NCBI RefSeq assembly: GCF_964204645.1
Contig: NC_134026.1
Span: forward strand, 31,220,150 to 31,284,149
Length of the DNA: 64,000 bases
Source of the DNA: Tubulanus polymorphus
Lineage: Eukaryota; Animalia; Nemertea
Direction: 5' to 3'
Shown: one piece after another, positions 1 to 64,000 of the stretch
Position numbering within the stretch: the stretch's first letter is position 1
Layout of the letters: each line of letters opens with the position of its first letter
Notes under the pieces: model-generated
What the model was told of the DNA's origin: nothing
Seen by the model: only the letters and a program-made list of their open reading frames with translations
Database searches by the model: none
Translations under genes and position numbers: made by a program

Positions 1-154
1 TTAGAAAATTTGTGGGATAAACATTAATAATCGAGGGTTGCAAGTAAAACTGTTATAAAATCGATGAATTAATCAAAATGTCTTTCGAAAAGAGTTCAGT
101 CTTCCGAGATATGTTTAATAGGAGCGAGATAATACAATCAATAAATCAACTTAC

Positions 155-2515
155 TTGAAATTGATTTGAAGTAATAATGGCAGTTTCAGGTAGGAATTGA
201 GCTGCGCCAGTTCGCTGGACGAACTTCTTTCTTACGCCTAGAAACAAATACAGTTGTTATTAATAGTTTCATTGAGGGGAAGGGGGCGCAGGAATAAGGG
301 TCGATTCAGTCGATACTTACCAATTGAATTCGAATTCAAAAACTGATTACCGGTATCCGATTGACCTTGACATTGTACGAACACTTCACTTCCTCGCGTG
401 ACGATCGAATAAGGAACCTGTCGACAACAATACAGAAACCGTTATAACGGTTTATAATTCAAATTATACGAACTAACGAGTACTTACCACGGATTTACTG
501 TTGCCGATAGCGACTTTAACAGACGGTATATTCAAAACCAAACCATCTTAAATAATGAGGAATATAATGAGGATTAATGAGGATTAGTGAGGTGAGTTCG
601 ATATGGTTGGAGGGTGTGATCTATACTAACCCGTTACTCCAGTCGCAGTTTGAGAACAAGTTATCGTTACATTAGCTCCAGAAACTGGTTCACTGTAATG
701 ATAATGATAAACAGGAATTGTCACCGACACGGTCTGGAGTGAGTAGAATAATGATGCAAGATGAATGTACGAATTTTACCTGAGTTCAATATTGAACTGT
801 GAACTAGTGACGCTGTTCATGTTGGGTACAGATACAAAATCAGTGTAACACAATTCAACAGTCGGGGCTTTAGTAACCGTCAATAACCTATAAAATACAT
901 GAAAATCAGCTACATTTATGATCAGTTCTTTGGGAAAATCTCATATCAATATCAGATTGATATTTGAACTCACCGAGGTTGACTGATTATCGATATCGGA
1001 TTGAGATAAAGCGATGATATTTGAACTCACCGAGGTTGACTGATTATCGATATCGGATTGAGATAAAGCGATGATATTTAAACTCACCGAGGTTGACTGA
1101 TTATCGATATCGGATTGAGATAAAGCGATGATATTTGAACTCACCGAGGTTGACTGATTATCGATATCGGATTGAGATAAAGCGATGATATTTGAACTCA
1201 CCGAGGTTGACTGATTATCGATATCGGATTGAGATAAAGCGATGATATTTAAACTCACCGAGGTTGACTGATTATCGATATCGGATTGAGATAAAGCGAT
1301 GATATTTGAACTCACCGAGGTTGACTGATTATCGATATCGGATTGAGATAAAGCGATGATATTTGAACTCACCGAGGTTGACTGATTATCGATATCGGAT
1401 TGAGATAAAGCAATGATATTTGAACTCACCTAGGTTGACTGATTGATGTTGTTCTAGTAAACTGCGGAAATGTAGTTTGAGTTCCATTGATAATTGTTGG
1501 TGTAAAACCCAGTGTAATTCCATAACAACGGATATTTACAGCTCTACCAGATTTCTGAATACTAACAATATATAAACACAAATTCATAAGATATTCCAAT
1601 AAGACAATAATCAAAATCCTTGGTCAAAATTCCGCCACATTCACATGTGGATCCATTTCCTGGAACTGGATTGCTGAGAACAGATTATTACATTAAAACC
1701 TATCAATTATACAAATTTAAAAGATTGAAAGCAAAATTCAAGAATTTGATATCAAAAATTGTAAGATAAGAGAAAACTGGTCTCTAGAGAAAGTCTGGAA
1801 AACATTCAGTTTTTTAATTCTGATTAGAATTTTTAATTTTGTTGATAAGAAAATGGATGGATACCTGAAGGTGACTGAAGCAGAGATGGAGACAGCAGGT
1901 GTTACCGTTACTGGATTAAATATAACACTGGTAAAACCGACGCTTGCCGCAGGTGGTGTCTGTTCACACGTAATCGATACCTATAAATAACAACCAATCA
2001 AAATATCTGTTGTGTACGAGGAGGCAGGCACTGGCAAGCATATACTTACACTATTACTACTGATTGTAGATGGCGCTCCGTTAGTTGTAAGATAAACAGG
2101 AATCGAACCTGAACCAGAATTTTCATTGAATATAAACCCAGCGGCCGGGACTGTGGGGGTCGTAGAGTTAATAATCACTAAACCATTACTGATTCCTGTA
2201 AATAATTAACACCGAGCATCTTCATTAAATAACAGCAATTTCTTCAATTATTTTGCTTCAATTAGTTCAGTTTCATTTCAGAGATAGAGTTAGTTTTAAC
2301 TTTTTTATATAAGATGAACAAAGTGACTAAAATGTTCGAAGATAGAAACGAGAACTGGAAAACAGTTTATTGAATACCTGGACCTGAATTTTGAAAACCC
2401 GGAAGTAAGTATGTTGACATTAGCAACAGCGATTCAATGTAAAATTACCTTGTGATTTCACACAACTCAAACACAAAAACAGCGTCAAAAGAATGTCTCC
2501 GATTATAGAATTCAT
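155..2515 (-). CDS. Uncharacterised secreted/extracellular protein with repeated ~110-130 aa beta-rich (Ig/Calx-beta-like) modules; 5' part only, continues past the window start
   Basis: Exons 2515-2449, (2383-2378 optional microexon), 2195-2050, 1980-1865, 1561-1430, 887-780, 692-631, 546-488, 417-321, 237-155 all have GT-AG ends and join in frame. N-terminus MNSIIGDILLTLFLCLSCVKSQ looks like a signal peptide. Repeated Cys pairs VSITCEQT...VNIRCYG and VTITCSQT...VFVQCQG. The fold assignment is inference. Confidence 0.85.
950..1445. repeat. 57-bp tandem repeat (~8.5 copies) that includes the exon end and 5' splice site of the upstream exon
   Basis: Minus-strand unit AATCAGTCAACCTCGGTGAGTTCAAATATCATCGCTTTATCTCAATCCGATATCGAT; the first copy overlaps the exon end CCTAG|gtgagt at 1430. 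Confidence 0.95.
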
Positions 2516-2916
2516 TTTGGTGCCACGAGTTGTTACTGATATAAACAGTTTCCGCATTATCGCTGTTTAAACATCAGGAATCGTAAAACTATTCCGAAAG
2601 TTAAGGAATGCCGCCATCTTTACGGATGTGGACGAAGAATCGGACAAATAGAGAATAATGAATCGGGCTGCGGTATCCTCACGTGCCAAAGTACGCTAAT
2701 AACCCTAACCCTTGAACTGTAAAATGCTCTTTGAACGAATGAATGTCAGATAAAAAGCCAATATCGTCCCAGAAATGATATCATCATCCTGTTATTATCC
2801 TCCTGTAGAGAATCACCTCTAAATTCCACAAACAGTCAAATATATAATTACGATATTTATTTCATATTTATTTCTCACATTCTTTTTAGTAACAAATATT
2901 TCCAAAGTTTACATTT

Positions 2917-4059
2917 TTATTTTCTGGCAAAATTTTTCTCTAATTCAGCGTTTGTTCTTTGAATATTATAAATATTTCTTTTGATTCGATTTTCAACTGA
3001 ACTCATTGTTACGTGATTCGCTAACATCGGATTAACAAAGTCCTCTTTTACACCAGTAGGTGGCACTACTAGTTTATCATCTTCTTTTTTATATGATTTT
3101 ACGTTTAATTCCCGTTCCGTGTTACGCTGTTTAGCGTTATCCATCATTTCTTGTAGTTTACGTTGTTTATCACTAGATGTAAGTTTCTGTGACGATTGCT
3201 GCTGCTGCTGCTGCTGCTGCTGATGTGGAGGCGATTTAGAATGTTTGTGATTAGATCTCGCTCTCACTGCCAGAGACCTTGACCTAGATCGTCTCCTAGG
3301 TGACCTCGACCTAGACTGTCTCTTAGACGACCTCGATTCAGGTCGTCTCCTAGGTGACCTTGACCGGGACCGTCTCTGAGGCGACCTCGATTCAGGTCGT
3401 CTTCTAGGTGATCTCGACCGGGATCGTTTCTTAGGAGACCTCGATTTAGGTCGTCTCCTAGGTGAACTCGATCGTTTCCTAGGAGACGGTGATCGCGATC
3501 TCCTCCGCGTCCGTCCGTCGTTACCATGACGACCTGTTTTAACAGAATTTTCGGTAGTTTTTTCACTTGATTTCGATTGTTTGTATTTTTTCTCGACAAT
3601 CTCGAGATATTTCGTAAGAATGTCCTCATCACTATCATCATCGCCATCTGACTTCTTCTTTTTCTTCTTTCTTTTTTTCTCTTTTTTCTTCTCTTGTTTC
3701 ATAACGTCGACTTGTCGTTGAAGTTTTTTCATTTTGATCGGATTTCGTAGAATTTCTCTGCGAGCGTCGTCCTGTTTTTTACGGATCGCGAACAGCGGAT
3801 CTTCTCTCATTTTTGTTTCCATGTCGATATGAGCGCGACCGGCCGCTATCGGATCCTCGAATATCGATCCTATCGGTTCCGGTTTATCTTCAAAACGAGT
3901 CTCTTCGAAATCTTCAAAATTGTTTATTTTTCGACCCAATAAAAATTCTTCGCCGTCGACTTTACTCGATTTATAAAGAAAATTCACTTTATCTTCTCCA
4001 TTTTTTTCCTCTTTTTCGCGCATTAATTGTCGCATTTTTCGTCTCTCGTCGTCCGCCAT
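2917..4059 (-). CDS. CWC25: Pre-mRNA splicing factor CWC25-like protein, single coding exon, RS-rich C-half
   Basis: 380-aa ORF with motifs FLYK..VDGEEFLLGRKI, DMETKMREDPLFAIRKK, REILRNPIKMKKL, KLQEMMDNAK, SSVENRIKRNIYNIQRT, which match CWC25 as I recall it. Acceptor-like ttttag 19 nt upstream of the ATG; AATAAA downstream (~2857, ~2867). Confidence 0.88.
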   Translation of the reverse strand: MADDERRKMRQLMREKEEKNGEDKVNFLYKSSKVDGEEFLLGRKINNFEDFEETRFEDKPEPIGSIFEDPIAAGRAHIDMETKMREDPLFAIRKKQDDARREILRNPIKMKKLQRQVDVMKQEKKKEKKRKKKKKKSDGDDDSDEDILTKYLEIVEKKYKQSKSSEKTTENSVKTGRHGNDGRTRRRSRSPSPRKRSSSPRRRPKSRSPKKRSRSRSPRRRPESRSPQRRSRSRSPRRRPESRSSKRQSRSRSPRRRSRSRSLAVRARSNHKHSKSPPHQQQQQQQQQSSQKLTSSDKQRKLQEMMDNAKQRNTERELNVKSYKKEDDKLVVPPTGVKEDFVNPMLANHVTMSSVENRIKRNIYNIQRTNAELEKNFARK

Positions 4060-4944
4060 TTTATCACGGTTGTTGATTCTAAAAAATATTTAAAAAAAGA
4101 ATTCTATTATCAGCCTCTCAGATTTGTCACAATCAGATGATCTCTACCAATATCTCCCCTCTCTGTCCCCATATATCTTTTCTCCATTATCTAGGGATCA
4201 GTCAGTAACCTGTCTGTGGTTTAGTTTCATGATCGGATATTTTCACATAAGCCCATCTGATTATAAAAAGCTTACCACCAATGATTAGGTAACTAACTAC
4301 TGATGCTGCTGAGGTTACAATACAGGATTCCTTTGCTTTGCTCATATCTAATTGGTTTAATTTGAATTTTGGTGGTATGTATAGTAGCTTTGTTCATCCA
4401 ATAATGTATAAAAATAATAGGGTAGTAGGCCTTAGACTTTGTTTAGTCTACTACTAGCCGTTGGGACAGTGGTAACAACGACTGCTATTCAGACTAGGTA
4501 GTTGGTAGTTTAGTAGTCTGCTGAATACCAGTCGATGTTACGGTTCCCTGTTTCAGGAACAACGGCTAGGTACGTAGTTTAGTAGATTATTTCTGTCAGT
4601 TCCTAGGATGAATAGGTTGAATCTTCGAATTTGGACCCCAGTTAGTTACAGGAAAATCGTGAGACTGTATTAGTGTATCTGACTTTTTTTTGTCTATAAA
4701 ATTATTCAAGTTCACAGTCACAGCAGATTCTTCAATATCTATTGTCCTTAAATTATCAGATTCACCATAAAAATAAACGCAAGTGAAATACAGAACTCGC
4801 AAATCACATTTCTTATAAGAACCCTATCCTAAATTCTAGATATTTACCCGTGAAAATAAAGGAAATTTCCGCGTCAACTCAGCAACTCAATTTATTGAAT
4901 TGAATTTGAAGGGTGCTTACTCAAATCCAGCGGCGAAAACTTGC

Positions 4945-6111
4945 ACTCGCGTGCCACAGTAGCGATGTTGGTTTTACATGTATTTCAGTAAATATGCTGT
5001 TACACCGATCTCAGTCTATGGCTACAGTGATCGTCTTGTCTTAATTTAGGTGTAATTGTTGTCAGAGAATGAAATTACCATTATTCAAGTTAAATTATTC
5101 ATTCGTTTGGTTAAGTTTTATGTCTATAATTTCACTTCTTATATTGGTTCAACTTGAGTCCGGCCGGAAAAATTAGTGAGGTGCAGTTTCTTGATGGCGA
5201 GGATGTGCGTTACAGTGCAGGATGTCATGGTGTTATTTTACCTTTTTATGAAACTCTTTCTGTGTTTTATTCTTGCAATCTACTTCTTTTTTTCAACCGA
5301 AAAAATAATCCCACCACCAACTGGTCTGCCGACAAGCTTAGATGGGATATCAACAGCACAAAACCATACGTCCCGACACTGCACATTACACTGGGCCCGT
5401 TGACAGTTTACGCTCAACTCGCAACTGGCAACTACTAAAGCAACTGGCAATGTCGTCCCAGGGCTTCCATATGAAATATCAGCACAGCCGCCTATAAGTG
5501 ATAGTCTGATATTTTTCAGTGTTTTATGGACCAATGACTTGGCATTTATTTTTGCCTATAATGCGGATTTTTCTACCAATTCAAATTGTTTTAATCAGTT
5601 GTGAAACAGTTGTATTACAAAAATGTCAAATATATGTTTAGTGATGAATTTAATGTTGTTTGCTAAACAGTTTTTCTGGTGTATGACTCTTACAAGGTCT
5701 GAGATGTCATAAAAGCGTAATTAATGTGAAGTAATTGGCCTATACTCATTTCACGGTCAAGAAAAATAAATGATTTTCTTTGTTGTTGTTTTTTTTTTTG
5801 AAATCTCTAAAATGTCGGTGATGAGTTGCGGGTCTTACCTGACTCAGTTTCACAAGTAGGATCCGATTCTAAACTTTTTAAGACAAATTGAATTATGTGT
5901 GGCTCACCGCGGTAATCATGTCATTCATGCCCATTATTTATTTGTTGGAAATCCACAAAATTATTACAAATTTATCAACGGTTTTTCTGCGCCTATATCT
6001 TTACTGTAACACGATAGGTTGCTGTGGGTAGCCCTTACTTCATTTGATATTGGGCGTTTTTGCGACCTCGACTTTTTTGCCGGTACACTATTCCTACTGT
6101 GGCATGCGAGT
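4945..6111. mobile_element. Putative non-autonomous DNA transposon (~1.17 kb) with 18-bp terminal inverted repeats
   Basis: Left ACTCGCGTGCCACAGTAG (4945-4962) vs reverse complement of 6094-6111 ACTCGCATGCCACAGTAG, 17/18 identical. No clear TSD and no transposase ORF. Confidence 0.55.
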
Positions 6112-6231
6112 AATAAATTAGTTCACATATTCACCGTCAACGATATGTATAGGGGCAGCACTTGACGGTTACGATAAAGAGATGCGAAATTCTGAAGGTC
6201 GTCGAGCAAGTCGACCCGCTTGGTTTTCGCT

Positions 6232-8996
6232 ATGGTAAGTCTACAATATTTAACCGACTAAAACACAAAAATGCATAGTTTGGGCCAGAATTCCTGACCA
6301 AGCAGCTAGAGACTAACCCCTAAAAGGAATCCAGTGGGATTGGCAGACTCTTATTGGGGCTCGTCTGTGGACCCAAGGGCCCAATTCATTCAGACTACTC
6401 TGCTTTCTCAACTCCACAAATCCTTCTTCACTAATCAGAGGCTGCCTGTCACAGTCTAATCCAATCCAGTAGTATTAGTAGTATTCTCCTCCCCTCTTTC
6501 CTCCCTCTCCCCTCTCTCCTCTCTCTCCCCTCTCCTTTCTCCCCTTTCTCCTTTCCTCTCTCCCCTCTCTCCTCCCCTTCCCTCTCTCCCTCTTTCCTCT
6601 CTCCTCCCTCTCCTCTCCTCTCTCCCTCTCCTCTCCCCTCTATCCTGTTTCATGTTGGGCTCTTATATCCAGATCAATCATAAAGATATTACAGACACCA
6701 GGTGGCAGTACATAACCCCCCCCCCCATCTTGCAGCACAGCAGGATTTATTTATCATGGTATGAATTATATCTTGCAGGATCAAAAACTGACAGTTCAAC
6801 AGCTGTATACAAGTGTATATGACCAGTGTTACTCGCCTTGTGGTAAATATCTGGCCGCGTGTAATAACTTTGGGAAAATAGCCGTATTCAAGTAAGTTAT
6901 CATTTAACCAAATATTTAATGCAGATTTAGTTTTTGTTGTTTAATCTATTCATAGTAAAACGATACCCCTTTATTTTAGCATTTCAGCCGCTTTAAGTCC
7001 GGAGGGCAACGAACAAAACTGGAGACCTGTTTTTAAATTCACAGGTAAAATAACAGTTTCAATTATTGTCACCGTAATAACTATTGATGAATGTCTATTT
7101 CGATTCGGTTTAAGCAGACGCTCGCTGTCCTAGCACAGGCAGTTTTAGTAGAATACACCTGATATAGTCGTGTTCAAATGACCAGCACTAAATTGAACCA
7201 GCTAGCTTGAAATAGAATTTTTAATCCATTCTATACTGTATTGAAGGATTTTTTTTAAAGTCTTCTTTTACTCAATTAATTTCTTCTTAAATGAATCAGA
7301 TTTAAACCGATGCCTGTTTAAACAATTTGAAATAGTCATCAGTACCGGTACTGTACAGTACTGGTACTAGCTGTACAGTACCGGTACTAGCTGTACAGTA
7401 CCGGTACTGTACAGTACCGGTACTAGCTGTACAGTACCGGTACTAGCTGTACAGTACCGGTACTAACTAACTGTACAGTACCGGTACTAACTAGCTGTAC
7501 AGTACCGGTACTAACTAACTGTACGGTACCGGTACTAACTAACTGTACAGTACCGGTACTAACTAACTGTACAGTACCGGTACTAACTAACTGTACAGTA
7601 CCGGTACTAACTGTACAGTACTGGTACTAACTGTACAGTACCGGTACTAACTAACTGTACAGTACCAGTACTAACTAACTGTACAGTACCGGTACTAGCT
7701 GTACAGTACCGGTACTGTACAGTACCGGTACTAGCTGTACAGTACCGGTACTAACTAACTGTACAGTACCGGTACTAACTGTACAGTACAGTACCGGTAC
7801 TAACTGTACAGTACTGGTACTAACTGTACAGTACCGGTACTAACTAACTGTACAGTACCGGTACCAGCTGTATTTAGTCCCACATTTGAAGTTCGCACAA
7901 TTTGAATTCACTCGAAGGCGATGCCGGTCTCAGATGTACTTGAGAGTTTGTATCATTGAAACCATTGGTCAATGAGCAGATATAGTAAAACCAAGCTCCG
8001 TCTGAGATGAGTTGTTTCGATTGGAAGGTACACGGTAGAGTTTTATTGAGGTCTGTAGACTGAATGTATGTCTGATATTCAACATTACCAATACCTGAAA
8101 TAAATACAACTCACTTTAATCTAGGCCTATATACCCTGGACCCAGTCCCACAGTTCTGGATCCAGTTCCACAGTTCTAGATCCAGTCCCACAGTTCTGGA
8201 CCCAGTTCCACAGTTCAGGATCCAGTCCCACAGTTCTGGACCCAGTTCCACAGTTCAGGATCCAGTTCCACAGTTCAGGATCCAGTCCCACAGTTCTGGA
8301 TCCAGTTCCACAGTTCTGGATCCAGTTCCACAGTTCTGGATCCAGTCCCACAGTTCTGGACCCAGTTCCACAGTTCAGGACCCAGTCCCACAGTTCCGGT
8401 CCCAGTCCCACTGTTCTGTTCTGAACCCAGTTCCACAGTTCTGTTGTGGACCCAGTTCCACAGTTCTGAACCCAGTTCCACAGTTCTGAACCCAGTTACA
8501 CAGATCTTATATTGAAATATATTAACTTTTACTTAAGTTAGTAAATTTTTGAAGAGTTATGCGACAATTATTAAACTTACTAGTCATAAAGCGTAGTTGA
8601 TACGTATTAGAATGATTTGTAGGGTGTTGCATGATTAAACCTTGTACAGGTTGAGTACGAGACCATTTTAAACACGAGAAATTATCGCCGTCATAAAGAG
8701 TACTGTAGTCAATAGAGATAATGTGACCGGCCGAGCCATCTAGAAACTGAACGATCGGCATCGATAGACGTGACCCTAGAGTGGAATTAAAACAATATCG
8801 TCAAATTTATTGCATAAATAAATTGACGATTTGAAAGTTATTTACAGTTAAACTCGCGTTGAAATACGTCATTTTAGAAGTTGTCATATTCCTGAAGTCA
8901 TTAAGAGTCCCATAATTAATTACTTATCATTTGGATAAATTATCAATATTATGATTTGTGCCAACTATGACGACTTCAGCAGCTACAGCAGCAGCT

Positions 8997-9039
<43 letters not shown>

Positions 9040-12000
9040 CAGCAGCAGCAGCTACAGCAGCAGCTGCGAGTTTCACTGTAATTAAATCATACTTAAGCTG
9101 CAGTAACACGGTTTACTGTTGCACATGTTTTCTTTGCCTTCGTAAGGGACACATTTTTCCTCTAGTCCACAATTGATCTGAAATTGAACGGACAATGAAA
9201 TAATCAGGATTCAAATATTCTAGACCGAGATTCCACTTCCACAGTTCGAGATCCACTTCCACAGTTCTGGGCTCAGTTCTACATCAGGACCCAGTTCTAC
9301 AGTTCTAGGCCCTGTTGCACAACTTAGTGAATTAAGTCTTAAATCTTAAGACTGGTCTCAGTTATAAAATTGGCTATGGAACTAAGATATTCTTAGACTG
9401 GTCTTAAATCTAAAACATAACCCAGGGGCCGGTTGCATAGTCATGGCTTAGACTTAAGACCAGTCTAAGAACATCTTAGGTCCATAGACCACTTTTAGAC
9501 TTAAGTCTCAACTATGGAACCGGCCCCAGGATTCAGTTCAATAACTATTGGTCAATGTGACTCAAGAGGTTGAAATAAGTTAATTTCTAAATATTTGATT
9601 CAATTGTCTGATTCTATGTATTTTATTAGTATCTCCTTCTTACTCCGTTTTGTTTGTGGCAGAGTTCAGCCGCGTAGAATCTGAATTCACTGTCGTTGAC
9701 GAGAGTCTGTGGTAGATCCGTATAAATACTTCTGCTCGATAATTCACACAGTTTTTGATTAGGAGAATAATTGACCGATTGACAGGAAGTGACTGTCAGA
9801 CACGAGTTCACGCAATCCGTCGAACTTCGAACTGATTTAGTTTTAAATATTCTTTCGTTTAAACGCTTCCCTTTCAATGCGCACATAACTCCTGAATTAC
9901 ACCCGGACATTCGAAACAACGTTCCCCCGATTATACAACCCATATCTGAAAAGAGAGAAAAAATAGTGTTGAGTCAAGAGGTGAATTCCAGTCGTTGCGT
10001 AAAACAAAAAAAGAAATAAGAGAAATGTCGGGAATTTTGGATTCCCCGATCTGTGAGAACTCTGAATCAATAAAACCTGATCAAGTGAAAATTTACAACC
10101 AGTTTCTTATGCTGGGAAATGCCAGGGCATTTTGGATTCCCGATCTCTAAGAACCTTAAATACATCTAAAATCTAGAACCATTGATACTTGAAACAACCG
10201 ACGGTTGAATATGACCGGTATAGAAGTTTATTCTAACAGTTACGTGGTTTTAACTAAACCTTGTCATCTGAGACATGAAAACCCTCAGAATGAACGAGGA
10301 ACCTCCTAGTACTATTGATTATTTTTTATACTCTTTTTTACTCGTTTGTTATAAATCCAAAAGTTTCTAAGGCTTAAGCTACTTTTTGTAAGTTCTTACA
10401 GATATAACAAAACCTGGTGAGGATTATTTACATAATGTGTATAAGTAATAGTTGATTTATGTGAGGAAGTTGTCAGTGACAAGTGTTGTGCAGTAAATCA
10501 GCTCTGGTTGATTGATCGTATTTGATTATTACTGTTCACAATGTCCGCCGTCATTCGTTCGTTCGTTTGTTCCTGGTTTCTATATAAACAAGTTGTTTAT
10601 AAAGTTAATTACGGTTCAAATTCTGTAGAAACTTCTCTCAAATATTCTAAAACATGTTTCTTTGAAGTTTACTTTGAATTTTTTCAAATTTCCGTAGTTC
10701 TTAGTCGTATACGGTGGAACTAACTGTAATTTCGATCTCCAGATTTCTTCGATGAATTAAATAAAATCTGAATTACGAATAATTGTCCAAACGGTTCCAG
10801 CTTAAATGGACCAAATATTTCATTCGTATTAAATGAAAATCCTGGTTGAAAAATCTGTATTAAGTGAGTTCAAATTCAAGAGCTAAGAACAATATAATCA
10901 TGATTGTAATAAAAATTGGTCTAAATTGTGGTAAATTGAAATAGAGTAATTCAGTAAGGTCTGGACTGCTTTAAATATTTCAATTGAATTTAGAATCTGA
11001 GAAATAGAAGGTTTTTCCAAAATTTTAGTAAAACTTTAGCAATTTGAGCGCTGAGTGAGCATTATTCTATTGTTTATCACATTTGTAAATTTAAAAAACC
11101 TGATATTTATTTTAAATGATGATGAATTCATGATAAATAAGATTTACTCACTGAAAACAATGGTTAAAATAAACCAGTTCATGATGTGACAGTCCGACCG
11201 CTGAGTTCTCACCTACCACTAGTAACAGTCCGACCGCTGAGTTCTCACCTACCACTAGTAACAGTCCGATCGCCGAGTTCTCACCCACGGCTAGTGACAG
11301 TCCGACCGCTGAGTTCTCACCTACCACTAGTAACAGTCCGATCGCCGAGTTCTCACCCACGGCTAGTGACAGTCCGATCGCCGAGTTCTCACCCACGGCT
11401 AGTGACAGTCCGACCGCTGAGTTCTCACCTACCACTAGTGACAGTCCGACCACTGAGTTCTCACCCACGGCTAGTGACAGTCCGGTCGCCGAGTTCTCAC
11501 CCACGGCTAGTGACAGTCCGATCGCCGAGTTCTCACCCACGGCTAGTGACAGTCCGGTCGCCGAGTTCTCACCCACGGCTAGTAACAGTCCGGTCGCTGA
11601 GTTCTCACCCACCACTAGTGACAGTCCGACCGCTGAGTTCTCACCCACCACTAGTGACAGTCCGACCGCTGAGTTCGGCTAGTGACAGTCCGGTCGCTGA
11701 GTTCTCACCCACGGCTAGTGACAGTCCGGTCGCTGAGTTCTCACCCACCACTAGTGACGATAAGACTCCCTGTGATTGGTTTTATCGACGCTGCTCGCTG
11801 CATTTAACAACCAATCTAATAAAATAATCGCTCGTATCCCATTACGATCGATCTGCTCAAATTCACAAACTGTTTCATAAAACTTGTGTTAATTGTTATT
11901 ATTTGTTTGTGTAGCTCACGATGGCCCGGTTTATACTCTAGTATCAACTGATAGATTTTTAATCAGGTAACAAAACTTTCATTTTGATTATCAAAACTTA

Positions 12001-14881
12001 ATCAATTATTATAATAAAGTGTAATAATGATATGTATATTTCAGCGCTGGTACTGGTGATATTAAAGCCTGGATTTGGACTGATATAATCAGAGCTGATA
12101 ATTTCCACAAGGTAATCTCATTACCTAGTATTTCTAAATCTCAATCTAAGTGTCAGATTAAGGGGGTTTGTCTCGGGGGGGGGGTGGACCCCTGCTGTCC
12201 CGCTGAGGTTGCCCTTTTTGTCTAGGCAACTGATTAAAACCTATATATTTAGTACTCGCCCTCTTGGAAACTACATCTTTTAAGACAAATTTGGGGATCC
12301 CACCAGTGGCCGCTTTATCCGAGTAATGCCTTTTCTTCTGGACCCCCAAATTCCAATTTCCCTAGGTGTGTTCCTGAATTTATTTGAAATTCATCAATTA
12401 ATACATCGAGAATATTGTATGTATTTCAGACTCCGAATGTCGCGTGGTGTTTATCAGTTCCAGGAGAGTAAGTTCACTTTTCAATTAAAACTCAATTACC
12501 GGGGTAATTGTGACTGATTTTAGACTAAGTGAAAATACTTTTTATTATCATTCACATTTTCAGAAGTAGATTTGAACATCCGGAAGTGAATTCACTGGTT
12601 CTCGATAACAAGGTATTGTAAAATCAATCTCTCATTCGTGTTACTTTATCACCGTAGGTTCAATTTGTGATCATCCACATGGACCTGACTATTTTGAGAG
12701 GTCAATTACTACCAAACATATCAAAATACCGGTACTCTGAAAGTCTGGCTTGCGATGTGTTCTGAACTTCATCTGAGACATTTTTACTTGAAAATGAGTT
12801 ATTAGCAATAAGACATTTTACCTAAAAGTGATCATTCATACTTTCATAAGACACTGGTGAATGAATGTCTTGAGGAAACCTACATTAAACCCGCATGTAT
12901 ATTTTCCTATTCTGTAAAGTGTTTTTAACTATTTTCTAATTTATAGAATGGTACGAATAGTTTATTTGGAGCAGGAGGTGATGGTAATGTTTATATGTGG
13001 GATTTAGAATCTGGAAAACTTCAGGTAAAACAAAAACAATCCATGATTTCATAATTTCGCATTAAACTTGTACGTGTGAGGTTTTAATTTCAGAATACAT
13101 TTAGAGGCCACACGGATTATATTCATAGTTTAACATTACGTAAAAGTAGTAATGAATGTTTATCAGCTTCAGAAGACGGAACCGTTCGAGTTTGGGGTAA
13201 ATAATAACTTTCATCTCAGCATCCAGTTCCGCAGTTGTGAGCTGAGAGTTAACTCTGAACTCAGCATCCAGTTCCACAGTTGTGAATTAGAGTTAACTCT
13301 GAACTCGGGATCCAGTTCCACAGTTGTGAGTTAGAGTTAACTCTGAACTCAGGATCCAGTTCCACAGTTGTGAGTTAGAGTTAACTGTGAACTCAGCATC
13401 CAGTCCCACAGCTGTGAGTTAGAGTTAACAGTTCCACAATTCTCAATTGAGATTAGTTCATGTAGGGAAGTACTACTGGTATAATTCATTCGCTTTCCAT
13501 ATTCAAATATATACCCGGGTAACGATGGAGTCCAATTTGTACTCCACAACTGTCTAACTGGATCCACAACTATTGAACTGGATCCACAATTGTGTAATTA
13601 TTAATATTGATTGATGTGTATTATTGGAAATACATTTTGTTTACAGATGTTCGAATACCGCAGGAAGCTGCTCACGTTATTGAGCCGTATAAAACTGAAC
13701 GTTGTAACCGTCCACATTTAGGTAAATGGATCGGTTGTATCGCGATGGATTCAGCTGATGATTGGATGGTAAGACACTTTAATATTCTCCATTTCAACCT
13801 ACGCACTATGTTTCCAATTGCATACCAGTTAAACTTATTGAAGTCATCTGCAGATAGGTCATCACATTCCTGAAGTTGTCACAATATTCACCGAGTTATA
13901 TTTCCAATTTAATTTCACTAAATGTAAGTCTTCACATTTACTGAAGTCTTTAATTAATTATTGAGTCCCAATTTGTATTTATAATTCATGTATGTCGTGT
14001 CCCATAAGTCTTTATTTAGATAAGTCATCAACATAAGGCTAAACAAAAATGATACCTTGTTTCTCCGCAGCGGCCGGGTCATTTTAGTAAAATATGATAA
14101 AATTTATAAACAGTTCATTTCTATAGCGGCCGGGTCTGTTATGGTAAAATTGATCACGATTTTAAAAAAAGTAATGGATAGGGTAGATAGGCGGCCGGCC
14201 GGGTCAACATTTAAGCTCAGCAGAGCGGAGAAACAAGGTATCATTTTTTTTAGCCTAATCATCATTGCAACTATGATGGCTTAAGCAGCAAGTTTCACTT
14301 TAATTTGGGGGTGGAGCTAATCTGCGCAGAACTTCATGAGTGTCTCCTATGTGTTTAATGCTATAAATTGTGAACTGTGTTATGATGTATTTGATAGGTT
14401 TGCGGAGGAGGTCCTAATCTATCGTTATGGTACATGCGTTCTCTGGCTCCTACGACTGTCTTCACCGGTAGCAACGCCTGTCATCAATTTGTTAAATTTC
14501 ACGAAGACACAGTAAGTTTCATCGATCGACCACTAGATGGCGTTAGTTGAGTATTTGGTAATATTTCTCTTTCGCTTGTTATAGATTATTTCTGGTGGTA
14601 ATGAAAATCTGGTCACTCATTGGAATATCAGCGGAACATTAAAATCTCAAGTTCCCTGTTCCTCAAACAGTGTCTATAAAGTTTGCGTCAACGACAAATC
14701 CGATAGCTGCAAGGTATGTGTAAAATTCGTAAAGGAATTCTAAATATTTTCTTAGATTTGGAGCTTATTTCTGATGAAATGAATATATCTACATTTCTAG
14801 GTTCTCTCCGTCAGTGGAAACAGTGCAAACATCGATATCTTCACTAATTTCGGATATAAAGCATTTTCATTGTGCTTTTAA
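6232..14881 (+). CDS. THOC6: THO complex subunit 6 (WD40), 13 coding exons
   Basis: Exons 6232-6234 (ATG only; least certain), 6779-6891, 6980-7044, 11915-11966, 12045-12111, 12430-12467, 12564-12612, 12947-13024, 13094-13196, 13647-13768, 14398-14511, 14585-14713, 14801-14881, all in phase. Motifs [75 protein letters not shown] at ~14909. Confidence 0.96.
6486..6642. repeat. CT-rich polypyrimidine low-complexity tract
   Basis: Almost pure C/T run in THOC6 intron 1. Confidence 0.9.
7341..7870. repeat. Minisatellite built from two palindromes (AGTACCGGTACT and CTGTACAG) with variable (AACT)n/AG spacers
   Basis: Directly visible; unit length varies ~16-28 bp. Confidence 0.92.
7874..11182 (-). 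CDS. Secreted PAN/Apple-domain + Cys-rich linker + galactose-binding/F-type-lectin-like domain protein (269 aa), nested antisense in THOC6 intron 3
   Basis: Exons 11182-11152, 9945-9644, 9177-9117, 8775-8581, 8094-7874 total 810 nt, in frame, GT-AG. Signal peptide [17 protein letters not shown]; PAN pattern CVNSC...CQSVNY...CELS; then LYDGDNFSC ... [10 protein letters not shown], resembling the DG..TC / LCEVEV ends of discoidin/F-lectin-type folds. Confidence 0.85.
8137..8500. repeat. 20-bp minisatellite (GGAYCCAGTYCCACAGTTCT), MITE-TIR derived
   Basis: Tandem units in intron 4 of the nested gene; same motif as the TIR at 59087. Confidence 0.9.
8977..9066. repeat. Imperfect (CAG)n microsatellite, intronic
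   Basis: Directly visible. Confidence 0.95.
9426..9526. mobile_element. Small MITE, TIR GGGCCGGTTSCATAG, 3-bp CAG TSD (PIF/Harbinger-like)
   Basis: cag|gggccggttgcatag...ctatggaaccggccc|cag; the internal ttaagaccagtctaag motif recurs at ~9330-9410, 42740-42990 and 62090-63500. Confidence 0.7.
11186..11758. repeat. 39-bp tandem repeat (~14 copies) ending 3-4 bp upstream of the nested gene's ATG
   Basis: Unit GTGACAGTCCGAYCGCYGAGTTCTCACCYACSRCTA plus variants. Confidence 0.93.
13215..13440. repeat. ~43-bp tandem repeat of a MITE left end (atccagttccacagttgtgagttagagttaactctgaactcag)
   Basis: Matches the first ~40 bp of the element at 59087-59194. Confidence 0.85.
14037..14255. mobile_element. 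PIF/Harbinger-type (Tourist-like) MITE, ~220 bp, TAA TSD
   Basis: TIR GGCTAAACAAAAATGATACCTTGTTTCTCCGC ... GCGGAGAAACAAGGTATCATTTTTTTTAGCC flanked by taa/taa; near-identical copy at 44074-44295. Confidence 0.9.
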
Positions 14882-14998
14882 AAGTGAATTTTATTGTTGT
14901 AATTTTGTAATAAACGTGGCATTTAATGTGTAACTTAAACACGCACTTCTCTCCTGTCGATTTGATTGTACTAGACACTAATACTCCACTCATCTGGT

Positions 14999-16695
14999 AG
15001 GAGAGGGACAGAGACATCAGAGAGAGGGAGGAGAGAGAGACATCAGACTAGAGAGAGAGAGAGGGAGGAGAGGGAGAGATATCAGACTAGAGAGGGAGAG
15101 AGAGGGAGGACAGGGACAGAGACATCAGAGAGAGGGAGGAGAGAGAGACATCAGACTAGAGAGAGAGAGAGGGAGGAGAGGGAGAGATATCAGACTAGAG
15201 AGGGAGAGGGAGGAGGGGACAAGAGACAGAGAGAGGGAGACATCAGACTAGAGAGAGAGGGGAGGAGAGGGACAGAGACATCAGAGAGAGGGAGGAGAGA
15301 GAGGGAGGAGAGGGAGACATCAGACTAGAGAGAGAGGGGAGGAGAGGGACAGAGATATCAGACTAAAAAGGGGAGATATATCAGACTAGAGAGAGGGAGG
15401 AGAGGGAGACATCAGACTAGAGAGAGGGAGGAGAGGGAGACATCAGACTAGAGAGAGGGAGTGGGAGAGATATCAGACTAAAAAGGGGAGAGAGGGAGGA
15501 GAAGGAGACATCAGAGAGTGCGAGGAGAGGGAGACATCAGACTAGAGAGAGGGAGGAGAGGGAGACATCAGACTAGAGAGAGGGAGAGGGAGAGATATCA
15601 GACTAAAAAGAGGGGAGAGAGGGAGGAGAAGGAGACATCAGAGAGTGCGAGGAGAGGGAGACATCAGACTAGAGAGAGGGAGGAGAGGGAGACATCAGAC
15701 TAGAGAGAGGGAGAGGGAGAGATATCAGACTAAAAAGAGGGGAGAGAGGGAGGAGAAGGAGACATCAGAGAGTGCGAGGAGAGGGAGACATCAGACTAGA
15801 GAGAGGGAGGAGAGGGAGACATCAGACTAGAGAGAGGGAGGAGAGGGAGACATCAGACTAGAGAGAGGGAGAGGGAGAGATATCAGACTAAAAAGAGGGG
15901 AGAGAGGGAGGAGAAGGAGACATCAGAGAGTGCGAGGAGAGGGAGACATCAGACTAGAGAGAGGGAGGAGAGGGAGACATCAGACTAGAGAGAGGGAGAG
16001 GGAGAGATATCAGACTAAAAAGAGGGGAGAGAGGGAGAAGGAGACATCAGAGAGTGCGAGGAGAGGGAGACATCAGACTAGAGAGAGGGAGGAGAGGGAG
16101 ACATCAGACTAGAGAGAGGGAGGAGAGGGAGACATCAGACTAGAGAGAGGGAGAGGGAGAGATATCAGACTAAAAAGAGGGGAGAGAGGGAGGAGAAGGA
16201 GACATCAGAGAGTGCGAGGAGAGGGAGACATCAGACTAGAGAGAGGGAGGAGAGGGAGACATCAGACTAGAGAGAGGGAGAGGGAGAGATATCAGACTAA
16301 AAAGAGGGGAGAGAGGGAGGAGAAGGAGACATCAGAGAGTGCGAGGAGAGGGAGACATCAGACTAGAGAGAGGGAGGAGAGGGAGACATCAGACTAGAGA
16401 GGGAGGAGAGGGAGAGATATCAGACTAAAAAGAGGGGAGAGAGGGAGGAGAAGGAGACATCAGAGAGTGCGAGGAGAGGGAGACATCAGACTAGAGAGAG
16501 GGAGAGGGAGAGATATCAGACTAAAAAGAGGGGAGAGAGGGAGGAGACATCAGAGAGTGCGAGGAGAGGGAGACATCAGACTAGAGAGAGGGAGGAGAGG
16601 GAGACATCAGACTAGAGAGAGGGAGAGGGAGAGATATCAGACTAAAAAGAGGGGAGAGAGGGAGGAGACATCAGAGAGTGCGAGGAGAGGGAGAG
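14999..16695. repeat. GA-rich satellite with GACATCAGACTAG core and ~127-bp higher-order repeat
   Basis: Identical ORF-track peptides recur at 15518, 15645 and 16212; lies just downstream of the THOC6 polyA signal. Confidence 0.93.
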
Positions 16696-17638
16696 TGTAA
16701 TGTAAAGTATGAAAGGGTTAATCCAAGTATGAGTATTTAAGGGTCAAGGATCACACGACCTAAAGTCATGTGGTGCTTTTGTGCCACAACTGGATCTGTC
16801 TTCTTTTCCTGGACACCATCATCATCATCAAGGATGATCCCCACATTTACAAGAGGAAGAGGGAGTGGAGAGGAAGTGGGGAGAGGAAGAGGGTGGAGAG
16901 AGGAGAGGAAGTCATCCTCGCTTGCCAGGGGTCCAGTATCACTCCCGAACTCGCTTCCACCAGCCCCCTGGCCTCACGAAGCGTGATTTCATTACTCCCG
17001 CTGTTGCGCGTGACGTCATATATTGATTTGCGAAATACTTCCTTGTTCGGTAAAACGTTCGCTGATTGGTCCATTTAACGGGAAAACCAACAGAAGTCTA
17101 CTGTCGGTTTGTTACAAGCGCTGTGATTGGTACGACCGGATTCTGGTCGGCTAGTAACGACTCCAACGACTCGTGAGGTCAAGGGGTTTGGGGAACAGCT
17201 TTAGCGTAGTGGGTTCGAATCCCTTGACGGGTGAAGATGAGAGGAAGTGGAAAGGAGAGGGTGGAGAGGAAGTGGGGAGAGAGGAGAGGAAGTGGGGAGA
17301 GAGAGGAGAGGAAGTGGGGAGGAAGAGGGTGGAGAGGAAAGAGAGAGAACATGAATTTATAACATTAAAGTAACAAATTTATTCCATAAAATACATTTTT
17401 ACAAATTGAATAAAATATATATTTCCATCATTTCTAATAATGTTAAAGATACAGATCTTATACAGAAATCAATTAATATTAACTAATAACAAGAGGATGG
17501 ACAGCTCCAATAAAATGGAGGACGCAGTCCAGTTAAACAAGACGATGGACAGCTCCATTCAAACGTAAGATGCGGTCCAGTAGAATCGATTCATTGATTT
17601 AGAAATGAACTCAAAGGTCTTGAGCAGGTATTTATTCT

Positions 17639-17778
17639 ACTGTTGCCGATAGTGTTGTCTATGATTGTTGCCACGTCCGTTAGTTACTGTTGCCGATAGT
17701 GTTGTCTATGAATGTTGCCACATCCGTTAGTTACTGTTGCCGATAGTGTTGTCTATGATTGTTGCTACGTCCGTTAGT
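17639..17778. repeat. 47-bp triplication covering the last codons and stop of the kinesin
   Basis: Minus-strand unit ACTAACGGACGTRGCAACAWTCATAGACAACACTATCGGCAACAGTA x3. Confidence 0.9.
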
Positions 17779-20700
17779 TTCAGGTTGTTGTAAGACTTCA
17801 TTTCGCGGATGCGGGTAATCATCTGAGAAACAAAAAACAATCTCATTAGTTTTGACTTCATGGTTGAGATACAGGGTTTTTAATATATATAGTGTGTGAG
17901 TCACTATAATTCACAACAATTTAACAAGCTAATTAGATGAATACTTACTTTGTTTATTTTGAGACTGCCGCGGTCTGTTTTGTGGTATAGGGTCTGGTGC
18001 TGGGCCTAGAAAAAGTGATATAACTCAACGGTTTATACAATCGGAATCAACACCTCTTAATTCAAACACTAATCACAGATTGTAAGGAGAGTTGTGGTAA
18101 CTTGTTACACGTACCTGGTTTACGTCTGGGTGATGGTAAAGGGTCCGGATCATCGTATTGTCCATTATTACGATACTGTTGATGATACGCTGGTGGATAA
18201 ACCGATTGCTGTTGATCCGCAGGAATGTGTTGAGATGACGCGGGTAACGACGGGTAACTCTGATGAGGTCTAAACGCTGGATTCAATCCATCTCCCGGGC
18301 TCCCGTACCCCGGCCCGCCACCTCGAGGGGGTGATGGTGGCCGGGAGTTGTATATATTATCTTGCGAAGCTCGGACATCCATTCTCTGTTGAAATCTATC
18401 CGCGTATCCAGGACTACCGTACCTACATCAGATATATAACCACAAATAACTAATCATGTTCTAGTATAATCTGGAGCCAGTCCCTTCTTAAACATTGGTT
18501 GAAATTTATAACCCATAACAGCTCTACACTTCACTGTGGAACTGAGTCCAGAACAGTGGAACTGAGTCCAGAGCAGTGGAACTGAGTCCAGAACAGTGGA
18601 ACTGAGTCCAGAACAGTGGAACTGATCCAAGAGAACTGTGGAACTGAGTCCAGAACAGTGGAACTGAGTCCAGAGCAGTGGAACAGAGTCCAGAGCAGTG
18701 GATCTGAGTCCAGAGCAGTGGTACTGAGTCCAGAACAGTGGAACTGAGTCCAGAGCAGTGGAACTGAGTCCAGAACAGTGGAACTGATCCAAGAGAACTG
18801 TGGAACTGGGATTCATATTAATAATGCAGTAAGATAGATATACAGATAGTACTCACCCAGGTCGGGGAGGAGTATTTACATTATCCGGCGGTAATCTATG
18901 AGGAGGTTTCATATTAGCTTGTCGTCGACTACTGTAGCCACCAGGGGGCGTATTGCTATCGTATCCATTCAGGGGGTTTGATCGATGGTAGTCAGGTAAT
19001 GAAATGTTACCCTAAAAACACACAATAAACATTTTGAACATTTTTCCCTGCAGGGGGTTAGGGGAGGGGTTGAGGGGAGGGGGATGTGTTTCCAGTAACT
19101 CACGTTTGACGTTCGAGCGTTCCTCAAGTTTTGATCGACCGACCCGGACCCGCTGATCGACAACAATCGTTCTATATCCTCGAGTCGTCGTGACAACCTC
19201 TCGTTGTCGTGAGCTAATTGTTCCTGGTCTCTTCGCGATCGGTTTTTAAAGTTCACTAATTCTGTGTTTTCTTTTCTGAAAATAACATTTTTTAAAACAG
19301 GTCTTTAATTAAATGGTTCAAACAACAGTCAAATATTTCTAATTCGTATTACTGAGTAGAAGTCATTATTTGGATAAGTCACTGAGATGATGATGATCAT
19401 TCCACCTATGACGACTTATGCCTGAGTTTGACTGTACTAATAATTCATAAAACGTTAATCAAACAAACTTCAGCCGTGTCTACAGCAGTTCATTGTCAAT
19501 TCAATATACAGAGAAAATATCGACTAATTATCAAACTGTCTCTAATACAAATATCTCGACTCTAATTAATTTACGCCATCTGTTTATTTTCCCTCGCTGA
19601 GAACCACAGTGAAACCTCCCTTAGTGAGAATTAAACTCCATAACCAAACATGTAGTGAACTGTCCATAATGAACAACTCATAAACAATGCTTTCTCTAGG
19701 AACCAAATTTTTTTAGTTCATTTTAAACACTCTCAGCTCGGAGTTCAAATGATTACTCCAAGCTCTCAGTAGCCAGTCTCTCTCTCAGCTTGGAGTTCAA
19801 ATGATTACTCCACGCTCTCAGTAGCCAGTCTCTCTCTCAGCTTGGAGTTCAAATGATTACTCCACGCTCTCAGTAGCCAGTCTCTCTCTCAGCTTGGAGT
19901 TCAAATGATTACTCCACGCTCTCAGTAGCCAGTCTCTCTCTCAGCTTGGAGTTCAGATGATTACTCCACGCTCTAAGTAGTCAGTATGTCTGGTATTATT
20001 ACGATAGTGCTCATTATCAACTCATTCATTATTATTGTACCCCATTCTAATTCTATTAGTCTGTATCATACTGATTGACATGAGTGACCACCAGGTGGCG
20101 TGATGCTAAAAAGTTCATGTCTCCCCTCAGCGAGAACTCGAGGTGTTTTGTTGTAGAGGAGTTTTACCTGAGTGTCTCATTTTCGACCATATACTCCTGT
20201 AACATGTCGTATAGTGAACTCTGTTCCTGTTTAGTAGCCGATGATTGTGGAGGGGATTTAGACGGTGATTCTACGTTAGAAGCAGACGGCTCCGAGGCAG
20301 ACGGCTGCAGAATACCAGACGTCGAATTATTATCCGTTACTGGAAACTCGTTTGATTGACTTCCTTCAATATTCTTCTTTTCTGAAGATTTAAATTATAA
20401 AATGCAGTTTACAAATTAAAAACCTTGAATTCAGGATCCAGTTCTACAGTTCAGGGTCCAGTTCTACAGTTCAGGACTCAGTTCTACAGTTCAGGATACA
20501 GTTCTACAGTTCAAGACTCAGTTCCACAGTCAAGACTCAGTTCCACAGTTCTGGTTCCAGTTCCACAGTTCTTTGTTACATTTGACAAAGAGAGTAGATT
20601 TGGAATGTTTAAACCCTTGTCTGTCCTTTGAGTGAAACCTTTACTGACTGCCTTCACGACTGTGGAACCAGCTCCAAAAACTGTGGAATAAGCTCCAGTG

Positions 20701-23700
20701 GATTGGAAAATATTAATGACAAAACCATAAATTGCGTAGTGAACGTCACGAGCTCAGTATTAATGAAGAACTTACTCTTATTCTTAGAATTTGAAGTCGC
20801 TGGAACTGGTTTGATTAATTTATGAAATTGTTCATCGTTTTCCTTTTGAAGACGTCCTTTCGGTTTCTCAGGAAAATTCAACTAAAACAAATATAAAATC
20901 ATTGCAGGTCATCAGGATTTTACGTTAAACCTGAATAAAATCCTGAATTAATCAACTAATTCTATTTTCATTAGATCAATAAAATGCACAATACATATCA
21001 TTATTGAGATTTTGATTGGAACTGGATTTATGGATACCGGTATCTGTGGCTGTATTGAGGGTCAGGTGAGTGGTAGGATTCTGTTTGATTCTGGAATGTC
21101 AGGTCACCAGTTGAAACCACTGCATATTACTGTACTCTATCATCGGTGAGGCGAGGGACACTCATTGCCTCTCTCCACCCAGGAGCAATTGAGGGGTACC
21201 CGACCTGAGCCTTTAGTAGCAGGACTAGTGTTACACCCAGAGAGATATGACTGATTCACAGTAAGACTGTAAAATTCTTTAAGCAGCCTGGATCGATGGA
21301 CCTTTTAGCACTTCTAGCTTGATTTAACACTATGAAAACATCATCATAATTGTGAAAATTACCTGTTGTCGAAGATAATGATTTTCAGATCGTAATATTT
21401 TCAATTCTCTTTTCAACGTCAGAATCAGTTTTTCACGAGGATCCTGCATTTCATAACAAAATATAATAACAGTGAAAACATTCCTTCAATCAGTAACAGA
21501 CTTGAACAGAAATCATCATCGAATACTGACTGACCATTTTAATGACTGGTTTATTTTTGATTTTCTTAGCTCTGTTTGAATAACGTAAAGTGTTCATAGT
21601 TTCTCCTACGTTGTAAGTTGAAGGACTGACACATGATATCTGTACAAACAAAATAAACATAATTATTCATAATTCTTATCCGTAAACCATTGAAAAATAT
21701 CTCAAATATCAATCTGGATCCAGTTACACATTTGTGAGTAAAGAGTTGACTCAGAACTCTGGATCCAGTTCCACATTTGAGTTAAGAGTTGACTCAGAAC
21801 TCTGGATCCAGTTCCACATTTGAGTAAAGAGTTGACTCAGAACTCTGGATCCTGTTTCACGTGAGTTAGGAGTTGACTCAGAACTCTGGATCCTGTTTCA
21901 CGTGAGTTAGGAGTTGACTCAGAACTCTGGATCCTGTTTCACGTGAGTTAGGAGTTGACTCAGAACTCTGGATCCTGTTTCACGTGAGTTAAGAGTTGAC
22001 TCAGAACTCTGGATCCAGTTCCACATTTGAGTTAAGAGTTGACTCCGAACTCTGGATCCAGTTTCACGTGAGTTAGGAGTTGACTCTGAGTTAAAATCAG
22101 TTCATTTTCAATCAATTAGCTTTGAGTCAAATCTAAACTCGGCAACTGTGTAACTGAATCCTGTAGTCATATCTACCATTAATGTAACACCATTTCCTCC
22201 TAAACTATCGGCTAAAAGTTTAGTCAGTTTGCTGTCTCGATATGGAATGTGACCGTGCTTCTTTTTACTATCCGCTAATGCTGAAATGCAGTTCCCTGAA
22301 AATAGAAATATATGAGATTAGTTTATAGCTATATCTGTGTATTTACCACGGAGTGAGGGATATAGAAAACACTGATACCAACCTAGAACTAAGAGACTTT
22401 TATTGATGTTATTAGTTTCTGCGACTGCTTCGCCGTTTTGAGTGTCCTTTACTTTCTCACTTCCTAAAAACATGTTTGACATCAATTAGCAACAACAGCA
22501 ACGACAGATTGATTTATAACACGTAACAATCCAGTTTCCACACGACTACACTATCAATTAGAGTAATCTGACATCAAATTTGGTAGTTTCACATCCAAAA
22601 TGCATCAAATTTTGAGAATATATTTCTAGATATTTACGATATTTCTAGATATTTACGATATTTCTAGATATTTCCGATATTTCTAGATATTTATGATATT
22701 TCTAGATATTTATGATATTTCTAGATATTTACGATATTTCTAGATATTTATGATATTTCTAGATATTTACGATATTTATGATATTTCTATACTAACATGA
22801 GCTGCATAAAAAGAAGTAAACACTCTTTTAAGTGTGGCCGTAGTCAGGCTTGCAGTTCTTAGTCAGGTTAAGGTCAAATATCAACTCTAGGATCAAAACA
22901 TTGGAAATAAACTAAATCCAAGGTATTGTTGACACTGCAACTGGATTTGTGAACTCTGTAATTGGACGCAGAACAGCGGGTCTGGGTGTGCCAACTTTGG
23001 AATTGGACGCAGAACAGCGGGTCTGGGGCTCGTGAACTGTGGAATTGGACGCAGAACAGCGGGTCTGGGCTCGTGAACTGTGGAATTGGACACAGAACAG
23101 CGGGTCTGGGCTCGTGAACTGTGGAATTGGACACAGAACAGCGGGTCTGGGGCTCGTGAATATTTTACCTGCCAGATCTACAAACGTTAGTTTTCCATGC
23201 TTCGTTACGTAGAGATTTTCATCTTCAGGATCTTGTATTTCAGAATCTATCATTAATTGTAACATTGTGTGACTTCTACTGGAATAGTCATTAGCATCAG
23301 TAGCAGCAGAGACTCGGTTCCTCAACCCTAAAACAACAACAACAACATTATTCATATAATCATCTTGATCAGACAGTCATTCCTGGATATAAAGAGTTTT
23401 CAATGAGTTTTAAAATTCAAATTTCGAGAAGCGTCTGCATGACTTTCATATCCCAATTACAGTAGACTCCTCCTGAATCGGTACTGTTTATCTCAGTAAA
23501 CCAATCGGTACTGTTTATCTTGGTAAACCGTCTAAGGGGGTAAAAAATACATTTTCATTTTTCAATCCTCCTCACCCCAATTCTAAATATCATCTACAGA
23601 GAGGGAGGGAGGGAGGGGGAGTGGGGAGGCAGAGGGAGAGAGAGAGGTGGCATCCATGGAAGCGTATGTACACATACTTAATGAATGGCCACTATTGATC

Positions 23701-26700
23701 AAAATGTGGGTAATTTCCTGAGGAAAAGAGTAAATGTTTGATAATGGTTGGTATTGATTTACGCTTGCTCTCAATTTTAACGAGCCACAATTTCACTTCG
23801 TAATTTACCGAAAACCAGAGATGAAATATTCAGCATATACACATTCTTTACAACGTGGAAACATAAACGACTATTAGTCATTGTGTAAATATTAGTAATT
23901 CATGAATTAATGACTGTAGTAAAAATACATGTTCTAAAACTGATAGAAACCAACCGTGTAAGGGAATATTGAAATAAAACAAGTCATTGAGAATTAGTGA
24001 AGGGTTTCATGATTGATTGAATATTGAAGTATCAATTAATATGCAACTTCACGACTTATAAACAAACACAGGAGACAGAGGTATACAATACATCTACGGG
24101 TATAATAGACTCCGCTCAAGTCTGATCTTTTGACTTGAGAGTGATATCTGAGTTGGACGATACAGTAGACTCCGCTGAAGAGTCTGATCTATTGACTTGA
24201 GAGTGATATCCGAGTTAGATGATACAGTAGACTCCGCTCAAGTCGGATCTTTTGACAAGAGAGTGATATCTGAGTTAGATGGTACAGTAGACTCCGCTCA
24301 AGTTGGATCTTTTTACTTGAGAGTGATATCTGAGTTGGATGGTACAGTAGACTCCGCTCAAGTCTGATCTTTTGACTTGAGAGTGATATCTGAGTTGGAT
24401 GATACAGTAGACTCTGCTCAAGTCGGATCTTTTGACAAGAGAGTGATATCTGAGTTAGATGGTACAGTAGACTCCGCTCAAGTCGGATCTTTTGACAAGA
24501 GAGTGATATCTGAGTTGGATGGTACAGTAGACTCCGCTCAAGTCTGATCTTTTGACTTGAGAGTGATATCTGAGTTGGATGATACAGTAGACTCCGCTCA
24601 AGTCTGATCTTTTGACTTGAGAGTGATATCTGAGTTGGATGGTACAGTAGACTCCGCTCAAGTCTGATCTTTTGACTAGAGAGTGATATCTGAGTTGGAT
24701 GGTACAGTAGACTCCGCTCAAGTCTGATCTTTTGACTAGAGAGTGATATCTGAGTTAGATGGTACAGTAGACTCCGCTCAAGTTGGATCTTTTTACTTGA
24801 GAGTGATATCTGAGTTGGATGGTACAGTAGACTCCGCTCAAGTCTGATCTTTTGACTTGAGAGTGATATCTGAGTTGGATGATACAGTAGACTCCGCTCA
24901 AGTCTGATCTTTTGACTTGAGAGTGATATCTGAGTTGGATGGTACAGTAGACTCCGCTCAAGTCTGATCTTTTGACTTGAGAGTGATATCTGAGTTGCAT
25001 GGTACAGTAGACTCCGCTCAAGTCTGATCTTTTGACTTGAGAGTGATATCTGAGTTGGATGATACAGTAGACTCCGCTCAAGTCTGATCTTTTGACTTGA
25101 GAGTGATATCTGAGTTGGATGATACAGTAGACTCCGCTCAAGTCTGATCTTTTGACTTGAGAGTGATATCTGAGTTGGATGGTACAGTAGACTCCGCTCA
25201 AGTCTGATCTTTTGACTAGAGAGTGATATCTGAGTTAGATGGTACAGTAGACTCGCATAGGGAAAAATATCTTTAGAAATGTCAGAGTTAATCAGTGATT
25301 TCTGATTTGAACAGAGTCTGCTATATTTTCTATTAACCTCACTGAATAGAAATGTGACTTCGCCTAATTCTAGAAAATTGATCTGCTAAACTCTTCCATA
25401 CACAACCTAGGTATCAATCATTTAGAAAACCAATTATAACAAAATATCTGGATAATTTCTCAATAAATCAATCATTGATCTCGTTTGAGGGGCGACACAT
25501 TGAGAGAGAGATCAACAGGTTGAGAATTGATAGAAAATATAACACTATCTGAAAGAATTATCGACTACTTTGTGAGTGGTTTTTCCTGTGAGTGGTTTCA
25601 CCGTGAGTGGTTTCACCATGAGTGTATAGTGTATTCTACCTCAGTCAGATTGATGGCTTTTAATTGATAAATAAACATGAAGCAATAAATGTTGCCGTGG
25701 TCTCGCGCCGGAGACCGAGAGGAGAGCGAAAACTTTATGAGATTCTCCGCAATAGCAAAATACGCCACGCTCCGGCCGGCCGCTGTGTGCTGTTGCCGGT
25801 AGCAACCTACACGGAAAAGTTCATAACAAATATAAATCAGGAAAGAATTAACATATTTTCGTTTGCGTCGAGATTTCTAAACGAGAACTCACTTCAACCT
25901 GTTCATTTTATTCTCTATTCATATTGAGGACGAGTGAAAAATAAAAACAAGTCGCGCTGTATTTGTGCATTCAAGCGTTCAATATATATAAAAAAACATT
26001 CTTTATAAAAGATATTTGAAAAGCGTTGATTTTGTAATTTGACTCTATTTGTGTCGATGTAGAAATAGCTGTTACTTAAATATAAACGCTTATTTAAAGC
26101 GCTTTTATACTTAAATAGTTTTTAGAACTTCAAATAGATTTCGTGGTCCTTCTTTTTGTGACTCAATTTATGAAGGATTGGAAAAACAGTCAAAATTTTG
26201 TTAACCACTTTTCCAGACGATGAATTACACTAAATTTTTAGACCCGTTTTATATAAACTACTGAATTAGAAATATAAATGGAGACTTATGTGACGACTTA
26301 TCCAAATGATGACTTAAATTTGAAATATAAATTTGGACTTATGCGATGACAAAAAGAGAGATGATTTCCGTAATGTGACGACTTATAACAAATATGTAGT
26401 AATTCTATGAACGGAATTTTACTTACTTTTTTCCCGTTTAATTAAACCGTTTCCGAACCCGATTTGAACGTCGTCTATTTCTAGTTTAATCGGGCCGATG
26501 ATATCTCCGTCATCGGTGAGTAGAGATAAAATATAAACCGCTTCCTCGTCGCGTTCAAAAATCAAATCCTCGAAATCATCGAAACTTTCATTCATTTTAC
26601 GAACGTTTTCCGGTTCGAAATTCTTCCAAATTTTTTTCGCTCGTTTTTTCACGAATTTATTCTCTTTTTCGGAGCCTTTATCTTTATTTTCCGAGTCGGA

Positions 26701-27423
26701 CTGACTGTAGCTGCTGCTGCGGCTGTTATAAATCTGATCAGGCGTCGCTGATTTCGGATTTAAATCTGCTTCTTCGTTGAAATTAAACACAATTGATTCG
26801 ACATCTGATTCATTCTCCTCATTATCAATATTACTATCTTTAGAACGATTAATCGCTGAAAGCGCTGATTTTTTAAGTTTAGATTTAGATCTGGTTTGTA
26901 ACGGAGCTCGTAATGAAGAGACCGCCGGAGCTGGTTGCGATTTACGCCTCGATTCGTTCTGATCGGGTTTTAACAGATTTCTAGACGGTATCGTCGTCTT
27001 CCCTCTTTGCACCGTCGACTGTGTCCTCCTTGTCGTCGGTGATTCTGTCCTCCTCGTCGCCGGCGCCGCTGCCGATGTTTCAGTTTGTGTTTCGATATTT
27101 TTAAACGGTTCGTCCTGCGTTTCAGTTTGAACTCCGATATCTTTATCCGGTGATTGAGTTTGAACTTCACGACTCTCGGTGTTCGGTTTTAGAGGTTGTG
27201 TATTAACCATTGATTTCTGTTTATTGATCTCTGGTAAAACGGGAGTGATCCTCGTGTGATCCTCACGAGGATTACTCCTCCTCCCGGAGACCGCCGATAG
27301 AAACGGTCCGTGTTGTACATATTTAACGGGATGTTGAGGTGATGTAGATGTATTCACGTATTGTCCAGTAATCGGTGGTTGTAATTGGTCAGTATTTAAC
27401 GGTTCCTCTGTTTCGACTGGTAC

Positions 27424-27461
<38 letters not shown>

Positions 27462-30400
27462 GAGGTGATGCTGAACCGTTTATTCTAACAGGTCCGTACG
27501 TATATATATTAATACCGTGTTGTTTATCAGTTTTATGTGGTTCACTGACGTGTGACGTTACATCATTACGACTAACACTTCTAAACTCATCTTCATCAAC
27601 TCTCCTATACGGGTAGTGGTCCGAGTGATACCCGTTACGGGCCCGGGCCGGGGTCGTCCCGCGTTTCGTAGTCCCGTATTTCTTCCCTCGTAACACGTAC
27701 TCAGTTCTAGGAATCGGTGATTCATCGGTCGAATCGAAACCGTAATTATCCCTACGAAATTCGCGTTGTTTTTTCGATAGTTTTTTGAGTTGTTTTTTCG
27801 CGCTGAGACTGTCGAGGTATTTCCTACTCGGTAGTCCGTGCGGAGAATAATCCAAATCATCCAGGTCATTATTATTATTATGATGATTATTATTATTACG
27901 TTTAAGTCTGATATTTCTATACGGATTCATTCTCTCGATCTCGCGCCGATACTGATCCAGTAATAAAAGTTCCTGTAATCGATGTTTGAAGTTGTGATAT
28001 GATTGGTTACTGGAGTCAGCGTGCTGCTGCTGTAAACCGTCGTCGTCAGCGGCCGTGGCAGACGGGTTTGTCAGTAACGTTTTAAACCTCGTAGGTGGTG
28101 GATATCGTTCCAGCTCGTCCCAGTATAAATCGTCGGGTGGACTCGTCAGTAATTTATTAGATTGTTTAGCGATACTCGTCGGGTTTAAGACGACCGGTTT
28201 GTTACCGCTGTTAAGCGTGTAATCGCCGTTCCAACCAGTCAAACGTCTTTTACGAGTCAGCGTTTCTTTAAACGTATTGTAACCGATTTCAATGTCTTCA
28301 ATATGATTGAGGTCGTAGCTGTAAGGTTCGAACGATCGAACGAAATATTCCTTATCGACATCTTTTATGAATCCGTTATCAGTAAATAGGTCGCTGTCAT
28401 CGTTTCTGTAAATATCGTCAGTGTTTGCGATATTTCGATGTTTTTTCAGTGGTTCCGTCTGAATCGCTTGATCTGTTTTACTTTGTGCGGCGACTGCTGG
28501 TTTTTTCTTATTTCTTCGTTTCGGTCTGTGAATTTTCGGTTTGATATAAACCTCTTCCTCGACGGGACTCTCATCATCATCATCATCATCATCGTCACTT
28601 CTCCATTGTTTATCTCGATATCTCAAATCGTGATATTTCCCCGTGCGATATCGAGGTATTCTCTCGTATCTATCCTCATCGTTTTCCTCGTCGTCACTCA
28701 GCGAATGATGCTTTGTTCTCCTCTGTTGTGGTTTTACCGGTGGTTTTAGTAAGTTATGTAAATGTTGATCAGTTTGTGGTATAATAACCACTGCGTACGG
28801 CTGTTGTTGTTGTCGCGGTAATAACGACTGTCCTCTGTTGTCTATCACCGGCAGTAAGTTACCGATCGGTATTTGATCGAGGAATGTTTGTTGTTGAGTT
28901 GGAGCAGCAGGTGGCGCTGCTACAGCTGGTTCGGGTATAGCCTGTTCCGGAACAGGAGACGGTACAAGGATTGATCTTCGAGGTCTGATATCTATAGAAG
29001 GTCTAGTTGAACGTATAACGTCTATAGAAGGTCTACTGTGTAACCATCTCGCGCTGGGGTCGCTCATTTTTCTCGAGATGTTGCTCAGTTTTCTCAGCGG
29101 TTCAGGTATTTGATGCGAAGGTCTGCGGATATACCGAGCATCGTCTGGTGCCAGATTCTGAGATGTAGAAGGTCTATTTCTGGGAGTTGAAGGTCGTCTA
29201 TCTCTGACCGGTGGTTCCATTCTAGGTTTATCGTGTCTATCAGTCGGGGTCGGTGTCCGGGATCGTCTACCCAGTATCTGTACCGGTGGATGTTTAGAGT
29301 TGTGGGTTCTATCCGGGGTTCTAGCTCGACTGATCGGCCTCGGTTCGCTGATATAAATAGGACTTCGCGCTCGAGACGGAGCCTTCCTCTTCTTCGGTTT
29401 TTCTCGCTGTTTTGGAATATCCGGCGATCGAGGAGGACTGCTCCTAGACTGTCTCCTCATCGGAGGAGGACTGCTCCTAGATTGTCTCCTCGATGATTCC
29501 GGTTTGAAATACTCGTCGCTGTCCGTTGTTTGATCCGGTGCTTGTTTTCTATACGAGCGAATGAACCTCGACCGATGCGGATCCTCGTGAGGTTGCTCGT
29601 GAGGTTGCGGAGTATTCCTACGACTGATCTCTCTCTGAAACGATACGATCGAATCCTCTCTGTCGAGGTCGGTCGATAGTTCGTTATTGTTGAGTTTAAG
29701 TCGAGGTATCGGAGTCGGTTCTCGACTGACGGGTGACTCCGCGTAACGGGGTGACTCCGCCGCGTAACTACGCTCCGTTTCTAATTCGTGTAATTTCTCG
29801 CGTTTCTGTTGAACTTTCAATCTCAAACTCTTGGCTAGCGCCGGTGAGATCGTCGAGAACTCGTCATCAGACGGATGACGATGTTTCCAGAATCCGTCTG
29901 CGTATTGACTGAGAGCTGATCCCTCTCTACTGTAACGAGGTGTATTCACACCCGACTGATCCGGAGCCGCTAAATTATATTTCTCGCGTATCGTTTTTTT
30001 CCGCGGGGGACTCAAACCTACGACTCCTTGAATTCTATTCCTCGACATTTTTATTCTAGGTACGACATTTTTCGTTTTCTAATTCTAGAATTCGCATTTT
30101 TCGTTTTTTGGTCGGGTCAGGTCGTACGCGAGCAGTTTCTCGATAAACACTCGAAGTCTCGTGAATAAATAATGAAACGATGATGAAATGATGTACGGTT
30201 ATTGAAACGTTGTCGACGGCGATGATGAATCCGTCGTAAAATATCGAAATATCGATAAAAACACGACGAGAGTCGGTTTTATAACGATTAATACTCGGAA
30301 CAAACGAGCACAAAACTCAACTCGATTCACAGAGAATAAATCCTTATAAATAATGTATGAATTAAATCATAAAATACTCATCACTCACGACGGATTGAAA

Positions 30401-31626
30401 CTGAGTGTGACACGACTTATAGCAGTCCGAGATACACGACTTATAGCAGTCCGAGATACACGACTTATAGCAGTCCGAGATACACGACTTATAGCAGTCC
30501 GAGATACACGACTTATAGCAGTCCGAGATACACGACTTATAGCAGTCCGAGATACACGACTTATAGCAGTCCGAGATACACGACTTATAGCAGTCCGAGA
30601 TACACGACTTATAGCAGTCCGAGATACACGACTTATAGCAGTCCGAGATACACGACTTATAGCAGTCCGAGATACACGACTTATAGCAGTCCGAGATACA
30701 CGACTTATAGCAGTCCGAGATACACGACTTATAGCAGTCCGAGATACACGACTTATAGCGGTCCGAGATACACGACTTATAGCGGTTTCGAGATACACGA
30801 CTTATAGCGGTTCGAGATACACGACTTATAGCAGTTCGAGATACACGACTTATACCAGACCGAGATACACGACTTATATATATTTCTGAGCTGAGATTTC
30901 ACTGTCAATTTCACTGAGCTGAGATTTCACTGAACTGCTATCATTCAACGCTGGTGTCAGTATCTAAACATTAAACATTCCGATTCCTGCGAAAAACGAT
31001 CGCTTTTAGTGAATAATATTTCAATGAATAAAACGACAACTCGAGAAATATTTCATCGATAAATCATTTGTAACAGATGAGAAATTCTTTCATTGTTGAC
31101 GCGACGGTAACAGCCCCGGTAACAGCGACGGTAACACGGACGGTAACAGCAGACGCCCGACCGTTAGAAAAATCTTATTTCAAACTAATAATCAATTAAA
31201 CTGCACCTTTACGAGATGATATATCTGATATTCCTCAAGAGTCTTCCCTATTTATGATCTAATACTTCTCAATATCCAATATCACTGACAGTCTAAACAT
31301 TTCTCAGCCAAAACCACTTTAAAAACATCAATATTATTCCAATAAAGCGTCGAATGAAAATATTTCCTTTTTCTGATGATAGAAATAGTAATCCAGTTTA
31401 TGAACCGGCACTGATCCTGTAAGCGCAGGTCCGTCGTATATCTGTGTCAGAAAGAGTATTTTAAATATCGCAACGTGTTTCTTTCATATTCCGTACAAAA
31501 GACCTTTTATAAATTCAGTCTGACGTTGCCTAGTGTTTTCATACAATAATAACTAAACTATCAGCCACAAAACTTTTTTACTATTTCAGATGAAAGAAAG
31601 GAATTTCTTTCAAAAAGACACTCGTC

Positions 31627-31672
<46 letters not shown>

Positions 31673-34600
31673 CTAACTGACTCCTATGTTACATCCAATG
31701 TTCAGTATCAAGAACCTTCCTCATTAAAATGAGTCACGTCATGAATGACTTCGAATTCAAGTTTTAAACTCGATGACAAAAAATTTATGAATCTTTTAAT
31801 AAGAAAATGTCAAAAATATGAATTCAAATGAAATGTGGTGTATTTGCTGACTGTGTGTGTGTCATGCATAGAAACCTATAACAGTATTCAGTAGCTGTTT
31901 GTCACTGAAAGTATTTTTTTTTTATCAGCTAGCAGGTTTTTTTTTATATCCCAAATGATTAAATAGTTTCATTATATGGAAATATGACACGACAATAAAC
32001 GTATAGAAATGAATATCAACGATGAATTGAGGAGCAGGTTTTGTAAAGACGCGATGAGAAAACAGGTCTTACTGTTCACACACCGGGCGTCTTTAAACAT
32101 TAATCAGTGAATGTCACGAGAAACACGGGCAGACACCTGCTCGGTTAGTTCATTAATCAGCCTCAAGATGGCAGCATTATCTAGCTGCAATTATAACTCA
32201 GTTCAACAGTCGTTTGACTTTGATAAGTTTAACATAAATTGATTTCAAATGAGCAACAACTGTGGAACTGGCTTTGGTTCCACTAACTGTAGAACTGGAT
32301 TTGGTTCCACTAACTGTGGAAGTGGGTTCAGTTCTGTGGAACTGTGGAATTAAAATTGATTTACCTTCTTCTAAAACTGTCATCATATCATCGAGATTCT
32401 CACAGGAAACGATGAATAAATTCTCGACGTAAAATCCTTTATTTTTGCCCCAGCGAACGTTAAGGGGACTCCTACGAGGGTACGGATTCAACAAATCAAT
32501 AACCTACAAATATATCAAATACTGTTAGTTATAATCGAGCTGATGATTTGAAAACATCTCAGTTTCATTCATAGACCAATGGAAACAGTTGTAGTTCTTG
32601 ATTTCACAAAATGGAGTCTCTTTTCACTTATTCAACTTGTTGAGTGAAATAAGACTTTTTTGGATACAGTTTAAAAGGGTTTAAAATCGATGTTTTTGTT
32701 CAACTATCCGTCCTTTAAAGACCTCTATCGGATATGTACAACAAAAAATGATTGAGCATGGCCTGACGCCTGACGTCTGCTCAGCTGACGCCTGATGTCT
32801 GCTCAGACGGAGTTATAGTTACCTGTTCGTTGTATATTTCTAAGTAAGATGCGTGAACTCTTAAAGTCGTTGGATTTTTTGCTTGCATGTGACGATACAA
32901 ATAAGCGAACGATCGCGGAATTAGTCCGAATAGTTCAGCATTCGGTCGACGGCCATCTTGAAACTGTATAACGGCAAAATGAAACAATTAATCGAATAAT
33001 TTCAATGAGATTGGATTAAAATTTCATTAATTCTAATGCAATCATGAAACAGAGTCAGAAGGTCAATTTTCAATGACAACTAACTACGTATCTCATGATG
33101 TCAACCAGGGAGAGGTGTCCATACCTCCCTTGGGTTAAACCAGGGAGAGGTGTCCATACCTCCCCCGGGTTAAACCAGGGAGAGGTGTCCATACCTCCCC
33201 CGGGTTAAACCAGGGAGAGGCGTTCATACCTCCCCGGGTTAAACCAGGGAGAGGTGTCCATACCTCCCCCGGGTTAAACCAGGGAGAGGTATCCATACCT
33301 CCCCCGGGTTAAACCAGGGAGAGGTGTCCATACCTCCCCCGGGTTAAACCAGGGAGAGGTGTCCATACCTCCCCCGGGTTAAACCAGGGAGAGGCGTTCA
33401 TACCTCCCCGGGTTAAACCAGGGAGAGGTGTCCATACCTCCCCCGGGTTAAACCAGGGAGAGGTATCCATACCTCCCCCGGGTTAAACCAGGGAGAGGTG
33501 TCCATACCTCCCCCGGGTTAAACCAGGGAGAGGTGTCCATACCTCCCCCGGGTTAAACCAGGGAGAGGTGTCCATACCTCCCCAGGTTAAACCAGGGAGA
33601 GGTGTCCATATTGCTAGTACGGTCTCAAATCTGGGGATCCCTATAATCTCACTAGTTGAGGTGGTCCCCGGGGATCCCTATAATCTCACTAGTTGAGGTG
33701 GTCCCCGGGGATCCCTATAATCTCACTAGTTGAGGTGGTCCCCGGGGATCCCTATAATCTCACTAGTTGAGGTGGTCCCCGGGGATCCCTATAATCTCAC
33801 TAGTTGAGGTGGTCCCCGGGGATCCCTATAATCTCACTAGTTGAGGTGGTCCCCGGGGATCCCTATAATCTTACTAGTTGAGGTGGTCCTGTGATTGTAT
33901 GTGTCTTTCCTGATCCAGTTTGTCCAAATGCAAATGCTGTACAAGAATATCTGCAAAATTATCAAAATCATTTTATAATAAAACTAAGTAACTTTACAAG
34001 AACTGGTGTAGACCTTCTCAAGTACAGTTTGAAATTATCATTTTGTTCCCAAACACTTGTAATTTACTTGTTGGATCGTGATATGAATGTATGAGTGAAT
34101 GAATGACCTATTGTGTGGTAATTAAGTAATTCGGTCACTATTAAAAAGAAATAAACAACATGTTATCAACTTGACCACAACTACCCGGCGCTACCTGGCA
34201 CACATCCAAACTGTAGGACATTATGTGTACGACTGGTATGGATTATAACATGACAACCTTGAACAAGTGTCAAATAGTGGTCGTATAGTACCCAGTATAC
34301 CTGGCAGCTACCCCCCCCCTAGTGTTCCCACCTCTCTGAAGAGCTCTCACCTCCCCGGGGAGCTCCAACCTCCCCGGAGAGCTCTCACCTCCCCGGAGAG
34401 CTCTCACCTCCCCGGGGAGCTCCAACCTCCCCGGAGAGCTCTCACCTCCCCGGGGAGCTCCAACCTCCCCGGGGAGCTCTCACCTCCCCGGAGAGCTCTC
34501 ACCTCCCCGGGGAGCTCTCACCTCCCCGGAGAGCTGCTACCTCTCTCATTGTATACATACCCATTTATTGCTAAATCAATGAGTTTTTGAACTCCACAAT

Positions 34601-37330
34601 GTTTGAAAACATCTTCCTGCGACGCTTCACATTCAAACGTTACATTAAATGTGAATGATTTCGTCGATGATTGATTATCAACCTGTTAAAATAGAAAATA
34701 TCCTCACTATTATCGGTACTGGTATCGGTAACAGTACAGGTATTGGTATTGGTATCAGTATTGGTATCAGTATAGGAATCGGTACTGGTATCGGTATCGG
34801 TATCAGTACTCAGGGGCGGATCCACGCTATATTCCACTGTATTGCAGAATATAGTCTGAATATTTTCAAGAAGTACCTAATCTAACAGTTCCAGAATGCC
34901 TTTAAATACAAGGAAAGAGTGATTTTTCAAATTTTTCTCGGGGAAGACCCCAAACCACCCTTTAATGAGCTTCATCGCCGGCATATCATCGAGCAATTAT
35001 TTTGAGGAGTACAGTTAAATTCACCGGCTGGATGCGCCCCTGGTACTGGTATTGGTATTGCCATCAGTACTGGTATTGGTATCGGTAGATAAGGAATCAT
35101 AGTTATCGGTTCATTCTAAATGAGAATCCCTGTAAATAGATGCTGAACCGGTGAGTTTACGATGTTAGGAATAGTTTAGAATGTCACGTACCCAAATGCC
35201 GCCGTCTCCGGGAAACTGAATCACACTTTTATCAGCTCGATTCCGTTCCGCGATATTTAAAGGTCGAACTCTGAAAACAAATAAAGAACAGTAGAATCAG
35301 ATCTCACGAGACCAATGAATATTCCACGCGAGACAGTGAATGAATTCCAGGGGGCGCTCACAGCGCCGTGTCAGGTCAACATCACATCAGATATTTTTTC
35401 ACGTGGCGCGAGTGATAATCAGAGACAATCCGTGGTAAGCAGAGGTCAGGGTCACGAGGAGTCTACCGTTTAAACTCATAGAATGTTTATCCGGAGTTTT
35501 CTTACCTAATAACTACCATCGACGCCATAAATCCAAATTAAAATATCTGCCTAAATATTCCATGATATCTAAGCGTATGCAATGGATATAAGTGAGTGAC
35601 TTTCTGATGTACGACACTCACTCACTGTCTTATAGACAACTCACACTAGTTTCTGATCACGGTTTATTTGTTTATAGTTATGTGACTCTGAGTAAATTAA
35701 CTCCTTTATTTCATACACTTAGATAAATATAGTTCGGGCAGCGACAAGGAGGAGCAGTTTATAATCTATTCCTACAAATAATAGCATTCATTCCTGCACC
35801 GATTAAAATAGTTGAGATATTTGAGTCTGAAATATTCAACCAGGGTTTGTCAATACAGTCAAACCTGTTTCTTGATCTGAATCATTTAGAACTGACTAAA
35901 TTCTCAATTAAACATCATGTTTTACACATAATTTGTGTGTGAACCTAATCAATAAATGGACAGGTGGTTTAATTTGGTTTGAGACCATCTCTTTATAAAA
36001 GCTTACCAGTAAGGCGGATTAACGTGGATTAAACTGATAAGGATTAGGCCGCAGTTAAGGTGGATTAAATAGATTTGACTGTATTTTATATTAGCTTCAC
36101 CGGGGTCATTTTTTCTAACCTGTTGGTGATTGATTTTAATTCTGGAACAATTTTAAATAAAAATCCCTGAAAATGACTAATATACGATTTAGTCAAAACG
36201 TCAAATCAACTTTTAGCTCAAAGGAAATATTTCAGACTCTATTTTCTTTTTAAATGTCAAATTTTATATGATCTTTAAAATACAGACTCAAGAATATTCT
36301 ATCAACGGTAATCTGAAATATTCTAATTAGTTTCTATAACAGGAATAGTAAACACGGCAAAATTCATTACCGTAGTAACCGTGCGCAACAATACAATAAA
36401 TATCGTGTCGCAATAGCGTGTTAACAATTTCATGATTAAAACGTAATTGTTCATGAAGATTTAATCCCATACAATCCTTCTTTTATTGTCAACTCCTACA
36501 ACACGGACGGACTATTAAACTTATTGTATATATATCTACGCGGTGACAACCAGTGAATTCATAATAACGGTTGAAACTATTGGAAACTTACCTAACAACT
36601 ACATTTATATTATCAGTCCCTGAATCATCGGAACCATCAGTGTTATTAGACGTATCTGTAGCGCTCCTGAAACACATAGAAATAAACATAATATTAAAAC
36701 ATATTCCAATGAAATAACAGTGAAACTCGCAGCTGAATCTGTTACTGGTGAATCTTACACTGAATTAGAAATACAAATCAAGACACAAAAATAGAGACGA
36801 TTTTAAAAATGTGACGACTTATTCAAATGAAAACTTATACACTAGTTGGGTCTCAAAAATACAAAATGACTAATATCCGATCCCCGCGACCTGGTGATAT
36901 TTTTTTTTTACCTAGCTATCGTTATTTTTCCAGAATATGAAGGTTTTCTAATTAAAGGTTTTTTCCGAGGAGCTGGTATAGGCTGATCAGTACTACCAGC
37001 ACCAGTAGCACCAGCAATAGCATCGGCACCAGCACCAGTACCAGCACCAGCAGCAGGAATACGACCAGCAGCTACTATTCCATTATTTGTATGACTATCG
37101 GGTTGTGAGCTTCCATTAACAGGTGCTCCAGCTCCAGCTCCAGCTCCTGCTCCAGCTCCTGCTCCAGGTACTGCTCCAGGTCCAGCTGAAGAATTATTAA
37201 CGCTATTTTTCGAATTATTCACAGATTTTTCCAGTTTCGTCGCGTGATTCGTCGTAGATTCAGTTTTTGATTCCGATGATTCCTCTTTTATAGAATTCAT
37301 ACTTCCGCGTTTATCCGAGGAGAATTTCAT
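17731..37330 (-). CDS. KIF12: Kinesin-like protein KIF12 (kinesin-16 type), 19 coding exons, 899 aa
   Basis: Exons 37330-36912, 36666-36592, 35270-35192, 34682-34561, 33950-33875, 32963-32823, 32503-32365, 23327-23169, 22463-22383, 22295-22177, 21639-21535, 21443-21363, 20881-20776, 20381-20168, 19275-19104, 19011-18857, 18422-18115, 18005-17949, 17822-17731 total 2700 nt in frame. P-loop [18 protein letters not shown], switch [28 protein letters not shown]12-typical [13 protein letters not shown] and [16 protein letters not shown]. Confidence 0.93.
18536..18810. repeat. ~20-bp MITE-TIR-derived minisatellite (gtggaactgagtccagaaca)
   Basis: Reverse-orientation relative of the 8137 array; another lies at 20430-20570. 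Confidence 0.88.
19730..19975. repeat. ~51-bp tandem repeat (~5 copies)
   Basis: ctctcagcttggagttcaaatgattactccacgctctcagtagccagtct repeated. Confidence 0.9.
21060..21240 (+). mobile_element. Degenerate tRNA-head/CORE-like SINE remnant
   Basis: gacactcattgcctctctccacccaggagcaattgaggggtacc resembles the conserved central block of invertebrate CORE-type SINEs (recalled, not searched). Confidence 0.35.
21716..22160. repeat. MITE with its left ~41 bp tandemly amplified (~9 copies)
   Basis: ggatccagttccacatttgagttaagagttgactcagaactct units followed by the body and right end of the 59087-type element. Confidence 0.85.
22620..22790. repeat. ~19-bp minisatellite (gatatttctagatatttac)
   Basis: Directly visible. 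Confidence 0.9.
22960..23160. repeat. ~41-bp tandem repeat just after a kinesin splice donor
   Basis: ggaattggacgcagaacagcgggtctgggctcgtgaactgt units. Confidence 0.88.
24106..25253. repeat. 60-bp tandem repeat, ~19 copies
   Basis: agactccgctcaagtctgatcttttgacttgagagtgatatctgagttggatggtacagt; copies align in register with the 60-nt lines. Confidence 0.97.
26419..30048 (-). CDS. Intronless 1209-aa uncharacterised, largely disordered R/S/P-rich protein nested in KIF12 intron 7 (same strand)
   Basis: 3630-nt non-repetitive ORF in AT-rich DNA, GC-richer than its flanks. In-frame TAG shortly upstream of the ATG. Short hydrophobic C-terminal module [29 protein letters not shown]. Confidence 0.88.
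30409..30876. repeat. 24-bp tandem repeat, ~19 copies
   Basis: acacgacttatagcagtccgagat; ~360 bp upstream of the nested ORF's ATG. Confidence 0.97.
33104..33610. repeat. ~33-bp GC-rich tandem repeat, ~15 copies
   Basis: aaccagggagaggtgtccatacctcccccgggtta. Confidence 0.95.
33632..33889. repeat. 37-bp tandem repeat (7 copies) containing the end of kinesin exon 5 and its splice donor
   Basis: Minus-strand unit GGACCACCTCAACTA|GTGAGATTATAGGGATCCCCGG; the true donor copy reads gtaag. Confidence 0.93.
34340..34535. repeat. 21-bp GC-rich tandem repeat
   Basis: gagctctcacctccccggrga units. Confidence 0.9.
34811..35042. mobile_element. Small TIR element (CAGGGGCGGATCCA...TGGATGCGCCCCTG) inserted in a hexamer (ggtatY) microsatellite
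   Basis: 14-bp TIR with 1 mismatch; the microsatellite continues on both sides (34713-34810, 35043-35085). Confidence 0.7.
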
Positions 37331-37949
37331 TTTAAATCGAGCAGCACAAACTCCAAAATACACGTTATAAACTCGTGTTACACAACATCCGATCCTTTAC
37401 AGCATGTTATAAACAAACATTTTAAACAGTTTTCAATTTGTCACAAACAGAAATCACACTCAACACATACAGCCAGCGTCAGGCACTCGCTCGCTCGCTG
37501 GTTTTACTGGGATCGCGCAGACGTGTATGATTAATTAACTTCCATGTCATGATTTAATTACGAGTCTCTCTAGCGCTGGTCACCTTCGCGTTAACTCCGA
37601 TCATACCGCTACATTCAACCATAAAACGGGCAACAAAACAAACCCTAAACCAACCGTTTGTTACCGCCGCATATTTGCACTGTTGTCCTTAACGCTTCGA
37701 TGAATTCTTTAAACATTGATTAATATCAAATTTATATTCAAAACAGTTCAGTTCATTCATATATAATTAACTATTAGAATCATTATGGATTAACACGATA
37801 ATCCCAGTGGATTAACATAATCCTAGTGGATTAAACATGAAAATCCGAGCGGATAACTACAATCCTAATGGATTAACACCGGATTATGATAATTTGTAAA
37901 ATAATCTGCGTTTTATCGAACTAATGCTCGTATGGTTGTTACAATCAGT

Positions 37950-38095
37950 GCAGCTCGCAGGTCGCAGGGTCCGGCGCATACCTTCACCTCACCCCTCCAG
38001 TCCAGCTCGCAGGGTCCGGCGCATACCTTCACCTCACCCCTCCAGTCCAGCTCGCAGGTCGCAGGGTCCGGCGCATACCTTCACCTCACCCTCTC
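37950..38095. repeat. ~42-bp tandem repeat x3
   Basis: cgcagggtccggcgcataccttcacctcacccctccagtccagct. Confidence 0.85.
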
Positions 38096-38452
38096 CGTGT
38101 AGGTGAGGTACTGAATATTTCATACTGAGACCACTAGGGATTTTATACAAGATCTGTGTGTCTCATTATATATTTATCTCATTATCTTTACTTTGATAAC
38201 TTCGGCCAAATCTGATACAGAATATTAAACTCTGCAATCAGGGGTCAGTTACTCAGATAAGTCCACTAAAGTTGGGTTGAAGTGTTAACCAGTGTATAAC
38301 TGACGCGACTGTGTTGATATATTTATCACACAGTTGAGTCTTTTATTCTGATATTATGAAATCATAAACTGCACCATAAATTGAAATCCACCTTAACGTA
38401 TTACAACAAAAGTTAAAGAAAAACACGTTGGTAGCAATACCATTCTTCCAAT

Positions 38453-38800
38453 GGGTCACTGGGTCTGGTTAACTGGGTCTGGTTCACTGGGTCTGGTTAA
38501 CTGGGTCTGGTTCACTAGGCCCAGGTCACTGGGTCTGGTTCACTGGGCCCGGGTCACTGGGTCTGGTTCACTGGGCCCGGGTCACAGGCATTTTCTGTAC
38601 TGGATAAAAGATAATTGAAAACTTACCAATTTGATGAAGCGCGATTTGAAATCATCATTGATTGAGGTTTCTGTTGACTACACAGCGCTCGGGCTACAAT
38701 CAGTGCCCTACCAGTTTCTGTTGACTACACAGCGCTCAGCTACAATCAGCTCCCTACCAGTTTCTGTTGACTACACAGCGCCCGGGCTACAATCAGCGTC
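38453..38800. repeat. Two adjacent small tandem arrays (15-bp ctgggtctggttca-type; ~46-bp gtttctgttgactacacagcgc x3)
   Basis: Directly visible. Confidence 0.8.
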
Positions 38801-39383
38801 CAACTGAAATAACACAACAACTGAAATCAAAGTCTAGTTTTCAATCAACTCATCATAGAATATCACAATGTTTTACCTGAAAATTATACAACTATCAATT
38901 GAACCCGGAAAATCTGTTCGTTATAAACCGATAGTTCATTATATCCAGTATGAAACTAATCAAATTGTCTTTAATTTGGGATGAAATGTTTTGTAAAATC
39001 CGATAAATGGTTATATATCCGAGTTCGTTCCGACACAGGGAGGTTCGGCTGCAGTTCAAAACAGACTACTGTAAATACATAGTGAGAAGATTAGTTTTAA
39101 TGAGTTATGTATCCATTAATGATGATATAAATGAATGGAGCGATGACAGCTCCAGCGCTCCGACCAACGCCTGCTTGTATTATATCACAACATTAGAACA
39201 TGTAGTCGATTGATCCATTAGTAACAGAGTCTAATATAAAACAAACCCTTCGAGCGACTATAATTAATATTGTTTACTTTTCTTCATCATTCCTTCAGAA
39301 AATTCCATTTACTCATTAGAAAAAAAAATAGCCCCAATACGTATGTTATCATAGTAAATACGCATTAGTCTCACTACATACGA

Positions 39384-40224
39384 CCTGTACCGGTGATATA
39401 GTTGAATACTGATCCTGTACCGGTGATATAGTTGAATACTGATCCTGTACCGGTGATATAGTTGAATACTGATCCTGTACCGGTGATAAAGTTGAATACT
39501 GATCCTGTACCGGTGATATAGTTGAATACTGATCTTGTACCGGTGATATAGTTGAATACTGATCCTGTACCGGTGATAAAGTTGAATACTGATCCTGTAC
39601 CGGTGATATAGTTGAATACTGATCCTGTACCGGTGATATAGTTGAATACTGATCTTGTACCGGTGATATAGTTGAATACTGATCCTGTACCGGTGATATA
39701 GTTGAATACTGATCCTGTACCGGTGATATAGTTGAATACTGATCCTGTACCGGTGATATAGTTGAATACTGATCCTGTACCGGTGATATAGTTGAATACT
39801 GATCCTGTACCGGTGATATAGTTGAATACTGATCCTGTACCGGTGATATAGTTGAATACTGATCCTGTACCGGTGATATAGTTGAATACTGATCCTGTAC
39901 CGGTGATATAGTTGAATACTGATCCTGTACCGGTGATATAGTTGAATACTGATCCTGTACCGGTGATATAGTTGAATACTGATCCTGTACCGGTGATATA
40001 GTTGAATACTGATCCTGTACCGGTGATATAGTTGAATACTGATCCTGTACCGGTGATATAGTTGAATACTGATCCTGTACCGGTGATATAGTTGAATACT
40101 GATCCTGTACCGGTGATATAGTTGAATACTGATCCTGTACCGGTGATATAGTTGAATACTGATCCTGTACCGGTGATATAGTTGAATACTGATCCTGTAC
40201 CGGTGATATAGTTGAATACTGATC
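39384..40224. repeat. 30-bp near-perfect tandem repeat, ~28 copies
   Basis: cctgtaccggtgatatagttgaatactgat. Confidence 0.97.
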
Positions 40225-41554
40225 TCTCATCGAGCAGAAACAGAAGATGAAATATTTAATAACAAATAATCAATAAATGTGTGAGAATAAATGATCGTCT
40301 TACATTCATTTCAATTAAATATCAATCCGTAATATTCAGTTCTATTCAACATTTAATCCATGAGACACTAAAACAATAAGTCACACTCCGGTGTAAGTCA
40401 TCATCTAGATAAGTCGTCATCTTACTTTTAAGTTGTACAACTTCAAGGATGTGATGATTATCTACGCTTTGATCGAGTTCAACTCTATTAATGAACGTAA
40501 TGAGAAAAGATTTGAAATATACAGTTAAACTTTTAAGACATCAAATAGATTTACTGTTTCAATTCAGAGTGGAATGAAAAGATTTTCCCACAAATGAATG
40601 AGAATTTTCACGAGTCAAGATTTCGTGAGAATTTTCACAGTAGTTTAATTACTTTGAACCCGAAGAACTCGTTTTATTTGCACGTGTGCGTTGTTTGTCT
40701 AGTCATGAATTAAATATCACTCTCTCAAGGTTGATAAAGTAAAAGTTGAAATTTCAAAATGTTCACATCTGAGCTCAGTACTGATTATTGGGAGTCCATC
40801 CGATGAGGTTGTTCAGGTGCATTGGAAGCAATTTTTGATTGCTGCGACCAATTGACGATTTTTGACAGGTTCTAATAATTTATGTTGCCGTGTCGAAAAC
40901 AAAACGTCATTTAGTAAATTACTGCAGTCTTTGCTGTGGTTCCAACACTGCTGTTGATTTTTGCTATGCACAAATAAACTTCAGGCGAAGCTGAATGAAT
41001 TTCTTAATGACTGATGCTAATAACAAACAGTAGGAACCATTTCTAAAGTTTAAAATTTGATTCTTGGGTCTTTGACATTCTGAACTTGTTTCTTGAGTTT
41101 AACCCCATCAACTAAAGAATCAATTATTTATATCCAAGTAGAACTATAGTAATCCAACGTCATAGTATTTTACCGAGAATTCATTTTCTTGTCTTATGTG
41201 ATTCATTCTTTATATTTAAACATGTCAATAAATAGGGCCTACATACATGCATTAGACTGAACCCCTAAACATAAGACAAGAAAATAAATTCCAAACATGA
41301 AATAGTTTAAATATTAACAACATAAATCACATAATTCTCACACTTTTCATACATAGGCCCTAAATCAAACATCAATTTAATATTGTATGAAATATTTCTA
41401 GACCTGTAAATATCAACTATATTTGAACTTTCTCAAAATCAATGTTTAAAGTCTATGGAATTATCTAGTTAAAAGATGTAAATAGGGCAGCCACAGACAG
41501 TGAGGACAAATATTTTGATATAAACAAACACAGACGCCACAAACAACATGTGAT

Positions 41555-41765
41555 CATGTGATGATTGGTCTAAAGCTCTGGTCATCTCATTTGAATACAC
41601 ACGCCACTCCTAGTCCTAGGGTGACCTTGTGGCTGACTAACCCTAACCCTAGAATTGTTAGTGATTGGTCTATAGAGAACAGGAACAACAACCCTGCGCC
41701 ACGTGTGTGACCGTGGGGCGGGCCGCGCCCAGCACGACACACCTGATTGGTCAAGAGCTGATGTA
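41555..41765. promoter_or_regulatory. Promoter-like cluster: three TGATTGGTC (CCAAT) boxes, a GC box and an E-box
   Basis: tgattggtc at ~41562, ~41662 and ~41744; gggcggg ~41717; cacgtg ~41700. Target gene not determined. Confidence 0.4.
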
Positions 41766-44073
41766 AACAAACTGGTTACCCAGTCAAAATAGATTTACTT
41801 CTGTCAAAAAAAAAAACAAATTTACCTGCCTCAGATTGTAGAATCAATTATAAATCACGTGCAAACGAATGATATTCAAGAACGAATTTGACGTTCCGCT
41901 TTGTGGTGATGACATTTGAATATTTCCGCATCCACATTGACCTTCAACTCGCCTGCCACAGCACGACAAAAGTCAGTTCGAATCCTGAATAAACTGTAGA
42001 AATATTCCATCGCCAGCGCATCATCTTCCGCCATCTAACGGAATAGAATGGGTTCGATTCAATCATCCTCGCTTACCAGGGCATGTTACTCGTGCCGTTC
42101 AGCCTTCGAAAGCTGTTAGCTTGACTGCAAGCATCAGTACGGGCTATAACCATGGTGGCATCACGAATTAAAGGTCCCATTGATCAAGTTCCAAGAAGAT
42201 CCCACCCCGCCCCGATGCTAGGCCACTCCCGGAGCAGCTTTTCCAGCCATGCGGCCAGAAATTCCAAATTTGGACCATGGGCCTTGTGAATATAAATCAA
42301 ATTTTTGAAGCGACGAGGATGGAGTCGTCTGAGGTTGAATGCTCCGCTGTTGTATTTCTAATCCATTTCTTCTTCAGCTTGGAACAAATCGTTTCAGCAG
42401 ATTGGAGGAAATCATCTGAGACGCGAAGAACGAAACCTCAATTTGAAAAAAAAGAAAGCGAAATAAGAAACCGATTTTGAACAAAATAATTACAACTTTT
42501 CTACTTTATTTACTTGAAATCTTTCCGAGGATTTTTTTTTTATATCAGAAGATTTGAGAATATACTTATATATATACAACATAGCGATGATTAAACTGTA
42601 TTTGAATTTATTCAAACGCAGATCTCACCATGCACAGTGATCAGTAGCGGAAAATAGGAACAATTCGGAAATTTCTGCAGACAGACAGACACACAAACAA
42701 AACATCTTTATTCCAGAGCTTTGAGCGAATCTATGGGTCCAGTTCCACAGTCAGGCCAGTCTAAGCACATTTTCGTTCTATAATCTAGAACTTAAGACCA
42801 GTCTAAGACCATTTCGAAAGTCTTAAGACCAGTCTTGTGATTTAAGACCACTTTTCGAGTTAAAACTCTAGCGCCCATTTGCACAGTCTCGGCTTAGATT
42901 TAAGACCAGTCGAAGATCATTTAAGTTCTATATCCGCCAAAGACCAGTCTTAAGATATCAGACCAAGTCACAATTGTGCAACTGGTCTCTTACAACCCGG
43001 TTTCACAAGCCATGACCGCGTAACTGGGACCTCCTGTAGATTATCTGAATAATAAACCCATCATTGAAAGCATCAAAGATTCATTAAGTCTATAGATACA
43101 GTTTTTCTTATGAATTATTGATTTACAGATTATCGATAAAAATCCGACAAAAATGGATTTCACGACCGATAAATGATAAATGGCAAGACAAAGGATCTCA
43201 CATCTCAAGAACGGTATCACACTTATCCTAGTGATTTACAAATATTTAATGCTATATCAAAATGATGCCACTTTATGAAGTTACACCGATTACATCTATT
43301 TACACAAAAACAGGAATTCGTGTCCATTTTCCCAGTCATAAATGCGAGAGATATTTGTGAACATTATCATCGTTTCATTATAGTTCGTTCGCAAATAATA
43401 CTCCGTATGTTTATATATATAATATATGTACAAGTATTTGCACTTGAAATGAAACATTTTGAAATATAGTTATTTTTTCTTGAATATTTATGAATTATGC
43501 TTGCGTAGGACTGACTGTTCCTCGTGGGGGAAAAACAACGGCTAATAATGAATTAAACATGTTTACGATTAGCTTAATGAACGCATTTAGGAACAAGCGC
43601 CGTTTTTTAATAATTTGAATAATTTGAGTTTTAATTGAATTGAAAAGAGAAAACGTCTAATTGATTTATGGTTTATAGTCTGTTATAAATTACTGCGAAT
43701 AATCTTGTGAATTACATGTAAAACGTTATATTTCATCATCAGTATTTTCTGTGTCGAATATTCAAATTGCCTGAAGCAAATTTCATACGTTATATTTCAT
43801 AAATTTATTATTCTTTGACATGGCTTGCTTTATGTTTAAATACGGCGGAACTTCGTTACAACGGACTACACGATCCAGTTGTACAGTTCTAAGTTATAAC
43901 GCTTGAGTTTAAATTAGTTCATTTTCGATGTTTTAAATCGGAGTCAAATCCTAACTCAGAATTGTGGAACTAGGAACAAGGGACCAGAAAATATCTTCGT
44001 TATAACTGATAGATCTATATACAGTTGAACCTCGTTACAACGAACTCCAGGACACCAGAAAATATGTTCGTTA

Positions 44074-44295
44074 GGCTAAACAAAAATGATACCTTGTTTC
44101 TCCGCAGCGGCCGGGTCATTTTTGTAAAATATGATAAAATTTATAAACAGTTCATTTCTATAGCGGCCGGGTCTGTTATGGTAAAATTGATCACGATTTT
44201 TAAAAAAAGTAATGTATAGGGTAGATAGGCGGCCGGCCGGGTCAACATTTAAGCTCAGCAGAGCAGAGAAACAAGGTATCAATTTTTTTTTAGCC
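44074..44295. mobile_element. Second copy of the Harbinger-type MITE, TTA TSD, inserted into a ~70-bp tandem repeat
   Basis: ttcg-tta|GGCTAAAC...TAGCC|tta-taactg; neighbouring repeat units show the empty site ttcgttataac (43997, 44363). Confidence 0.92.
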
Positions 44296-45918
44296 TTATA
44301 ACTGATAGATCTATATACAGTTGAACCTCATTACAACGAACTTCAGGAGACCAGAAAATCTGTTCGTTATAACCGATAGATCTATATACAGTTGAACCTT
44401 GTTACAACGAACACAGGAAATCCGTTCGTTATTATGATTCATACAGTTTGAAATTACTGAAATTGTCCTGTTTGGGATGAAATTCGAGGTCCCTATACTC
44501 GACCAAGGTCGTTATAACAAGGATTCCTTGTACATTGTAGTAAGTATATCATGTGTATGTATGAAATATAATGAGTGGAGACATCTCGACAGGTTCCCGC
44601 TGAAAACGTACATTCCAGTTACTACCGCGATCATTACACACAAACATTAATTAAAATATAAAAATCCTACAATTATAAATTGATATAGAAATCATTTTAT
44701 TCTAGTCAAACGAACCGACGAAGGACCCGAAATATTTCTGTATTTTCAATCGATTTTTTGATCAATGAAATCTTCATTCATAATTGTAGAACTTTTACAT
44801 GACATTTTAAATCACGGATATCACGTGATGATTACGAGTAATAATATATTCTATAAACAGAAAATAATCATTTAAATCTATTCATAAAACACATTCTAAA
44901 ACGTAATTAAAAACTCGTATTCTAACGCAGTGTAATTAGCTACAATTAGATGAGTAGCTTTTGACATCAAAAATACCTTGGCAGAAATAGATTCGTTCTG
45001 GTGCTAAAACATCTACACTGCATTCACTTCGTGACTTGTATCGATCGAGTTGAGTTCTTGCGTTCCAAAATATAGATTATTCGAATACCAGCGGAGTAAG
45101 ATGAGTAAATATACGTATAGCTTTTGAATGTCATCGGTGTTATGATGTAAGCTGGAATTAACCGAACCTTCTCATTACTGAGCTGAACCCACAGGCTAAA
45201 GAATCATTGAACTCGGCGGCACGTGCGCGCATACGACAGACCCCGAGTACTCGGTATCGATCACAGTTCGTATTCGAAGTACAATTTATGTTCTAGAAAA
45301 GACAATAATATTTTAGTAGAAATTCGTATAATGGACATCCGTTCAAATCGTCAGGTGAAATTAAAGCCTTAAAAAAACATTTCAACAAAAACAAATAAAT
45401 AATTACAAATTAAAACCAACTCAGAAAAAATCGGTAACCGACTCGAAGTCTTTTAGAGTTTCGTAAGAAAATATCACAAATTATGATTATATTTCGCCCT
45501 TCCAGAACTGATTAAAATTAAATCTCTTTTTTGGTCGAATTCCGTTTGATTAAACTCATAGATCCCGAGTCGAATAAACTCTTTGTTACAATCAGATTCC
45601 TGAACTCAGTTTTACAGCTGTGAGAAACAGTTAACTCTTGAGTCAAAATCATTTCATTTTTTAACTCCAACTCAGGACTGTGGGACCAAGTTTCATAGTT
45701 GTGAGTTCAGTATGAGATTAATTCACCTCCAATGTTTAAACTCTGAGTGAACTCGCAACTGTGGAACTGGATCCAGTTCTGCAATTGTGAATAAAGTTTT
45801 AAATTAGTTCATTTCAGAATCTGAAGCCCGAATTCTAACCCGGCACGTCACTGACTGTGTAATCGCGTGCTGGAATTCTACGAGTTGAAATGATTAATGT
45901 TTTCTGTAGTAAGTGAAA

Positions 45919-47010
45919 TTAAGGCCAGTCGATATAAGTTCCTGTCATTTCGAAGAATCTTTCGTTGTGGGGTCGGAAGAAATTGTTAAGTTTTTCCATC
46001 ACTTCAGGATGAACTCGGGGATGTTTGCGCCCTTTCCCCGTGCCCAAACAATGGTCCTGTCCTTCGTTACGCATACAATAAAATCCTTTCGTTTCGTTAA
46101 AGTAGAAATTCTCTCTCGTAATTCTATGCGCCAATCCGAGAAACTTCTCTACGCGTTTTATCTGCGGAATCGGGTTCCGAATGAGTTCGTCACCGTCGAC
46201 GATCAGAACCTGACTGGCTGGAAATATCTCCAACCATCGCTCCATGTGACGATGATAGATACTAGTCCTGATAGCTTTTAAATGTAGATTCACCTTCCCA
46301 GTCACCTGATCGATGGCTAATTGCTCAAAACTTTGATGACTTTTATTTCTGGCGAGTTTATTATAGTGAATTTGAGTGTAGTCGCTGATCGTTCGAACTG
46401 TCGGGTTACGGACGATCAATAGCAGTTTGATACTACTGTTCATGGCGTATATCCTCTGCGGCACCTCCTCCGTGATGAAATAAGCCGGACTCTTTTCGAT
46501 GGTTACCTGGTGCGGGAAAGAATACGGCATCCGTTTGCGATACCAATCCAAACCGTATTTATAATTGTCATCGTTATCGAAAAAATGAATTTCCTCCATG
46601 GCTGCGTTCACATCCGGGTGTAAGTTCAAAAATTCCAACAATGCGCGCGTTCCGCATTTTCGAACGCCGATAACAATGCATTGCGGTAACCGTCGCTTAG
46701 TACCGCGAATATGCAAATTAGTCGGCTGCTGTTTCGTGTGATCGGATTTAGACGAGTGTTTTAGCGAATTTTGATCGGAACTAAGGCAGAGGAATGGTTG
46801 ACCTAAAATACTGGCGTACATGAGTCGAGCGAATATTGATAGAATGATAAAAAAGCAAATGGCCGCTATGACGATTAGTCCACTTCGTCCGCATTTCCGT
46901 TTGACGATAGGCGGCGCTCTAAAATCCACATCCACCAGGCTGTCGTCTGAGGCGGTCAATGCGCGGTGTTTCTGTTTTTGATTTAACAGCGGGGCTTTGG
47001 CCACAGTCAT
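45919..47010 (-). CDS. HS3ST5: Heparan sulfate glucosamine 3-O-sulfotransferase (HS3ST1/HS3ST5-like), type II membrane protein, single coding exon
   Basis: TM segment LIVIAAICFFIILSIFA; 5'-PSB motif IIGVRKCGTRALL-type (IVIGVRKCGTRALLEFL); EEIHFFD, EKSPAYF, RNPTVRTISDY, KGFYC...CLGTGKGRKHP. Acceptor tttacag at 47019 implies a 5'-UTR intron. The exact paralog label is uncertain. Confidence 0.93.
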   Translation of the reverse strand: MTVAKAPLLNQKQKHRALTASDDSLVDVDFRAPPIVKRKCGRSGLIVIAAICFFIILSIFARLMYASILGQPFLCLSSDQNSLKHSSKSDHTKQQPTNLHIRGTKRRLPQCIVIGVRKCGTRALLEFLNLHPDVNAAMEEIHFFDNDDNYKYGLDWYRKRMPYSFPHQVTIEKSPAYFITEEVPQRIYAMNSSIKLLLIVRNPTVRTISDYTQIHYNKLARNKSHQSFEQLAIDQVTGKVNLHLKAIRTSIYHRHMERWLEIFPASQVLIVDGDELIRNPIPQIKRVEKFLGLAHRITRENFYFNETKGFYCMRNEGQDHCLGTGKGRKHPRVHPEVMEKLNNFFRPHNERFFEMTGTYIDWP

Positions 47011-47536
47011 TTTTCAATCTGTAAATATATGGAAATAGAATAGATTTAATCATATAGTTAGTTAGTAATGCAGTTGCTGTGGCTCAAAATGGTCAAACAC
47101 GTTTTAGTTATAACAACTGGTAGTTCATGATGCAAATAAAACCATTGAACGCGCGGAGAGGGAGATGGAGAGAGTTGTGTCTCATTCCCGACATAGTGAA
47201 ACGACGAAAAGCGATGAAATCAGAAGAAATCAATTACATGAAATGAAATCTGCGACGTCTCTGTCTGATTCACTTTACGGGGTACAAACATATCGAGTGA
47301 AGGACCCTATATGTTTTCATTGTTACCCGACAGAGAGAAAGACGATTAAAACACAATTGATTTTCATTCGCTTAATTTTAACAGTGTACATTAATTAGAT
47401 TTAATGCGTAAACAGTTTAACAACAGTTTCTCGGCAACTTCAACATCGGCGGGATTTTAACCATTGATGAAACATTCCGAGTCCGTGTTGTATTGAAATC
47501 CCTACACACTGAGAATGAAAACAGTTTGAAATGTTT

Positions 47537-47942
47537 CCTTGAGCTAGTGTAGTTTATTCAACGTTTTGACTTTATCCTAATGTCATCTTCAGGAATACTG
47601 TATTCCTTGAGCTAGTGTAGTTTATTCAACGTTTTGACTTTATCCTAATAGTCATCTTCAGGAATACTGTATTCCTTGAGCTAGTGTAGTTTATTCAATG
47701 TTTCGACTTTATCCTAATAGTCATCTTCAGGAATACTGTATTCCTTGAGCTAGTGTAGTTTATTCAACGTTTCGACTATATCCTAATAGTCATCTTCATG
47801 AATACTGTATTCCTTGAGCTAGTGTAGTTTATTCAACGTTTAGACTTAATCCTAATAGTCATCTTCGGGAATACTGTATTCCTTGAGCTAGTGTAGTTTA
47901 TTCAACGTTTCGACTTTATTCTAATAGTCATCTTCAGGAATA
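47537..47942 (-). repeat. 6 x 69-bp tandem array of minimal hammerhead-ribozyme units (Penelope-like pLTR derived)
   Basis: Unit starts at 47537, 47605, 47674, 47743, 47812, 47881. Minus-strand consensus TATTC-CTGAAGA-T-GACT-ATTAGGATAA-AGTC-GAAA-CG-TT-GAATA-AACTACACTAGCTCAAGGAATACAG. Confidence 0.85.
47899..47942 (-). ncRNA. Intact minimal type I hammerhead ribozyme motif
   Basis: Stem I UAUUC/GAAUA, core CUGAAGA plus an extra U, stem II GACU/AGUC, GAAA, palindromic AACGUU in place of stem III, cleavage triplet GUU. Confidence 0.7.
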
Positions 47943-49391
47943 ATTTTGTAACCTGTAATTCCTGAACCTACGATACAAGATCCCTTCACGTTGAGAATAA
48001 AAAGAGTCGGAAATGTTTATGAACTTATAGTACAGATCATCCTTATAGTTGTGTTCGGGAATATTTGTGTTATAAAAACATATGAGATAAACATGTGTAG
48101 TTCAGAACGATGAGACAAATCTAAACGATATGATTTGAAACAAACTATAGGGGTCGGTCATATACAACATAAAAACACCAGTATTCCCGAAGAGACTTTA
48201 CATAGAATAAACTATCAGTGCCTAAGGAAACTTTTTAGACTTTATCTAAGCACGCAGGGATTTTATATTATCCTGATACCATTCATTCCATTCGATCGAA
48301 CTGTAGCGGCGGCAGCAGCAGCGGCAGCAGCAGCGGCGGCAGCAGCAGCAGCAGCAGCAGTACGAGAGAGGGAGAGATTGAAACCACTGTTACTGCTCAC
48401 TAAAGACAGTTACAGCTGTTTCAGTAATTGACCAGGTGCGCAATAAAGCGATTAACAAACCAGTATTCATTATCTATCCATCTAACTTGAGATGAGTCGG
48501 TGCCTATACACGCGTGAGCGCAATAACTTTTATACAACCTTTATAAACTAACTGTGTACAACATCTTATCCTGTTACACATGATCCGATATCTCCCGTAA
48601 CCATTTCACTGCGTAAGTCAACTCGCCCCGACCATGTGATAGATATAGGATAGATTCTGTCGATAGTAAAATGGTCAGTTGACAACAAATCCACTATACA
48701 CAAATTTAGAAATTTAAAAGCGATTTTTTTAATTAAATAAAAAAATTCAAAATGGAGAAGACAAATCAGGACTCGTATCTATCATCGTCATTTAGAGATC
48801 ATCGTCAGGTGTAAATAATGAATCTGAAGTTTGAATAATGAATAAATCTTACTTGTAAATATTTTAATTCGTACATAGCGGGTTTCACTCATATATACAT
48901 TCTAATCTCGACGCTTGATCTGTTCTCCTAGTTCTCGTAGTTCTAATGGTCAGTATTGTACCTTATTCTAAGTAATAGTATATGCGCAAATCTGTAGTGA
49001 TGTTGGGTGTTCTGTTTACATTACAAGTAATCAGTGTCACAAACAGACAAACAGACGACTGAGTCCAGATGTAAAGTCAAAACATGAGACAAAAGTGTCA
49101 GTTAGTAGTGCTTACAACAGTATTGACCACGTGGTGTGCGCGCTGCCGGTGTGCGCCTGTCGGTATGGGGGGTGCTTGTGTCAGAGATCGTTAGAAACGA
49201 TGCCCGCCGGGTATCATCATCCATAGAATCATCCAGATCTCAATCTGTGTGAATCCAATCAATAAAACAGTGAAATCTTTAAAAGATTTCGTCATTTATG
49301 AAATGTTTACTCAACCTCAGTGAACATAACATCTGCCTAATAAATACATCCAGAATTATAAGATTCATGAACCATGAAACCACAACGTTTC

Positions 49392-49488
49392 GATCCCCAC
49401 CCAGATAGAATGGATCCCCACCCAGACAGAATGGATCCCCACCCAGACAGAATGGATCCCCACCCAGACAGAATGGATCCCCACCCAG
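49392..49488. repeat. 21-bp tandem repeat x~4.5
   Basis: gatccccacccagacagaatg. Confidence 0.9.
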
Positions 49489-50143
49489 AGATGCATCTCC
49501 TCGACGAAATAATCTAATTAATAGACGCTGCACCTGTGACCAGCGAGTTGAAAGAAATGCCAGATTTATGATATATCCACCTTTTTAAAATGCTTTATTT
49601 GCGGAAATTGTCTGAGATTTCGTTTCTTCTCTAAATTAGCGGAAAGCATTAACACAAAAAACAACTGTTTCCGAGTAATTAGTTTTCATGGCTTATTAAC
49701 TTTCTTGTTTTTTCCGGACCATTAACGATAATTATGAGAACTGCACATCAGCACTAATCTGTAGTCTATAGCGGTGTTTGTGTCAACACTTCACAGGCGA
49801 CTGATTCTCCATCGCTCGCAGATGTCTGCCGTCTTCCTGCGCCCGCGCGCGCCCTACACACAACAGTTACTGTAGGAAATTTGACACGATGTTTATAGGC
49901 CACTAAATATACAGGAAAGATCGGCATAAACAACTGTCCGTGATTGGTGAGAAAATAGTTTCAGTTTGTATTCCATTTCTATTTACGTAAAAAAGGGTCA
50001 AAACGATTATTTACATATCAGTATTATATACAAAACTCTTATATTTTCCTCACCGACACAACAACATTTTTGGCCAGTATACGCCCGATGATTGTGGCTA
50101 ATAGTATTTAGCCGAAACGCTGCTCGTAATATATATCATTTTG

Positions 50144-50313
50144 ATAATAAGATAAAAACCCACTATCTACAAATTAAAAGAATTTAACACACCAGACGAT
50201 GATCTCTAGGGTGAGATCCAAACGTCGTGTATTCTATATATTTTAGATTGAATAAATAAATTCTTGTTTTTAAATTCTTTTAATGTGTAGATAGTGGGTT
50301 TTTATCTTATTAT
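50144..50313. repeat. Inverted repeat (~43-bp arms) enclosing a degenerate hammerhead-like motif
   Basis: ataataagataaaaacccactatctac...gtagatagtgggtttttatcttattat; the loop contains cagacga-t-gatctc-tagggt-gagatc-caaacgtc. Confidence 0.75.
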
Positions 50314-53300
50314 CCGTTCACCACGTTTGAGAACTTTTCATTTCTGGCTGTTATGGCAGAGTTATTGTGGGATTTCTCTCGTTAACATTTTTGGCTGTTT
50401 CTCCACAACTATTTGACTATTTGAACAATATTATCCCCTTGCACAACCCCTCATTCAGAAATTTTCACAACTTCAGATTTCACTGAGTTACATTTTCCTC
50501 GCTCGATTCTTGCCAAAACAAGTTTATCCTTGAACGTACTACATTTTCACCGAGGCGTCAAATAATTCATTTATCATTAATTTTCTAGTTCGCTAATTCT
50601 GTATTCAGGAAAACTTTTGGAAAATAATCTTTTATAAGAAATTCCAGAATTTCATAATTTCTACGAAGTAGGAGGGTATTAGTTAGTTACATGGTCGTCG
50701 TTCTGGTAAGCTTTTATAATCGGATGGGCTTATACCAAACTTATGTGGTTTGTGAAAAATCTCCAGGTTACTGACTAGGTTTACGTGAGGTTTCTAGAAA
50801 AAAGATATCTAATCTTACGAATTAAAAAAAAAATCAGATGATGACAATTCCTTCTGTCCTTCGAAAATAATACAATAGGAAAAGTTATTTGGTGAATAAT
50901 TGAATGAAATCGAATGAATTATGAAAAAAAGATTTTATGGACCAAGGACTCCATGAAACAGCGACAGAAATTTCACCTGTTAATAATTCTTATTATCAGA
51001 AATGAAATTTCGAACACATAATTAATCAAGCATTTCAGAAGATTTGTGAAGATCCGAATTTGAAATTCAGTGAAGATTTGGATAATTTACTCCAGAGAAT
51101 TCTCTATCTTATTCTAACAACAGAAACAAACACACTGACAATACCTTCAAATAAAATCCCTTCCAAACGAATCCCATGTTTTAAATCCAGAAAATACTAA
51201 AATCCAAGATTTGGCGCCACTAAACAGACGAGAACGTGTCAGTAAGCATCCTAACAGTGTGGTCGACAGCAGCAGTACTGACTGGTTACAGCATCAGCAG
51301 CATCAGCAGCAGCAAGGCGACGACATTCAACACGCAGGGGTGGCAGGTAGCCATTAAGACGATTGCAGAGAAACAACGTTTTTATCAGTTACAAACAATT
51401 TGAAGAGGACGACAGGATGATGAAACCCGTGGGACTTAGAAAAAATACGAGAGGACCAATAAATAAATGTTAACTTTACGGTAGAAATTTATCTATAAAC
51501 AACTTTCCAACTTTTCAAGATGATAGGATGGTGGTTCGGAAAGTTTAAAAACGATCAAATCAAAATACCCTCTGGCCGTGCCTTATACCCTTATGATGCC
51601 TGTCAGCCTCAAAGGCGAAACGATCTTATCGCTGAGTATATTTTTCTAAGGAAAGGTTACATTCAATAAAATCGATCGTTTTTCATCATTATCTTTCGTC
51701 AATACGTCAGGGTGATGAATAGAGCCGTGGATTTCGTCAGGTTTGGGGAATGTTCGGGTCAACGGGGAAATGTAGGGTCACATATTGACTGGTGTCGACT
51801 TACTCACAGCACTATAACGCGGACCTTTTAAACCTCTAGTGGAAGTGATAATACCAGTTATTTAAGCTTTTCTAAATCCAAAATTAATTGAATTGGTCTC
51901 GTCTGCCGATATAGCAGACGAATCAATTCGGAGTAAGTTGTAATTCTGTGTAATCGAGTATAAAGAGAACTCAACTGAAGTCTGTGTTGGATGCCTTTCC
52001 GTTTTCTCAGCTTACACTTTCAAAGCTCGAGTCTTTGATGATGATAAGATTCTGACTATTTCGTTCTCAGCCTCGGGGATAGAACTGTAATCTCTGAGAG
52101 TGGTGCAAGCAGCGCCGACACCGACGCGAGTTTACTGTGCGGCTCTGAATATTGAGATATGGATTCTAAACTAGAAAAATATAGATTCTTGTGTTTTTCT
52201 AAAACTTGGCCCGGAATTTACTGATTGATACAGAACGTCAATGAATAACCTGACTCTAATATTAGTCACGAGGTTGTGTAAAAATGGAATCGAACAAAGT
52301 TTTGCAAAAAGATATCTCGATATAAAAATGGCGCAGAAAGGAAATATCGTGGGGGGGGGGGATTTGTGTAGGGAAGGGGGTAGGTCGGACCCAACTACAC
52401 CTCCGGCCGAATCACACGCCATCCTCGGGTTAGGTCGCCTCTCCGGCCGAAGCTGACTCGGAGTCATCCCTTGGTCGGAGGCAACCTCATCTTAGAAAGC
52501 GAGGATTACATTTTTGTGACACTTGTTTCTAGTACCGGTACAAAGAATGCAGCTTTATTCCAGAAGCATTCAGTTCCAGGGTACAACGTATTTGACGCGG
52601 ACGTGACGACGTCCAAGTTGTTTTTTCCCTTATTTTATCTAGTTTTACATGTGCCCCTAATCACCTGCCCTAGGTCGGATGTGGTGCGGTGCTTATATCT
52701 ATAAACACCGCGCCGCTCAGATCAATTTTCACGCTACTTAATTTGCAGCGCGCGCTGTTACAATAAATCGAAATACAATGCGTTGATTTATATCAGTGTT
52801 CAGAAATTAGAAATTAGATCTATTGATCAGGTTTCAGTGCACCCGGGTGACAATTCTAATTTTTCTAGTTTCCGGATTACGATGGTACAATAGCAGTGAT
52901 CAATAATTCCAGGAGACTCCTGCAGTGAGAGAGATTCCGAAAGATCAATAAAATTATTGCGTCTGTATTTTGTATTGTAACCGTTGACTATTGTTGTTAT
53001 CATATTTTTCAATTCGTCCCCAAACGACAATCAACCCGACCGCACAAAGTCACTGAGTAAACTAAAAGCTGTCACATCTGGGAATGCGCTGATTCGTCTG
53101 GGATTCAAATTCATATAAATCATTCCTACGTGCGATCGCTTAGGACGAGACGCCTTGTTACTTTGACAACAGCCCGGTAAAATATCCATATAGCTGAACA
53201 GTGATTAAGGGCTGAATAATGATAAAACGGCTGTGGACTAGAAGTCAATGACTTCCCAACAAATTCAGGCAATTTATGGGGTCAATATTGTACAAACGGC

Positions 53301-53994
53301 GGTATCTTATTCGACGCTGTGTTTAACACAATCGATGAAAATAGAAATATTTCATCGATATCGTTACAGCATTTAACGATAAACGTTTAATTTTCGAAGG
53401 TGTTTCACAATGTACAAATATTCTCAGATTACAATATAACAGTCAATATCCGTATCAATATACACAGTAACAGTAAACGTATATTTTACTCTTAAAAATG
53501 ATGCCGCAATTCTTTCGCCTAAAGCGATCTTTTTTAAAATAGTATTTATTTAGTATCACATTACGTTGACAAAGGCCGACAACAAAGGCGAATATTGAAA
53601 TAACAATGATATCTATTTTACCGTCAACAAACGATCATTTCTAAATTCAAAATCAAATTTACGGAAATGTTATTTGAGTAGATATGTGGACGTACTTACA
53701 CTATAATTACAGTTTTGAAACAGATGAATTTCTTCTAAGTTTGGATGTCGACTATTATCTTACTAGTGCAGACGTCATCAATATCCATCAGACAAATAGG
53801 CCAACTAAACCTATAAATATAGAACAAATTCAAATGTGAAAACAATGAAGATCAGTTCTTTTAGTTCATCTTCAAGTTGAGTAAGAACTTTTAGTATTTT
53901 CAGCTATTGAAATTGAAAAGATGATCAAGTAATAAGAGTTATCAACTAAACAGCCATTATTGAAGAGATGGCGATCATGATGTATATATTTCTA

Positions 53995-54376
53995 ACTCAC
54001 CCCTCTCCCCTCTCCTCCCCTCTCACATCACTCTCCCCTCACGCTTTCCCCTCTCATCACTTTCCCTTTCTCTCCCCTCTCTCTCTTTCTCTCCTCTCCC
54101 CCTCTCTCCCTCTCTCTTTCTCCCTATCTCTCCCCCTCTCTCTCTCTTTCTCTCCCCTCTCCCCATCTCTCTCCCTCACCCATCACATCACTCTATCTCC
54201 CTCATCTCTCCCTCTATCTCCCTCTCTCTCCTCTCTCCCTCACCCATCACATTTCTCTCCCTTTCTCCCTCTCTCTCTCTCTCTTTCTCCCTCTCTCCCT
54301 ATCTCTCTCCTCTCTCCCTCACCCATCACATCTCTCTCTCTCCCTCATCTCTCCCTCTATCTCTCTCTCTCTCTCT
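53995..54376. repeat. CT-rich low-complexity tract
   Basis: Directly visible. Confidence 0.9.
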
Positions 54377-56283
54377 TATCACTGGTTTTGATATGTTGTT
54401 ATTCATCTAAACGAACAGAACATTCACCAATAAATATTCGATTAGAGAAAGAATTTTCTATAAATCACTGATTGTTTACATTACACAGATAAACATATAT
54501 AATTATATACGTCATCAGATAATTGTCAAGACTTGATGATGATGATTTGTTTATACGGTTATGCATGTTCGTGGATACTTTGTTTGAATGTAGTGTAGAT
54601 ACACTCTGTGGTAGGCCTACATATCTGATGATACATTGTATCATTAGGTGTATTTTTGTAGTTTTGGTTTGGATACTCATGTATTGATGATAAAAGGACT
54701 AAAAGGAATCAGAAATGTTTCCTCTAGCCGATAATTATTTATCATCTTGACTCAATCCTAATAGTCTTTTTCATCTTCGGGATATAAGCTGGAGGAATAC
54801 TTTGAAATATTCCAAATCAAACACCATATTTTTCTTTCATATAAAATCCCACACTAGAAATAAAAGAGTCAGAAATGTTTCCATGAGCTAAATGAAATGA
54901 GCTAAAAGTTTATTCGACGTTTCAACAGTGTCTTCTAAGGGCAGGTTATCAGGGAAAAAGGCGAATACCTCGGGGCCGTTTTGTGCCCGTTTTTTAATAG
55001 TGCTAAGTGACCCTTAATAGTCACGTGTCCATCTCCAGATCTGCCCGGATTTCTAAAACCTTTAACACGCTAATACGTGATCAATGTGACTATGTTAGTA
55101 AAGATAGGGCTAAAAGATCGCGGCCTTTAAGTAGTAATTTTGTACAAATTGATGTAAAATTAGCGAGAAGAAAGGTATTCCCCTTGTGAGTCATGAGACG
55201 GTACCGCCGACAATACAGCAGAGAAATTAGTGAACCCCGCACCTTCATAGCAATCTCCTGTCAAGACACAATGGACTAGCGATTATCAGACCGTAGAAAC
55301 CCATCTTATAAGCAGATGACTCATTTAAACATATTGGCACTTAGGATCCAATTAGATCACAGTGCATGGATGACATCCCTCACCGGTCGCCAATCAAATT
55401 TCCACAATTATGAAATTACTAAAACTCATATCAGACGCGAAATTGTCGCCTAGATACAATTTCACCTGGTGACCATCAGTCAACTAATATGCGTGACGTA
55501 GTACCTTATTCAGCCAATCAGAGGACACGGTATGAAAAGACCCATGAATCTGACTGTTCGGTTAGAGAATGCTTTTACCCATATTCAGAGATTCGAAATT
55601 CCAATTGAATATTTTACACACAAGATGAGTTTAGAATATGAACATGGCCTGCATCGTTTAATTCTTAAATGAATATCTTGAGGACCAGAATATATTCGAA
55701 CTGTTTCATTTTTTTTTGGGGGGGGGGGGGGGATAATACTCCGTGAACCCCCAAGGTCAACCACCGTATTTCATGATTTAGAGTGAAACCTTTAGATTGG
55801 ATAGATCCCCGCCTGCCCTATACGTGTCTGAAGTCAGAAACAAAAGCCCATAAAACAAACAAAACTACACTTAAAGATGCCTCGAATTCTAAGAGGCTAC
55901 GGTAGGATTTTATCTCATAAAATCTCATAGAGAAATAATAGAACTCAAGGCCGTATAACCCACCCCACAAATAAATTACAGTTTTAGCATAACCTGTGGG
56001 AAGGTCTATAGAAACTAATCTAGAAATCTTCAATAAATCAGTAAACAACAGAACCACTCATATCTGAAGCACCCCCTAGCACCCGGTCAATGTGAACCAC
56101 CCTAGATTCCAGGTAAAATACTTGTTTGTGATAATAACAACAACTGAATACAATGTGTATATCCTACAATATAAAATACAATGTATTGGTACAGGATAGA
56201 TACAAGTAATATTTCTAAACAATTCTAGAATGTGTAAGAGCCGTAGAAATAGAGATAATGGTTTCTATCGATTAGCTACGGAT

Positions 56284-56626
56284 ATACCCCCGGTTTACTG
56301 GCTCTCATTGATCAGAAATACCCCCGGTTTACTGGCTGTCATTGATCAGAAATACCCCCAGTTTACTGGCTGTCATTGATCAAAAATACCCCCGGTTTAC
56401 TGGCTGTCATTGATCAGAAATACCCCCGGTTTACTGGCTGTCATTGATCAGAAATACCCCCGGTTTACTGGCTCTCATTGATCAGAAATACCCCCGGTTT
56501 ACTGGCTCTCATTGATCAGAAATACCCCCGGTTTACTGGCTCTCATTGATCAGAAATACCCCCGGTTTACTGGCTCTCATTGATCAGAAATACCCCCGGT
56601 TTACTGGCTGTCATTGATCAGAAATA
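56284..56626. repeat. 35-bp tandem repeat, ~10 copies
   Basis: atacccccggtttactggctstcattgatcagaa. Confidence 0.93.
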
Positions 56627-57644
56627 AACTCGTCTTTTTTGTTCCTGTTATCTATTACTTTGTAGCAAGGATTCAACCATAAATTGCGTTCAACAACAAA
56701 AACAAAATAGAAGAACATCTTTTAACGATAACAGAACAATATCGATTTATCTGTTCGCGTGTAAAATAGCAGCATGTCACGTCACGTGACTGAGTCTGCC
56801 AGACTAATTGACGAAAAGAGCTGTTCTCAGCGTCAAATCCGAGAACAATGTACGCGTACGATCCCGGCGTCTTAATACGTCGATCAAACTGTTAAATTTC
56901 AATCACCGGTACTACACATCACCGTTTAGAATCATCATGCGAATTCGAAATATAGATTGCTGATTTTTTTTGGTGACAATGTCTCGATAATCGCTGATTA
57001 GATTCAGCACCTGATCGAAAATGACGCCATTTTGTTTTAAGCCGCCATTGTTGTTGTCAACAATATAGGCAGCTACCAAAAATGCTGATATCTAATATTA
57101 TGTTCTGCTTTCGCTGCAGTCAACAATAGGAAACCTCCCATGATACTGCGCTCCGACTGAAGATTCCACTTGTGGCAAGTGAAGATCCACCAGGTGTCGC
57201 TAGTAGTAACTCGGTCTTCCACGTCTCTGTCATTTTCAATATTTCAGTATATATACCATATTTACAATCAACACAGAAAATATAAACTTTTCTTCGTAGA
57301 ATATAACAAAATAATTAGCAATGCTGCACATGTTATACACTATTTACAATATATCGGGGCCTACAAACTGACAGACTTAATGCTCGTCACGCCATCTAGT
57401 GGGATAGTTACTGATCCATTAAGTATTGATAAGTCGTTTAATTATCTCGTCGGAAACAGGCAGAGTTTGTTTCGATGCATTCATTTTATTATCGAAAACA
57501 TCGCGTGCTAATGAGGAAACTGACGAGAATAGAGAAAGAAGAGGATACAAGTTGCTATTGTCAGTTATTATAATTGACACGTGATATGTTCATTCAGTGA
57601 GGATTACACCATCGTTTGGTTCGTTAACGGTGTGATGTACAACT

Positions 57645-58545
57645 TCAGGAGGTAGATAGAGAGAGAGATAGAGGGAGATGGTACTGGTACATAAAGCTCT
57701 CCTCGGGAAATACCGTGTGGCTGCCCTCAGGAGGTAGAGATCGATAGAGGGAAGGAGAGGGAGGGAGGGAGAGGGAGAGAGTGAGGGGGAGAGAGGGAGG
57801 GAGGGAGAGAGGGAGGGAGATGCTCTCCTCAGGAAATACTGTGTGGTTGCCCTCAGGAGGTAGAGATAGATAGAGGGAAAAAGAGGGAGGGAGAGAGGGA
57901 GGGAGGGTGGGAGGGGGAGAGAGGGAGGGAGGGAGAGAGAGGGAGGGAGATGCTCTCCTCAGGAAATACTGTGTGGTTGCCCTCAGGAGGTAGAGATAGA
58001 TAGAGGGAAAAAGAGGGAGGGAGAGAGGGAGGGAGAGAGGGGGAGAGAGGGAGAGAGAGGGAGAGAGAGAGAGAGAGGGAGGGAGATGCTCTCCTCAGGA
58101 AATACTGTGTGGTTGCCCTCAGGAGGTAGAGATAGATAGAGGGAAAAAGAGGGAGGGAGAGAGGGAGGGAGGGTGGGAGGGGGAGAGAGGGAGGGAGGGA
58201 GAGAGAGGAAGGGAGATGCTCTCCTCAGGAAATACCGTATGGTTCCCCCTAGGAGGTAGAGAGAGATGGAGGAAGAGATAGAGATGGAGGAAGAGAGAGG
58301 GAGGGAATGAGGGAGGGGGAGAGATGGAGGGAGGGAGAGAGAGGGAGAGTGAGAGGGAGAGAGTGAGGGGAGAGAGAGAGGGAGGGAGAGAGAGAGAGGG
58401 AGGGAGGGAGAGGGAGAGAGGGAGGGAGGGAGAGGGAGGAGAGCGATGGAGGGAGGGAGAGAGATAGAGGGAGAGAGAGATGGAGGGAGAGAGGGAGAGA
58501 GGGAGGGAGATACTCTCCTCAGGAAATATCGTGTGGTTCCCCTCG
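57645..58545. repeat. Composite repeat: conserved ~45-bp core (ctctcctcaggaaatactgtgtggttgccctcaggaggtagaga) x6 separated by variable GA-rich spacers
   Basis: Cores at ~57697, 57823, 57953, 58089, 58219, 58513. Confidence 0.88.
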
Positions 58546-58887
58546 GGCTGAAGCGATAATAGCGAGCATGAGCATTTAGCCTTCATCATCTCGACTCACG
58601 TTCTGCAGACGCGAAGAAAATTCTACCAAATTGCTGTTATTTCAAAACACTTTTGCTTTTACGGTAGAAATTGCCTCGATTGACTGTCAGTCGGTGTGGG
58701 TAACGCACTGGTGAGACCTTATCGTCAACTCCGTGACGAATCGGTAAAACACAGGACAGATAGTACTGTATACTTTGTAAAACTTGTCAGGGCGAGATTT
58801 AAAAACTACATTAAGTACTTCGTGTTTACTGATCTACACAACTCCTTCATTACCCAACCCTGACAATTTACTCTTCAATTATATAAC

Positions 58888-59086
58888 CATTGATGAAACA
58901 TTCTGAGTCCGGCATTTAAAGTTCCTGCTCACTTAAACATGAAAAGAGTCCGAAATGTTTCCTTGAGCTAGTGTAGTTTATTCAACGTTTCCACTATATC
59001 CTAATAGTCATCTTCAGGAATACTGTATTCCTTGAGCTAGTGTAGTTTATTCAACGTTTCGACTTTATCCTAATAGTCATCTTCAG
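58888..59086 (-). mobile_element. Second locus of the hammerhead-bearing Penelope-like repeat (2 x 69-bp units plus shared flank)
   Basis: Same unit as 47537 and same flank ccattgatgaaacattc.gagtcc (47461 vs 58888); the second unit is interrupted in stem I by a MITE. Confidence 0.8.
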
Positions 59087-59194
59087 GACCCAGTTCCACA
59101 GTTGTGAGTTAGAGTTAACTCTGAGTTAAAGTTAGTTCATTTTCAATGTTTTAACCCAGGGTCAAATCTTAACTCAGAACTGTGGAACTGGACC
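59087..59194. mobile_element. 108-bp MITE, TIR G(A/G)(C/T)CCAGTTCCACAGTT, CAG TSD
   Basis: tctt-cag|gacccagttccacag...ctgtggaactggacc|cag-gaatac; removing the element and one CAG restores the unit sequence tcttcaggaatac. Confidence 0.88.
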
Positions 59195-59889
59195 CAGGAA
59201 TACAGGTCTATGATAGGATATAGTCGAATTATCTTCAGGAATACTAGTGTTGTCCTCATTAACCATTGATACCAATATTCCTGAAGATGATCCTCAAAAA
59301 CATCAAATAGATAAAAGCTTTGAAACGTCGGTTCAAGAAAACATTTCAGACTTTTTATGCCCAATGTTGAGGGAATTCATATATTATATGTATTCGTCCT
59401 TCAGTTCTTGTGACTTCGTAATTTTGGAAACCAAGTAAAAACTTTAGCTGCAGGCTTTATCTGATAATCCATCGTCACCAGTAGAACAAGGCGGCAGCCG
59501 ATAATTTACTGGTCGTCGAAGTGTAATAATGAAATCATGTAAGGCGTCTTGTATCATGATTAAAACAAATTGAAGTAGAATATCATTGTTTCCTGAGTTC
59601 ATTCAGACGAACTGATAAAACTAATGTTTTCATCAGCTGCGATCTTATACAGCTTCTAAAATCTAATTATTACACTCTATATCAACATCTAATCCTTTAA
59701 ACATCATTAAATAATGATCATGTGACAGTTTTTAGATACCGCTCTCTAAGAGTAAAAGAGTCAGAAATGCTTCAATAAAGCATTTGACAACAACCAAACC
59801 TGACAACCGGTAACCAGTCACCACACTGACTGGTTACCGGTCACCGCACTGACCAGACAAACTTACCAACTCTGTCAATCACTACCGAT

Positions 59890-60190
59890 CTATGGTCTAG
59901 TGGTTAGCATGCTCGGCTGGTGTGCTTGTGGTTGTCGGATCGAGTCTCGCTAGGGTTCGGGACGACCCGCAAGGCTAGGGTTAGGGTTAGGGTGGAACGA
60001 GCTAGGGTTAAGGCATTTACTGCTGGTCTGTTTTTGGTAAATGTGTGTTTCTCTCAATTTTTTGCCAAATGAAAGCGGGTGAATACGCGGAATGAAGTCA
60101 CCACATCTATTCTGACTGGTCACCAGCTAAATGGTTAGATCGTGACCTGGTTCGTGTGCTGGAGGTCCCGGGTTCGAATACTAGCATCAC
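59890..60190 (+). other. Two tRNA-like Pol III A/B-box heads (SINE-like) with short TTAGGG repeats between them
   Basis: tggtctagtggttagc...ggatcgagtct (59893-59947); gggttagggttaggg (~59978); agctaaatggttag...gggttcgaatac (60125-60181). No clean cloverleaf. Confidence 0.4.
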
Positions 60191-61810
60191 TGCGTACATA
60201 GGGATGAACAACTTTTCCTCCGATTTTATAAAACAATCTTTTTAAAATGAACTGTCCTGTAACTTATCAACGCCTTCAGGGATTTTATCGTGAATCCCAA
60301 AAACTGTGGCAACTCAACTCAGAATGAGAATGACAGAAGTTATTAAAAGTTTCTGTACACTGAAAGATGATAAGAATGGCTGGTTATATGCAAGATATAC
60401 CGATACTGAGAAGCGAAGGAGCAGTCCCTCCCTCGAAGCACCGGAGCAGTCCCTCCCTCGGGTTTCAATTAACGAAAGAAAGAAACAGCAAGAATTGTTG
60501 ATACGCGGAAATAATTATTATATAGATATAATTAAATGATTACCCAGTGCTGAAATGTGCAGTGCGATACAGGACCCTGAAGTAGAGGAGGTATATCTAC
60601 TGGTGGTGAGATCATACAATGGTATTATGGTAATTAAACGGGCTACAAGTCTATGCATCTTCAGGCTGTGTTTGTATGTACTGAATACGAAGATTAATAT
60701 ACGACTTATGATATATTGCTTCAAGACATGTTCTTGACTTCATTACAGTGATGAGTATTCAGACTCGCTGACTACTGGCGTGTGATTAGTTATTGGGTCC
60801 ACTGACCCAATAAACAGCGCTTCCAACAACTCGCATTTCCAACTGAGACAACCTTGAAACAAGATAAACTTACTTAAAACTTTATTGAAGCCTTGAAAAA
60901 TATCGTCGACAATGTATGAAAGATCGAATACACATATTTGTCAATGATCAATAAAGTTATTTTAGATTTGAATGTATCGACAATTGAATTGAATTGATCG
61001 GCCACCAGTCGAGCCCCAATTTTGATGACGTAGTGCACAACGACTCACACAATATTCTAATTCCTTGAAAATTCATTGAATAGACGTTAGAAATTTGATT
61101 AATAACAAAATTAACGCAATTTTCCAAAGTTTTGATTGTTATTTTAAAACGCCCCAATATTGATGACGTAGACTGTACTGAGTGAGGGGATATGATGATC
61201 CCAAAAACGCCTGTGTCTAGAAAACTATCTTTATCCTAAATTCGGTTTCTTGAACTAGCTTTCTACCTCAGATAAATTCATAAGTTAAGCTTATGTCTGA
61301 AACGATCCGTAATTTTGATTGCGCCGCTAGCTATTTGGGAGTTCCCGCACAACCGCCGTGTCAGCAGACGATATGTTTTATGCCAATCACATGTGATCGT
61401 GGACGGGTTTTGTTTAGGAAATACGTCACGGTTGGCTGATAATAGCATTTGACTGATTAAAACAATAGGCAGTGAGCTAATGTCATTTTCTGTTGATTAG
61501 ATCAGAAGATCTTTTAATATATGACTCATCATTAACGGTTCCTAGCTCGGTATACCGCGTGAGCATCGCCCACCGAGTCATATTATGAAAATAGAAACAA
61601 TAAGCGATGTCTGAACTCGGCGAGTTTTTATGCACGGTTCGATCGGCTGACCGGACCGGCGGTAAATTTAGCAAATAAATCAATTTGTTACCGGTTCGCC
61701 TCAGAGGCGCAGTCAGCCCTCTGAGGACTCGTGTAAGGTAATAATCTGGCACGTGAAATGCGTGATAAACAGATAACACGATAAAGAGATGGAGAATTCC
61801 GTGAAGAATT

Positions 61811-61997
<187 letters not shown>

Positions 61998-62088
61998 AAT
62001 TATTAAGTTCGGTAATTTGTATTCCGATTGAATAATGTGACATTCTGGGCATTACTAAAAAAACCTAAACATTGCTACCAGTTTTAGA

Positions 62089-63500
62089 GGGTCCAGTTGT
62101 ACAATTGTGACTTAAGTCCAAGATTTGTGTTTATTCTGTAACTGATCTTAAGTTGTTAGATTGGCTATAGAACCAAAATGAGCTTAGACTGGTCTCAAGT
62201 TGTTAGATTGGCTATAGAACCAAAATGATCTGAGACTGGTCTTAAGTTGTTAGATTGGTTATAGAACCAAAATGAGTTTAGACTGGTCTTAATTTGTTAG
62301 ATTGGTTATAGAACTAAAATGAGCTTAAACTGGTCTTAAGTTGTTAGATTGGTTATAGAACCAAAATGACTTTAGACTGGTCTTAAGTTATTAGATTGTT
62401 TATAGAACCAAAATGGGCTTAGACTGGTCTTAAGTTGTTAGATTGATTATAGAAATAAAATGAGTTTAGACTGGTTGTCTTTAAGCCATGACTGTGCGAA
62501 TGGGTGCTGTACCACCACCAGTGACCGCTCCTCACAATCACCCTTGAACTTTCACAATCACCCCACGTCCATGACCGATACCGACCACAGGAAAGTTACA
62601 GTAAAATCATCGGCAATTTTTATTCACATTGAATAAATGCGAAAGTTATCGACATATTGACATTGATTTCTGTCGTGTGTGAAAGTTTGTTTCTACCTTA
62701 AGGGCCTCTGGTAGTGTTTTACTTGTAAATATTGTCAAACTTTATATCGATGGAAATATTGATTTGAAGGATGTTTCGAATTACTCGATGGAAGAGATGT
62801 GGTAATCAGGATCGCGAGTTATTTGAACTGTGTATAGAAGAAGCACTTTATATCACTTGATAGAAGAAAGAAGTTTATACCGCCTGAGCGCTTGATTATG
62901 TTACCAGTACCCGGTAGATGATGATGTAATATTGGCTTTATTTACCGGCATTTCTGGTAATAAAATTAGGTAACCTTTGATTGATTATAAACCAAGCGTT
63001 CATACAATAATGCATATTCCACAGATTGAAAGATGCTTCTTCAAACTCATATATAAAACTGGTGATCAGTTGGGAAGTAAAGAGAATAACAAAACCGAAA
63101 TCTTTCCTTGAGTTTATTCGACGTTTCGACTTCATCCTATGAGCTTATTTTTGTTCTATAACCAATCTAAGAACTTAAGACCAGTCTAAAGCCATTTTGG
63201 TTCTATAACCTAACAACTTGAAGACCAGTCTAAACTCATTTTGGTTCTATAACCAATCTAATAACTTAAGACCAGTCTAAACTCATTCTAGTTCTATAAC
63301 CAATCTAACAACTTAAGAGCAGTCCAAGCTCATTTTGGTTCTATAACCAATCTATCAACTTAAGACCAGTCTAAACTCATTTTGGTTCTATAACCAAAGA
63401 CCAGTCTATGCTTATTTTAGTTCTATAACCAAACTAACAACTTGAAGACCAGTCTTGCAAGACGACTTCTGGACTTGAGTCATGACTGTGCAACCAAACC
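62089..63500. repeat. Two ~47-bp tandem arrays (62145-62475 and 63150-63455) of one MITE-internal unit, in opposite orientation
   Basis: cttaagttgttagattggttatagaaccaaaatgagtttagactggt versus its reverse complement. Confidence 0.85.
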
Positions 63501-63779
63501 CTGTAGTTTTGACATCGCCCTGACATAAACCGTTCAATTCTAGCATGTTATTTGTAACCCAAGTTGACTGTAGATACGGCCGCGTGAGATCGCGACCTCG
63601 CAATATTCTGTGTCCATTAAACCATCTGTAAACGTCAAATAGAAACCTGATTGATGTTCTTACAATCATCTAGCTATTTTTGATTAAGAATGAGTGACAA
63701 GTCGTGTTCGGTATTTTATCTGACATTGATGGCAGTGGAAGACACTTCGTGACAATAACTCGATACATTTACTTCTCTC

Positions 63780-63936
<157 letters not shown>

Positions 63937-64000
63937 GCATCGTTACTAAAACTACTGACATCATTTTGATTATTAATGGAACATCAAAGATTTTTACAAC

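What the first reader, a model, noticed from the sequence alone, without database searches (positions are those of the whole stretch)
47537..47942. Tandem array of six minimal hammerhead ribozymes, sense to the HS3ST pre-mRNA
Seen: each 69-bp unit reads on the minus strand UAUUC-CUGAAGA-U-GACU-loop-AGUC-GAAA-CG-UU-GAAUA. That gives both catalytic boxes, 5-bp stem I, 4-6-bp stem II and a palindromic AACGUU instead of stem III, overlapping an AAUAAA. Established: minimal type I hammerheads with a palindromic, loop-less stem III occur in Penelope-like retroelements and cleave as dimers, which tandem copies allow. Inference: this satellite is an amplified ribozyme that could release unit-length or circular RNAs. 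It lies 520-920 nt upstream of the HS3ST acceptor on the same strand, so it would be in the pre-mRNA if the intron extends that far.
Basis: partly seen in the sequence, partly recalled or inferred. Interest (0 to 1): 0.85.

Follow-up and report, generated by a model that had tools for sequence, protein, structure and literature searches.

The report
Decayed Penelope-type hammerhead repeat array
The repeat is one copy of a common genomic parasite that carries the known tiny self-cutting RNA motif of Penelope-type jumping genes; five of its six ribozyme copies have a changed core letter, so it is most likely a decaying relic rather than a regulator of the neighbouring gene.

Summary
The array is real (69 bp x 5.9, minus strand) and its unit matches the published minimal type I hammerhead of Penelope-like elements (PLEs). 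But only copy 1 of 6 has an intact core; the others carry U4C+G12U, C3A, G16.2A, G12A and G12A. Genomic reads of the same species show about 1,300 copies of the motif, whose majority core is intact, and about 390 identical 69-bp joints. So this is a dispersed family, not a locus-specific satellite. A second array 11 kb away has the same joint and the same ~80-nt tail ending at the same point. Inverted relics lie 5' of both arrays. These are PLE-type insertion marks. The spacer is antisense to helix I and C3-U4 and is predicted to block folding, and a 69-nt circle folds no better than shuffles. No RT/GIY-YIG gene, RNA data or HS3ST 5' exon was available, so cleavage, expression and intron status are untested. 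Verdict: new family of a known kind (PLE min-HHR / non-LTR-retrozyme-type repeat), decayed at this locus. The scan has noted similar arrays in several other genomes.

The parts
47535..47942 (-). 69-bp tandem array, 5.9 copies, each a minimal type I hammerhead (44 nt) plus a 25-nt spacer beginning within AAUAAA
47899..47942 (-). Copy 1: the only hammerhead with an intact core; predicted cut between 47904 (U17) and 47903
47830..47873 (-). Copy 2: U4C (47867) and G12U (47842)
47761..47804 (-). Copy 3: C3A (47799); 6-bp helix II as in the family majority
   Evidence: 3983 of 4355 X5 reads at this place carry the intact C3
47692..47735 (-). Copy 4: catalytic boxes intact, G16.2A (47699) breaks the helix III palindrome
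47623..47666 (-). Copy 5: G12A (47635)
47555..47597 (-). Copy 6: G12A (47567) and a 1-nt deletion at helix II
   Evidence: 494 of 700 X5 reads at this place carry intact G12
47454..47534 (-). Family tail with a fixed end; 78% identical to the tail of the second array, last 20 nt identical; elsewhere in the genome it runs on through a short linker into the next hammerhead (about 158-nt unit)
   Evidence: (joints to 47454)
47943..48063 (-). Older, degenerate unit of the same family (broken hammerhead plus tail) directly 5' of copy 1
   Evidence: 83 of 146 columns identical
48176..48260 (+). Inverted degenerate relic of the same family, head-to-head with the array
   Evidence: 57 of 101 columns identical
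58884..59088 (-). Second array of the family: 1.9 units plus the same tail; its 3' copy has C11.1G, its 5' copy is split by a MITE
59087..59194 (.). 108-bp MITE-like insertion with CTG duplicated on both sides, inserted at C3-U4-G5 and cutting helix I off the core
59200..59385 (.). Scrambled and inverted family pieces 5' of the second array, including a plus-strand relic at 59273-59385 and a tail-linker-hammerhead junction at about 59270-59230
36163..36256 (+). Degenerate single copy with tail ending at the same point
54700..54940 (-). Two degenerate copies
63095..63139 (-). Truncated copy (3' half of the hammerhead, C17 variant)
45919..47010 (-). Single-exon ORF of an HS3ST1/5-like heparan sulfate 3-O-sulfotransferase; acceptor-like AG at 47020-47019

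Best explanation
The array is one insertion of an abundant non-coding repeat family that carries the minimal hammerhead motif of Penelope-like retrotransposons and was likely copied by a Penelope-type reverse transcriptase; five of its six cores are changed, so it is probably inert here. Shown: the motif, the core changes, the family's high copy number, its intact majority core, the two unit lengths (about 158 and 69 nt), the shared tail end and the inverted 5' relics. Inferred: (1) the parent is a ~158-nt pseudo-LTR-like unit (hammerhead, AAUAAA, tail, linker); (2) loss of most of the tail between short similar motifs made a 69-nt sub-unit that was already in the mobile template; (3) reverse transcription started at a fixed point in the tail, not at the ribozyme cut, and ran through a variable number of units; (4) after insertion the copies decayed neutrally, mainly at CpG sites, perhaps with some DNA-level copy gain; (5) the spacer's antisense 8-mer further disfavours the double-hammerhead fold.
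For: Unit has all four traits of the PLE min-HHR consensus in PMC4209133. X5 depth is about 10,000 on the hammerhead against a single-copy median of 7.5, i.e. about 1,300 copies. 2,924 reads show the 69-nt joint, i.e. about 390 joints, against 6 in the window. At least 224 reads show a tail-linker-hammerhead joint (table 5c). Three window copies (47.5k, 58.9k, 36.2k) end their tails at the same point within a few bases. Opposite-strand joints at the hammerhead 5' end appear in reads, and inverted relics lie 5' of both arrays, as described for PLE insertions (PMC8557442). Depth falls right after helix I/AAUAAA and a subfamily with other flanks shares only the hammerhead (2,085 and 1,577 loose-end reads). 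The CpG positions C11.1, G12, C15.2 and G16.2 show 5.0-7.5% transitions, while no substitution at C3, G5, A6, G8, A9, G10.1, A13, A14, A15.1 or U16.1 is among the 40 listed rows (lowest listed share 1.8%). Ribozyme-dead PLE RNA still inserts in vitro and RT starts internally (PMC11167929).
Against: No RT or GIY-YIG gene was tied to the family: no genome is held, 0 of 68 ORFs from 40.3-64 kb hit such a family, and the one metagenome locus has a solo motif with no long ORF. No target-site duplication was identified. Nearest-neighbour folding penalises any active hammerhead: blocking the spacer 8-mer removes only 0.2-3.2 of 7.8-17.4 kcal/mol. Copy 1 (and weakly copy 4) could still act as enzyme on a neighbour's intact GUU strand. 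One search shows only 40 of 81 variant rows, alignment favours conserved copies, and X5 is a different sample from the assembly.
Confidence: 0.75

Rival explanations
1. Active micro-retrozyme: intact 69-nt multimers elsewhere in the genome are transcribed, cleave as double hammerheads into 69-nt monomers, circularise and are copied by rolling-circle reverse transcription; this locus is an ageing offspring.
For: The 69-nt joint is common genome-wide (about 390). The majority core is intact. The double-hammerhead pairing of neighbours is topologically possible (nested structure). The unit is 95% identical between the two arrays while the tails are 78% identical.
Against: Both arrays end in an ~80-nt tail that a 69-nt circle cannot supply. 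Circular 69-mers fold no better than shuffles (z -0.82 and -1.34), unlike the highly self-paired 170-400 nt circles in PMC7229834. The inhibitory hairpin is transcribed before helix I can close. PLE min-HHR dimers cleave poorly and 8 of 9 Xenopus dimers did not cleave.
Confidence: 0.1
2. Purely local minisatellite: one single-hammerhead insertion expanded by slippage or unequal crossover at this locus only.
For: Spacers are identical in all copies and copies 5 and 6 share G12A, which fits some DNA-level duplication.
Against: The same 69-nt joint is in the second array and in 2,924 reads. Both helix II variants (A or U opposite A10.5) occur in both arrays.
Confidence: 0.08
3. Host-relevant element: the array lies in the HS3ST 5' UTR intron and affects the transcript, by cleavage through copy 1 or by its six AAUAAA signals, and the host has been selecting inactivating changes.
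For: Same strand, 516-923 nt from the acceptor. The only strong donor-like site within 6 kb lies upstream of the array (48852). No other coding gene was detected upstream. Changes among the six copies are enriched in the core: 6 of 96 core sites against 4 of 313 others, p = 0.013.
Against: The enrichment is lost when the 3 CpG transitions are set aside (p = 0.36), and two of them may be one event. Intronic position is ordinary for such repeats (about 44% in X. tropicalis). Family copies occur on both strands all over the window.
Confidence: 0.06

Closest known systems
Minimal type I hammerheads (min-HHR) of metazoan Penelope-like elements (Cervera and de la Pena 2014, PMC4209133; parts 1-2 of 4 read). 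Luense et al. 2016 seen only as a citation and through a review passage
   Same: Both core boxes, extra nucleotide between 9 and 10.1, G10.1-C11.1, loop-less palindromic 15.2-16.2, short helix I; thousands of dispersed, mostly orphan copies; nearby opposite-strand pairs.
   Different: Here in a 69-nt head-to-tail array; helix II is 4 bp in most local copies and 6 bp in the family majority, against 7-8 bp in Schistosoma; no PLE ORF shown.
Animal non-LTR retrozymes, operational definition (Li, Clavereau and Pollet 2026, bioRxiv 10.64898/2026.07.22.740005; parts 1-3 of 5 read)
   Same: Tandem repeat with a canonical or minimal type I HHR per unit; unit length within the reported 51-972 bp; at most 7 units as in 75% of families; proposed pLTR origin.
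   Different: This locus fails their 'active' rule (two consecutive complete HHRs); invertebrate-type host outside their main sample; carries a non-repeated tail.
Coral, mussel and axolotl retrozymes that make circRNAs (Cervera and de la Pena 2020, PMC7229834; part 2 and passages read)
   Same: Dispersed tandem repeats with type I HHR, low GC.
   Different: Those have canonical HHRs with loop 1-loop 2 contacts and 170-400 nt highly self-paired circles; this unit is 69 nt, minimal and weakly folded.
PAc Poseidon element (Frangieh et al. 2024, PMC11167929; passages and section 3 part 2 read)
   Same: Insertions end at a fixed point roughly 110-130 nt past the start of hammerhead helix II (here about 128 nt from A9 to the shared end).
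   Different: PAc has an ORF starting at helix II; here the AUG at the same place meets a stop within 6-10 codons.

Membership tests
PLE-type minimal hammerhead (PMC4209133) | CUGANGA and GAAA boxes, A15.1-U16.1, H17 | tested here: met
   Copy 1 and the read majority; changed in 5 of 6 local copies
PLE-type minimal hammerhead (PMC4209133) | One extra nucleotide between 9 and 10.1; G10.1-C11.1 pair | tested here: met
   6 of 6 copies
PLE-type minimal hammerhead (PMC4209133) | Palindromic 15.2-16.2 without loop 3; helix I of 4-6 bp | tested here: met
   5 of 6 copies keep CG; helix I 5-6 bp
PLE-type minimal hammerhead (PMC4209133) | Compensatory changes in the helices | tested here: inconclusive
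   6 two-sided changes in 13 pairs, all from one row that was itself found by a pairing descriptor; no within-family covariation could be read
PLE-type minimal hammerhead (PMC4209133) | Self-cleavage as a dimer | not testable with these tools
   Needs in vitro assay
Penelope-like element pseudo-LTR or derivative | Same sequence flanks an RT plus GIY-YIG ORF | not testable with these tools
   No genome held; none in the 68 ORFs scanned
Penelope-like element pseudo-LTR or derivative | Fixed 3' end with tail, variable 5' end, partial tandems, inverted 5' copy | tested here: met
   3 window copies share the end; inverted relics at both arrays; opposite-strand joints in reads. Small n
Non-LTR retrozyme, operational (Li et al. 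2026) | [quoted passage not shown] | tested here: not met
   Only copy 1 is complete at this locus; other loci of the family could not be read whole
Non-LTR retrozyme, operational (Li et al. 2026) | HHR MFE below -5 kcal/mol; unit 51-972 bp; dispersed family | tested here: met
   -5.4 kcal/mol for copy 1; 69 bp; about 390 joints
circRNA-forming retrozyme (PMC7229834) | 170-400 nt, highly self-paired circle, canonical HHR with loop 1-2 contact | tested here: not met
   69 nt; circular fold z -0.82 and -1.34; no loop 1 architecture seen in the 69-nt unit
circRNA-forming retrozyme (PMC7229834) | Unit-length linear and circular RNA in vivo | not testable with these tools
   No raw RNA reads were offered

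The most novel reading that the evidence does not exclude
The 69-nt form is a still-mobile, ribozyme-silenced micro-element: a Penelope-hijacking repeat that spread to hundreds of joints after gaining an antisense 8-mer that shuts its own hammerhead, or else a 69-nt self-cleaving circle far below the size of tested retrozymes. Either would give a natural test of whether hammerhead cleavage matters for Penelope-type mobility.
Probability: 0.15. Interest if true: 0.55.

Novelty: new member of a known kind. Interest (0 to 1): 0.22.

Why it matters
As it stands it adds one more family to a class already described in print and seen repeatedly in this scan. The useful point is comparative: the genome holds the same hammerhead in about 158-nt, 69-nt and other-flank forms, and the 69-nt form carries a built-in antisense block. 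With an assembly and a cleavage assay this would test whether ribozyme activity is needed for spread by Penelope-type enzymes, which is open (PMC11167929 found it dispensable in vitro). An effect on HS3ST would matter more, but nothing here supports it beyond position.

Tried and rejected
Rfam search: no hammerhead model matched; taken as a limit of the models for a loop-less helix III (my inference), not as evidence against the motif. Own genome: none held. Sequencing runs: no RNA holder listed. Contigs of X6 and X7 gave 0 matches on 45500-49500; X8 and X9 (kind not on record) gave 13 and 3 matching contigs on copy 1. None of this bears on expression. X1 contig depths were not used for copy number. 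Pattern scans: 3 metagenome hits that are one locus in three assemblies, solo motif, no RT-like ORF by eye; 0 in viral contigs and 0 in prokaryote genomes. Pfam on 68 of the 73 ORFs listed (5 overlapping the HS3ST ORF left out; only ORFs of 55 aa or more, from 40.3 kb on, passing a complexity filter): no RT or GIY-YIG, two weak below-cutoff hits on a low-complexity stretch. The 20 ORFs of 150 aa or more in the whole window were judged by eye only, except HS3ST. Luense et al. 2016 could not be read. Supplements of the papers (min-HHR alignments, Xenopus family tables) were not seen and may hold a closer match or the shortest described units. Rejected: chance motif; six active ribozymes; selection against the core as shown (p = 0.36 without CpG changes); the very low computed probability of the dimer fold as proof of inactivity (mostly a model penalty). 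Sequence look-up among earlier findings returned one unrelated note; none for this genome.

Full report
Observation. TRF reports 47535-47942, period 69, 5.9 copies, 95% matches, and a second array with the same period at 58959-59088. On the minus strand copy 1 (47942-47899) has helix I (5-6 bp), C3-A9 = CUGAAGA, an extra U, helix II, G12-A15.1 = GAAA, C15.2-G16.2, U16.1 and U17; the 3' strand of helix I runs into AAUAAA. A strict descriptor finds 1 hit in the window and 1 in 9.6 Mb of dinucleotide shuffles. A relaxed one finds 6 sites in the window (five array copies and one unrelated relic) against 1 in 12 shuffles. Rfam has no match. These positions belong to the core consensus (PMC7151607, passages), and G12A is used as an inactivating change (PMC13481778, passages). 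That U17 is the weakest allowed cleavage base is recalled, not from a call.

Neighbour gene. The ORF at 47010-45919 is an HS3ST1/5-like sulfotransferase with an acceptor-like AG nine bases before the AUG. A rough donor scan found no strong site between array and acceptor and one at 48852. No coding family was found in 68 ORFs between 40.3 and 64 kb. An intronic position is possible but not shown.

A dispersed family. Genomic reads of the same species (X5, about 12% of the run read) give a median single-copy depth of 7.5 (19 bins, range 3.7-14.2) and about 10,000 on the hammerhead when laid on copy 1, i.e. roughly 1,300 copies. 2,924 reads show the 69-nt joint, about 390 joints without correction for read overlap. 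At least 224 reads show the tail joined through a short linker to the next hammerhead, a unit of about 158 nt; the window holds the same junction near 59250. Depth falls just past helix I/AAUAAA, and a subfamily with different flanks shares only the hammerhead. The majority of reads restore the local defects: intact C3 in 3983 of 4355 reads and intact G12 in 494 of 700. 75% carry the base that extends helix II to 6 bp. Among 40 listed variant rows of 81, the CpG positions of the core change in 5.0-7.5% of reads, U4 in 3.1%, U17 to C in 11.2%; the other core positions have no listed change (lowest listed share 1.8%). Spacer positions change at about 2%, so this shows an intact master and CpG-type decay, not selection on the copies.

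Insertion anatomy. Both arrays have the form n x 69 plus a tail of about 80 nt. Units are 95% identical between arrays, tails 78%, and the last 20 tail bases are identical. A degenerate copy at 36.2 kb ends at the same point. The end lies about 128 nt past A9 of the last hammerhead and about 14 nt before where the next hammerhead would start; it is not the ribozyme cut site. 5' of array 1 lie an older same-strand unit (48063-47943) and an inverted relic (48176-48260); 5' of array 2 lie scrambled and inverted pieces. Reads show opposite-strand joints at the hammerhead's 5' edge. 5' truncation, partial tandems, an inverted 5' copy and a tail are the described PLE marks (PMC8557442, passages), and PLE reverse transcription starts inside the RNA and does not need ribozyme cleavage in vitro (PMC11167929). 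No RT/GIY-YIG partner could be sought genome-wide, so mobilisation by a PLE is inferred.

Can it cut? A double hammerhead between neighbours is topologically possible. In it one copy's core cuts the other's GUU strand, so copy 1 could act on copies 2, 3, 5 or 6, and copy 4 weakly. Against this, the spacer ends in AGGAAUAC, antisense to helix I and C3-U4. The joint hairpin alone is -5.4 kcal/mol and is predicted at 0.99-1.0 in 4 of 5 joints of the whole-array RNA, with helix I at 0.01 or less in 5 of 6 copies. The control tempers this: blocking the 8-mer lowers the penalty on the active fold by only 0.2-3.2 of 7.8-17.4 kcal/mol, so most of the penalty is the model's. Circular 69-mers fold like shuffles. 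In print, PLE min-HHR dimers and trimers cleave weakly and 8 of 9 Xenopus dimers not at all. Changes among the six copies are enriched in the core (6 of 96 against 4 of 313 sites, p = 0.013) but not once CpG transitions are removed (p = 0.36).

Comparison. The unit is a member of the PLE min-HHR class by every sequence trait that could be tested. A solo motif of the same build occurs in an unrelated metagenome locus (the pattern forced the core). Tandem arrays of such motifs are described as non-LTR retrozymes derived from pseudo-LTRs, with units from 51 bp and about 44% of X. tropicalis copies in introns. This locus fails that paper's 'active' rule and the size and structure traits of circRNA-forming retrozymes. 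Five paper searches were answered; none was aimed at this species, so I make no claim that the family is unpublished. Earlier notes of this scan describe several similar arrays in other genomes; they are unchecked and not counted as evidence.

Verdict. Observation partly confirmed; interpretation partly supported. New family of a known kind, decayed at this locus; interest 0.22. The open point worth a test is whether the 69-nt form spread with its ribozyme silenced.

Noticed in passing
window 50188-50231 (+), with a 5' fragment near 48815-48795 (-): Relic of a second, unrelated minimal hammerhead family (4-bp helix I, 6-bp helix II, C17) with two core changes.
   Followed up: partly
window about 50083-50122 (+): Third hammerhead-like relic (GAUGA box, short hairpin, GAAACG), degenerate; seen by eye.
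   Followed up: no
window 59087-59194, with related pieces at 8.1-8.5k, 13.2-13.4k, 18.5-18.8k, 20.4-20.6k, 21.7-22.2k, 23.0k, 43.9k, 45.6-45.8k: Abundant MITE-like element with CCAGTTCCACAG-type inverted ends and a CTG duplication at 59.1k (Harbinger-like by recall). Its ends seed many 20-, 41- and 44-bp minisatellites in the window.
   Followed up: partly
run X5 on window 47874-47950: A subfamily of roughly 200-280 copies shares the hammerhead but has other flanks on both sides; the loose-end consensus hints at a 5-bp distal extension of helix I. 11% of reads have C17 (GUC site).
   Followed up: no
L001:4999-5040 (+); same locus in L002 and L003: Solo minimal hammerhead of the same build followed by AAUAAA in a eukaryote-like metagenome contig.
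   Followed up: partly
window 2917-4089 (-), 22912-23376 (-), 26419-30078 (-): Long ORFs: CWC25-like splicing factor and a kinesin motor exon (both named by eye, from recall) and a 1,219-aa low-complexity ORF of unknown kind.
   Followed up: no
whole window: Very high density of unrelated minisatellites (127 TRF rows, periods 18-130 bp), so tandem expansion of short sequences is common in this genome.
   Followed up: no
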